Source of the DNA: Microthyrium microscopicum
Taxonomy: Eukaryota
Length of the DNA: 64,000 nucleotides
Direction: 5' to 3'
Assembly: GCA_010405405.1 (NCBI GenBank)
Contig: MU004237.1
Location: 410,191-474,190, forward strand
The position numbers and the translations under genes were made by a program. The notes beneath the pieces are model-generated. The model was given only the letters and a program-made list of their open reading frames with translations. It did no database searches and was not told the DNA's origin. Shown here piece by piece: positions 1 through 64,000 of the stretch. How positions within the stretch are numbered: position 1 is the stretch's first letter; each line of letters starts with the position of its first letter.

Positions 1-1513
1 AGCCTTCGCCAGCTGCGCCTGTTCCGCGGCTACCGAAGTATTCCACCGTTCCAGAAACTTGCGCAGTTCTTCCAGCGTTTCCGGTGTATCCTCAATCAAC
101 AATGCGACTGCGTCATATCCACCAGCACCAGGCACAACACCATTGACCACACCAGTCACACCGAGGCAGCCATCCAGCAGGGCCCGCTGACTCTCCGGCT
201 CAATGGGCACACCAGAGAGACGCGACATGTTGCGGACTGAAGCGCGCACATCTGCAAGCGCAGCGGAAAGTTTATCGAATCGACCCGAGAACTCAGCCTT
301 CGCATCCGCCTGGCAAAGATGCTGAAGTTCAGCCTGCACAGCTTCGTTCTGCGCATGTAATTTCGTCCAGACCATGCCAGCTTCCTCTGGCTCACGTTTT
401 CTCCAATCGAGTACACCTTTGACCATACCTGGCGTCTTGCTCCCACAGTCTACATCACACATAACTAGCCTCAAGCCCTTGGGCAGTGCGGCGCCAGCTT
501 TAGTGATTTGCGTATCCCACTTCTTGCGTTGACCTTCACCCTCTTCTTTGTCTTCAGCTATGGCCTCATCGTCGTCCACGAGAGCACGTAATCGACTCGC
601 ATAGCCAGCGGTCCCAGGGCTATCAGTCATGGCTATGACAGAGGGTGAAAAGCGACGATATATGCATGATCCATAGACAGCAGACGCAACGTCGAAACCA
701 CTTCCGACTTTTCCTTGCGCAACACAATGCGCTACCTGCGCAAGATTATGTACGCGCAGTCTGCCCTCCTCTGTGGTCAGCAGCTTCTCCTCTGGGAGGT
801 AGTGCGCGAGCAGAGCAGCAGTCAAGGCAGTGACGAGAGCAGCGGAGGAGCCAAGGCCGGTTTTGTGGGCGTCCCAGAGTGGGATGCCAAAGAACTTGAA
901 CTGCTCCCCGGTAAACTCTGTAGACTTGTTGGAGGGTGTGGTGTAGTAGGCATCGTCAGCGAGGATAGTGATGGCCGATGGATGGATGGTTGGTGATGGG
1001 TTGGTTGCTGAGGCGAGTTTGGTGGAGATGTAGGTGAGGACATGGGTCAATGTTGTCTCGACAAATGGATTTGGATGTAATGTTTGTTGGGCGGAACTAA
1101 CTCACCGTTCAGCACGATATCTAAATGGTAAAGCACGCAGGATAGATCGCGAGAAACATCATGGATGCAGGTATAGATGTTGTAAATTTCATTTTTTTGT
1201 GGGCTACTTGTTGGATTGTGATGGTGGTGACATACCTGGTTAGTGGATGGACAAGTACGCCCCCATCCTTCTCGCTACGTCGATAACCATATTCCCATAT
1301 GGCATCTTTGAATTGAGGACTTTTCACGATAATTTCTTCGAGAACTACGCCAGTACTGGTATGGAGAGGTCTGATGTGGACGTGTATACGAGCGTCTAAG
1401 CCGAACACGAGCCCAGTATAATCGCGGTCAAGTACTAGATATCCGCCGGCCAATAAAACTTTGCCTGGGGCAGAAACTGCGACTGTTTTCCTGCTTTGAT
1501 CATCTGAAGGCAT
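1..1513 (-). CDS. ERG8: Phosphomevalonate kinase (3' end runs off the window)
   Basis: ATG at 1513; VAVSAPGKVLLAGGYLVLD; intron 1097-1235; exon 2 reads NPFVETTL...KTGLGSSAALVT...AQGKVGSGFDVASAVYG...VVPGAGGYDAV (GHMP kinase motifs). Confidence 0.95.
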
Positions 1514-1938
1514 CGCAATAACGCTGTCGCTAAATTGACCAAAAGTAGAAATTTGCTTGGTTGATCTCGAATTTTGTAGGACTTGCAGTAAGCCCAATGG
1601 AAACTTGCTAGTCAGGTGTCAACTTATGCCTTGGATTATGGAGTATGAGCATAAGATGCGGAGAAAGAGTGACTAGTAGTAGTGATGAATCGTTGAATGG
1701 TTGATAGCATCATGGACCAAGCTGGTGGTTGAGGTTGAAGGGGGTTTAAACCGCTCGCGATAAAGAATCGGAGGGGGGCTGGTGAGTCAGCAAAGCAAGC
1801 TGTCAGCAGCCAAGGACCAAGCCACCATTTAAACTGTAAAGGGGTTGCAAATAGCTTTCAAGAGATGTAATTGGCCATCGGAACATCGGAAGGCTGAAAT
1901 AGTGGAAAGGAAACTCGTGGAATTGATACATCCCAGTA

Positions 1939-2103
1939 CCGTTTTCTTCCTTTCAGTTTACGCACCTTAGCGTGCCTATTTGGGTCGCGGCGCCACTAAA
2001 TTTAGCGGGCGTCCTCTGAGTTAGTGATTGGTTGTCCCTAGAAAAATCAAAATCTGACCCAAATAGGCACGCTAAGGTGCGTAAACTGAAAGGAAGAAAA
2101 CGG
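1939..2103. mobile_element. MITE, 165 bp, Tc1/mariner-pogo type (48-bp TIRs, TA target-site duplication)
   Basis: CCGTTTTCTTCC...TTTGGGTC (1939-1986) is the perfect reverse complement of 2056-2103; flanked by TA at 1937-38 and 2104-05. Confidence 0.85.
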
Positions 2104-2490
2104 TAATTCGGTCTTTGGGTCCGTCAGTGCGCTGCTGCTTAGAGAGAAGAGACTCGGCTTAATTCGAGATTTGATAGCAACTTAAGGCAGCCATTTTGGA
2201 CACCTCTCTACACATCACCACACCCCCATTTTTGCCTCCCATCTCCATCTCTCACAACTTCAATCACCAAAAATCTTTTAATTCCTTTATACAGCGCGTT
2301 CATCGTCCGATGAACCTGCAATCGCTCTATACCCATAAGTTACTAGTCAGTTCATCCCCCTATCGCATCACCGCACGCGAGGCCTTGCTACCTGCGCGCC
2401 GGAAGCTTCGGCAATGGTATACGCGACCTTCAATACTAATAAATCTAATAGTCACATCCTCTGAACCTGAAGGGGACCTCAATCCGCTAA

Positions 2491-5400
2491 ATGGTCTTTC
2501 CAAAGGCCGTATTCGCACGTCTTACGCTTGGAAAATCCATTTCCCACGGCTACGCTCAATCTGTCGTTGCTGCATCACATACCTGGAGCGCCTCGCAAAC
2601 CCTCCAAAACCGCTTTCAAAAGCCCTTCTCACACAATGCTCTCCTCGCGAATAACGTCAATTCGAGCAAGTCTCGAGATGGACACAATGACTTTGGTCTC
2701 GTCGAGTACCTGAAAGAATGGCAGAAGCATCAGAAACTGGGTGCCAATTGGGCCCAATACCAATTTGCAAAGAGAATCGAATGGTCTCCCCATACTCTCT
2801 CTGCCGAAAACAAGGATGATCTGGAACTAGAAGGAAAGAGCTCCGAGGAGCTTCAACAATCCGCTGCCCGGACTCCTGCGAGCTTCCAAGACTCGGCTGT
2901 CTCCGACTTGAGCGAAGGTGCTCGAGATGATGCTCTTGCTAAACTAGACGAAGCGCTCGCCGACGTAGCGCAAGAGCAGAAAGATGTTGATTCGGCTATC
3001 GGAGACGCTCACGAGGTAGTCTTTAATGAACATACCTCGGACATCTTTGAAGCCGTATCCCCTGAATCTCAAGCCTTTGCTGACCAACTAACCAAACTCG
3101 CATCTGAAAAACAGTATGCAGATATTCCCGCTGTCTTCGAGTCTATGCTCAACTCTGGAATCGCACCCACTGCTAAAGCTTACAATTCTTTATTGCTTGC
3201 TGCCATTCATCTTCCTCGTGGACGACATGAAGCTGTTTCAAAGACGCTCAATGTTTATGCTGATATGCTCCAACGCCAAGTTCTTCCGGATGTTACGACG
3301 TATACCATAATGATCGATTTCCTCGCTCGTAGATCTCTGTCTGTTCTATCTATGCGATCCGCTCTGGAAGATAAGCGTGCACGATACGGAAGATTTGACC
3401 AAGGTGGAAAATACCTTTTCCAATCTAGTGAGACCGAGGAACAAATCATTGCTCAGGATGACTCGCTATCTATCGCTCTCCGTTTATTTGATGCCGCATC
3501 ATCCGTTTACCCCGACGAGTTTACTGAACGAACGTTTCGCGTACTGGTCTCCGCTTGTGCTGAACAAAATCGAATTCCAGAGATGGTTAATGTCTATTCT
3601 CAGATGACCAAGCAACAATTGGTCCCTTCGGCCGAGATCTTCGTCAGCATGATGGGAGCCTTTGCACGAGCAAACGACATTACCAATGCCGTTAGCATCT
3701 ACAAGGCATACAAGGACCTGGCCATTCTGAACAATGATGGTGCATTGGAAATGATTCGAAAAGACAATGACATTTATGCTGCTCTTATCAAGGCCTACAT
3801 CACGGCCGATAAACTCGATATTGCCGATGAGATGATGGGAAAGCTTCAAGCAACTGCTCCTTCATCGGACTATTTTGTTGTTCTTCAAGACACCGTTGGA
3901 CTGAAAGGCTTCCTTGCTGAATGGCTCAAGAGCGGAAAAGTGGTTGAAGCTTTCTCTCATGTTGAAGAGAAGCTCAGTCCACTCGCAAAGGATGTCGGGT
4001 ACGCCGCTGTATGCATTCGCTCTGCGGATAGAAACATTGTTGAAACCGCGACCAAGGCATTCTCAGCAATCAGCGACAAGGCTGATATCTCAGAACCAGC
4101 ATTCGCCATGAGTGCAATGGAGATTCGAAATAGCAACCTACCACAGGCTGAAACCTACTGGTCAATCGTGGAACAAGCACCGATTAAGATGGAACTCCTG
4201 GAGATGACCACCATGTATGCTGTTGCAATGATTGGAAGTGGACATGCACATCTCGCCATCCAGCGTCTACGCTCTGCATTCGCCCGCATTCGAGCTCGAT
4301 TTGGCCAAGAGTCGGACATTCTTGGCAAGGTTGACGAATCGATCAACGTGGTTTCTCAGTACATGCAACACAACCGTATCATGCTTCCCGTCGCAACATC
4401 TATGCAGCTTGTGTCAGCAATGCTCGAGAACCATGGCGCAATCCCCTCGGTTGCTGTGCATCTTCTTGCTGGCTTCGGCTCAGCAGAAGTTAGCCAACTC
4501 AGCCTCACGGATTTGCAGACCGTAATGCAGGTCCAGGCTAGCGTGATTCTGGGTAGTGATTCCTACGACATCGCATCCGATCAACGATTTGGCCACATCC
4601 TAGAGCTTCTCACTGCTACAGGAGTTGAGCCTGCGCAACAAACGAAGGAGGCTATTGAGGCAGTACTTGTCAAATTGGATCGACCAGAACTTTTCGCCCG
4701 ATGGAACGCCCGACATGCTGTTAGAGAGCCCATGTATAGCCCAGTGGCATTCACTCCATTCCCAGGAACTCCAGTGTCAGCTCAGGCTAGCTTTGAAGAT
4801 TCTACCGATCCTTACTTTGCTACCACCGACAACAAGGGTTCAAGCCTCATCACTGATCTTCTGGAGAAGCCACACGGAAAGTACAACAGCCAGCTAAACG
4901 AGGCCATGTCTCGCTTCAAGACCATGCGCCGTAGCGGTCGTCATCCTCGTTTTTTCACTTATGCCAAGCTTATCGCTGCTGCTGCAAAAGACAACAAGCT
5001 GAATGTAGCACATGAAGTATTGGGCCTGGCTCGACAAGACGTTCCATACTTGCCTCAGTATCGTGTTGTTCGCTATGGTTGGGTTTCAATCTTGGATGCA
5101 ATGGTTGCCGCCTGCCTACAGTCTGGAAATCGTCAACAAGCTCATCAGTTCCATCAAGAACTTCTTTCAATGGGAGCTGCTCCAACATCAAACACTTTCG
5201 GCTTGTACATCACCACCCTCAAAGAGTCAACAAAGACTTTTGATGAGGCTAGCGAAGCTGTCAAGATCTTCCTCCAAGCCAAGGCAGAGGGTGTTGAACC
5301 GACCTCGTTTCTGTACAATGCTCTCATTGGCAAACTTGGCAAGGCACGACGTATCGACGACTGTCTCTTCTACTTCCAGGAGATGCGTACCCTCGGAATC

Positions 5401-6210
5401 CAGCCCACCTCTGTCACGTATGGCACCATTGTCAACGCCCTCTGCCGCGTCAGCGACGAGAAATTTGCCGAAGAACTATTCGAGGAAATGGAAAGCATGC
5501 CCAACTACAAGCCTCGACCAGCACCTTACCATTCCATGATGCAATTCTTCCTCACCACAAAACGCGACCGCGCCAAGGTTCTTGCCTATTACGAGCGTAT
5601 GCGTGCACGCGCTATTCCACCCACTGCACATACCTTCAAGCTGCTCATTGATGCTCATGCATCTCTTGACCCCGTTGATGCGGTAGCCGCCGAAGCTGTC
5701 CTCGCGCACATTGCTGCTGCAGGCATGCATGCAGACGCTGTACATTACGCCGCGCTCATCCACGCCAAAGGCTGCGTTACGCACGACCTGCCCGCCGCCC
5801 GCGCACTCTTCGACCGTGTCATTTCAGATCGTCAAGTCCGACCGCAGCCATGTCTCTACCAAGCACTCTTCGAGTCTATGGTCGCCAACCACGCCGTAGC
5901 CGACTCCGATGCTGTGCTAGCAGACATGACCAAGCGCGGAGTTGAGCTCACCCCATATATTGCCAACGCACTTATTCACGGATGGGCGCTCGAAGGCCGC
6001 GTAGACCGCGCCGAAGCCATCTTCGCCCGCGTATCTCGCGACCGTCGCGAACCAAGTACCTACGAAGCCATGACGCGCGCCTATGTCATCGCCGACATGC
6101 GCGATAAGGCCATGGGTGTTGTCAATGAAGCCTTGGCACGTGGCTATCCTGCTGCAGTGGCTGGCAAGATTGTTGACTTGGTTGGCCGGCCTGCTGAGGT
6201 TTCGGCCTAA
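2491..6210 (+). CDS. cya5: Mitochondrial pentatricopeptide-repeat translation regulator (Cya5/Pet309-like), 1239 aa, intronless
   Basis: Multiple PPR motifs (PTAKAYNSLL, PDVTTYTIMI, PTSFLYNALIGKLGKARRIDDC, PTSVTYGTIVNALCR); basic presequence-like N-terminus. Confidence 0.85.
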   Translation: MVFPKAVFARLTLGKSISHGYAQSVVAASHTWSASQTLQNRFQKPFSHNALLANNVNSSKSRDGHNDFGLVEYLKEWQKHQKLGANWAQYQFAKRIEWSPHTLSAENKDDLELEGKSSEELQQSAARTPASFQDSAVSDLSEGARDDALAKLDEALADVAQEQKDVDSAIGDAHEVVFNEHTSDIFEAVSPESQAFADQLTKLASEKQYADIPAVFESMLNSGIAPTAKAYNSLLLAAIHLPRGRHEAVSKTLNVYADMLQRQVLPDVTTYTIMIDFLARRSLSVLSMRSALEDKRARYGRFDQGGKYLFQSSETEEQIIAQDDSLSIALRLFDAASSVYPDEFTERTFRVLVSACAEQNRIPEMVNVYSQMTKQQLVPSAEIFVSMMGAFARANDITNAVSIYKAYKDLAILNNDGALEMIRKDNDIYAALIKAYITADKLDIADEMMGKLQATAPSSDYFVVLQDTVGLKGFLAEWLKSGKVVEAFSHVEEKLSPLAKDVGYAAVCIRSADRNIVETATKAFSAISDKADISEPAFAMSAMEIRNSNLPQAETYWSIVEQAPIKMELLEMTTMYAVAMIGSGHAHLAIQRLRSAFARIRARFGQESDILGKVDESINVVSQYMQHNRIMLPVATSMQLVSAMLENHGAIPSVAVHLLAGFGSAEVSQLSLTDLQTVMQVQASVILGSDSYDIASDQRFGHILELLTATGVEPAQQTKEAIEAVLVKLDRPELFARWNARHAVREPMYSPVAFTPFPGTPVSAQASFEDSTDPYFATTDNKGSSLITDLLEKPHGKYNSQLNEAMSRFKTMRRSGRHPRFFTYAKLIAAAAKDNKLNVAHEVLGLARQDVPYLPQYRVVRYGWVSILDAMVAACLQSGNRQQAHQFHQELLSMGAAPTSNTFGLYITTLKESTKTFDEASEAVKIFLQAKAEGVEPTSFLYNALIGKLGKARRIDDCLFYFQEMRTLGIQPTSVTYGTIVNALCRVSDEKFAEELFEEMESMPNYKPRPAPYHSMMQFFLTTKRDRAKVLAYYERMRARAIPPTAHTFKLLIDAHASLDPVDAVAAEAVLAHIAAAGMHADAVHYAALIHAKGCVTHDLPAARALFDRVISDRQVRPQPCLYQALFESMVANHAVADSDAVLADMTKRGVELTPYIANALIHGWALEGRVDRAEAIFARVSRDRREPSTYEAMTRAYVIADMRDKAMGVVNEALARGYPAAVAGKIVDLVGRPAEVSA

Positions 6211-6540
6211 TCTCACATTTCTTTTGTAATCATTAGCGTTTGTTTTATATACGGTTGTTGTTTTGATTGGCGGCGTATTTAGGACGGTAATAGCATGGAA
6301 ATATGGCCTGGGAATAATGGCTTTCTGCTAATCGGTTCATGGGAAAACAGGTGTTTGTTTGTATTTTAGATATCTACCGGATGGTAGGGGGACTTGTAAG
6401 ATACCCGGATAAATCTCCACTCGATCGAATTAGACTGGCTTGTAAGGCCGTAAATCGAAAATTATTTATGTTACTTCTCTTCCGAATGATGAACCAAAAT
6501 CCTCCACGTCACAGCATAATGGGTACAGGATAAATGCAGT

Positions 6541-7426
6541 CTACTTTGATATGCACCCCTGAGCACTATCCTCGATAAAGATACCGCCGTATATCAAACC
6601 TTCATTGATATTCGAAGGTTGTGTTCCCTGATTTGGTCCTCCACCACCTTTTCCCTTTTTCAGTATTCCAATCTGGAACTGTCCCGCGCCCGAATTGTCG
6701 TTTGGCAATGCACCAGTTTTGTTCACCAACGGCTCATTGCCTATTGACGAGAACACTTGAATGGTACTTTAAAAATCAGCACGAGAACAACGGCACTAAG
6801 CTTTGGACATACTTCTTCACAAAATCTGTAGTGATAGCAAAATTCTGCCACTCAGCAGACGACGCCGGAGCCGTAAAAATCCTCTCATTCCTCCGATTAA
6901 CTATCCACCAATCCTTTGACCCCGTAGCCGGTTTCCCAATCTTATCTCCAGTCTGAAAGTTCCACTGGCTCGCCGAATAGTCATCAGTCTCATGCCAAAC
7001 ATTGATATACTCATGCGAGTAATTCAGCGGCTTGGATGCGACAGTCCGAACACTCCAGTGGAATGTCTTGACTCCCGTGTTACTAGCGTCTTTGCCATCG
7101 TTGTTAGCGAGAAGAAGTCCCGCGCGTCGAAAGCCAGTCTGGGGGGTACCGCCGCCGGGCTTGAAGATTGATTTGTCGTTGATGTTGATCTGTACTGGTT
7201 TGCCGGATGGGATGTCGAAGCGCGAGGCTGGGATGTCGGGGAAGGTTAGGATTTGGGAGAATTTTAGACCGTCGCCTTTGACGTTGGAGGAGGAGAATGG
7301 TGAGGTGGTTTCGTCGAATTGGGCGGGTGTGACTTTGGGACTGATTCTTCCGTCGGAGAAGATGGGGCATGTTACGTCGATTGCTGTGGTTAATGAAACA
7401 ATGCTTAGCATTAGATAGGTAAACAT
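6541..7426 (-). CDS. Secreted glycoside hydrolase family 131 (broad-specificity beta-glucanase)
   Basis: Signal peptide MFTYLMLSIVSLTTA; CPIFSDGR, INDKSIF, QTGFRRAGL, TFHWSV, LNYSHEY, WQNFAIT; intron 6767-6812; QFQIGILKK in exon 2. Confidence 0.85.
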
Positions 7427-8108
7427 GCTGAAAGCTGCATCCGTTGTAATCATATAGGATATGAATTTTCTACTTCGACAGTGAGAGCGATAAAGTGAAG
7501 GAACTTCGCTGGCGCAAATGTGATAGTCTATTGGGGCTGTCAATTAAGATCTCTATATTAGACATATTGCTCCGTGTCCATAATTTTATTATTATACCCC
7601 TACCAAGGCCTGCATAAGATGATAACAAGTACAATAAGTTGAAACTCGGGTCATGGCTTATAATAAGCTTTTGTAACGTGCTCAGGTACAGAAGTACTAT
7701 TTCGATGGCCTGCTCAAATAAAAACTATGGACTGCATATCTGCATCATGGTTTATTTTTCATTTTGCTCTAGAGACATCACAGGTATAGACATATTGTGA
7801 GCGGGCTTTTTTTCATGTTCGGTTCTGCCAATTGGTGTAACATGTTCCAGCAAGAATGTCTCATTGATATAAAAAATTCTCGTACTTCAACACAAGTCAT
7901 TATCAACACCTTGATGCTATTCTTTCAAGATCAAATACATAGATTTCATGGTTTGTAAAAAGCTATATATACCGTCAACGTATTGGAGCAACTTTCCGAA
8001 AGTTTTGATACTAAATCGACCTTGGCAATTCATCAAACCTTCGTTGGACATAATTTTGGCTTTAGGTTTCTAATTGCAACTACCTTTCTACAGCACGAGG
8101 ATAGTGCT

Positions 8109-8591
8109 ATGAATAACCTTCTGACCACCTTGCAAGACGCCCTCAGGGACTGTCCTCTTCTTCTCTACGCTCCCATGAAGACTAATCCACATCTCTGCAG
8201 GCTCGCCAATGACTACGCTGCCCGGAATGGCATGCATTCTTTCCAATCCATATACAAGGCGCTGATGGATGCGAAAATTGCGTCCCCAATGTTCTTATCC
8301 GAGGCTCTTGCTCAGTGCGCCTCAGGAACTGTATATCTCTATCTTCCTCATTGCGGTCTTGAAAGACCAGGTATCTTCACTAAAAGCGAATGGCCAGAGC
8401 TTATGAGCAACGAGAATGTGGAGAAGATTGTATGGATTCGGACAGATGACAGTCTTTGTGCCACAGGAGGACGGCACTTGACGATCTGGATCAGAGGACA
8501 AGGGGCTACGGAGTTTCCTCTAGGAAAGTCGATGTGGCTAATACAACACGAGTTTGCATGTAAGCGTAAAGAATGTGGGATGCTGTCCTAA
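8109..8591 (+). CDS. Hypothetical protein with ADP-ribosyl cyclase/NADase-like motif pattern
   Basis: 160-aa ORF from ATG 8109 (upstream CTAAT...CAG looks like an intron end); SEALAQCASGTVYLYL...IFTKSEWPELMSNENVEKI. Confidence 0.55.
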   Translation: MNNLLTTLQDALRDCPLLLYAPMKTNPHLCRLANDYAARNGMHSFQSIYKALMDAKIASPMFLSEALAQCASGTVYLYLPHCGLERPGIFTKSEWPELMSNENVEKIVWIRTDDSLCATGGRHLTIWIRGQGATEFPLGKSMWLIQHEFACKRKECGMLS

Positions 8592-9554
8592 GAGGGATGC
8601 GGAAGGGGAGAGCATATGAGCGTCATGCTTAACAAGTTGGAGTCATTTGCGTCGAATCTCTGTTGTTCAAAATGGTGCAATTCGCGTTCCCATAGCTCGA
8701 ATCTTAGATATGTCTAACGGAAAGAACTTTGAAATTACCTCTCCGTAACCTAAAAGATTTTATACGTTGTCTTAGCATCAAACGAAGTCTTCAGCACTTA
8801 CGCTGGGGTTTGAAAGAATGCATTTGGTTTTATGCCGCTGATAATGTAGGTCTTGGTGAGTCGTGACTTTTTCGAAGGTCATCTTGGTTATACACACAGA
8901 GTAGCAAGCGATTCGACTTATAGATATCTCTCGTACCTAAGAATAAAGATTGAATCATGATTCATTGATTTATGTGGACTTTGATTAGTACTCAGTGAGA
9001 AGATGCGATTATTATTGATGTATGAAGCGATATGCTGCTAGCCGAACTCGGTCTATTTGATATTCTGAATCTTACCAACCTTTGGCCACAATGAAATATC
9101 CATCGGATGCAACCAGACAATATAATTCGTCCTACTAAGCGTGGCATCACTAGATGAACAAGGATTTGAAGGCATGTTATTCTTATCTTGCATATCGCGT
9201 GGCGTCAGTGAACCAATGATGCCTTTCAATCTCCAAGCTTCACCCCACTCCTACCACTTCTATCGACCCTTCAACCCAGATCGTTGACAGTGATTAGCGA
9301 ATATGATTCGCATCTGGAGCATTTAGACGACTCTTGTGAGCTGTGAGCCATGCACGAAACAGTTATCTTGGCCTTTGCCAAGTCCGATGCGGCGATTGAG
9401 CATGGTAGATGTGCATGTCATGGCCTAGAACTTCCCCAGACTGCTATGCTTCAAAGTCTGAAAACTCAAATCTTGGCTAACTTCAAGCTTCATCTTTTGC
9501 TCGACTCTTTGATCACCTCAATGCCGCTCTCGACCAGTTGACAACCTATATACC

Positions 9555-12301
9555 ATGGAGACTGACGCCTCGCCAAAGTCACTGATTAATGAGTTCATCC
9601 ACAGGCGGAAATCTGGGGACACATGGGGCTTATCGTTGAAGCATTCCATCTTTCAAGCTCGAAGTGGGGCTCTTGATGATGATGTTGAAGATGAGGCGGC
9701 CAAGTTTGAACTCTGGAAGGTTAACATGAGAGGTTTACATGACGATGATCCAGTGTAAGTCTATCCAATATCGTTCCCTGGTGCGGTATTTCAGCCTTAT
9801 CACAAGTGGCAGCCGAGATAACTTCTCCGCCTTTCTTGGCTTGAACGCCGATCTTCTCTCTTTTCTAAGATTTATACTGATATCCTGCTTTAGAGATTGG
9901 TGGTTTGCATCAACAGGTATTCCTTTACTTGCTGCTACTTTTGGCCCGCTGGCAAACGTTGCCTCCATCGCAGCGCTTGTCACATCATGGAGACAATTGG
10001 TTGGTGAGGATGGTGCTCAGATAGGTGGTCAACATGTTGACGACCCAAGATGGTAAGATCCTAGGATATACTCTTGTCCCCTTGACTGTGCTGACACCAT
10101 TCAAGGTGCTACGCTGTCAATCTGGTTTCTTTGGTCCTAGGTTTCGTGGGCAATCTATTTCTGCTTCTCAACTTTACTCATAGAGTAAGATACATCATAT
10201 CTCTACCAATAAGTATCATACTATGGTTTACTGCCACTGGCCTAGTAAGTATCGACCCGAAACATGTTACGTATTCATGCTGATCCTAACAGCTTATCGG
10301 AGATCTTGCCGCAATGCATATCTACTATCGTCCGAACTTTCCTACAGAAATATTCAGCGGTGGCTACTGGTATGGCGTAGCAGCCGCTGCTTTGTATTTG
10401 GTACTCTGTGCTGGCCTTCTGGGAAACTTCGTAGGCTATATCAGAGGTCATTACCCGCAACATTTTGAACTTACTGAGAGTCAAGAAACGCTCATTGTGC
10501 AAACTATGTTGTATTTCATATGGCTTGCTGGTGGCGCTGGAGTATATTCTAAACTAGAAGGCTGGGCATATACTGATGCTGTATGCAACACCAATGCTCT
10601 GCTTTATTCACAAAGACTGACTTTTCTTAGCTGTACTGGACCGCCGTCACTGTTCTTACCGTCGGCTATGGTGACCTGTTCCCAACTTCGACTACCGGTC
10701 GGGTACTGATGGTTCCCTTTTCGTTTATTGGCATCCTCATCCTAGGTTTGGTCATTTCCAGTATCTTCAAGAACGTTCGCGAGATGGGCGAAAAGAACGT
10801 CATCCGACAACATTATGAGCGTGTACGCCAGAAGACCGTCGGGCGCACTGTTACATCTAGTTTCGAACTCGAACGCCGTCAAATTGAGGACGAGCTTGCC
10901 CACAGTCGAGCTCAAGCCAAGGCAGCATCTCGGTCAAGCGGTCGATCTCCTGCTACTCTTGCACACAGTCGTCAAAGTCAAGACTTTTTACTACACAGAA
11001 AGAATACGTTGGAAAATCTTTCAAGGACAAATAGTGGTGCTCCTAGTGTTGCGGGAAGCTTGAATAGTCAAAGTCGTCCCGCAAGTTTGAAGAGCAGATC
11101 AGACTCCTTCAGTCGCCAGGTCACTCGAAATACTACTCGAAAGCAACGGATTGTTCTTCTCCGAGAAGAAAAGGAGCGATTTGAAGCTATGCGAAGGATT
11201 CAAAGTCAATCTGAAAAATGGAAGAAATGGTGGCGTCTTGCCATAACCTTTACCGTCTTTGGGACATTCTGGTGTGTTGGAGCTGTTGTTTTCTGGTGCG
11301 TGGAGGCCAATACGGCTGGTGCAATGACATACGGAGAGAGCGTGTACTTCTCATGGGTAACTTTGATTACCATCGGATACGGTGACTTTTCTCCCAAGAG
11401 CGTGGCTGGAAGATGCTTCTTCTTTATCTGGGTGCAATTCGCCGTACCAGCCATTTCCATATTGGCGCAGAGCATGTCTTCCACAGTCGTCGATACGTTC
11501 AGTCAGATATCGACAACATTTACCTTTGCACTCGTAGCTCACAACAACACTTGGCGAAACCTCATTGACAACAATCAATGGCTTTTCCATCACTTCCCTC
11601 GTTGGCTGAGCAGCAAATTATCTGACCTCGCTGCGCGAAATGAGGACGATGAAACCCCATCATCCGAAAAGTCTAAAGAAGCAAACAGCTCCACCGATGC
11701 CGAAACCCCACAAGATAGACTTGCCTCCGGCGACAGCGTAGTCGACTTTGCCAAACTCGCCGAGCAGCACGACGATGACATTCAAGGCAAAGTCCCCGAT
11801 GCCTCCACCCTAGCACGCCAACTCGCCCTCGCCATTCGCCGCGCCGCACGCGATATGGCCATGGAGACACCCCGCGAATACGAGTATGAAGAATGGGTCG
11901 AGTTCACACGTCTCATCCGCTTCAGCGCAATCGGTGGACCAGCCGAAGCCTTACGTGAAGAAGAAGGTGAAGGTCTCGTCGAATGGGACTGGCTGGCAGA
12001 AAACTCGCCGATGATGGCAGAAGGAAGCGAGGCAGAGTTTGTGTTGGAGCGACTTTGTGAGAGTCTCGTGCGGTATTTGAGACGGAATCCGCCCAAGACA
12101 GAGTTTGTCGAACGCGTGAAAGAGCAGGGTGAGCAGGCGCTACGGTTGGCGACGAGTACATGGCGAGAGGATGAGGATGGGAATCAGGATGATATTGCTG
12201 TGCCTGCTAGTCCAAGGTCAAGAAGAGGCTCGTTTGTGGCGAAGATTTTGGACCGGTCGGGGACTGGAGATTTACATCCTGTTGAGGAGGAAGAGCACTG
12301 A
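9555..12301 (+). CDS. TOK1: Outward-rectifier two-pore potassium channel (TOK family)
   Basis: Multi-exon (e.g. introns 9755-9893, 10053-10105); WWFASTGIPLLAATFGPLANV, GYIRGHYPQHFELT, two pore loops TVGYGD and TIGYGD. Confidence 0.93.
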
Positions 12302-15300
12302 GTGGCGTGATAGAAGTAATGTCTCAATATTGATACCACTTATATTACATGCGAAATAATGAATTACAAGAACTTAAATGCCCTTACTCCGCCCTCTTCC
12401 TGTCGTTGACCATGTTGGTTCAATAGTAGTGAAAAACTCAGCGAGATTTATCATGCCTGATCGATCCACCTTGCTGAGGGTAGCCGTAAGTTAAGCATCG
12501 TGTCTTTACCATAGTTGACTACGAATTTTGGTGGTGTAGAAGCTTGATCTTCCTCTTCCAGGGCAGTCAGAATATTCTGGTATCTCCACAGCTGTGTGCC
12601 ATACCTCGCTACCAAAGCCCGTTTGCAAAGATGAGTCTCCCATTGGTAAAGCAGAACCCGTACCCTTGGATCTTGGACATGGTACTCAGAGACAAATCTA
12701 GGATCCGACACAACGATAGCGGAGCAGATTGTATTGCCAAAACTACGAAGACTCGCAATTGGCTGAGAAGCTGTTAGTGCATAGCGAGGTCGTCCCATTG
12801 CAAGATGAGGTAGCTCGCAGTGAGGGTTCTGTTCCAGAATGCCGTTTGGAACCAGTTTGTCGTGCTCGAAGAAAGCGTAAGTTCCTAGGCAATAGCTGCA
12901 CGGTGTGCGGGATTTAGACTGCTGTATTCATCGGTAGTAAGATTTCTCATTGGAAGTAGTCTTCGTGGCCCTCTTGGAGAGTAGCGTCGAGCCGCTTTGG
13001 CTAGTTCGCACTGTTCCTGCATGAATACAGTGAGAGCATTGGTGCCATCATTGTAGGTAAGCAATTTGAAATCTGTGGGGTATTGATCCAAATCAATTGG
13101 ACTTTGCTGAGCCATGATAGGAGTTGGAACTGTACCGCCGGGGCACTTGATAGTTGTCAAATGTAACAGATAATGCATCATCGCGATTGACGATTGCTCT
13201 GTTATATGTACCTCATTGTGCGTTGGAAAATGAGATATTCGAATCTTACAATCAGAGATGTCTATAGTGAAATGGTTGCGTTTACCTCCGTCTCTGTTCA
13301 CCAGCCAGTGTCCAACGGATTGCTTCCAAGAACCATAATGTTTTTCAGCGACTGAAAATCTTGTTAGATGTCTTCACAAGAGCCACTAGCACAATGTCTT
13401 TTTGACGTTGTATGCTACAGGAAATTATCCAAACAAATATGTTCATTTCCCTACTACATTGAAATAGTCAAGAAAGATGAAAATTCGTAGGCAAAGAAAG
13501 ACTGTAGTAGTAGATGACAGGCGGCTGAGTTCCTACCCTCGGATCCATGTAAGAAGCATGACGGGCTTGACGGGTGATGAATTCTCGTTGTTGTCAATCG
13601 TGTGTGATATTCAATTTCTCAAAATCAAGCTTGTTTGCCGCCCGTAGTTTAGTGAAGTTACAATGACTACTGCACTTAAACTGCAAGCCCATGAGCCGTT
13701 TACGGGTCAGTAACAGCTACAAATCAAGTCAAGAGAATACTGCAAGTAAGGTGAGCGTACATCTTAGGCTGTCGCAAGTGACTGCCTAACGTAGACCGAC
13801 GATATGCAGTCCCATGTTCAGCACATTGGCTGCATTCTCGGAAGTTACATGCCGTTCTGCAGGCCAACTGATTTAGCTTCCAAGCTTCCACTACAACGCA
13901 TACTGAATCAAAAGTGGTGAAGTGGTGAAAATAGAAGTGAAAAATGCAGGGAGGGAAAGGCAGAATATGTACTTTGCCGTACAGTTGGGTTTGCCCAAGG
14001 ACAGAGGCAGTGCCGCGCGTAGGCCCTGAAGTAGGTCACAGAGACGTTGGAGGATTCCAAGCGGCAGTATAGGAGTTCTGGTAGGTGAAACTTAAAATTC
14101 CGAAGTATGATTGATATCATGAGGATTCAATCTCCACCGTCATTTTCAAAAACCTACGGCCGAGGAGGCCTTGTATTATGCATGCCGAAAATATCGAGAT
14201 TTCCATCATTTTGGAACCACAGTGCAGTAACCAGGTCCTTTTACATCTTCAGGCACATTAATCACATGTAGGCGTGATAATACCAACGTCCAGCTTACGC
14301 GAACTCTAGTTCTTGAATCCTTATCCCCTACCCCTGATTCTATCTGGGATCGGAGACAGGGTCATTGTGATTCAATTGTGACAACATCAAAATCACACAC
14401 TGCCCCATGATATATCACTGCATGAGCGAGGTCCACCTCCAGCCGCACTGCATAATTAGCATCCAGATTCCAGAAAGATCACCAACCGTTAAAATCCGAA
14501 AAATGGTTAGCATAAATCAGCCTCGGTCTGTTGGATATCAAGTCTCCAACGAGGCTGGACCTGACTGCTCAACGAACCATATTGTGCCCGCCACGAAGAT
14601 GTTGCACCCCACAAGTCCATTTTCATGCAAAAGACGGCTCTCGCCAGTTTCAGCATTAAATTTAGCTTGACAGCCATGCTTCCGCGAAGCCTGTCCAATC
14701 GAGCCTGTGGGTCGTTGAAGGCATCTGATCCTTTGCAGCACTGATTGGTAGATGGACAGCCAATAGCGGGGTAGAAGGCTTGCTCAGATGCACTCTTAGC
14801 CAATCGTATGATCGGACTTGCTGATCTTGGACGATCCTCGTCCGTGCGGGCGGCTAGGCAAGGCTGAAGCCTGAAACCCATGCAGCAAAACCCCTGAGAA
14901 AGGCCAAAGAACTTACAGACGGCCATCAGCACGCTCTTGAGGGATGGGACAATTCCAATTGGTATTTGCGGCAATCCGGGAGGCGGGAAGCAACTGTGTG
15001 CCTTGCTGGGCCCCCTAGCTGCAGAAGTGGTGAGGTTGTGCAACTGGCGCGCGGAAAACCATGCAACTGCTGTTGATCAGATGGTGCTGGTTTGGCGCCT
15101 ATGCAAAAGTTGTACGCTTGGAAGAAACTAATAATCCTTTTCTTGTGCACAAACTTCTTTCTTCATTACTGGTGTGCTTTCCCAACAGCTTGATCGTATA
15201 GGCTTCAAAGGTTCATGATGGCTGAGTCTGTATGATTGAGCTAGCGTCGTGTGGTAGGGCGAAATTCTTGTCATACACTACTTCGGATATGAAAAGAGCA

Positions 15301-15798
15301 TGAAACTAGGGAACAAGCGATATTCCGAGAACTCTTCGCCTTGACCTACGATTCAACCTGCATATTGCGAGTGTGCCTTTCTGTTGCAACACTCTCCATC
15401 CAACACTTCTGGAATTTCATCGTCATCCACTGGCTGGCATTGAGGCTGAGACCGTTCAACGCTCATATGCTTAACACCATAGACAATACACTAAGAGTTT
15501 ATATATCCGATGCTCTTAGACATTGACACAAGCACGCATCAAGTCGCCAGTTCTATCCCTCTGGCTATCAGCGTTTTGACAAGGCTTCAGCACTATTATA
15601 ACACGAAGCACTAAGACATCAACTCCACCGTCTTGAGAATAGGACCAAATAAAGACATAGCTGCTGTAAACCAGTAAAGCGTACACATAGCTCCCACCGC
15701 CGACACACCATACACCAATATCATTCCACAATCCTCTCGGCTCATACCACCACTCCACTACCACATCAAAAATCTCTCCAACCAAAATTTCTGCCACA

Positions 15799-16500
15799 AT
15801 GTCTTCGCCACCACCAACCCCCGACCCATCAACATACGATTCCCCAACATCCCCCAGCACCCCCTCAATATCGCCTGTTCAAATCATCGTCATCGCGCTA
15901 GTCATCGGCGCCGTCATATCAATCTGCATCGGCACATCCTGCTTCTGCTCCCGTCGGCGTCGGAAATCACAAGAACAGTGCACGACCATATTACCAGTCA
16001 CCACGCGAAATGACTGGATGAGGCTACATACGCCTGTGTATGCTCATGAAGACTCTTCTCCTCCTGGACTCGCAAATATCGGTGTGGTGAGCAACCAAAG
16101 TACCACAACAAGACAAACGCCAACAAGACCACCAAGAAGAGGATGGAGTCCACTCGGCAGTCTACGGAGAGCGGGTAGTGTAAGAAGTGTCGATGATCCA
16201 CCGCCACGGTATGAGCAGGCGCAACATGATGCTGTTGTGTCGCCGAATAGGGAACCGATACGTGGCCTAGGACTGGCGCTGAGTACGGACTCTATAACCG
16301 AAGAGGCGGGAAGGGGTACGATGGGGTTGGCGGTCACGATTCCAAGTCCGACGTTGAGTCGTATCGAAGAGCGGAGTGCAGAGGCCCGCAGCGCGATATC
16401 TCCTAGATCGCCGAGGAGTGCGGTGAGTCCGAGAAGTGCAATGTCGATGGCGACGAGTCCGGGGTTGCCAGCAGATCAGGGCCTGGGACTTGCGTTTTGA
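15799..16500 (+). CDS. Single-pass membrane protein with cytosolic PY motif
   Basis: 233-aa ORF; TM IIVIALVIGAVISICIGTSCFC followed by RRRRK; PPPRY (Rsp5/Nedd4 WW-binding consensus PPxY). Confidence 0.75.
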   Translation: MSSPPPTPDPSTYDSPTSPSTPSISPVQIIVIALVIGAVISICIGTSCFCSRRRRKSQEQCTTILPVTTRNDWMRLHTPVYAHEDSSPPGLANIGVVSNQSTTTRQTPTRPPRRGWSPLGSLRRAGSVRSVDDPPPRYEQAQHDAVVSPNREPIRGLGLALSTDSITEEAGRGTMGLAVTIPSPTLSRIEERSAEARSAISPRSPRSAVSPRSAMSMATSPGLPADQGLGLAF

Positions 16501-16950
16501 TGAAAAGTGATGAGAATGGCTGAAGGAATCGGAATGGGCTACGACTTGCCATGCCGGCTGGCACATTGTTACAGTGGTTGAATCCTGGTCAGTTCATGAC
16601 ATAGACCGGCGAGACAAGGCACACTGGGCTGAAGCTTGAAGCAAGTTACGAAAGCATGTACCTATATTACGATCGATATCCCGCGAGCTATTGCAAGACA
16701 TGAATACCTATAAATCTTTTGAATATAACACTACCAGTGCCAATGTACCCCGACCTAAATGCTGTAAAAGACGTGCATCCGCCCTGATCCGAATGGAAAC
16801 CGGGATTCCTGACCAATGTATATGTGTACGTGTGTATGTCTACCAGATGGATCCCAATATACACAAGCCGTCAAAATCCAAAAACTCCTAAAGATGAAAA
16901 AAACGGCAAAAGTACAAAACTTTGCTATGCCTGGCGAACGCGCCAGTATG

Positions 16951-17963
16951 TCAGGGGGTATCATTGCTTGTATTTATTGCAGCAAGCCGGCCAAACTGTC
17001 GCTGAAGAAAATGGGAAACAATCTTTTTTTTATCGTCTCGGTGTCGAGTTGATTTAGTGTGCTTTGGGGGGCTTCTTTTTTGGCGGTGCCACTTTGGGGG
17101 GTGTGCCGCCTTGTTTGCGCCATTCGAGGAGTTCCGCTGCGTTATGTGTCAGTATCGATTCGAAATTGGAAGGTCAGACGACGTACCGCGCCGTTTCTCG
17201 AATAGATGTTTGTCTTCGATGGATGGATGGGGTGATGTGTGGAAGGAGAGGTAGCGAACGCTGACCTGTCGCTCGGCTTTGGGACATGAGCGGAACTTGG
17301 CGTGGACGCAGCGCGATACGGGTGGGCGGAAGAGATATCGGATTTCAACCTGGGAGCGATTCGTTAGCATGTCTGGTGCATGGTGATGGTCTTGATAGAA
17401 GTTCGCCTATAAGAGGGAAAGGAGCGTCATGGACATAGGAGAAGTTTGCTGCATACCAGTGTCTCCCAGAGCTGGATCCATTTGTGAGCTCGATGATCAA
17501 TCACATAGTCATTGGTTATGTCTGTGTCTGCAACCCATCCTTCGCCGATTGCTTCTTTTGATATTTCTTTCCATAGTTTCCGCCGCCAGTCTTCAAAGTC
17601 AGAACTTGCCAGCGTCTTGCGAAGTTTTTCATCCATTACAATTATTGGGAAGACGAAGGCTTGTATGGAATGGTCGTAGGTGAGCGTTGCGGACTTAAAT
17701 AGTCTAGATTGAGCGATTATTTGCGCGACTTTTGTGTTGGCTCGTGGCAATGTGAAGGAGACTTTGTTTGAGGAAGACGAGGATCTCAGTTTGCGGACCG
17801 GGCAACGGAGGTGAGGAGATGGGCAGGCGGAGGGTGTTGGAGCCAGGAGGTTGTCATGAACGAGCGAGTGTTTGCTGATGGACAATAGATTAAAATGGTA
17901 CTCCCCAAGGACGGACAGGCAGTTTTGAAAGTGATGATCAGGAGGGTTCAAGAAATCATGCAT
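16951..17963 (-). CDS. Hypothetical protein, 3 predicted exons
   Basis: ORF 17963->~17457 ends at CTG|GTATGC; middle exon VEIRYLFRP...AERQ after GCTAAC..CAG; last exon RNSSNG... to TGA at 16951; both junctions phase 0. Start codon uncertain. Confidence 0.45.
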
Positions 17964-18173
17964 ACGCCGGCAAGCGGAAGGAGTTCACGATGGCCACGCA
18001 CTAGGCCCGATTAAGCATGGTTGCCATGTGGTTCAATATGCGCGTGCTTGGAATGGCAAGCGCGCTACGCGTCTAGTAATATTTCCTGTAAATACCTACC
18101 TTACATTTGATCACATCCGAGCATATTTCATTTTCTTATGAACCCTCCACCGTACGATACAAATCCAGTCTGC

Positions 18174-20834
18174 TTAGCTCTCCAACCTCCACGCAGGAAC
18201 CACGCGATTACCAAGCATTCGCTGTCTTGTCTCATCATTGGCATCGTTAACTTCGACCATATAGGACGCGAAGGCTCGATTCAATTTAGCAACTTGCTCC
18301 AGATGAGTTAACGACAGCGGAGTATTCTGATGAGCTGCTAAAGCCAGCGCAGTTCGGACTGTATTTCTAATTTGACGTCCATTGAGCTTGTCAGCTTTCG
18401 TGTGTTGTGCGATCTTGTCGGCCAATTTTTTGGCTTGCTGTTTCGTGTCCATCTGGTCTCGGAGGAAAATTGACCAGATCTTAAGCTGTTGTTCGAATTC
18501 CAGCGGTGGCATGGACAATACGACATGTATTCGAGATTGAAATGCTTCGTCTATGTGGCCAGGTCGATTCGTTGTTAGGAACATGATTCCGTCGAAATAT
18601 TCCAGTTCTCGTAGGAATACTGATACCAAAGCGTTTCTTTCCAGCTGGCGAATGCTCCGCTCCTGAAGGAAGACATCGGCCTCGTCCAGGAGTAACACCG
18701 CATTCCAACGAGTAACCTTGTCGAAAACCTCTCGAAGAGTCCCTTCCACACTTGCATGGCTTACGCCTAGATCTCCACAGGTAACGGTATAAAGTGGCAT
18801 TTTCTGGTGTTCCGCGACGCATTCTACTCCTGACTTAGCATCAAATCGGCTGCTCAATTAGAATCTTAGAGTACTGATACTTACCTGCAGTAAGCGTTTT
18901 TCCTGTGCCTGGAGGCCCATGTAGAAGAATGACCAAACCTCGACCTTTGCCTCTCACGAGGTCGCTGAAGTTGTTGCCTCTTTGGATATGCGATTGTACC
19001 ATGGCCGCGATAACCCTCTTATGTTCGATATTGATTGCGACCCTTCTGAACGCATCACCTTCAAATTTTGGACTACGCAGGCAATCAATCTCCACGAAAC
19101 TCCAAGACTTCTTGACCAGAGAGAAAGCATGGATATGCGAAGGACAAAACAAAAACGCGTGCCTTGTGTCGCTGTCTGGCTCTTCACTCGGAGCAATGTC
19201 TAAGCTTGCAGAGTCCCCTTTGGTCTCTCTAGGCCGTACTTGTGTACCACTACCGCTCATGAAGCGGTGCCGGGGGAGATGGTTGTAGCTTCTAAGGGTG
19301 ACATACTATACGGTTATAAGATAGTGGCATAGGTTGATTGAAGGCAGACATACCGATGTCTTAACATTTGTCCATCTATCCCCGATGTACTGCAAGCAGA
19401 TGGTTCCTCTGGGATCCATGTCGGACTGGCATATATCGCATAGACATTCAGTCCGCGTCTGTATGTCCCTTTGTACGTCAATTATCACCCGAGTCGTATC
19501 CTTTTAAAGTTAGCCAACGGACATTGGCGGAAATGAATGGGTGATACCTCTGGTAAAGTCCTTGACCAGGCATCTCCAGTGTACTCCAAGTGCTGGGGAC
19601 CTCTTGCGTATGCCCAGTACTGGTTTCCACGAACGATCAAAGCGTCTTGGACCTTTGATTCTTCCGATAGATACCCGGCAGGCACATATGGCAAGTCTTG
19701 GACTGCTATAGATCGGTCACGACTTAAAAGATGAATTTCTTGGAAAACCGGTTCCAGTTTCGAAGCAGTTGAGTTGAAGTCCCAACTTTTGAGAGTTATG
19801 CTGAGTGTGAAGATATCGCTATCGCTGTCCTCATTATTTCGATACCAGTTTACTCTGTGGACTATATAAGCTCTCCACCGAACTCCATTTCGATATACGG
19901 TAGTTCCAGGAGGATAAAGCAGCCACATTGAGTCGAATGGAACGTCTACTATGTTTCCTAACACGATATTGTCGCACACCTTGGCTGTTTGTGGTAATTC
20001 TTGTCTCATTGTCTGAAGTAGAAATCCCAGTTGATCTCTTTCTTCACCCTTGCAAGAATCAAGGTATATTTGTAGCTTCTGCCAATTATGGAATATCATA
20101 ATGTATGGTTTTTCCAGCTTGGGGTCTGCACTGCTGAGGGACTGATGATCGGGGCCTGTGTACTGAGGGATCGCTTTTCGGACGGCGCCCGCCAGTATTG
20201 GCGATCGTATTTCCAGCCGTGGTTTGACTTTGAAAAGCACGGGTCGTCCGATAGGTCTCTTAACTGCCGGCTTCTGGTCTTGTGTGCTACGCTGTGGTAC
20301 AGCGTGTCGCTGTTGTGCCTTACTGAGCTGCTGTTGCTTTGCTTGATACGCGACGTTGCCCATTGTACTAGCTATGGGTTTACCGTACCAATTGAGCTGC
20401 CCTACTTCGAGGGTCCAGATGCTCTCTTCGCTGTCGCCGCTGTCATTGCTGTCGTCGCTGTTATCCCTGTCGTCACTATTCTCTCCGTCTTCATGATCTC
20501 CTCCAGCAGGCTTCAAATAGTCAGCAAGCTCGTACGCAGAAGGATCAATGCTGTCTCTGACAGTGCATTTCAAACCGTGTAGATATTTTGTAGACACTGT
20601 GTTGCCATTTTCCTGTCCAGTCACAAGACCTTCTGACACAAGAGGCCCTCCCTCATAAAATGTCCCATCACTGCCAGGTCTGCTTGCCTTACTATCTGAT
20701 TTTAGATTGTGTGCTGCGTCTTCAGGTGTAGTCTGACTAGTAATGACTTCTCCGTCCAGTCCTTCCGAGGAGCGTGAGAGAGCCGAGCTCCTAGATTCTG
20801 GACACGATCTCGGAGGTTCTCGCACGTCCGACAT
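18174..20834 (-). CDS. Fungal AAA+ ATPase (long N-terminal domain, single AAA module)
   Basis: Introns 19501-19547, 19306-19353, 18824-18884; DLVRGKGRGLVILLHGPPGTGKTLTAE (Walker A), LLLDEADVFL (Walker B), LEYFDGIMFLTTNR, DEAFQSRIH, LNGRQIRN. Confidence 0.92.
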
Positions 20835-21626
20835 TTCAATGGTGTGGTTCCACTCCGTATCGTCTCAAGCCGAAAGAAGTTTACTGTAGGCTGAGACTTA
20901 AACCCAACAGGGAATTAAGGAGAAGTAAGAAATTATGCTTTAAGTTGCCAGACAAATTCTCTTCGTCAAGAGAAAATGTACCCGAGTTCATAAAAAGATT
21001 GATCATTGAGATCACATATATCTCTTTTCAGGAAGCAGATGATGATACTGTAGGCAAGTACTCAATGCCAATCATTACCCAAATATTAAGTAATGTGATG
21101 AACTAATCACATTATTTAGGTTACTGTATAGTTTCGTGGAACCGAGCAAGCAAGCTATTGATTCTCGTGATCAAAGTTGTAAATGCGAGTAGGTGAATGG
21201 ACCGGACGGATGTTTATGAACTCGAAATAACTCGTTCCGCACCAAGGCTAGTAACAGTCACGCAAATAATGTTTCCATTGGTGTACTCAACTCATTCTGC
21301 TGATTCGGCTCAGAAGAAATGGACTGGATTGGAGATTTCTCGCAAGGCACCATCACCGCTTGTTCAACCAGTGGACAAATTGTTTTTCTCTCGAATAAGT
21401 TTTCCTTACTATCTTACTCAGGATCTGAAACTCAACTTTGGGACAGTTCAACGCTGTTCGTTCTGGGCATAATATCAAAACATAGCTGCGAACGGCTTAC
21501 AGTAAGTAGGTAGATAGTCACACGAAATATTCCTGATCTATGTCTAATAGGGTTCTAGGGCCAGGACTCAAGTCTCCGCTATTGACAGCTAGATATTGCA
21601 CTGTTGTCTAGATCGCCTGGTTCAAT

Positions 21627-24174
21627 ATGGCTAGTATCGTGGTTTCAGGCGCAACAAGCAATGAGGACGTCCTTTTGCAACAAGATGTATTACTGGAAAT
21701 TGAATCCGAAGAGCGAAAAGGGTGGATAACAAAGTTTACGAATGAGTGAGTGAAGACAACTTGCTACAATTCTGTTACTTTGTTGGAAACTAAATATAAC
21801 TTAGGGAAGATTTGCAGCGGCCTACCCGCAAGCTTCACGACGCGTTGGAGTCATTTGAAGAGTCCCTAAGCCTGAACGAGCTCCACGACGTTCGCCACAC
21901 AGAACAACAATGCCTCGAGGACTTTGAGAAAGTAATTACCGAAATGGCCGCCCGCGAGGATAAGAAAGGAAAGAGAAAAGAATGGATTCAAAAGCTGTGT
22001 AGAAGGTCAGAGCGATTTTGCTTGATAGCACTGCACTATCAAGAAGTCTTCAATGCTCTGAACAATCAGGCCCCTCAGTATACGTCGGTGATATGGGCAG
22101 CGGTTAGATTCCTTCTGGTATACAATACAAATAATGAGAAACTCAAGGCAAGCGTTGCGGATACTCTGGACAAAATTGGACGAGATCTTGAACAGCTTGA
22201 GGTTATTTCCACGTTACAACCTGTCAGACAGATTGTGACAGGAGTGACTGATACCTACAAGCATCTGATGGGCTTTCTAGCTGAGGCTTTAAGTTACTAC
22301 AAAGAGAGTCGCGTCAGTAAGTCTAATTCTCACAAACTCAGCTGTTCGGTCCTAAACAATGCTTAGCTCGATTTCGAAAGAACTTGACGCAGCCCTGGGA
22401 ACAGAGATTTCAGCATTCAGTTAATACGATAGAACAGGATGTTCAGAGAGTTCGTCATGTTGCTCAGATATGCCTTTTGAGTCTCGCTCAGAAGATGAAA
22501 GAGGGCATTTCTCTGCAGATTCAGGACATGGAACAAAAGATTGACCACAGCTCGGTAGTTTTGCAACAGGTGCTATCAGATACCGGTCTTCTGGTAAAAG
22601 AAGGAATCGAAATCCAAAATATGATGAAGGAAGCACAATCGTTGATCTCGGTACCAGTCAATCAATTTGCAGCCCTTGACATATGGAAACCGGCGATTAA
22701 GAGTATCCTCATTAATGGTATGAATTCGTCTTCTCGCGGGGAACTGTTCTAACAACGATCAGATCAAGTCCGCTACCAGACTCACCTGAGTCATTCTTCC
22801 AAAATATCTAGTATTTGTTTGTTCTCAGATGTACTTGATATAGAAAATGGAAGGCCGAATCAAACTCGGTGGATGATGACTTCTGCCACGGCGTTGCCCA
22901 AACTGGCCTCTCTGGAACAATCATGTAAAGAGCGACTTCTGCGTTATCGACTAAGTGAAAGAAAACTTTCACCACCATTAATGAACATTCAGTGCAATAT
23001 CGTCAAGAAAGGAGAGATGTTCCAATGGTTGCGTTGCAAAAAGTCATCTTTACTTTGGATCCAGGGCCGTCGCTTGTTGGGACCACTAGATTGGACTACT
23101 ATTATCTCATTGGAGGTGTCCGCTCTGGCTCAAGACATTCCCAATACCACTGTACTGGAGTGCTATTGCTACGAGTTCAGCCGCAAGACAGACACTACAG
23201 TGCAAACCATGCTGCAACTTTTTATTGTCCAGCTTGTAGCTCAACACGCCGGGCGGTTTACCAGTAACCTTTCTCATCAGCATACACTCAGCATCTGCAG
23301 GCTTGCGGCAGCAGAAAGTAATATGCTGAGTCTGTGGTCGATGTTTGCGTCATGTCTGGAAATAGCTTCGCCCAAACATCTTTATATGTTTATCGACAAT
23401 ATAGACAACTTGATTTTGCCAGAAAGAGCAGAAGGAGGCCTATCAGATGCCGAAATACTACTCGAGCTTCTGGATGGGCTTGCAAAAACTAGTACTCCCA
23501 TATGCAAGATTCTGGTCACATCGAGGCTTGACAATCAGGAAAGCATAGTCTCCAAGCTGACGACTATTCGACGTCAATTTCACCAAAGTCGATGTTATTT
23601 TCTGCAGGTTCCTCATTTTCCAGAGAAACTTGCCACACAAATCCAACCGCCACGTCGAGTCGTCAGATATGACTCGCAAGTGAAAAGAGTAAACACCGAC
23701 GAATGCGAAGAGATCTGCAAGCGAATGGACAGCGATTTGACCAATCCCGTCGAGGATCTGATAATGAAAACATCAGCTGGCAAACGGGAATCAACAGACG
23801 AAGATGATCTTCTCGATAATTCCGACGATTTTGACGATGCCAGCTCCATTGACTCGCCATCGACATTCATTAACACTCTTTCTGAACCTTCTGACCGGCG
23901 CATAAACCGAAAGATACCCAGATTGGAGGACTCTGGCGATCAAGAAGAGTTTACAGGCTCTGCATACCGCGCAAATGACTCACTAGGGAGAGCCCTGGAC
24001 TTTTGCTCCTCCGATGATGATTTGGACGAAGTTGATGATTCAGGTCCAAGTGATGATGGCCTTAGTTTCATGGGAAATAAAAATCCAGGTTCAGAGAGTC
24101 ATAATATTGATGCCATTGCTTCAGTTAGGCCAATGGAGTTCGAGACTGCTACTTCGAGTGATGACTCAGAATAA
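21627..24174 (+). CDS. NACHT/STAND-like (NLR-related) protein with degenerate Walker A and acidic tail
   Basis: ATG 21627; introns 21746-21804, 22317-22366, 22718-22762 all keep frame; helical N-domain (SVIWAAVRFLL...QPWEQRF); FQWL...SSLLWIQG; YMFIDNID; CKILVTSR. Confidence 0.75.
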
Positions 24175-25126
24175 GTACTGAGAGATTGTATTGGAAATTC
24201 ATCGTCGTCCGTTAAACAGGCAAGCCGGTCATTGCAAAAAACCAGCGGATATAAAACTCTATAAACCTTGATATCAAGGATTTTTTGTAAATCGGGCGAT
24301 GATAGAGGAAAAGAGCAGTTCATACAGGCGGTCGAACTTGAGGCTGCACCGAGTGCTCCACTCAGACGGAGGTAAAACAAAACTGTCAAGGCTGGGTAGT
24401 TCGGGTCGTCGAACGACTTGTCGATGCTGTAGTGGTGGAGCAACGCTGGTTGGAGCAGTTGGAGAAATTGTTTGAAGACGTGAATTGGAGACGGGATGTC
24501 TCACAAGATGGGTTGGGCGATATTTCCTGATTCTTAAGTTCTATACTAGTACATTCGGAGCCTCTATCTACTTATATCAGAAAGATTAACACAACTCCCC
24601 TGCCCAACTGCAGAATTAATATTGAAAATGCTCATTGCAGTGGTCTTGAATCTGTCCCCTATTGGCTCATAGACGCAAATCTACAACCGTGGCGTCGATA
24701 GTTTAACGCGCGCCTCTAGCCCCATCTTTTTTGCTTAAGATCTTTTGACTTGTTGACCGTTGACGTCTCAAACGTTTGCTTACGACTCTAGTAGGGATAA
24801 CACCTGTTCGCAACGTGGCAAGCGACATCTCTACGGCCGTGGCTATGGGTCAGCCAAAGACAGGTTGTAGCACCTCGGACTTACCTCTCATGTAGCCACG
24901 AACGTTACATGTGCCAAAAGCGTGCAGACTCAATCATATATCTTGCCCTCGATATCACATCAGCAGCTCTTGAAGTTCATCTCTCATACTGATTGTGATT
25001 GGAGCCGAGGCACAAGGGTAGCTTCTTATACCAGGCTGCTACAATCTCACTCATCAACCGCTACCATCCCAAACTCGCCCAACTTCCACAAGCTATACAC
25101 TACACGAAAACCGTTTCACCCTCACG

Positions 25127-26275
25127 ATGTCCGTCCCAGCCAACATAAACGACATCCCCTACGATGCTCCCCTCTCCATCCCCCGAGCCTCCCGATCCTT
25201 CATCCTCACCCAAAACCGCAAAGGCGCCGACCGCACGCACATCACCTTGCCTCCCGTCGATTTACGCAACAAATGGATCCTCATCAGCGGCTCCAACAAC
25301 GGCATCGGGAGAGAAGCCGCCATCCAATTCGCCGCCTGGGGCGCAAATCTCGTGCTCGCGGCGCGAAAACCTCCACCTACCGAAACGAGCCCCGAACAAG
25401 TCGTCGATGAATGTCTAGCAGCCGCGCGCAAGGCTGGGCATGAGGATGTGAGCGTAGAGTGGTGGGAAGTCGACTATACGAAGCTCAGCAGCGTGGAGGA
25501 GCTAGCGCAGAGATGGCTCGACACGGGAAGAGCTCTGGATGTGCTGTGCAACAATGCGGGTATAGGGAGTAGTCCGGGTGGAGGCAGTGTGTGGAAGACG
25601 GAAGATGGGTTTGAGATAATCCATCAAGTCAATCTGCTAGCCCACGTCCTGCTCACACTGCGGCTACTACCGTCGTTGGCGAAGGCGGCGGAGCCACGGG
25701 TGGTGTGTACGACGAGTTGTTTCCATTTTCTGGGGACGTTTGATCTACGGAATACGAATGGCGAGTTGGGCAAGACGGGGTCGGAAGGCGTGAATTATTA
25801 TCAGAATAATAAGCTGTGGTTTCAAGTGTGGTTGACGGAGCTGCAGAGGCGGTTGTTATTGAGCAAGGAGTATCAGCACATTACGGTCAATGGTGTACAT
25901 CCGGGGTATGTTAACAGCGGGATCTGGAATTTGAATACGGTGGGTGGGTGGTTTACGAGGATCAAGACATGGGTTGTCAAAATGATGGCGTACTACTTTG
26001 GAATCAATGAGCAGCAGGGCAGTTTGGCGATTCTACATGGCGCGACTGGTTTGAAGTCTGGCCCAGATCCGGAGCTTCAGGGAGTGGGTGAGAAAGGTGG
26101 TCTTGGTGGAGGACGGTACTTTTCGAGAACTACGGAGTTGGAGGCTATGCCACATGCTAGAGATCCGGATTGCAGGCAAAGAGTATGGCGAAAGGTCAAT
26201 GATGAGCTCAAGCTGGAGGATAAGGGCCTACTGAACGTGTTGGGTTTGAAGTACGAGGAGAGATCAAAGTTATGA
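25127..26275 (+). CDS. Short-chain dehydrogenase/reductase (retinol dehydrogenase/WWOX-like)
   Basis: ISGSNNGIG (Rossmann), LDVLCNNAG, YQNNK catalytic YxxxK, VHPGYV. Confidence 0.92.
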   Translation: MSVPANINDIPYDAPLSIPRASRSFILTQNRKGADRTHITLPPVDLRNKWILISGSNNGIGREAAIQFAAWGANLVLAARKPPPTETSPEQVVDECLAAARKAGHEDVSVEWWEVDYTKLSSVEELAQRWLDTGRALDVLCNNAGIGSSPGGGSVWKTEDGFEIIHQVNLLAHVLLTLRLLPSLAKAAEPRVVCTTSCFHFLGTFDLRNTNGELGKTGSEGVNYYQNNKLWFQVWLTELQRRLLLSKEYQHITVNGVHPGYVNSGIWNLNTVGGWFTRIKTWVVKMMAYYFGINEQQGSLAILHGATGLKSGPDPELQGVGEKGGLGGGRYFSRTTELEAMPHARDPDCRQRVWRKVNDELKLEDKGLLNVLGLKYEERSKL

Positions 26276-26715
26276 GGTCAATTAGAGCTAGCCTGCCTTT
26301 CAATGACGTTCAACAAGTGAATTGATCTTTGATTAAGCATATGCATGTATAAATAGACCTACAGCGAACGTTCCTGGAATATGCACGATAAGCCAGCAAT
26401 CGAGGAATTCACTTAAGACACCAGTCCTTCTGGCGTAGCTCTAACAATGAACGCTGATTTCTTCAATAGTAATATGTGTAAAGCTTCAAGACGCAAAGTC
26501 CGACATAGCTACATTGCCGTCGCCATGCTTCGATGGTAGTTGAAGAGACACCAGCGCATCTACAAGAACTCTCCTCCGTGTTCCTTGTGTTCTCGAAAAA
26601 CGTTTTTGAAGAAACCACGTTTTTTAGGTGGAGGCATATCAGATTCGTCCTTTTCGGCAGACTCCTTGTGTTCGTTAGGAACCAGACTTTCCGATGTCTT
26701 TGGGTTGGCTTCATT

Positions 26716-27298
26716 CTATTCAGCGGTTTGCTCGGCAGGAGGTTTGCCTGGTTTATCCATCAGAATATCGCCGTATCGTTCTAGATCACATTAGCTGAGT
26801 TCATTAGGACAGTTCAAGTAGCCTACTTTTGACCATATAATCGCGATCCAAAACCTGCTCCATAGCCTTCCTCATCTCATCCTGTGCTTTTCGTGTCTTC
26901 CACTTCGCGCCCGGCTCCTGACTCGTCGCCTCGTCTTCTGGTACTTCAACCTGAATGCCATCCTCTCCCATAGCCCACTTGTGGCCAGGAGCTGGTGGTA
27001 TTTGAGGCTCCGTCTCTCCAGGGCCATCGACTGCCATAGCAGTGTCTAGACCACTCGTGTTTAGGTCGCTCGCACTAGGTGCTAGGGCGCGTTTGCCGTT
27101 GGCATTGAGGCTTGGATGAGGGCGCGCGTCGCTGCCAGGTGGGGTAGGTTCGCTGGTGGGGATTATGGTTCTACCAGGCGTGGCAGGTTGATTTGTAGAT
27201 TGATCAAGTGGACCGGTGGATTCATCTTGAGAGCTACTCGAGTTGTCATCCATCATGGTTACTTCGGCGTCGGAGGTTGTGGATGCGGGAGGGGCCAT
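26716..27298 (-). CDS. Small fungal hypothetical protein (disordered N-terminus)
   Basis: ATG 27298; intron 26781-26826; C-terminal EPGAKWKTRKAQDEMRKAMEQVLDRDYMVK-KRYGD; stop at 26716. Confidence 0.75.
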
Positions 27299-28820
27299 GC
27301 TTGACTTTGGAGATGGTGGGGTAGGCGCAGGTTCGCGAAGTCTGTGGGTGTTGCAAAGATGATGTTATGACGGTGGGTCAAAGTAGGAAGAAGTACTAAA
27401 GCTTCAAGTCTATGTCGAAATAAACGTTGGTGGTGAGATGGAGTTTGGTTGGTGGTAGAGGTTTAGAAACTAGAGGTGGCAGTGACAGTTTGAAGCTTCC
27501 CCAACAACATCCTTCCTTTTTGGGGTACTTGACCCCATTTGGACTAGCGCGGCCTTGCTCCAGGTTCAATGCCAACCACCACGTTTTGATGAGGTTTTAA
27601 GGTCTGACAACTTGACAACTGACATGTGCGAACTAATAATAATGAGCTGTTAATGCATTAATAATTAGTCTTTTTAGCTTCTCTTATTTGCCATTTAAGC
27701 CCAGACTTATACCAATTCAAGCTACTCTCAAGATACCATCAGGAGATCACTCCTCTAAGAAGCCACTACTGTACCTCTTGCTTGAGTAGCGCTACTTTCC
27801 CGCAATCGCCTGCGCCGGTATCCGAGGAGCTCTTCATATTCCCATAATATGATCATTTCATCGTGCTTTGCGAGGAATAGTAGGTATATGTCAATGATAT
27901 CTTTGCTGGTTTCTTGGGAGGATGGGCGCAGATGCCGGCAATTGGAAGTTGGATCTATCCGATCATTCTATCAAATCCTTCTCCGCAGATCGGACATCCT
28001 TTCCGTACAACGCTGCAGACCCAGGAACAAAATTATGGTGTTGGTAATGCATGGCAAGCTTCGAAAAGTCTTCTGCACGCTATTTTGATGGTCGACAGCG
28101 ATTTGTCAAGGAGATTTATGTGCATTCAAATTCCCGCCTCCGAGTGGAGGCTGGTGGAGACTTGCGCATACAGAGCGGCTTACCTCTCACATAATTGGAT
28201 TATGTAGCATATTGTAGGATGCATTCGACGAAAGAGAAAACTCGATTTTGATCCTGCTTTCCAACTGCCGGGTCGATTGCATACCGTACACGTTGGACGC
28301 TTCAAAGCAATTCGCCCTTGGCCGTGGAATTCTCTTGTTTGCTCTTAGCCCGATTCCCAACTGGGTCAACTGGGTCGCAAAAGTGGCCAAAAAGATTGAC
28401 AGACAGGTTGAGATGCACATGCACATGCAATTCTTGAATCCCTCTTGACCTTTCTCAAGGATTCTACCTGTATAGTCTATCGTTCACCTCCGGCCCAGGC
28501 CAAGCTCCCTGGTCTCCCCGCTTTAAAAACTCCCGGCATCTCCCTATACATGTCCAGCCAACCTATGATCGAATTTCTAATTCTTAATTCTTCCTTGTAA
28601 CAACTCTCCATACCAGCTCATAACCGGCCCACATTTCAACGGGTGCTGTCGCTATTTCAACTGGGAAAACAAATAAACTGCTCTTCTCTCCAATCCCCCG
28701 CCTCCAGTCACTGCGAGGTAAGCCATATCTCTAACCCGAACTCTTCATTGGTACTTATATCATTCAGGTCCTTCGGTAACCTTTCCGATTGGCTTGCAAC
28801 CAGCTTGTCTTTATCAGACA

Positions 28821-29112
28821 ATGTCAGAAACCTACGGCGCCGAAAATCCTCCATATCGCAAACTAGTGCGGGTTCGTTGGAATTACGACCCCACAGAAAA
28901 CAATGAAAGCATTTTAAAGATTAACGCTGGTGAGATATTTTCGGTAGCATATCAGTATAAAAATGGGTATGTCTCCTGCTTCGTTTCAATTTCTATCTAT
29001 GCTTGAAACTAACTCCCAAAATAGCTGGTGGTACGGACAAAAAACTGATGGGTCAGCTGGCTTTCTGCCGTCGAACTTTCTTGAGGAACTCGATCCAAAG
29101 TCAAAAATATAG
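28821..29112 (+). CDS. SH3-domain-only microprotein (77 aa)
   Basis: VRVRWNYDPTENNESILKINAGEIFSVAYQYKNG|WWYGQKTDGSAGFLPSNFLEE after removing intron 28967-29024; matches SH3 consensus (YD, GWW, GxxPSNF/Y). Confidence 0.8.
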
Positions 29113-29189
29113 TTCTCATTTCAACCATCTATGTATTTTAATTCATCCTTTTAATTTCATGCTGCTGTTTGAACTTCTAGATCCATAGT

Positions 29190-29261
29190 GAGTGTTGCTA
29201 GTAAAGAGAGTGTTGCTAGTAAAGAGAGCGTTGCTAGTAAAGAGAGCGTTGCTAGTAAAGA
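29190..29261. repeat. Tandem repeat, 18 bp x 4 (GAGYGTTGCTAGTAAAGA)
   Basis: Four consecutive near-identical units read directly. Confidence 0.95.
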
Positions 29262-29655
29262 TGTCAATATGTCACCTGCGAACTACCATTTTGCATCGTT
29301 CTTTGCTTCAGAGGATCGGGTTCACATGCTTTTATATCGAGGAGTTACTTCCTGCCGAGGAGAAGGGAGAATCTTTGCATTCTGGAGTATCATTGGAGGT
29401 TGTGGAGGCGCAAGGCGGATTCACGCTTTTGGTGGTGGCTGTAGACTGCGCCAGTACAGGCAGAAGTCGTGGACACGCGAGGGAGGAAATCATTCATAAA
29501 GGTTGTGTAAGTAGTATTGCACTCAAAGTCAACATGTCACTTTCATTGTGTCTCGGACCACCAGCAACGCCAATATAATCACAAAGCACAAGGTGAGAAG
29601 CCAATCTTGAGCCTTCATACATACTACGGCTTCCGTCCAGACAACCAACTTCACG

Positions 29656-30165
29656 ATGTCTCCCGAAATACAAATCGACAACCCCTATCCGTCAATCTTC
29701 ACCCAAAGCCGAAACTACAAACGCCAAGAAGACAACCTATACGACTGGTATCAATCGTTCGCCAAAGGCATAATCGGCCTATCAACCTTCGGGGCTTCAA
29801 TAACATTCTCCGTAATCCTATCCAACCTACCAGACCCCATAACCATCCGTGCAAAACAATCTTCAAAACTATTTAAAAAGATCAAATTCAATGAAGAAGC
29901 AGTCCGCCAATTCCTCTCAATCGCCTGGCTCATGTTTGTGCTGGCGCTGGGGTTTGCCATCATCAGCTTGGTGCAGCTGAAGAAGCATTCGACGATCGGA
30001 AGTGGGATGAAGGTGCTGGAGATAGTTTTGCAGTGGCTGGTTTTGGCTGCTTTTATGTTTCTTTCTTTGGCGGTTGCGGCGTATACGCCGGATGTTGGGA
30101 TGGCTGGTGTTGGGTTTATATCGCTTTTTGCGTTGATGGTTTTGGGGATGGGTTGTGGTGGTTGA
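29656..30165 (+). CDS. Hypothetical membrane protein, about 4 TM
   Basis: 169-aa ORF with four hydrophobic segments (IIGLSTFGASITFSVIL; FLSIAWLMFVLALGFAIISL; IVLQWLVLAAFMFLSLAVAAY; AGVGFISLFALMVL). Confidence 0.75.
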   Translation: MSPEIQIDNPYPSIFTQSRNYKRQEDNLYDWYQSFAKGIIGLSTFGASITFSVILSNLPDPITIRAKQSSKLFKKIKFNEEAVRQFLSIAWLMFVLALGFAIISLVQLKKHSTIGSGMKVLEIVLQWLVLAAFMFLSLAVAAYTPDVGMAGVGFISLFALMVLGMGCGG

Positions 30166-30272
30166 TGGGAGATGCCAGTAGGTTTAGGATTGGCTAATCA
30201 TCTGTTGACCATTAGAGAGTATTGAAAGTCAAGAGCGCATTGAAAACTCACGTCTGAAGTGACGGCTCCCTT

Positions 30273-30476
30273 TCAACATGGACAAGATCCGCAGGCATTC
30301 AGACAGATGCAACACGATGTTATGCATGCCATAATGGGTTCTATACAGTTGAAGCTAGGAAAAAAGAAACATCCATAACAGCAATTGTCTTGAGCATCGT
30401 GATTGTCAATATCACTGATACTTGATGCCTTGGATTGTGGCTGATAGACTGGGTATGAGGGTGTCTGGTTGTCCAT
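30273..30476 (-). CDS. Small cysteine-rich tail protein (CYSTM-like), 67 aa
   Basis: P/Q/Y-rich N-terminus then hydrophobic Cys-rich C-terminus (CCYGC...MACITSCCICLNACGSCPC); good ATG context and TATA-like element upstream. Confidence 0.5.
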   Translation of the reverse strand: MDNQTPSYPVYQPQSKASSISDIDNHDAQDNCCYGCFFFPSFNCIEPIMACITSCCICLNACGSCPC

Positions 30477-31068
30477 GGTGAGTTGGAAGTAGGTTGGCTA
30501 TCTTGTGGTCCTTAAAAGTGACCTCCGAAGAGGAAATGAATGAGCAGTTATATGGTCCAATGTTCTCAAAATGCTACCCCTTGTGGAACGTCCTCAATTG
30601 GGTCGTGTCGCAACGCACAGCCATTGAATCCTTGACGAGGCGGAGCCATCTCACGAAGCCAATAGATTGTTGAATCTGCTGTTTAGTTGCGAGGACTTTT
30701 CCAAGGGAGAGCTATTATTTAAGCTCTTCTCTTGCCGAGAGTATATTGTTTAGAAGGCAAAACTGGACTCTTGCCATTCAGAGCATCACCAACAGCATCA
30801 CAACCTCCGTGATCAAATCTCATCTCAGCTCTACTCATTTTTATGCCGCATTCTGCACCACAACTCCAAAAGATTGTTCCAGCAGGTTTTTAGAATCTGT
30901 CACGAACACAAACTCGGCTCGCCAACTTTTCTCCTTGATATTAGGAGTTTTACTGGGCACCAAGTTGCAGTGACACAGTATCGCCAAGCTGCTTCAATAG
31001 CAAGGGATACACATGTTTGGCGATAGCACTTTTCAACGCTCTTACATCTCTTTAATTACAATTTACGA

Positions 31069-33210
31069 CTATAGCTTCTCTCCTTGTCCCACCTCGATCC
31101 CCTCATATTTCTCATTACCTACTTGCTGATGGGCGTCCGAGTGCCCAAAATTATCCTCCTTGATGACCGTGCCATCTTCAGCTATAATCTCCCGGTAGCT
31201 AATCTCCTCCCAACCCAAGCCCATCTCTTTGATCAATTTCTGATTCTTCGTTGGCCAAATCTTGCAAAGAACATAATAGACGACAAACGATGTGGTGAAA
31301 CTCAAAAGCCATCCAAGTTGCCCGAGTTCCTGAGCAGGCTTGCTGACATGAGGACCCAATGTCCCGACGAAGCCGGGGAATGGTAACGCAATGCCGACGA
31401 TATAGCTGATAGTAGCTTGAATGTTCCAACCATAGTGATAATAGTAGTGTTTGTTGTATTTGCTCCCATCGTACAGATGGGATAGGAATATGTTGCCTTT
31501 TGTGAGTAGGAAATAATCGCAGATCATGACGGCTACGACGGATGCCATGAACAAACCGTATCCAGCGAGGAAGGTTGTAAATGTTGTTGCGGATGCAAGA
31601 ATCTTCCATGGGCAGATTGCGTAACTTAGGCATAGTACTAGGAATTGGCCGCGCGGGATTGTTAGCAAGCGTGGTAAGAGCATGCTGGCATCTGAACCGA
31701 AGGGAATCATGTTGGCTGCAATGTTCGTTCCTAGAATGCTGATGGTCCACGCTGAAGCTGCTAAGAATACGGCAAATCTAGTGGTTCCGCCTGAGATTGT
31801 TAGTGTATATTCACAATGTGTGGATGTGGATGAGCTTACTCCAGTATCTGTCCATGATAGCTTCAAACAGGTCCCATTGATTCCAAAGTTGCAGACCCCA
31901 TGCGTTGTTGATTGCAGCTGTGGACAAAATCCCCAGCGTCGCTGCTAGAGTCACAGATATTGGATTCGAGAATAGCTGGGACCACATGGCTCCAGTTTTC
32001 GTTTTGCTCCAGCGGGCATAATCGGGCTACTTGTTGTTAGTGTCGAAGAAAAACGAAAAGAAGAGAGTACAGACCTGATTGGTGATCAATGTAGCAGTGT
32101 TTCCCATACCAGCATTGATCGAATACACGAAGAACCAACCCTAGTCAAATTTATCAGAAGACTTGCTTGATACCTCTTGGTTGATGCTATGTCTTACCCA
32201 GCCGCCAGTTGCAGCGCTCGTTTGACTCAAATGACCAGCTCCTATGTGGCCTTTGGTGTTTACCATGCAGAAGATAAAGAGACCGAAAACAGCAGGTATC
32301 ATGGTCTAGCAATGATGTTAACGATGACAACCTCGCAAAACACAGAATTTCATGACTTTGGAAAACTCACAAAGATCTTCAAGTTGAATAGCCATTTCAG
32401 CTGGTATGGCCGCAAAAATGTAAACGGTAGATGAATACACCAGAACAAGAAGAATGCCAGCATGCCGGCGCTAGTGATTCCCTGAGACTTGGGGATATGG
32501 TTGGGAATATCAGTATAGTTGTGGCCAAATATTGCTCGTAGCACGTTTGCCAGTAAAGAAGCTGCGGATAGATTAGTGACAGCGGTTTCACGACATGAAC
32601 TATTGCTTACCTCCGCTAAATAGTTGCACTGAAAACCAAATGATGGCTAGAAGAGCTCTTACTCCAACAAAGTAGAAAGCTCCCCACATTCCAAAGACAC
32701 TGCGGCCGATGATGGGATATCCTACGTGATATACACTAGCCGATCTTGAATTGAAGAACATCTGGACAATATAAGTTAGCTTCAGCGTTGGATTAGAAGC
32801 GGAGTCTAGACTGACAGCAATTGAACTGATCAGTTGACTCAGAAAAATGGTGATGATACTCTGCCACCAGTTCAGGCCAATTCCAATCATTGTGGATCCC
32901 AAAGTCCAGTTTCCGAATCCAATCGTCCAGTAGAAAATAAAATCTGTAGTGGTGAGTTCTCGTATCAGTTGATTACAACACACTTTTTGTTCTTACAGTT
33001 CCACCATCTCCACGTTCTTTTTGACTCTGGAGTAGGATCCAAGTCTACATTTGACCAGGTGATGCTACTAGTACCGTTGCCATGTTGGTCAAGTGCAGTA
33101 TCCGGTACAGTGATCCATTGCTTAAAGCCGTCCCAGCTACTGAATGCTCCTTTCGCATTGTATCGTATCTCTTTAGCCCGAGCCGTCAATTTGCGAGGGG
33201 ATAATCCCAT
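31069..33210 (-). CDS. NCS1-family nucleobase/allantoin permease (Fur4/Dal4-like), multi-intron
   Basis: WSNVDLDPTP...RTWRWW, WTLGSTMIGIGLNWWQ, GYPIIGRSVFG, GTNIAANMIPFGSD, AICPWKIL. Confidence 0.93.
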
Positions 33211-33739
33211 CTTCAAAAATCGGAATCAGCTTTTGAGGATAGCCAAGACAGAATCAAAAGGTGAAGATAGAAGTGTCGTCTGGGGTAGCATTATAGGACA
33301 TCATGAGTGGAGGCGATTGATCGACACTCGCATATACCCCTCTCAGGAAAGGTTACATCGTCCTTATGCTAGGGCATGGGTTAGGTCGGGTTAGGTATAG
33401 GTTTCTCTAAATATTTTCATAACCCGCGTAGGTTAGGTTTTAGAAATATTACGACTTAACCTAAATAGGTTAGGTTTCTATAGGTCTAGCCTATAGGTTA
33501 TATTTATTAATAGATAACCTAAATAAAGGACTAATACTACGTAATTTAGATTAATCTAAAAAGTTTAGTATAGTATTTAATAATTATATCTTATTACTAA
33601 TTTTTTAATAAGTTATAAAAGTATTAATTAGGATTTAGAATTAGTTTATTAATTCTATTATTTATAAATAATTATATAACTATAATTTCCTTTTTATTCT
33701 CTAAAGTTTACTAGTTCTAATTACCTCTCTATAATAAAG

Positions 33740-34810
33740 TTACTAGTTAATTTTAAATACTTATCTAATAGTCTATAACCTAGCTAATATATAGAGCTTT
33801 TACTAAGTTTATATTCTTTTACTAGATTATTACTCTCTTTATATAAATTACATAAAGATTAGTATTTATAAAAATTAATAACTTATAATCTAAAAAATAG
33901 AGGTATAACTTACTTTTAAAGTATATAATAAGATAAACTTTTACTAATTCTTATAAATATTAAATTATACTACTTTACTAACGCGTATCTAAATTTATTA
34001 AACTACTACTATTACTAAAAGTTCTTTAGAATATAATATAAATCTTATAAACTAATCTTATAAATAGTATTTTAGGAATTAAAAGATTATAAGCTTTCTA
34101 AATTTAGTAGATTTTATATAAAGCCTTTACTAGTATTATAATTAATATTTATAAAAAAAATAGAGTATATAAAACTTACTACTAGGTTTAGTACGTTAAG
34201 ATATATAATAATAAGTATTCTACTAGTTATAATAGTTTCTATAAGTTAAAGCTCTTTTATAATAGTTTCTATAAGCTATAGCTAAGTTTTATTAGTACTA
34301 AAAAGTTAGTTATTAATATAAAGTAGTTTATTAAGGTTATTATTAATATATAAAAGTTTATAAAGGTTATAGCTAGGTTAGAGTAGTTTATAGAGGTAAT
34401 ATAAAAAGGTTTAAAGGCTATAAAAGTTACTACTAAGTTAAAGTAGTTTATAAAAGATTTATAAGAAGGTTTAAAAGCTATAAAAGTTATTACTAAGCTA
34501 GAGTAGTTTATAGAAGTTATATAAAGAGGTTTAAAGTATTATAAAGTTCATTAAGATCTAAAGAAGTATAGAGAGAAGAAAATTAAGGTTATTTAAGTAT
34601 ATTATAGTAGTAATAAAGCTCTTTAAAGTAATAAAGGTCTAGATAGTAAAAATAAAAGGAACTTAAAGATCTTAAAAAAGTAGAAAGAGTTAGAGAAGAA
34701 GGAATAGATAAATCTTTTAAAGATATAAAAGATAAGCTTATTACTTATTAAAAATTATTTCTTAATATTCCTTTATAAGAAAAAAATATTTAGAGTATTA
34801 AACTAGTATA
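33740..34810 (-). pseudogene. Transposon-borne histone H3-like (CenH3-like) gene, RIP-mutated; ends approximate
   Basis: Introns 34130-34179 and 33866-33913; de-RIP reading RTKPGT|KALREIRQIQK..LLIPKxPFxRLVREI..DTRWQSSAIQCLQESAEAYLVxYFE|DTNLCAIHAKRVTIQQKDM. Confidence 0.85.
34321..34560. repeat. Degenerate 60-bp tandem repeat (x4) in the H3-like N-tail region
   Basis: RAGTAGTTTAT recurs at 34321, 34381, 34441 and 34501 with similar downstream sequence. Confidence 0.8.
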
Positions 34811-35034
34811 ATTTAAAACTTTAAAAGCTTAACTAATTAAAAAGAGTAAAGTAATAAAGAAGAGTAAGTAATAGTAAGACTAACCTAAAATAATAAGAAT
34901 ATTATAATCTAGCGCTAGAATTAATATATTCTAGAGAGTATTACTTAAGAGACTATATATATATACTACTTTATATTACTTATATACTTTAACTTCTTCT
35001 ATATACTCTCTTTTAATTAGTAATAATAATCCTT

Positions 35035-36400
35035 ATACTTTCCCTATTAGTCTTAATTTTAGTTTCTTAGCCTAATTAATACTTATTTAACTCTTTAAAA
35101 TTTTATTCTCTTAGTATAGATACTAAGAAGCTTATAAATTAATTATCTTAAAATTCTTATATAATTAAGAATTATACTTATTATATTAATTTTAATAGCT
35201 ACGCTATAGAATATAATTACCTTAAGAAGAATAATAATACTTATATTAATTATAAAAATAATAAAGAGTATAAGACTATAGAATACTAAGAAGCTTCTAA
35301 AGACTAACATATTACTATTCTTTTTACTTATATAAGACTCTCTAAATAAAAGTAGTATATACTTTTTTACTATTAGATTTTCTTTATTAATTTTTCTTAG
35401 TATTAATACTAATAAATCTATAGAATTACTTAGCTAGAAACCTAAGTATACTATTTATTAAACTAAACTATATCCTATTACTATTACTTTATTAGCTTAT
35501 TATTAAGAATTAATAAAAATAAAGTATAAGAAGTCTAAGTAGCATAATATATATATTAATACTAATAAAGATATTACTTATAATTATAATATTACTACTA
35601 GCTATATTATTTCTAAGGAAGCTTCTTAAATTGCTTTTAATTTAAAATTTTATTAACTCTTTTATAAGTATAATTATAAAGAGCGTAATTTATAAATTTT
35701 ATTCTTCTCTTAGATTAACCTTACCTATAGATAATAAGAAACTATTTATAACGTTTTCCTTATTAATTATACTATTAGAGATTTAGCTAATAAAGAAACT
35801 AACCTTATTAAGGACTATTACTATTTTTAAATTCTTATTTCTATAAAAACTCTTAATATAAGTTTTTTATACTTAGTATATATAAATTTAATTAACACTA
35901 TATAAGAAACATTTTCTAGACTTTACTAAATTACGTGCTATAAAGAATTAGAAAAAGAATTAAAAGTTAGTAAACTTTAACTATAGATATTAGTTATTAA
36001 CTTATACTTAGAAGAAACTTCTAAAATTATTTTATAAAATAATTATAAAATATAATAAAGCTAATATTAAAATTAATACTAATAAATTTCTAGACTTATT
36101 ATAAATATAGTAGTTATTTTCCTAGTACTAGTCTTATTTTTATTAAAATAAAGTAAAAAGTAATTATAAATTTAATAACTTAGTACCTTAACTTCTAAGA
36201 AAAAATACTATTTAATAAAGCAATTTAAAAGATAAAGGATTAAAAAGTTTAGAAGATTAATAGTTTATTTGCCTTAAAGCTTTAAAAGAAGGCTTAAAAG
36301 TTAGTATAAAAGATACTAGTAAAGTTTAAGAAGTTAGTAATAAAGATTTATTTATATCTAGCTTTAAGTATAAGATTCTTTCTAGTTCTTTTAGTAAATA
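35035..36400 (+). pseudogene. Second RIP-mutated cargo ORF, possibly with a Zn-cluster-like Cys motif; ends approximate
   Basis: Frame from 35035 has TAT codons (possible RIP'd TGT) spaced Cx2Cx9Cx9Cx2Cx5C at 35173-35271; the stops seen are TAA/TAG, explainable as RIP of CAA/CAG/TGG/CGA. Confidence 0.3.
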
Positions 36401-39399
36401 TAAGTTAGTTTATTATAATTAATATTTAATTTAGATAGAATAAGAATACTTATTAATTAGTATTAACTCTAATTAGAGTTCTAGGAAATAATATTTTTTT
36501 AATAAAATATAATTAAATATTAATTAGAAAACAAAATTATAAATATAGTACTATTTAAAGTATTAGAATACTAAAATAGAATTATTTATTTTAACTTATA
36601 TAAATCTAATTTACTATTTTTAACTTTATAATCCTAATATAATAAGTAATTAGGCTCTAATATAAATAGTTACATTTTCTAATTATTTATTATTAGCTTT
36701 AATTAAAGACGCTAGTTCTATTTTAAAAGCTAAGACCTTTAATTTATAAGCTATATTATAGATTTATACTACTCTTATTAGCTATAAGTTTCTAACTTAT
36801 TACTATAAGTTTCTTTTATATAGTTAAATTAATAAGATAGAAATATAATAATTTCTTTTATAATTTCTTAAGCTACCTTTCTACTTTATAAACTCTTCTC
36901 TTATATCTTAAATATTTATTTACTAAAAGATTACTCTAAGAACGTATTAGTATAAATAGCTTAGTTTAAATCTAAGCTCCTAGTTATTTAAAAAAAAGAA
37001 TATATATAAATAGTATTAGTAGTAAGTAATAATTAAGCCTAAAAAGAATTATTTTATAAATATAATAAAACCTTTATTATAACTTAAATATAGTATTAAT
37101 AATAGGCTAGTATTAGTAGAGTTAACTTAGTAGCTTAAAAAACTTCTAATATAATATAAATAAATATTTCTTTAGAATATAGAATATTAGTAGTTTATTA
37201 ATTATATATTTTTTTCTTTATTACTAATATTATTATTTATAAAGAATATTAGTAAAAAAAATAACTTAAATAATAATATTTATTTAATAATACTAAAAAT
37301 ATATAAAGAATAAAAATAAAAAAAAAGAGAAGAATAAAAAAGAGCGTAATAGATAAAAAGGAATATAAGATTATAAGTAGGTTAAAAAAAAATAATAAAA
37401 AAGAGTATAGTATATAAAAAGAAGTATAAAGTTATAAATAAATTAAAAGAGAATAATAAAAAAGAGTATAGTATATAAAAAGAAGTATAAGATTATAAGT
37501 AGGTTAGAAAAGAAAGATAAGATTATAAATAGATAAAAAGAAAGTAATAAAAATAAACATAGAGATTATAAAGAATTTAAGGTTAAGAAAGAAATTCTAA
37601 GAAGTAAGTAAATAAAGTTAAAAAGAATATAGTTATATTAAAATAATAAAGTAAGCTAGAGTAATATAATAAAAGTTAATAAAGTATAGATTATATAGTA
37701 ACTAATTAAAAGGAGTAAATAACTTAATAAGGTAAGCTATAAAATAATTTATAGCTTATAATAAATAAGAATATTTAGAATATTAGCCTTTAACTTAGTA
37801 GAACTTAGTTTAAACTAATAAGAGAAAGATACTATAATAAATAAATATTTTAAAAGGTAGAAGCTATAATAAACTTCCTAAATTCTAATTAATATTTTTA
37901 TAACTCCTTAAAACTTAGCTTTAATAATAGCTTAATATTAGTATAAAGTTTAGTATGCCTTAATTATAAGATACTAATTTTAATAAGTTTTATTACTTTT
38001 AACTCCTTATAATAAATTATCTATATATTATTACTAAATATAGTTATACTCTAAAACTATAATTCTAAACTCTTTAAGTCTATACAACTTTTTAACTTTT
38101 ATAAGTTTATTTAAGTTATAATACTAACTCTACTTTTTACTTTAGATTTTACTTATTATTATTTTTCTATCTTCTTTTCCTTACTAAATTTTTAGTAGTA
38201 TTTATATTTATTTTATTACTCTCCTAAGTAGTAAATTTTAGAAATAAATTATAATAAAAGTTATTTTACTATACTAAGTAAACTCTTATTACTATAATTA
38301 TATACTTTTATATAATAAACTTTAAAGAATTTATTATAAATATTTTTAATTAGCATAAATAGTATAAACTTAAATTACTATAATAATAATAATACTACTT
38401 ATACCTCCTACTATTAATATCTATACTTATTTACTCTTTAAGACTATAGTTCTAAAATTTTCTATATAAAAGCGCTATATAATCTATAAGTAGCTAATTA
38501 TTATTTTTTAGTAGATACTTTAGTAGTAATACTTCTTAAATAGCTACTAATAATAGTTATAATTTTTTCTAGTAGTATAATCTTTATAACTAAAGATAAT
38601 TAAGATAAGAAGTACCTTAGTTACTTATCCCTAGCCTTATAATTATTTTTAGACTAAAATATTCTCTACTATTTAATTATTATTTAGATATAAAGATATA
38701 AGTAAATTAATTTAGATAATATTTTTTATTACTATAATAAGGAAAATATAATAAAGGTTAATTAGTATATTATCTTTTTAAATTAAGTATAGAAATTAAT
38801 AGGCTATTAGGATATTCTTACTTTAAGGTTTAAATATTATATTAAGTAGTATAATAAAGTTAATTATAAAAATAATTTTTAGATTTAGTATATCTTATAT
38901 AGCATATTATAACTACCTAGGTAGAACTAGTATTACTTTTTAGTAAATATACTAGTTAAGAAAGATAAGATAGCTAACTACTAGTAATAATTAGACTAAG
39001 TATAGATTATATAAAGAAATAACTTTATAGATCTCTAGTTTATAAAATTACTTTTAAAAAAAAGAGACTAGGCTAAGTAATTCTAAGGAGGGCTAAAAAA
39101 TATAATAAATTAAGAAAGAGTTTAATAGTATAATAATATAAAAAGTTAAGAGGAAAAATACGTTACGTTAATTACTTCCTAAATTACTAGATTAGTTAAA
39201 TTAGTATAATTAAGAAATAGATAATTAGAATATAGAGTATAATTAATTAATATTAAAAGAGAAGGAAAAATAAATAAAAGTTTCTATAAATAGTATTATA
39301 AGATAATATAAATAGTACTAGATTTTTAATTAATACTTTTTTAACTTACTAATTTTATTCTTTTAGAACCCTAGGTTTTTTTAATAAAATTAATACTAC

Positions 39400-42300
39400 T
39401 CTAAATTATATCTTCCTTTACTTCTACTTTTAATTCCTTTATATTTAGAGCTAGCTTAATAACTTTCTTCTTATTATTATAATCTACTATCTAAGATAGG
39501 AATATTATTACTAATAGTACTATCCTAAACTCTCCTATTAGTATATTGCCTTTTAGCCTATTAATATCTACCTCTTTTATTTCTAGTATAATACTTAGAA
39601 TATTAGAGGAATCTAGTAATTAAGAAAAGAAGGTATATTTATAGAATAAGAATACTAATAATTATTTCTAGACTTAGTAATAAATTATATCCTAATTTAC
39701 TACTAACTAAGAAAAGCTAATTTCTATATAAATAGATCCTTATTAGTATAGTAGAAAAAAAAGCCCTATTTAGAATAGTATATAAGTAGGCGCCTTTAAG
39801 TCTACTAACTAGCCTTATTATTACTATATTTATTATTATAAGTTCCTTAAATACTATTACTTTTATAAAGATAATACTAATACTTTCTTTATTAAGTAAG
39901 GATTACTTAATAAGTATATTACTTTCTAAGATTATAATAATATTACTATAGCTAAAGGTAATAAAGATTAAATTATACTTAATTAAATAAGATTAACTAT
40001 AACTCTAATATATTTAATTCTTACTATACTATACTATTACTAATTATAATATTTATAGATATATAATATAAAGCTTAAAGCTACTTATAGTTTTAATAGG
40101 TATAAGATTATACTATAAAATTTTTTTACTTTATAAGTACGTTTAATTATAGCTAAGAGTCTTCCTCTTAGTATATTTAAATTATAATTTATATAATAAG
40201 TTATTAACTACTATATACTATTAAGTATTTAACCTTAATTTACTTTATAAAAAACTATTACTTTAGAAATTATAAAATAAGTTATAATTAATCTTATAAA
40301 GTTAAAAAAGGAGTTTATTTAGCTAGGTAATAATATATATATTAGCATTTAGCTAAATAGATAGTCTTTAAATTTTACTTATAAAAAGTACTTAGCTATT
40401 ATTAGATAATAGATTACTCTATAGTAAGAATAAAAGAAAAAGCTTCTTAGCTTTCTTTCTACTATTAAAAAGTTTATAAGTAAAGCTTATGCTAAACTTA
40501 TAAGTAATATATTTAATTAATATAGTATTACTAAGAAAGTTTACTTTATTATAATTAATAATACTAGTAATAATAAGATAATAATACTTATATTAAATAT
40601 ATATTAATACTTTAAGCGTACTATAAGTATTATTTAAATTCCTTATATATTCTATATTATTTAACTAATATAAAGTACTTTACTTTCTTATCTTAGCTAT
40701 AAATCTATAAATAAAGAAATTAAATAAGTATTTATTAAAGAAGATATTTTAAAAGAGAGAAAACTTGCTATAAAATATAGCTTAGTTACTCTTACTTTAT
40801 ATAAAGTAAGTTAGTTCTTATTTTTAGTAAGTTAAAAAAGTATTAATTAGAATAGCTAATATAGTCTAGGCCTATAGTATTACTAAGTATATTAGCTCCT
40901 CTAAACTATATCTCCTTAGGTTCCTTATTTACTTAGCTAGTTTTTATTTTAACAAATTCTAAATATCTAATCTATACCTTATTAATAAATACTAGAATAA
41001 CCTTAATCTTTATAGTAACTTTTAGCTAATCTAAGATATTAAAATATACTAAGACTTAATAATAATAATAAAACTTTACCTTTAAATTATTAAGATACTC
41101 TTTATATACTTCCTTATTACTAAAGCTTATAAAGCTAAAAAAAAGAAGAATTAATAATAAGTAAGAATTCTTATACTATCTAATATAGAATAGGCTAATA
41201 TTAAGTATCTAGTTTAGCTTACTACTCTATTTAATACTATAACCTAGATTCTTAATAGATCTAAGGCTCTATCTATTTATAAAGTCTTCTTATACTTCTA
41301 AAAGCTCTTCTAATATATTAATAATAAAGAGGCTATTTTAGATAAATATATACTAATAAATACTTAACTATATTAGTAGAGTAAACTTTAGTTTAGTCTA
41401 AAAGAGGCTTAAAGGAAACTATAAGTATACTTTAACCTAATATAAACTAATATCTAACTATAACGTATTTATACTTTTAATTAGTTATTATTTCCTTATA
41501 TAGCTAAGTCTACCTTTACTAACCCTTAATAGAAGGACTACTTTAATTTAAATAATTTATCTTAGTATAATATAATAATTAAAAACCTTTATAAAGTTTA
41601 GCTTAAGAAGTATAGTAATTTAAATACTTAATCTAATAATATAGAACTAATTATAGATAATAATAATATTATAGTAAATAATAGCCTAACTAGCTTATCT
41701 TTATCTAATAAGTTTATATAATACTTTAAAAGTAGTATATCTTTATTATTATATTATTTATAATTTACTAATATAATAATAGTATCTATAAAGAATAATA
41801 ATCCTCTCCTTATATAGAAAGAAAATAATAATCTAGACCTCTACTTAATAATAACTTATATAGTATATAATTATCTTTATATACTAGCTATTAAAGTTAA
41901 AGTAGAACGTATCTTTTCTATTACCTATAACTAATCTAAATATAATTATTCCTACTCCTCTTAGATATTTTACGACCTTATATTATTATAAGATATACTT
42001 TACTAATATAATAATAATAAGTTTACTAAATTAATAGCTAATATTTTAGACTATTAAAATAGTTCTAATAAGATTAAAGTAGAGATTAATATATATAAAA
42101 AATATATTAATATAATTATAAAATAACTTATAAATACTCTACTTAATTATATTTATTTTAGTAATCTTAATACTATATACTATTAGATATTTAATTATAT
42201 AACTTATTATAAAGATTTAGATAAGTTACCTATTATTTTTAATAAAGAAAACAATTTAAATAATTTAGATAAAGATAATAATATTTTAGATAAAGATATA

Positions 42301-42700
42301 AATAAGGCTAGTAAAGATAGTTTTAATAATAAAAATAATACTAGTTTTAGGTTTACTAAAAGGAAAGAAAACCTTAAGAATACTAATACTAGTAAATCTA
42401 TAAGCTTAGAGACCTCTTCTAGATTCTATAATATAGATTTAGATAATAGTAAGAATAGTAATAAGGTAAAAGATAGTAATACTTAAGACTCTTTTTATAG
42501 ATAATTACTAAAAGATATTAATAAGCTTCTATTTATAATAGCTATTAGTAGAAGAGTTTATAAATTAATATTTAAGTCTACTTTCTAGTAGGAATTAGAG
42601 AATAAGTAAAAGTAACTACTAATAAGTATAGTCTTTAATAAGGCTAGTAAGAAAAAGAAGGTTTAAACTAGTTATTAGGATTTTAGTAGTAGTAGCTAAT
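39400..42700 (+). pseudogene. hAT transposase, RIP-mutated; ends approximate
   Basis: De-RIP motifs in order: KSPIW (BED finger, ~39760), ISIQLDGWS (~40341), YLAII..W..LLGF, TTDNASNN (~40551), IPCxxHxIQL (~40638), QDVKTRWDS (~41032), DYLxxPAxxVEVERIFS (VERIFS readable without correction at ~41902). Confidence 0.9.
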
Positions 42701-44488
42701 TAATATATAGTTTAATCTATATACTATACTAAATATTCTAATTAATATTTTTCTAACTCTCTAATTTATATACTAGATTATTTCTACCTACTTAGCTTTT
42801 ACTAACTATATTAAGTATAGTAACTCTTCCTTTATAACCTAAATAGGTTATATACTAAATAAACTTTACCTAATAGGTCCTTAATTTAGGTCCTTTAGGT
42901 TCCTTAGGTCTAATCTATAATAATTTTATTTTACTTAGGTTAAGTATAGGTTTTATAAAATATTTTTAAAACCTAACCTAACGCTAAGAACCTATATATA
43001 TTAGGTCGACCCTAATAGGTTACCTAACCCATGCCCTAGCATAATCGTCCTTATCGAGCCTATAGGATCCAGCCAATTAAGTCAGGACGTATTCCTTACA
43101 AAAGGTTCAGGAACTAGAAAAGCAAGGCCTCAAATACGACCTGTAGATAAGTCACTTCCTCGTTAACTATATCTTCAAATTGGGACAGTTTACATTTTTC
43201 CCCACGGAACTAAGAGGTATCGTGCATTCAGAGTGAGTTCAACAGATGATTGGATGTCAGAAAAGTCTAGCAACCAACATGAGAAGATAGAAACAGGAGA
43301 ACCTTGGAAGTTGATTTTTGCAAGTAGGTCATTTCATATAAAATCAAGAGTTAAGTGGACTATTTGTAGTAAGCTACGCTGCTACTTTAGGTATGGACTA
43401 GGATTCATACCTATTAGTTGCTTACTTCTTCGTTGTAGACTGAGGGATTCTTACTTCAAGTCTCATCTTGAAAAAAGACTTCCATACATAAAAGTCTACC
43501 TATGAGAAACCAGCCTTTTCTTCCTTTCAAAATTTCTAGCGCTGACAATCTTTGCACAGCAGAACGATTATCCTTTCGCAATGAAGTATTCACTCCTCCT
43601 GTGAAAGGTACAGTACAACATCTTCTTATTGCTTGTGTGCTGGCAATTGCAGTGCGGTCAAGCTGTACCTCTGGTCAAAGGTTTGCTGTATCAAGGTTTG
43701 TTGTACACGCCAAGTCCTTCACAGATATCGATTTACTGCTACATCCGAACAGGATAATCTGATCAAGTGGAGTGTCGTTTGCATTGCAGTTGTTGCGTAC
43801 AAGTTGGACTTGTTTTTATTTGCTATTTCCAAGCACAAAAGTCGTCTGCAAATGTCGTACCCGTCAAAGTTTACAGGTCAATTTATTCAATTTGATCACC
43901 TCCAAGTAGTGGATTTCCAGACAATGAGGCTGCAAAGCCGAGTCTATTCCTGGAATTTCTAAAGTAGCATGAAAGCCACGCTTTCAGCCTCAATGATTGG
44001 TCCAACCTCCATATTCCCACACCGCCAAAGCGGCCCTTCTTTTCCTCACCAGACCAATACACTTCAGGCGCTAACACGTAGCGACCTGCAGAATTCTACA
44101 TCTAGTATCACTTTGCACAAGAATGTCTTGTCACCAAGAATGCACGCGCAGGCTGGACCTTGCATCAGTCCACCCAAACGCTTCTGTGTATGCCGCGTTT
44201 GCTCGACGCGAGGTCGGTCGCGACAACTGTCCAGTAGCATGAGGTATAAACGCAGGATGCTGCAGCTAAAGTTGGACAGCTCATTATAAGCTGATCAGCT
44301 TGACCTCCAGCTGCCAATTTTGCAACTTCAGCTCTGGATTGAAGACGGCCTCAACTGAATGCCTTGGCTTCAATGAGATATCTTTTAGGATCATCGCCAT
44401 CTTTCCGAGTCAACATTCGTCAACTCAATCCACAACACTTCTGCTTGCCTCAGAAACCTGGAGAACACGACATAAAAATCGACTCGAT

Positions 44489-46117
44489 ATGACCAAACTC
44501 GAGGATGACATCAAGGCTGCTCTCGGCCACGATGAAGATCTTTATGCTTTCCCAAACTATCCTCTTTACTCTTTGGAATACGTAAAGAGATATAATCTGG
44601 ATATTGATACAACGCCCGCGGCAGTAACATTCCCTAAGACCACCGCCCACGTTGCAGCCATCGTCAAAGCTGCAGCCGCAAATGGCACCAAAGTACAAGG
44701 CAAGAGTGGTGGCCACTCTTACGCCAATTTTAGCTCCCCGGACAAAGGTGTTGTGGTGGACTTAAAACATTTTCAAGGGTACACAATCGATACAACGACG
44801 TGGCAAGCGACCGTCGGCGCTGGTGTCAAACTGGGCAATCTCACAAAGTTCATGTTCGATTCACATAAGCGAGCAATGGCGCATGGTGTGTGCCCAGATG
44901 TCGGTATAGGAGGACATGCAACTATTGGCGGACTGGGACCAAGTTCGCGACTATGGGGAGCGGCTCTGGATCATATACTGGAAGTAGAAGTTGTTTTGGC
45001 TGATGGGAGCATCATTAGAGCTTCGGAGAAGCAGAACTCTGACATCTTCTGGGCTCTCAAAGGTGCAGGAGGCAGCTTTGGTATCATTACAGAGTTTGTC
45101 GTTCGTACTGAAGAGGCTCCAGATGCGCTGGTTCAGTATTCATTCAGTTTCACAACAGGATCTTGGTCGAGTATTGCTCCTGTCTTCAAGGCCTGGCAGA
45201 AGTTTGTCTCCGATAAGTCACTTACCCGGAAATTTGCCAGCACCGCCAACGTCACTGCTGCCGGTCTGATCATTACTGGAACTTATTTTGGAACTCAAGC
45301 AGAGTATGACGCGGTCATGAAAGGCTTTACCTTTCCAGGAAATGCCTCCAGTCACACTGTTCATGTCAAAGACTGGTTAGGCGCTGTCTCTAACTGGTGG
45401 GAACAATTCTTCCTTCTCATCGGTGGTGGTATTCCTGCACGGTCATATGCGAAGACGCTTACATTCAACGGTGCCGATTTGATTCCAGATTCAGTAGTCG
45501 ATAAGATGTTCCAGTACATGGAAAATACCGAGAAAGGCACTTTGTTGTGGTTTGCAATCTTTGATGTAAGTTCGGCGCCTTTTCTTCATAGAACTTCTAA
45601 GAATCTTCTGATTGCTTAAGCATGTGGGCGAATCGAGTCGGCCATGATCACTTTATACTGACAATTCTAGCTCGCTGGCGGTGCAGTCAACGACGTAGCC
45701 CTAGATGCCACTGCTTACGCGCATCGCGACGCTCTATTCTATCTCCAGAGCTATGCAATTGAACTCAATCCACTAGAAGCGGTCTCTCCTAAAATCAAAG
45801 GCTTCTTAACAGGATTGAACAAGGTTATCGAAGACGGCATGAAAGTAGCCGGGTTTAATGAAGACCTCGGATCCTACCCAGGCTATGTTGATCTCGAATT
45901 GAAGACGCCACAGAAAGATTACTGGAGATATAATTTACCTCGATTGGAAGAAATCAAGACCAAGTACGATCCGAAAGATATTTTCCACAATCCGCAAAGC
46001 GTCCAACCTGCCGGGCAGCCATCTACACAGGTCCATCCCGTGGAAAAACCACAGACACCGGTCGAGAAAAAGAAGAAGATGACACTCATCGAGAAACTTA
46101 AGAAGCTTCTCTGTTAA
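44489..46117 (+). CDS. Berberine-bridge-type FAD oxidase (glucooligosaccharide oxidase/AA7-like)
   Basis: KSGGHSY, AHGVCPDVGIGGHATIGG (His+Cys bicovalent FAD pattern), FWALKGAGGSFGIITEF; intron 45566-45670; YPGYVD..YW..NLPRLEEIKTKYDPKDIF. Confidence 0.92.
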
Positions 46118-46666
46118 GGATTTCTTCATGCTGTCTGGGGTATTGCTGTCCGTCACATCATTCACGGTCATTTCGCACTAGTTTGGCTGAAATGCTAACA
46201 CGTAAAACCGTAGCTAAATCATCAATGACAGCACTTAAATGATTCCAAGGTTGGGTATAGATTGAACTTTCCCAGCTGGGAGCCAATACAAATACTCTGA
46301 CAAATGAAAGGGGTCGTGCTATTTTGCTAATCATGGCTACAAACGACAATTGAAGAGTTTATGATGACCCATTTCATACTTCTTTTGAGAGTCATAAACA
46401 ACAGCACTATTTAAAATAAATTTGTTACAATAGACTTCGCATGCTATGTACCTGCCACTAAACCCGCTCGTAAATCCGACAGTCGGGGTAGGAAGTCGAT
46501 TTAGGCCAGTCATTCCTCTACTCGCATCAACTTTCATCATCAACACCAGCTCTCGTCAATAGGCAGAGACCAACTTCGAACATCGAGTGAACGCGAATAC
46601 ATAGTAATAAGCAGATGGCCAAGTTGCAGCTAAGGATTCACCTAACTCGAAGAAGCATATGCAGAA

Positions 46667-48592
46667 ATGCTTGCTTGCCTCAAGACGCGCCGCAACCAGC
46701 TGACTTCAACTCTTTTACAGCCACTTCATTATGTACCAAAATGGATTCAGGGAAACTCTCGTCCTTCAGTGTCATCATCTCCTGCGATGCGGGAGCAGGC
46801 GACCATGAATTTTCTGGGCAACGAAATTCGATGTAAGTTTCTTCCTGTCTCCGGCTGTATAATAAAATCTTATGGTCCTAGACGACGTGTCCGAAGATGA
46901 TCTATACAACTACAAGGGCCAGCGCTGGCTTTGGAATGAAAAGGACCAGCTACAGCGTCGTTACCAAAAATTCAACCTGAAGGCACTTATCAAGATCGCC
47001 GAAAATGCAGCGGGTGATGGCGCTGTCTGTACGGACATGTCGAAGTTACCAGAAGGAAATTTTAACAAGACCTTTCTGGTCAAGATGGAAGATGGCCGTG
47101 AGCTCATTGCTCGGCTACCAAATCCAAACGCTGGCTGTTCACACTACACGACGGCTTCGGAGGTAGCGACTATGGATTATGTATGTCAATATGAATCCTC
47201 TCGGTTTCTGCAATGCCAACTAATTTATCCTTCAGGTCAAAAATTGTCTTTCGATTCCAGTACCAAAAGTGCTTGCCTATAGCACGCAAGCAAGTACTAA
47301 CGGTGTAGGTGCCGAATACATCATCATGGAAAAGAATCCTGGCATTGAACTTGCCCGTGTCTGGGATGATCTTGAAGGAAGACAGAAGATTGATATCGTC
47401 AGACAATTGGCTGTGTTTACATCACGCCTTTCCAAAGCTCATTTTCCTGCATATGGATCACTTTACTACTCGAAAGACCTTCCCGATATCAACAATAAGC
47501 TAGTCGATGACACCTTCAGCGTTGGTCCAACTACCAGTCGTGCATGGTTTGACGACAAAAGGTCCGAAGTAAATGTTCATCGAGGTCCTTGTAAGTCTCT
47601 CTATGTGCCTTTCCAGCCGTTGGGCTCTCTAACAGTCCCAAGGGACCTCAGTGGAAGATGTCGTCAATGCCGTCGTTGAAAGGGAAGTTAACTGTCTCAA
47701 TACCTTCGCTGAATTTCCCCGTGACCGTCAACAAGGTATATTCAATGGGCCAGGAAGCTTTTGCCCGTCGAAAGCATCCAAAATGGCTGTCATCGAGGAC
47801 GTCCGTCGTGTCCTGTCACATATTTTGCCCAAAGATAATGCGTATACTGCATCGATATTGTGGCATAACGACTTGCACTCTGACAACATTTTTGTAAATC
47901 GAGATCGGCCAACAGAGATTACAGGAGTCATCGATTGGCAAGGAGTTCATCTTAGTCCCGCTTTTCTACACGTTCACTACCCATCACTAATTGAATATGA
48001 TGGCCCGATACTTGATGGCTTTGAATTGCCTAAACTGCCGCCAAATATCGCAGATCTAGACCCAGCAGCCAAAGATGCTGCAAAAAAGCGACACTTATCT
48101 CAGTCGATTTGGGGCTTGTACCAAATCTTCACCCAAAAGCAATCTCCAGACCTCTTGCAAAGCTTTCGCTACCGCGACACTCTTTCCTGCCAGATAATTG
48201 CACTGGTGGGGTCAATATTCGATGACGGCGAAATATATGTGCAAAGCCTATTGTCGCAGCTTACAACCCCAGATATCTGGAAGACCGTGGTAAAATCTGA
48301 CATCCCTTGCCCTCTCTCATACACCGAAGACCAATTAACTAAACAAAAAGAAGATCTGGCCAAATGGGAATCTGCTGTTGAGCAAAAGGCTGCAGTGGTA
48401 GCAAAAGTAGGAGCGTACACGGGCTGGGATGGAGCCGTCACACTAGAAGAGTACGATATTGCGTCTCAGAGATTACAGGACGCAAAGCAGTCCTTCTTAG
48501 ATTCCAAGTCGATAACATCTGTAGAAGAGTGGGCAGTATGGGAAGCTGTCTGGCCATTCCAGGACAGCGAGAATAAAGGCTGTAGTCAATGA
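46667..48592 (+). CDS. APH/choline-kinase-like phosphotransferase (AIM9-like), probably mitochondrial
   Basis: Three introns; KLPEGNFNKTF, IARLPNPNAG..TASEVATMDY, VGAEYIIMEK, LWHNDLHSDNIFV, GVIDWQ. Confidence 0.9.
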
Positions 48593-49012
48593 TACCAAAC
48601 GTGAGCAGACTTGGTGTGCTCAACCTGAGGAAAATTGTCAAATCTGCGACAGTACGATCTTCAAATGGTAGTAACATTAACATCATCCACAGCAAATAGA
48701 CTGGTTTTCGCTTCACAAGCTCTTGTTGGCAAGGAGTGGGCGGGGAGCTACCTGTTGTGAAGATACGCCCTACAGTAAAATGTACTCCTGGATCAACAAC
48801 GTCAACAAGACAATCATTTCCATAACAATCAAAGTATCACGTAACACCGCTGACTCTTGTAGAAGGATATAAAACCAATGATCACGTCGTGCAGAAATAG
48901 TTTTCTTCCTCAATTCCTCACTTTTTGATTTTCCTACTCGCTTGGATATCTGAGCTGCTGATCAGTAAATTACCTTATTTCTATTCTACTCTATTTGAAA
49001 GCCGTCTTAAGA

Positions 49013-49891
49013 ATGTCTACCTCATTGACCGATTTCAAGCTCCTTTCATTTGACGTTTTTGGCACTTTGATTGACTGGGAAGCTGGTCTTCACGCTGCTT
49101 TGATTGCGTCTCCGCTGATCTCTCAACTTCCGGCTGGACACGAATTGAAAGATCGCAAAAGAGTCAACGAGCTCATTGCAGATTACACTGGAAGGATAGA
49201 AAGTGAAAACCCCAGGTTACTCCACCACGTCGTTTTAGCGCAGACGTTCAAGGAGCTTTGCAAGGACTTCAACATTGAGGCCAAGGACATTCAAGAACTA
49301 GATCACGATGCGGAAATCTTTGGAGCCAGCGCCGCCAGTTACCCTGTATTTCCAGATACCGTCGAAGCTCTCAAAAGGCTTAAGAAGCATTATCGTCTGG
49401 TGCCATTAACGAACTCTTCTCAGGCGGAGATGGCATCGCTCATCTCAAGCTCATTTCAAAGTTTTGAATTCGATGCTGTTTACACGGCAGCTGACATTGG
49501 TTCATACAAGCCCGACCTGCGCAATTTTGAGTATCTGTTCGACCATGTTCAAGAAGAGTTTGGAGTGGGAAAGTCTCAAATTCTTCACGTTGCTCAAAGG
49601 TAAGTGCTCCCAAAGGTCCACACCCCTTTGATGCTCTATCAAGTTCCACTATAATGCTTTGGAAAGTCGTGAGACTGTGAGAATGAAGCAAAATGTAAGC
49701 GTTCAGGCTGACTGCGAGGTAGCCTACGCCACGACCATGGACCTGCGAGAGAAATTGGGTTAGAGAGTTGCTGGATCAATCGTTATGGTCTTTCCCACAA
49801 AGATGCAGCCAAATACAATGCGAGGCCAGGAAGGGAAGTCAAAAGTCTTCAAGAGCTAGCAGATATGGTTGAAAGGGACTTTCAAAAGTAG
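49013..49891 (+). CDS. Haloacid dehalogenase type II (HAD superfamily)
   Basis: LSFDVFGTLIDWE, LTN, IGSYKPD, ILHVAQS|LRHDHGPA (intron 49600-49722), CWINR. Confidence 0.92.
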
Positions 49892-50840
49892 AAACGGAAA
49901 ACGACTTCGATAATGTAGGGCTCAGTCTCGCGACCTGGCAAGACTAAAGCCAATAAGGCATGAACAATGTCTGATATGAGAACGGATCAGAATATTGAAA
50001 TTTGAGCAACTTTTGATTGCGTCCTGAGACCATCATCTCGTAACAAGAAACATTTCATATCTGTTTCCATTCAGCAATATGGCAGCCATATAGATCAGAA
50101 GATATTTGCTTTTCTGTGGTATTACACGATCCTCATGATCCGTTCATGATGTAACCTGACAGTGCGCATATACCTAAGTACACAACATTTCGGCTCCTCG
50201 TATTGAAGCAACTGCCCAAAATTGACCCTGGCAGAGTCATTCCATTCGCCAACAGGTCTTGAACGCTGCATCTCACTTCCTGTTGACCGGCTGTAAATCT
50301 ACCATCTAAAACTTCATAATTGGGGGTTTGAAGAGAAGATGGGAGCTATCGAACTACATCAGCGACTCCTCATTGGAAGGAACGTTTTCCGAAGTAATAA
50401 GTGCGAAAGATGTTACATATCTACTCAGAAGATTGTACGACCTTCATGATATGGTGACTGTTCGTCCAATAGGAGTTTTTGTTGCATGTTCACGTCTTGT
50501 CTAAACTACATGCTGGTTGCTGATTACCTATACATTGATTTTAATTTAAGTACAACGGTTCTCAGGGGACCGGCCTAGCGGATCTGCAATCCCTGTGTGT
50601 AATCAACGTCTAAGGTCTCTATGTCTCCTCGTGCTAGAAAGCCAGGGAATAGAAGTTTGAATGTTCTTGGCCTATCTCTCTGCTGGGAATTACTCAATCT
50701 ACCACTTTTACCTGGGAAAGCATTGACATCAACAAGCTGAGAAGTCATGTCAAACGTGGAAAAGACTCATGGTGAATATAGCTACATAAAAGAAGTCTTG
50801 ATAAATAGAAAAACGCCTGTGCTTTATCTATGAAGGAAAA

Positions 50841-52877
50841 CTAATATCTCCTCCATGCTCGATCTCGCCGTCCATGTGAATGGCCACTAGCTGGCTCTTT
50901 TGCTGCATGCGAATGGCCCGCAGCTGGCTCCGGAGTTGGAGCAGCGTGTGAATGGCCACCCGATGGCTGTGGAGCTGGAGCACCATGCGAATGACCACCA
51001 GATGGTTCTGGGGCGGGAGCACCATGCGAATGGCCACCAGCCGGCTCGGGTGAATTTGAAGGCCTTGGTAGAAGGTTGTTCCAACTCGACATGCCAAAGT
51101 AACGCGGATTCAACCAGCTGCCATCACCAGCTCGAAGCCACATGAACTCTGGGCCTGGATATTCATCAATGCCCGGTGCTGTGGCATCCACAACGTTGAT
51201 GTTGTCTCCCTTAGGTGCAACTTCTAGCGCTGCCGCTTTGGCGTCAACTTTTGTGACTGTAGCAGCACTTCGGCAGACGCGGTCCCCGCTGACATTCCAG
51301 TCTTCTGCGTTGATACCTGGGGTAACCCAGAATAGGTGTTCGGGATCGTACTTCTTCTTGATTGATGACAAACGATCGTAGTTGCTTCCCCAGAAGACAG
51401 TCCTCCAGCCTGGGGTAAATCGAGATGCTTCATTGAGATATGCGCCCATTTCCGGGGCAAGTGTTCGCATAGCAGATGCGACCGGATCCTTTGAGCCCAG
51501 ATGAATAATATGAGTGTAAGCTTTGCGCCATGCAGGAACCACAGAGGTATCGTTTCCGCGTTTGTGGATACCTGGTCCACCTATACCTTGACCACGTAAT
51601 TGAGGGTTGGCCATATCCTTTGGCATTGAATCTTCAAGGACTTGAGCAAATTTGGGAGAGTTCAGATGCTCTTTACCAAGAAGCCAAGAGTCACCACCTC
51701 GAATACCAGTTGATTGTGTGGCCATCATTTCCATTCCAGGCCCATGTCTCTTTTTCAGACCAGAAAGTACCCATGGAGGATATCTGTTGACGATCAACTT
51801 TTCGAACCAGGTATAGAAATCCGGATCTGAGCCGGATGAGTACTGCATGGTTTTGTTATCCATTCCTGGGAAACCTCCTAGACGTTCAACAACTGGCCTC
51901 CATTTCTCGTCAACCCACTTCTTCGTGCCTTCTTCTCCCGAGCTAACGGTTACGACAGTCATGGCATTAGGATAGATGTCGTAGTACATCCCCATACCCT
52001 GATCCGCAAACTCTGGGAACTTGGTGTGAAGCCAAGCAGCGGCTTTGTATACCGACTTTGTGTCCTTAAAGTCCGTTGTGTTGATGAGAAGCATTGACGA
52101 GGCCATGCGAGGAGAAGGGAAAGCCTTTACTGTGGCCTCCACGACAACGCCCCAGGACCCTCCGCCACCTCCTCGAAGTGCCCAAAATAGATCCGGCTCA
52201 GAGACTGCATTGGCCACGCGTAGCTTGCCATCGGCTGTAATAACCTTGAACTCCACGAATTGATCAGCGCCTAGGCCATATCTTGGACTCAGAGGCGAAT
52301 GTCCACCAGTTTGTCCCCAGCCGCCAGCTACGCTCACACCCTCGTGGGCAGCACCCAGCGTCATCAACTTGCTTGATCGTAGATGTTCGTTGAGCTCTCC
52401 CGTATTGTATCCAACTCCGAAGGTCAACCATGACTCTGCTGGCGCGGAACTAAGAGGAACCACTTTTGTGCTGGTGTTGACTGCTGGAACACCTTCTGCG
52501 GTAGGCTTGAAATCAGTCAAGATCTTCATTCCTTTCAGGGCAGTCGTCACAATAACCAGTCCGTTAGGGGCATCGTTCCTGCCTAGAAAATCATGCCCGG
52601 AATTGAGAATGCTAAGTCGAATATTGTGCTTTTTGACAAACTCCAAGGCGGCTTTAACTTCATCAACTGTCTTGACGTCGATACGGTAAGTGGCGTGCTT
52701 CATAGAACCCTTTTCGGCCTGCTTTTGCGCTGTTGGGAGCTTTTCCTTCCATTCTTCTGGTGTCGGCCATTTTGAATCTCCGGGAATTACTTTACAGTCT
52801 GGGCTTGCTGCTATTGTGTGACTGCAAAGTTGCGCGAGGATGGTAACAACCGCAACCAAATTGTTGAAAGACTTCAT
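50841..52877 (-). CDS. Secreted BBE-type FAD-linked oxidoreductase with C-terminal GHSH repeats
   Basis: Signal peptide MKSFNNLVAVVTILAQLCSHTIAA; CKVIPGDSKWP, NSGHDFLGR, GGHSPLS..YGLGADQ, LFWALRGGGG, AYLNEA..FWGSNYDRL..IKKKYDP. Confidence 0.92.
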   Translation of the reverse strand: MKSFNNLVAVVTILAQLCSHTIAASPDCKVIPGDSKWPTPEEWKEKLPTAQKQAEKGSMKHATYRIDVKTVDEVKAALEFVKKHNIRLSILNSGHDFLGRNDAPNGLVIVTTALKGMKILTDFKPTAEGVPAVNTSTKVVPLSSAPAESWLTFGVGYNTGELNEHLRSSKLMTLGAAHEGVSVAGGWGQTGGHSPLSPRYGLGADQFVEFKVITADGKLRVANAVSEPDLFWALRGGGGGSWGVVVEATVKAFPSPRMASSMLLINTTDFKDTKSVYKAAAWLHTKFPEFADQGMGMYYDIYPNAMTVVTVSSGEEGTKKWVDEKWRPVVERLGGFPGMDNKTMQYSSGSDPDFYTWFEKLIVNRYPPWVLSGLKKRHGPGMEMMATQSTGIRGGDSWLLGKEHLNSPKFAQVLEDSMPKDMANPQLRGQGIGGPGIHKRGNDTSVVPAWRKAYTHIIHLGSKDPVASAMRTLAPEMGAYLNEASRFTPGWRTVFWGSNYDRLSSIKKKYDPEHLFWVTPGINAEDWNVSGDRVCRSAATVTKVDAKAAALEVAPKGDNINVVDATAPGIDEYPGPEFMWLRAGDGSWLNPRYFGMSSWNNLLPRPSNSPEPAGGHSHGAPAPEPSGGHSHGAPAPQPSGGHSHAAPTPEPAAGHSHAAKEPASGHSHGRRDRAWRRY

Positions 52878-55728
52878 ATTGGACGGATGTTGGCGAGTCA
52901 ATAGCACGCATTGAAGGAAGTGGTCACATAATCCCTCTTAAAGCACAACCCAAAAGGCCTTTTCCCCAGAAACATGCTCAAACTGAACTACCCTAGTCTA
53001 TTCTAGAGCTTCTATCGATTATTGTGTACGCACGGCCAAGATTTAAAAGGCGGAGTAGAATATTACCGGTATCTTAATGATTTGGCTCTGCCGTTCGTGT
53101 GCCAGTCTATGGGTCTGATATCAGCTATAAGGAGCATTTATTGGATGGGTTTGAAGGGGACTAGAATGGCAATTTTCATATATTGCCCCTTAGCAAGCTC
53201 ATGTAATTCTGAATTTATATGAGGATCTCATGAGAGTTTGCTATGTAGTATCCAAAACAGAGGTGCTAGATAGAGGTTGCTATAACATCGTAGTTTTGAA
53301 TCACAAAGTCCTCCAATCAGGGCAAAGCTCTATTTGATATTTAAGAAAAGGGACCCTAGTGCTCGCGTGCTACGATCCCCATCTGGGGGACAGGGCTGTA
53401 TATGAAGGGAAAAACGATTGGATATCGATTTAAGTGCCTACCTTATTTGAACACCGCCTAGATTTTCTAAGCAAGTAACTGTCTTTCTTGTCATGGCATC
53501 CTGTAGAGTAACCTTTATAGCGGAAACTCCGACGAACACTTCAACTTTGCTTTCGGTAAGATTCAACAGCTCATTCGCCAGATAAGACTGTCTATGATGC
53601 CCTTCATTCCATTTTGATCCCGGGGCATGCTTTCTTTATGCTACTGTACTATTGTTCAACGCATGACTTTTTCGAAATATATTATGCAGCTTTTGCTAAG
53701 TCGTCTAGGAGCGTTGAAGCTTTTGTCTCATTCTCCAATTCTCAATTCGACATGAAGGAACGTCAACTTGTCCGGCATGTGCAAGATAACCTGCTCACCG
53801 TAATTAACCATTCCCAGCATGAATATCTTTATGGATACAGCTTATCAAAGTTCTTTAGAGCCAAGGCAAGTTCACTCCACCGTTCTATAAGAGGTTTCAC
53901 TGCCTGCACTATCAATGTGTTGTGTAAATTGAACTATATCAATAGTTTTATATGGAGGCGTAAGGATGATGGGACCCTTACCTAGGACCACCACGATGCG
54001 AAGGTTGTACTTTTATTTGACCATCTAGATCTATATCTAGGCTCAATTCAATGTTTGGTTGCAGCTTGCCCGAAAATTTTCCCGAATAACGACTAGTCAA
54101 TAGAAATAATCTCAGCCGATGCATATTACAGCTGCCAATTCAGCAGATCTGGCTGGCTTTTCTCTCTCACACTATCATCTTGAAGAGGTTGATTGCAAGT
54201 ACTGGACACAATACTAGTCTAAGAGAGTGCACTACTTGTCAAATTGGACAGACTGGTTTCATTGTACGAAAGAAGCATAGATGAAGGAATCACGAAAGCC
54301 TCCGATAGACGCTGGTATCCTGGAGTCGATCATAAATTCTCCGCAAAGTGTGGCTGTAAGCCTGTAACTTATCTTGTTGAGCGTTCGTTTCTTGTCGCGA
54401 AGCACCTTTTGCAGAGTATGCTTTGGCAAAGACAGAATATTAAACCAGTGAGGTTCACTACCAATCAGCACTGCTGATACAAGCCTTGTCAAAGGACGAA
54501 CACTGAAACTAAAACAAGCCTGCGCTACTATACTTGTCATTCAAAAAATAGTAGCCGTGATTGAAGAGTTTAAAAGAGCAAAGACATCCAGGAGGCCTGT
54601 GGTTGAACATTGTGAGGAGCTCCATGCGATACATCCACGCCTGAACTATTCCCCTCATTTTGATTTTCTTCATCTATGTTTGTATAGAACTTCTGTGGTG
54701 TCGATCAATTGTTGCCCCGGATGAATTCCACAGGGAATATCATAACTGCACGAAGGCGGCATTGGATCTAGCTCCAAGTTAAATCCCTCAACCTCGCAAG
54801 AACATAATCGTAGCGCAATCATTGATAAAATATAGCGAAAGCCCTCATTTCTCTCGGATCGTAGCCGTGATTGGACTCTGGTTTAATTTCAACCCATTTG
54901 ATCGTACTGGTTGGGAAAACTGCCTTGCGCATAACCCAGTTTCCCAGAGCAAGAATGCAGAGTAAATTTTGAAAAGCATGAGGATTTAGGTTTACTGTGG
55001 CGAAAATTAGGGCCCATCAGAACTGTACTCGCCAATGATGAACTGCTTTCGGAAGTTCCGCGAGCATAGAACTTGTAGACAACCAGGTTGACAACCTACA
55101 AGGTAGTTCTTGAACTGTAGAAGGGCAAATTAAATACCCCGTAGTTCTAGTTGAGGGTGCTTGAGATGCGACTGGTAGCTAAAGTGTAGCTTCTGATATG
55201 ACCATGGCGACTAGCTTTTATAGGATACTCGACTGTAGGCATTAGGATTGGTAGAAACTATTAGAACATCCTACGGATCTGCGGTAAACTTACTAAACAT
55301 TTCGCCACAATACGATGTCGTATTACAGATAATAAAAGATTGCGACAACTAACATCAAAGCTGTAAATCAGCTTGGAATTCATAGCATTCGTGCATAGTG
55401 CCTAAGACTGTAGATATAGTTGCCATCGACGAAGTGGAATCAAAGTTTTTCAGGAATCTCTGAGAAGTACCACCTCTGTCCATTTTACCAATATTGGTGA
55501 TCATATCGGAGAAGTAGGCAACGGGATAGTCATGCTGTTAATCACCATTTCTTCTATATCAAGTGCTTCGTTTTGAGAGCTTCATTTTATGCCCTTTGCG
55601 ATTTGAAAGGTAACCTAAAGAGATGAAAGTTGGCATTCGTTATTGATAGACCTCATGGTCCCTAGCTTCCGCCATGGACCTGAAGTATAGTTCTTCGTAG
55701 TCTGGATTGATCGCCACTAATAATCTTA

Positions 55729-56312
55729 GGGAGGTTATAATTGGCCCCTACATTCCAGATATTTGGCCCTTGGATTCTAGCTATTTGGCCCCCTAAGACC
55801 CGAAGCCAATATTCTGAAGCTATTCCTAAATAGGAGGTCTATGATAAAATTCATAGTTTTGTAGTGGTAAACACTTCACCATTTTTGAAGCATAAAATAA
55901 TCATTCCGCAACGTATCTCGACCCCATTTTTTAGTATAGTAATAAATCAAGTATTCCATATCCTATCCTAATCCCGTTTTTGATATAACAATATTGTAAT
56001 TACTTACTATAAGCTTATTCTTTATAAGATCTACGCCCTCCGCGCCTCCGCGTTATAGTATTAGTTAAGCTAAAGTGGCCTAAATAGCTAGAATTTAAGT
56101 ATGGTGTTAAGGCTTTTTAAGATAACGTTAAGAAATTATTACGCAGGCTTTAACGCTAGTAACTAATTCGTCGTAGTTTTGCTGAAGCTAAGCTGGTTTC
56201 AGCTGTCGTTAGTCTTGTTTAGGCTAAAATTTCGGCTTCAGGTCTTAGGGGGCCAAATAGCTAGAATCCAAGGGCCAAATATCTGGAATGTAGGGGCCAA
56301 TTATAACCTCCC
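55729..56312. mobile_element. Non-autonomous Mutator-like element/MITE, 584 bp (about 80-bp TIRs, 9-bp TSD)
   Basis: GGGAGGTTATAATTGGCCCC... and its reverse complement ending at 56312 (one mismatch in about 80 bp); TSD ATAATCTTA at 55720-55728 and 56313-56321. Confidence 0.9.
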
Positions 56313-57050
56313 ATAATCTTATTAGCTACAGTGACTACAAAGTTCTAGTCGTACTGACCGAGCCAACTCACTTCATATCGCTCAAGAATTCATTTGACTT
56401 ACATTATAATATAATTATAGGCTGGAAGATTTTTTCAAGTCGACCAAATAATGAAACCATACTAGAAGTCTCCATGAACAGCGTCCCGCGCTCTCGTTTT
56501 TTGTGCGGGAGTGTGCGTCGCTGATGACTGGAATCGAGTGCCATATATAGCAACAAACAAAAATCCTTCAACTCTCAACCTTGGAATTGATAGATGAGTA
56601 CCTGAGATGGAAGTAACCAGTCTGATGTTTACCATTAAACACGTTTTTGTTCGGGTCTTCATTCCAACCGAAATCTACGAAACTCCAATATCTAAGCGCG
56701 CTCCTTGGGAAGTAAAGCACTCAGTCACAAAGCGTAGTGCATGTTTGACAACACACTTGAGAGAACATTCGATGTCTTTCTGATACCCTGGGATTTTACG
56801 GTTAAGTTGACTTGGCTACCAATAAAGATTGTATTTTCTGTAAACCCTCACCCTGTCTGGTGCTTTTTGCAGTCATCATCTCAACAATGGTACAATTAAG
56901 TATAATGAACCAATTCATTACTTGATAGAGTCTATTTAACATTAAAGATGTTCGGCCTGGAAGAAGGCCCACTTGACATATCATACTCAATCTTTTTTTT
57001 TAGTCATTTTGCTTTTATGCAAAACTTGGATATTGGCCCGTGATAGAAAA

Positions 57051-59388
57051 ATGAAGCTTCACGATCTTGGAATCGAACAGCCAGGTCTGTATACAGATCC
57101 CCAAGGAAAATCTCAAGTGCCATTTTACGCATATACAGGAGCCTATGGAAAGAAATACTTGACCAAAAGACTGGCTTTCGGTCCTTCATCATTTCAGCAA
57201 TACTCTCAACTGCCGGAAGAGTTAAAAGTCTTAATCATCGAAAAATGCGATCAGGCAACACTGTTCAATCTGATGCATGTGGATCGCATGCATCGAGTAG
57301 AAGTAAGTTCTCTTGTTAAAAGCCTTGGTCTTGATACCAAAGCGGGTCATATCTCCCATAGCACTCTATTACTACCATAATTCGCATTGGAGTCCGATGC
57401 TGAGAAGATCAAATGATCTTTTCCTGCGTGTGCTTGCTTTCGCAACACTCTTTCGTAATCTGACATTCGATGACTTTCGAATTATGCCGGAAATAGTGGT
57501 AGCTGACCGCGCACTCAATGGCTCCATAAAAAGCATTTCTGATCGAATGCTGTGGCCACCACCAAATGTGACGGGAGTTTTGAGATATCACGCGAGAAGA
57601 CCGCATGGTCTTCTCAAAGCCTCCAAACGTGATCTTGTGCTGATAAATTCTAGGTAAGCATTCCCTGTGTCAAACCACATTTCTCGGCGACATCCGTTCG
57701 AACGAAATCAATCATATTTGCCAGTGTAGAGTACTCGAGGGCTACCATAGAATGCATTCTTCATCGAGTTTTATGGATTGTACCGAACGAGATAGGCGTT
57801 TTATGGTTTCGCCACGCGAGTCCAAACGTCCTTTCCGTGGTGTTAGCTTTCGATTTGATGGTCTTCTTTATACTAAGAAAGTTTAGGCGCAACGACTTTT
57901 TTGGTCGCATAAAGACACCTGGTATCTGTATCATCCACAAGTCTCATCAATTCCAGATCGAGGCGGTCAACCAACATACTACTGCGAGAAATTTGCTGCC
58001 AACGTCCAGCAATTAGAGATCGATCTCTTTGGCTGGAAAGGAGACTACACTCCTGGCACGCCAGCTGAAAGCTTTACACATTTCCATTACCTACAGGATT
58101 CGGCTGATAAATTCTGGGAGAATATTTTGCAGCAATTTCCTACTTTGAAACGGGTAGCTCTATGTAATACTGTTGGGTGGTTCTCGAACTACATCTCGTT
58201 TCGAATCTATAAACCGCTGTCGGAAGCGGCGCCTGCGGCAATTGAGGTAAGTTTTGCAGTCGCAAGAATATCCATAGGATGTTATGGCTGCTATAACCCG
58301 CGATGGGATGTCGTCTCGGAAAGACCAATTGGTCTTTTTCACGCGACTTGTGCCGTATTTCTTGACGAGACCAGACAGGAGTCACAGCACCATACCCAAG
58401 TTTATCCCTTCGTATTTGATGGCCCCCCTAAAAGACGTTTCCAATGGATGCTATCAATGCCATCAATTTCGACGGGAAAGACAACCCTTCGAGTATCATC
58501 CTGAGGAGACCAAGTCGTCCTGTCAACGCGTGCTAGCTCTATTCGTAAGCTTATTGAATGCTAACCATTCTCAGGTCTTGGCTCTACCCATTGACCAGGA
58601 AATCATTGGGCACGACCAATACGCTGTTGAAATCCAACCGCTGGTCCGGCAAAACATCCACCTCTTACAGGACGAGAAGAGAATCCGCGTAATGATGCCT
58701 CGAAAGCCGCTACTGGGACCCATCGCCCTCTATCTGAACTATCACTGGAAATTGCAGGAAACTCGAAAGCTAGCTTGGGGCATCAAACGCCTTCGCGCAA
58801 GAGTTATGGAAGAATTTCACTTTGGGAACGGCAGAAACAACCCTTTCAGCTGTCCGTACAAGAATTGCAATAAGAAAGTTACCGACCGGGGCCAGTGGAC
58901 AGAACACTTGTTTAAGAATACCATTAGGCATCCGGGTATTGATGAGACGACGTGCGCTCCGTTGAAATGTTACCAGCCATTATTGCCGTGGGACCTTGAG
59001 GTAAGTTCTCCTTGCGCACAAACTTTAGGTATTCATCCCATAGCGAGTCATGGTTCCCACTGCGCACTACCTCGTGTTGACTACCATGAATTTCGATGGG
59101 ATCGTGTTGAAAAGACTATTTGACAACCTTATTTCATGATACTAGACTGACAAATCTCAGACAGAGCTGGAGCAGCTCCGGGTCGAGTATCTAGAGCATC
59201 AACTGAATCGACTTGCGCAAATAAAGCATATGGGAAGGGTAATTTGGGAGCACTATACCCCCGTAGAACGATGTTCTTTTGCGCATCATTTTCTTTCACA
59301 GCTTCGTGAGGGGAAAGACTGGCAATGCCCCGAAGAAAGTACAAATCACTTTCTGTTCCAGGCTCTCAAGAAGGAATGGACCAGATAA
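57051..59388 (+). CDS. F-box-like protein with a C2H2-like finger
   Basis: FQQYSQLPEELKVLII..CDQATLFNLMHV; phase-0 introns 57303-57886, 58247-58574, 59001-59160; AQRLFWS..FW..FPTLKRV; CPYKNC..WTEH..H. Confidence 0.7.
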
Positions 59389-60193
59389 AAGCTATGCTCC
59401 GATTGATTTCTACAGCTCCCAACCGCCTCTTCTGCTATCGACTAAAATATTTCACATCAAGTACGTAGAAAGTATGTGACATATCAAATTCGATAGGAAT
59501 CGGCGAGTATGCTCCTCATAAGGTCCGTTGTAGACACTGCACTGGATGACAGCTTGCCAGTGACTTCGCCGACCAATTGGCACGTCAACATGCAAAACAC
59601 ATCTCCTTTCGAAGGATTCATGAATTTCGGAAAGGCTGGATTATCAAAGAGAGTTTGGTCAGATAGTAGGAGGAAGATATGCTGGATTTGCAATGTATAT
59701 ATACACCCCTACAACTTGCCACTGAGATTGTTTCGACGTCAATCCCTAGGAAGCCATAGGAATGGATCCAGGTCTTTGATCTGCAGACAGCCAACTAGCT
59801 ACCCAGATGAACAAGCAAATTGTGAGGAGGATTCTACAAGAAGTTCTAAAGCTGAAGAAGCTTTGATCAAGAAACTGTACGTTGCTAAACCCTGCAGTAA
59901 ATCCTTCCATACCGGTACGGAAACTTATAAAGTAGTCTATTTTCGACCAATAAGTGCTGATCATAAGGGTTTGTACAAACTCCATCCAATCCTAAGAGTA
60001 CGAATACCAATATCGAAATACCAGCCTTGTGAGATCTTCAAATCCTCGACTCCTAGAGAAAACAATCCATTCTCCAAATAGCAACCATGAAGACTTCATC
60101 TTTCAGAGTCACAATGGACTATATAAGTAGTCGTCGGAGCGACTTTAGGCTTATCATCAAACAACTCAGCTACTCTACTACCTATACAGTACA

Positions 60194-61816
60194 ATGTATC
60201 TCACACTTCCAGTTACTCTCAGCCTTGTGGCACTCAGCCTCGCGGCCGATGACCACTATCCGTATCGGCCATCATCTACAAGACGATCAACAACCTCAAC
60301 CGCGACACCAAAGTCGAGCAGTGGTGCGCCATGGAACACAGTGCAACTTCCGCCCAAGTCGACTGTGATCCCAAACATTGCAAAAGAGTATCCGCGTCAT
60401 ACTCTATCACAGAGAAGCCCGGATGACAACGCCCATACGTCTTTGCCTTCTTTCACCAAGACTCTTACTTCGTCAACAAAGGCTTCGTCTTCTTCAGCCA
60501 CAAATCTTAGGTCTTCGACCAAGACGAAGAGTTCTTCCACCTCAGCGAAGACTCACTCGACCAAGACTCGCAAGACCTGGTACAAGACCAAGACTTTGAC
60601 TTCTGGTGCCTCATCGTCCACCAGCTCCAAGCACTACAAGACCAAGTCTCTTACCATCACCAAGTCAAACCTGAAGCGCGCAGCATCAACGCCCCTGCAA
60701 ATCGTGCCCACCAGCACGGCCACATTGTCGAGAACGACCTCAGTCGCGACTACTAGCACACACAAGGGATGGTCGAGTGCATGGTGCGCGAGATGCCCAC
60801 GTCCAACCGTAGCTGCACTAGTCGCTCGAGAGGCCCACAAGCCCATTGACACCAGCTCCTCATCCACCAAGACCACCGTGACAAGTTCTACAAAGACTAA
60901 GTCCAAGACAATTGTCCCAACATCGACGAAGGTGACTACACGACACACGCACATCCTTCCCCGTGCCGAGGCCACGACCAGCACTGTCCACTGGATCTCT
61001 CGCATCCCATGCCCAGCAGGCGGTGGAAAGTGCTCAAAGACCTCCCAAACTGCCCAGCCGACCTTCATCTCGCGCATCCCATGCCCAGATGGTGGCCCCG
61101 GTTGCGACAAGAAGTTCACAACACACAATCTTGCAGCTCGTGCTGAAGCCACCTCCACAGCAGTCCCAACATCAAGCGCGACTTCCACCAAGACTGCACC
61201 AACCACTACTCCTCACGTTTGCAATCCAAAACACCATCTTCACTGTGCAACTTCATCGCACACCTTGGCCGCCCGCGCTACCCCAGCAGCCAAGGAAGCA
61301 TCCAGCGAGACCATCAGCGCAATCCCCAACGACAACGGCAACGCAACAGCCACCCACAAGCACCCAAAGCATCCCAAGCACCACAAGCCAACCGGTTTCA
61401 ACGCAACATCCACAGCCCATCCCCACAAACCGCACCACCCAAAGCTTCTCTGCGGTCCAGGCCACCTTCTACCCTGCCCACCAAAGTTCCCACAGTGGCA
61501 CGCGATCAAGCCTACCTTAGCCGCCAGATCAGTACCAGTGCATACTTCTTCCGCAAAGACAGCCTCTTCAGGAAAGGCGACCATCCAGACAGTACCAAAC
61601 AGCAAGTCCACTTCTTCGGCAAAGGCGACCATACAGACGGTACCAAACAGCAAGCCAACCTCCTCAGGAAAGGCGACCATTCAGACAGTACCAAACAGCA
61701 AGACAACATACACCGCCATCCCGAAGCCAACTAGCACAAGCAAGAAGCCTGAGGTGACAGCCATGGTTACACCAACCCCCAAAGCTGCTTTCAACAGCGG
61801 TCTGATCCACCCATAA
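60194..61816 (+). CDS. Secreted Ser/Thr/Lys/His-rich repetitive protein, 540 aa
   Basis: Signal peptide MYLTLPVTLSLVALSLAA; ISRIPCPxGG x2; SSxKATIQTVPNSK x3; recurring xxAR/KR segment ends. Confidence 0.8.
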   Translation: MYLTLPVTLSLVALSLAADDHYPYRPSSTRRSTTSTATPKSSSGAPWNTVQLPPKSTVIPNIAKEYPRHTLSQRSPDDNAHTSLPSFTKTLTSSTKASSSSATNLRSSTKTKSSSTSAKTHSTKTRKTWYKTKTLTSGASSSTSSKHYKTKSLTITKSNLKRAASTPLQIVPTSTATLSRTTSVATTSTHKGWSSAWCARCPRPTVAALVAREAHKPIDTSSSSTKTTVTSSTKTKSKTIVPTSTKVTTRHTHILPRAEATTSTVHWISRIPCPAGGGKCSKTSQTAQPTFISRIPCPDGGPGCDKKFTTHNLAARAEATSTAVPTSSATSTKTAPTTTPHVCNPKHHLHCATSSHTLAARATPAAKEASSETISAIPNDNGNATATHKHPKHPKHHKPTGFNATSTAHPHKPHHPKLLCGPGHLLPCPPKFPQWHAIKPTLAARSVPVHTSSAKTASSGKATIQTVPNSKSTSSAKATIQTVPNSKPTSSGKATIQTVPNSKTTYTAIPKPTSTSKKPEVTAMVTPTPKAAFNSGLIHP

Positions 61817-62261
61817 GCTACTCAGGCGGCTTTCAAAGATTTCCTTGAGTACGCATTCGAAAACGGAGTTTGCATGAAGCGAGAGCATAGAGTGAGAACA
61901 TCGACACGATGTTGCCAATTTGAGTTGCTGAGAGTTTTGATTTCGAGGTTTCCTTTGTCCTGCATAGCGAGTTATTCCAAACTATATATCACATTCATTT
62001 AGCCCAACAATATAGAATTTTCCCTTGACTTTGAAAATATGCAGTTGTCTTTCATTACCTAGTCTGTGAATATATGTATGGGGGTATATCCGGACAAGGA
62101 TTTGGTCATTGAAAACATTACCGGACTTCATGCGCCAAAACACTGTGCTTGGAGAAAAAAATCACTTTTAACGCCGTCGCTGAAGGGGATGAAATGGTGC
62201 CATGCAGGTGAAAAGGGGGTATCAAGAGAAGTGAAGAGATCGTGCTGTTGTTGGAGGAGGT

Positions 62262-63332
62262 TCATTCCTCAAACACGAACATGTTGAGAACATGGCCAGG
62301 TGTCCAGCCTTGTTGGGGGAGTGGCTTGGTGAAGTTGAGAAAGTGGCCGACGTGTACGAGGCGGACGTTGGAAGAGGGTGATATCTGATGATAGCATTAG
62401 TCGTGTTCCATGTCTTTTGAAGAGATACTCACCACTCCAGCGTATCGTAGCCTCGAAACCAAAACCTCCACATTCTCCTGATCTCCCAGCTTAACAACTA
62501 CATCTCTCGCCGTATGACTCAATCGAACGCGGACCTTCAACTCCACCCCCTTGACTTTTTCGCCTGGCGGACTCGGCACGCGATCTTTGCCCTTGCTAGC
62601 ATTTCCATCGCGCGTGAAGAACCGGATCTCATCTTGTAGCAGTGCCTGCTCTCCTCGTCCGCCATCGTCCCCTATGGCCGCATCACCATCACCACCATTG
62701 CCATGGTCCGCGCGGGGTTCTAGACCACTAGGCATACCCAGGCACCACTCTGGTACCACATATCTCTCGCCAAACTCATCGTAGCACCCGCCCCTCCGTC
62801 CCCATAAATCACCGCTCGGACACGTCCCGCCCGCAGCATCAAGCACCGCCTGCGCACTCTCCGTATCACCATTTTGTACCAATTCGCTCACGAGCCTCAA
62901 CGCCTGCCACATTTCCGGCCGGCCAGCAACGCGCGTGTCAAAGAACTCTGTGCGCGCGGCCTCCAGCTCCACAATCGATGTCGCAGGCCGCGGCTCGCCA
63001 GACGATGATATTATCTGCGGTGGGGAGATTCGGTGCGGTGGTGCGTTGAGGGGCGCATTGGGAGATTGCGCATCGTGAGGCTGGAGGGAGGTGTTTGTGG
63101 TTTGCGCGGGGTGGGCGATAGGCACGCGGGAGTCGGATGGTGGGAGGGCGGAGGATGTTGTGTTGGTGGTTGGATAGGGAGAGTTTGAGCTATTGTGGGT
63201 GGTTGAGATACAGCAGCCCTGAAATGATTGAGTTAGTCTTTTGGTGCTGATGGTGGTTGTAGTGAGGGGGATGCCGTGGAAGTTGGGCGCAATTGCGGGG
63301 ATCCAGGATGTTGGTGGTGTTGGACTTACCAT
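62262..63332 (-). CDS. Ubiquitin-domain-containing protein (UBTD/DC-UbP family), N-terminus MGCC
   Basis: Exon 1 = ATG only, intron 63219-63329, intron 62385-62432; RTEFFDTRVAGRPEMWQAL..AQAVLDAAG.TCPSGDL..CYDEFGERYVVPEW; C-terminal ubiquitin-like domain. Confidence 0.88.
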
Positions 63333-64000
63333 GGTTCATACTGTGCGACATGCAGTAGTTTGGAAAATTCCGGGAGTTTGGGTTGGGGAAGGATGGGAAA
63401 TGAAGTAGATGCTTGGCGACGGAAGTATTGGAGGAGAGTGTTAGCGAGTGATTAGGTTGGCGAGTTGAAATTGAAGTTGCAGTTGAAGTTGAAGCTGAAG
63501 TTGGGAGTCGTGGCAATTGTGGATAAATCAGAGGAGAAGGAGAGTCTATTGGAGATGACGGTTGCAAGTTTGGGACCGAAGCCTGATTGGGTTTTTTGAT
63601 GACTTTGACAATGTACCCGGCCTGAAATCCCTCAGATTCAAGTTTATCATACACGTTTCACACGACAAAATGTATCAAGATAATCCATGGCAAGAGTTGG
63701 GCGACTGTCGAGGCTTCTGGAAGGCGATTGTGCAACGCAGTAGCGATAGGTTAGATTTGCCTGTTTTTGGGTCTGCGCCGGTGAGTATAACCGAGAGAAC
63801 AGGACAGCCAGGAGGAGGTGGAGCTGGCAGTGAACAGTGAGACTTGACGATATTGCAATGGCCATGGTAACTGTCTTGGGCGCTGTCTCCGATGACAAGT
63901 TTCATCTACATAATGTAGGTAGCAAGAACAAGAGGGCTGTTACCATCCTTTGGCGATCTATTCCCTCAAAAATAATTGAGCATCAGTAATTGATTTTGAC

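Follow-up and report, generated by a model that had tools for sequence, protein, structure and literature searches.

The closest described counterparts of the locus analysed here are H3-bearing hAT transposons of the Mycosphaerellaceae. The sections of Dhillon 2019 (PMC6710886) that deal with them report full-length hAT elements of 9.5–9.9 kb in Pseudocercospora fijiensis, in which the inverted ends measure 20 bp and the duplications 8 bp; they hold one or two H3-like sequences, occur in AT-rich blocks only and are all RIP-inactivated. The other hosts named there are P. musae, P. eumusae, Cercospora zeae-maydis, Sphaerulina musiva and S. populicola, and premature stops are reported in all extra H3 copies of six species. 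The H3-like copies are interpreted there as intronless retrocopies, formed by capture of a spliced transcript, and a second P. fijiensis copy is described as carrying a 16-residue insertion (PMC6710886).

A more distant case is that of Pyrenophora tritici-repentis, for which the parts of Manning 2013 (PMC3538342) that treat this gene describe an intact hAT-borne "H3L" that matches neither H3 nor CenH3 and has ESTs; an alteration of chromatin by a transposon-borne H3L was already raised there for Pyrenophora. According to the section of Dhillon 2019 (PMC6710886) in which element families are compared, there is no similarity between the Mycosphaerellaceae and Pyrenophora families. Among the papers listed by a full-text literature search, no later work was closer than Dhillon 2019. 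An earlier note on this DNA had named Pyrenophora only as prior art; a hAT-borne H3L is indeed reported from that fungus, but the closer precedent is that of the Mycosphaerellaceae (PMC6710886).

The window, that is, the whole stretch of 64,000 nucleotides of Microthyrium microscopicum DNA that was analysed, holds one AT-rich block, with a GC content of 0.15–0.19 vs. 0.40–0.55 elsewhere. Our reading, to which we give a probability of roughly 0.85, is that the block is a structurally complete, coding-dead hAT-type transposon of about 9.7 kb, of the kind described in Dhillon 2019, with an H3L pseudogene as its passenger. It belongs to that kind as a further member, with different ends and an insertion in loop 1 of the histone fold.

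Ends, copies and RIP state of the element

Members of the hAT superfamily have an 8-bp target-site duplication and short terminal inverted repeats (about 10–25 bp), with YARNG as the end consensus. In the window, a DNA transposon of 9,679 bp (GC 0.18) occupies positions 33365–43043. Its 22-bp left terminal inverted repeat (33365–33386, plus strand) is the perfect reverse complement of the right one (43022–43043, minus strand), and an identical 8-mer, ATCGTCCT, stands directly outside the inverted ends, at positions 33357–33364 on the left and 43044–43051 on the right. Only two matches to the 22-bp end are present in the window when up to 3 mismatches are allowed, and none was obtained in 100 shuffles.

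Contigs from public sequencing runs of the same organism (X1 and X3) were aligned to the window. Those of other copies diverge from it exactly at position 33365 (n = 9 in X1 and n = 7 in X3), with unlike flanks, and exactly behind position 43043 (n = 6 and n = 7, respectively). The element is multi-copy in the source genome; the summed contig depth, which is not to be taken as a copy number, is 580–1854 inside the element vs. 86–109 in the flanks in X1, and 2088–12452 vs. 601–777 in X3. Among the joints listed, no contig connects position 33364 to position 43052, i.e., no empty site was seen.

The 8-bp duplication and the short inverted ends fit a hAT-type element, although the outermost five nucleotides, TATGC, are off the YARNG consensus and a fitting TAGGG begins 5 nt further in. 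A Pfam search of the six frames with X at stops gave no remnant of a transposase, of DUF659 or of a hAT dimerisation domain at E ≤ 1. For the hAT transposase this result is uninformative because the element is RIP-saturated, and in the sections of Dhillon 2019 on the published elements (PMC6710886) only DUF659 is reported as found, in less mutated copies. Since no transposase remnant was detected, the hAT assignment rests on the ends and on the likeness to the published family. Of the 148 ORFs next to unusual H3 genes in metagenome contigs, 46 were scanned, and none of these has a hAT domain. The inverted ends and the duplication enclose the H3 fold described below, which bears out the placement of an H3 gene inside a hAT transposon in the earlier note.

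RIP is a fungal premeiotic defence that changes C to T in repeated DNA, mostly at CpA. The TpA/ApT ratio is 1.58 in the element vs. 0.69–0.70 in the flanks, and the (CpA+TpG)/(ApC+GpT) ratio is 0.04 vs. 1.32–1.33; only 30 CpA and TpG dinucleotides are left in the 9.7 kb of the element, vs. about 1,430–1,450 per 10 kb of flank. Where the window differs from the other copies, the change is a transition in 1,168 cases in X1 and 1,211 in X3, and a transversion in 12 cases in each run. With indices so extreme, and with differences between copies that are almost all transitions, the gene is indeed hidden by RIP, as had been claimed.

The window element resembles the Mycosphaerellaceae hAT/H3 elements in length (9,679 bp vs. 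9.5–9.9 kb), in having inverted ends of about 20 bp next to an 8-bp duplication, in forming an AT-rich block with RIP of the CpA>TpA type, and in subterminal repeats of the GGTTAGG type (compared by eye). Its ends, in contrast, match none of the six published consensus ends: ten words of 10–14 nt from the ends, the subterminal region and their complements occurred 0 times in the six published consensus sequences, in a search that misses words spanning a line break. The GC content also differs, being 0.17–0.18 here vs. 0.38–0.40 reported for the P. fijiensis H3-like copies.

Inside the element, a 35-nt motif (33598–33632, plus strand) and its inverted partner (35071–35105, minus strand), which are 83% complementary, bracket the H3-like gene, and further copies of the motif lie at 37882–37918, 39324–39352, 40817–40868 and 42720–42764. 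No DNA likeness of the bracketed segment 33598–35105 to 35900–37918 or 40817–42764 was detected, the raw scores being within those of shuffles; the C>T/G>A-collapsed alphabet was uninformative for such internal comparisons. A 60-bp tandem repeat of four to five units (34299–34570) lies upstream of the H3 fold. Next to the element lies a host gene for a purine/cytosine permease, whose spliced transcript contig ends 156 bp away; run X5, guessed to be RNA, covers this gene and, of the element, only small fragments.

The H3 histone fold and its introns

The H3 fold lies on the minus strand at positions 33780–34195, near one end of the element and pointing towards that end, as do the H3 pseudogenes with premature stops in the Mycosphaerellaceae (layout compared by eye). 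Read by codon, the recognisable end of exon 1 (34195–34180) gives R-T-K-P-G, corresponding to R-Y-K-P-G of H3. It is followed by intron 1 (34179–34130), 50 nt long, of the form GTAAGT...TAG and in phase 1 in the codon after Pro-Gly, and by exon 2 (34129–33914; ALREIR ... AYL..FE). Intron 2 (33913–33866), 48 nt long, starts with GTAAGT, has TAA as its acceptor and stands in phase 1 after the FE codons; reading through it keeps the frame and adds 16 codons. Exon 3, the DTNLCAIHAKRVTI... region, runs from 33865 to about 33780. There are 7 in-frame stops (TAA or TAG) among the 71 codons of exon 2 and 3 among the 28 of exon 3, counting the last one, which makes 10 in 99 codons.

The minus-strand codon string quoted in the earlier note was found in the window as given, both short GTAAGT introns are present, at the same two positions as in the published consensus (by eye), and the reversions listed there are all permissible as T>C or A>G changes, as checked by hand against codon ancestor sets. 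Upstream of position 34195 no likeness to an H3 tail was found, the best scores of 11–15 half-bits comparing with a null of 12.9 ± 2.3; the upstream exon 1 frame has 30 TAA/TAG in 145 codons, with no open frame and no start. The unrelated N-tail of roughly 200 aa proposed in the earlier note was not confirmed.

For the recognition of the fold, we used a 118-aa read-through with X at stops as a phmmer query against PDB. It matched histone H3 at E = 0.0025, with 157 sequences at E ≤ 10, and all 60 matches listed of these 157 are H3 or Cse4. Exon 2 alone gave a best E of 0.36, with H3 or Cse4 in 11 of 13 matches. Pfam returned 0 families at E ≤ 10 for the raw translation of the three gene pieces and 0 families at E ≤ 1 for the six whole frames of the element with X at stops; a search for homologous proteins with the 118-aa read-through yielded 3 candidates, none of which was scored.

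Reference genes came from metagenome contigs that were scanned for one H3 motif by means of a degenerate pattern, which is blind to any gene interrupted at the site of intron 2. Among the 120 loci obtained there are fungal-type canonical H3 genes (L006, L108, L009, L022, L057, L038 and L083), fungal CenH3 genes (L104, L061 and L032) and a CenH3-like gene (L043). The comparison was made with a RIP-aware log-odds codon model, in which C>T and G>A each have a value of 0.75 and the background is taken from the element; it replaced a scoring by the best ancestor per codon, which was uninformative, with a background of about 225–240 everywhere.

Under this model, positions 34121–33798 score 63.3 half-bits against fungal H3 (L006), compared with a mean of 30.9 (sd 4.0, maximum 45.7) for 60 codon shuffles of the frame; a Gumbel fit gives p of about 2 × 10−5 per frame. 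With only C>T and G>A reversed, 62 of the 81 aligned codons are RIP-compatible with fungal H3, 35 of them being identical as read, whereas 15.1 ± 3.4 are compatible when codons are drawn at random from the element (maximum 27 in 2000 draws).

A chance resemblance in AT-rich, low-complexity sequence would be in keeping with the lack of a Pfam match and with the 38–47 half-bits that other low-complexity stretches of the element reach in the RIP-aware scan. Against it, the score lies 8 sd above the shuffle mean, the 81-codon match is collinear and in the right order, the listed PDB matches are H3 or Cse4 without exception, and the gene structure is homologous to that of the published elements. 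We reject this reading on all four grounds and regard its probability as practically negligible. The observation of an H3 histone fold masked by RIP in an AT-rich element, as made in the earlier note, is thus confirmed.

The same scan found one H3 fold in the element and no second one, as opposed to the two that published elements may hold. Two candidates for a second fold were discarded: one at 42232–42336 on the plus strand, which scores 47.0 half-bits, about the shuffle maximum, is rich in N, K and D and has a low-complexity look, and one at 36543–36487 on the minus strand, also of low-complexity look, whose 38.3 half-bits lie within the shuffle range.

The two intron-like interruptions link the window gene to published relatives. 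By eye, the C. zeae-maydis consensus and that of P. fijiensis copy 2 have introns at both of these codon positions, and the P. musae copy B consensus has the same two introns in a less clean form. These consensus introns start with GTAAGT or GTATGT-like sequences, and a CTAAC/CTAAT-like branch site precedes their final AG; over its first 12 nt, intron 1 of the window gene agrees fully with that of the C. zeae-maydis consensus (both by eye). The consensus sequences of P. fijiensis copy 1 and P. musae copy A, read in the same way, are intronless. At the level of longer words there is no such agreement: five words of 14–15 nt from the H3-like gene had 0 matches in the published consensus file, again in a search that misses words spanning a line break. 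In the reference set, an intron interrupts two canonical fungal H3 genes, L022 and L057, 3 nt upstream of where intron 1 stands; L104, a full CenH3 gene, is uninterrupted at the Pro-Gly site.

Since a 48-nt intron in frame equals 16 codons, the 16-residue insertion reported for the second P. fijiensis copy is probably intron 2 left unspliced. Likewise, as some copies are intronless and others have both introns, the retrocopy reading of Dhillon 2019 may hold for one copy type only. The conserved two-intron structure, as read by eye in the consensus sequences, conflicts with the published view of a captured spliced transcript, which is a point for specialists. One could go further and suppose that H3L is no retrocopy at all and is instead a long-lived two-intron histone-variant gene, kept across fungal lineages, that once served the element; the window copy, with its enlarged loop 1, would then belong to that lineage as a divergent member that is now dead. 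We consider this broader proposal unlikely.

Affinity to H3 and CenH3

The earlier note had called the gene CenH3-like, citing a loop 1 about 12 residues longer than in H3, a probable Trp in place of a Phe and the lack of Gln in the PFQRL motif. Loop 1 is indeed longer than in H3, by exactly 11 in-frame codons (33996–34028, minus strand), which appear as a gap in the RIP-aware alignment. This long loop is real and specific to the lineage of the window copy; it sets the window gene apart from the Mycosphaerellaceae sequences, and it exceeds that of fungal CenH3 L104, which itself has only 3 codons more than H3, by 8 codons.

The RIP-proof comparison with the two histone types ends in a tie. The RIP-aware score is 63.3 half-bits against H3 (L006) and 64.6 against CenH3 (L104). 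Because RIP makes transitions only, purine/pyrimidine coding is immune to it, and the RY distance at codon positions 1 and 2 is 0.185 to H3 (30/162) and 0.19 to CenH3 (32/168). At the 25 transversion sites that split L006 from L104, the window has the H3 state at 12 and the CenH3 state at 13; in the comparison with CenH3-like L043, H3 is favoured at 14 sites and L043 at 8. Residues compatible with one side only number 9 for H3 and 6 (L104) or 4 (L043) for CenH3. Identity as read is 35/81 to H3 and 27/84 to CenH3.

At the Phe/Trp site the codon is TAG, whose RIP ancestors are Gln, Arg or Trp; the argument that Phe cannot yield TAG by RIP is therefore correct, but it does not single out Trp, Gln and Arg being equally possible. 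At the Gln site of PFQRL, the codon ATA is compatible with the Ala of fungal CenH3. In the relatives, by eye, the Phe/Trp site is TTC or TTT, i.e., Phe, in C. zeae-maydis and P. fijiensis copy 2, and the PFQRL site has Gln in the P. fijiensis consensus and Tyr/His in that of C. zeae-maydis; relatives with the same intron positions thus show RFQ, PFQ or PFY, and their loop is of normal length. Their consensus sequences also keep the tail motifs GKAPRK-like and GVKKP (by eye).

It should be noted that a passenger derived from CenH3, or evolved into it, would account for the 11 additional loop codons, for a TAG reachable from Trp (TGG) and not from Phe, for the Ala-compatible ATA, for the undetectable H3 tail upstream and for the marginally higher score against L104. 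The fungal CenH3 proteins (CENP-A/Cse4) share with the window copy the H3 fold, a loop 1 longer than in H3 and these two CenH3-compatible codons. Nevertheless, by RY distance, transversion sites and identity the window copy is no closer to CenH3 than to H3, with as-read identity and the L043 sites on the side of H3. TAG stands equally for Gln or Arg, and the window gene, unlike fungal CenH3, is multi-copy and lies inside a transposon, with relatives that keep canonical H3 tail motifs, a normal loop and the RFQ, PFQ or PFY residues (by eye). The intron data point the same way: L104, the one full CenH3 gene compared, lacks a Pro-Gly-site intron, whereas in the canonical genes L022 and L057 an intron stands 3 nt from that site. 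The part of Manning 2013 concerned with the gene (PMC3538342) places Pyrenophora H3L in neither group.

We regard a CenH3 passenger as very unlikely, and the CenH3-like identity is not supported, because the RIP-proof transversion sites are tied, TAG is ambiguous and the relatives have Phe, Gln and canonical tails. On the sequence comparisons, the window copy is best called "neither", like Pyrenophora H3L, within a family that would be of canonical-H3 origin.

Role of the passenger and meaning of the locus

The window copy encodes nothing, because 10 stops occur in 99 codons and almost every CpA/TpG has been converted; its present role is most likely only that of an AT-rich, presumably heterochromatic DNA block. 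The earlier idea that the element encodes its own nucleosome component and evades silencing with it finds no support here, this copy having 10 in-frame stops and being RIP-saturated.

The same state of the window copy bears on the wider proposal that H3L still works, or did so until recently, as a transposon-borne histone variant of benefit to the element, and is not a passive passenger. The window gene shares the positions of its two introns with three published consensus sequences (by eye), and donor and branch-like signals persist in the less mutated consensus, as would be expected of such a gene; however, structure conserved over the time involved needs no selection. In the parts of the two papers that concern these genes, hAT elements are reported to have taken up H3L in two fungal orders (PMC6710886, PMC3538342), and Pyrenophora H3L has ESTs (PMC3538342), which also speak for function. 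On the other side stand the dead window copy, the premature stops given for all extra copies of six species in the relevant section of Dhillon 2019 (PMC6710886) and the lack of an RNA run with an H3-like stretch among the runs listed. We hold a working variant to be highly improbable.

The comparison with Pyrenophora illustrates the difference in state. In both cases a hAT element carries an H3-like passenger between inverted ends, and in both the passenger fits neither H3 nor CenH3. The Pyrenophora elements, in contrast, are 5.6 and 2.3 kb long and near-identical, unmutated, with intact ORFs and ESTs, whereas the window copy is RIP-destroyed.

The preferred reading, a dead H3L passenger in a hAT-type element, could have come about as follows. 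An ancestral element would have taken up an H3 gene between its inverted ends (transduplication), cut-and-paste transposition would have multiplied the element, and RIP would then have mutated all copies. This scheme resembles that of the Pack-MULE and Pack-TYPE elements of plants, in which a DNA transposon amplifies a host gene or gene fragment held between its ends, but the superfamily is another one, and here a whole gene with introns is involved, the copies of which are destroyed by RIP.

An H3-like gene in a hAT element is an arrangement already described in related fungi, and the window adds one more RIP-destroyed copy of it. If there were intact relatives under selection, a transposon-encoded histone would be informative on how mobile elements deal with heterochromatin. 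For the annotation of this genome, the gain is that a 9.7-kb AT-rich block is explained and the exact ends of the element are given. For the family, the locus is a further instance in which a transposon spreads a housekeeping gene and RIP then erases that gene.

Introns of the H3-like pseudogene

In supplementary file 2 of PMC6710886 (Dhillon et al. 2019), the consensus sequences of C. zeae-maydis, P. fijiensis copy 2 and P. musae copy B show, by eye, intron-like interruptions, and both interruptions fall, by the same visual comparison, at the codon positions of the two introns of the H3-like gene of the window (33866–33913 and 34130–34179). The article describes the H3-like copies as intronless and reports a 16-residue insertion for an H3-like copy, which is the length that a 48-nt intron would have if it were read in frame.

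Intron positions vary among the fungal canonical-type H3 genes found in metagenome contigs (loci L097, L036, L009, L022, L038, L057 and L083), the sites being codon 8, codon 44, around REIA and after TIQS. Two of these loci, L097 and L036, are H3 variants whose sequence is canonical apart from insertions in loop 1.

Repeats within the element

A second tandem repeat, with a period of 61 bp, lies at positions 37268–37575, and the short motifs that follow it have the same order as those after the 60-bp repeat that lies upstream of the H3-like gene. The 61-bp repeat, however, has no H3 fold that could be found beside it.

The element also contains six copies of a 30–45-nt motif in both orientations (33598–33632, 35071–35105, 37882–37918, 39324–39352, 40817–40868 and 42720–42764). 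Two inverted pairs of this motif enclose segments of 1.5 kb and 1.9 kb, and the H3-like gene lies in the first of them. Possible explanations for the motif are a transposase-binding repeat, nested miniature elements or gene-flanking signals.

Neighboring genes and the element family in another organism

The host gene next to the element (31069–33209, minus strand) encodes a purine/cytosine permease domain (Transp_cyt_pur). It is matched without mismatch by a 1,747-nt contig, from a run presumed to be RNA, that omits six introns of 48–65 nt each and ends 156 bp from the transposon end.

The other genes flanking the element (2491–6210, 10631–12301, 22753–24174, 44270–45619 and 50841–52937) are ordinary filamentous-fungus genes; their products are a PPR-repeat protein, a two-pore ion channel, a protein of the NPHP3_N/NACHT type and two FAD-binding oxidases, of which one has a BBE domain.

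In run X6 (record 22), which is labeled as another organism, a 159-nt contig joins the element's first 44 nt (33365–33408) to other sequence, and a separate contig stops at position 33365. Together, these contigs indicate that the element family is present there too, at other sites.
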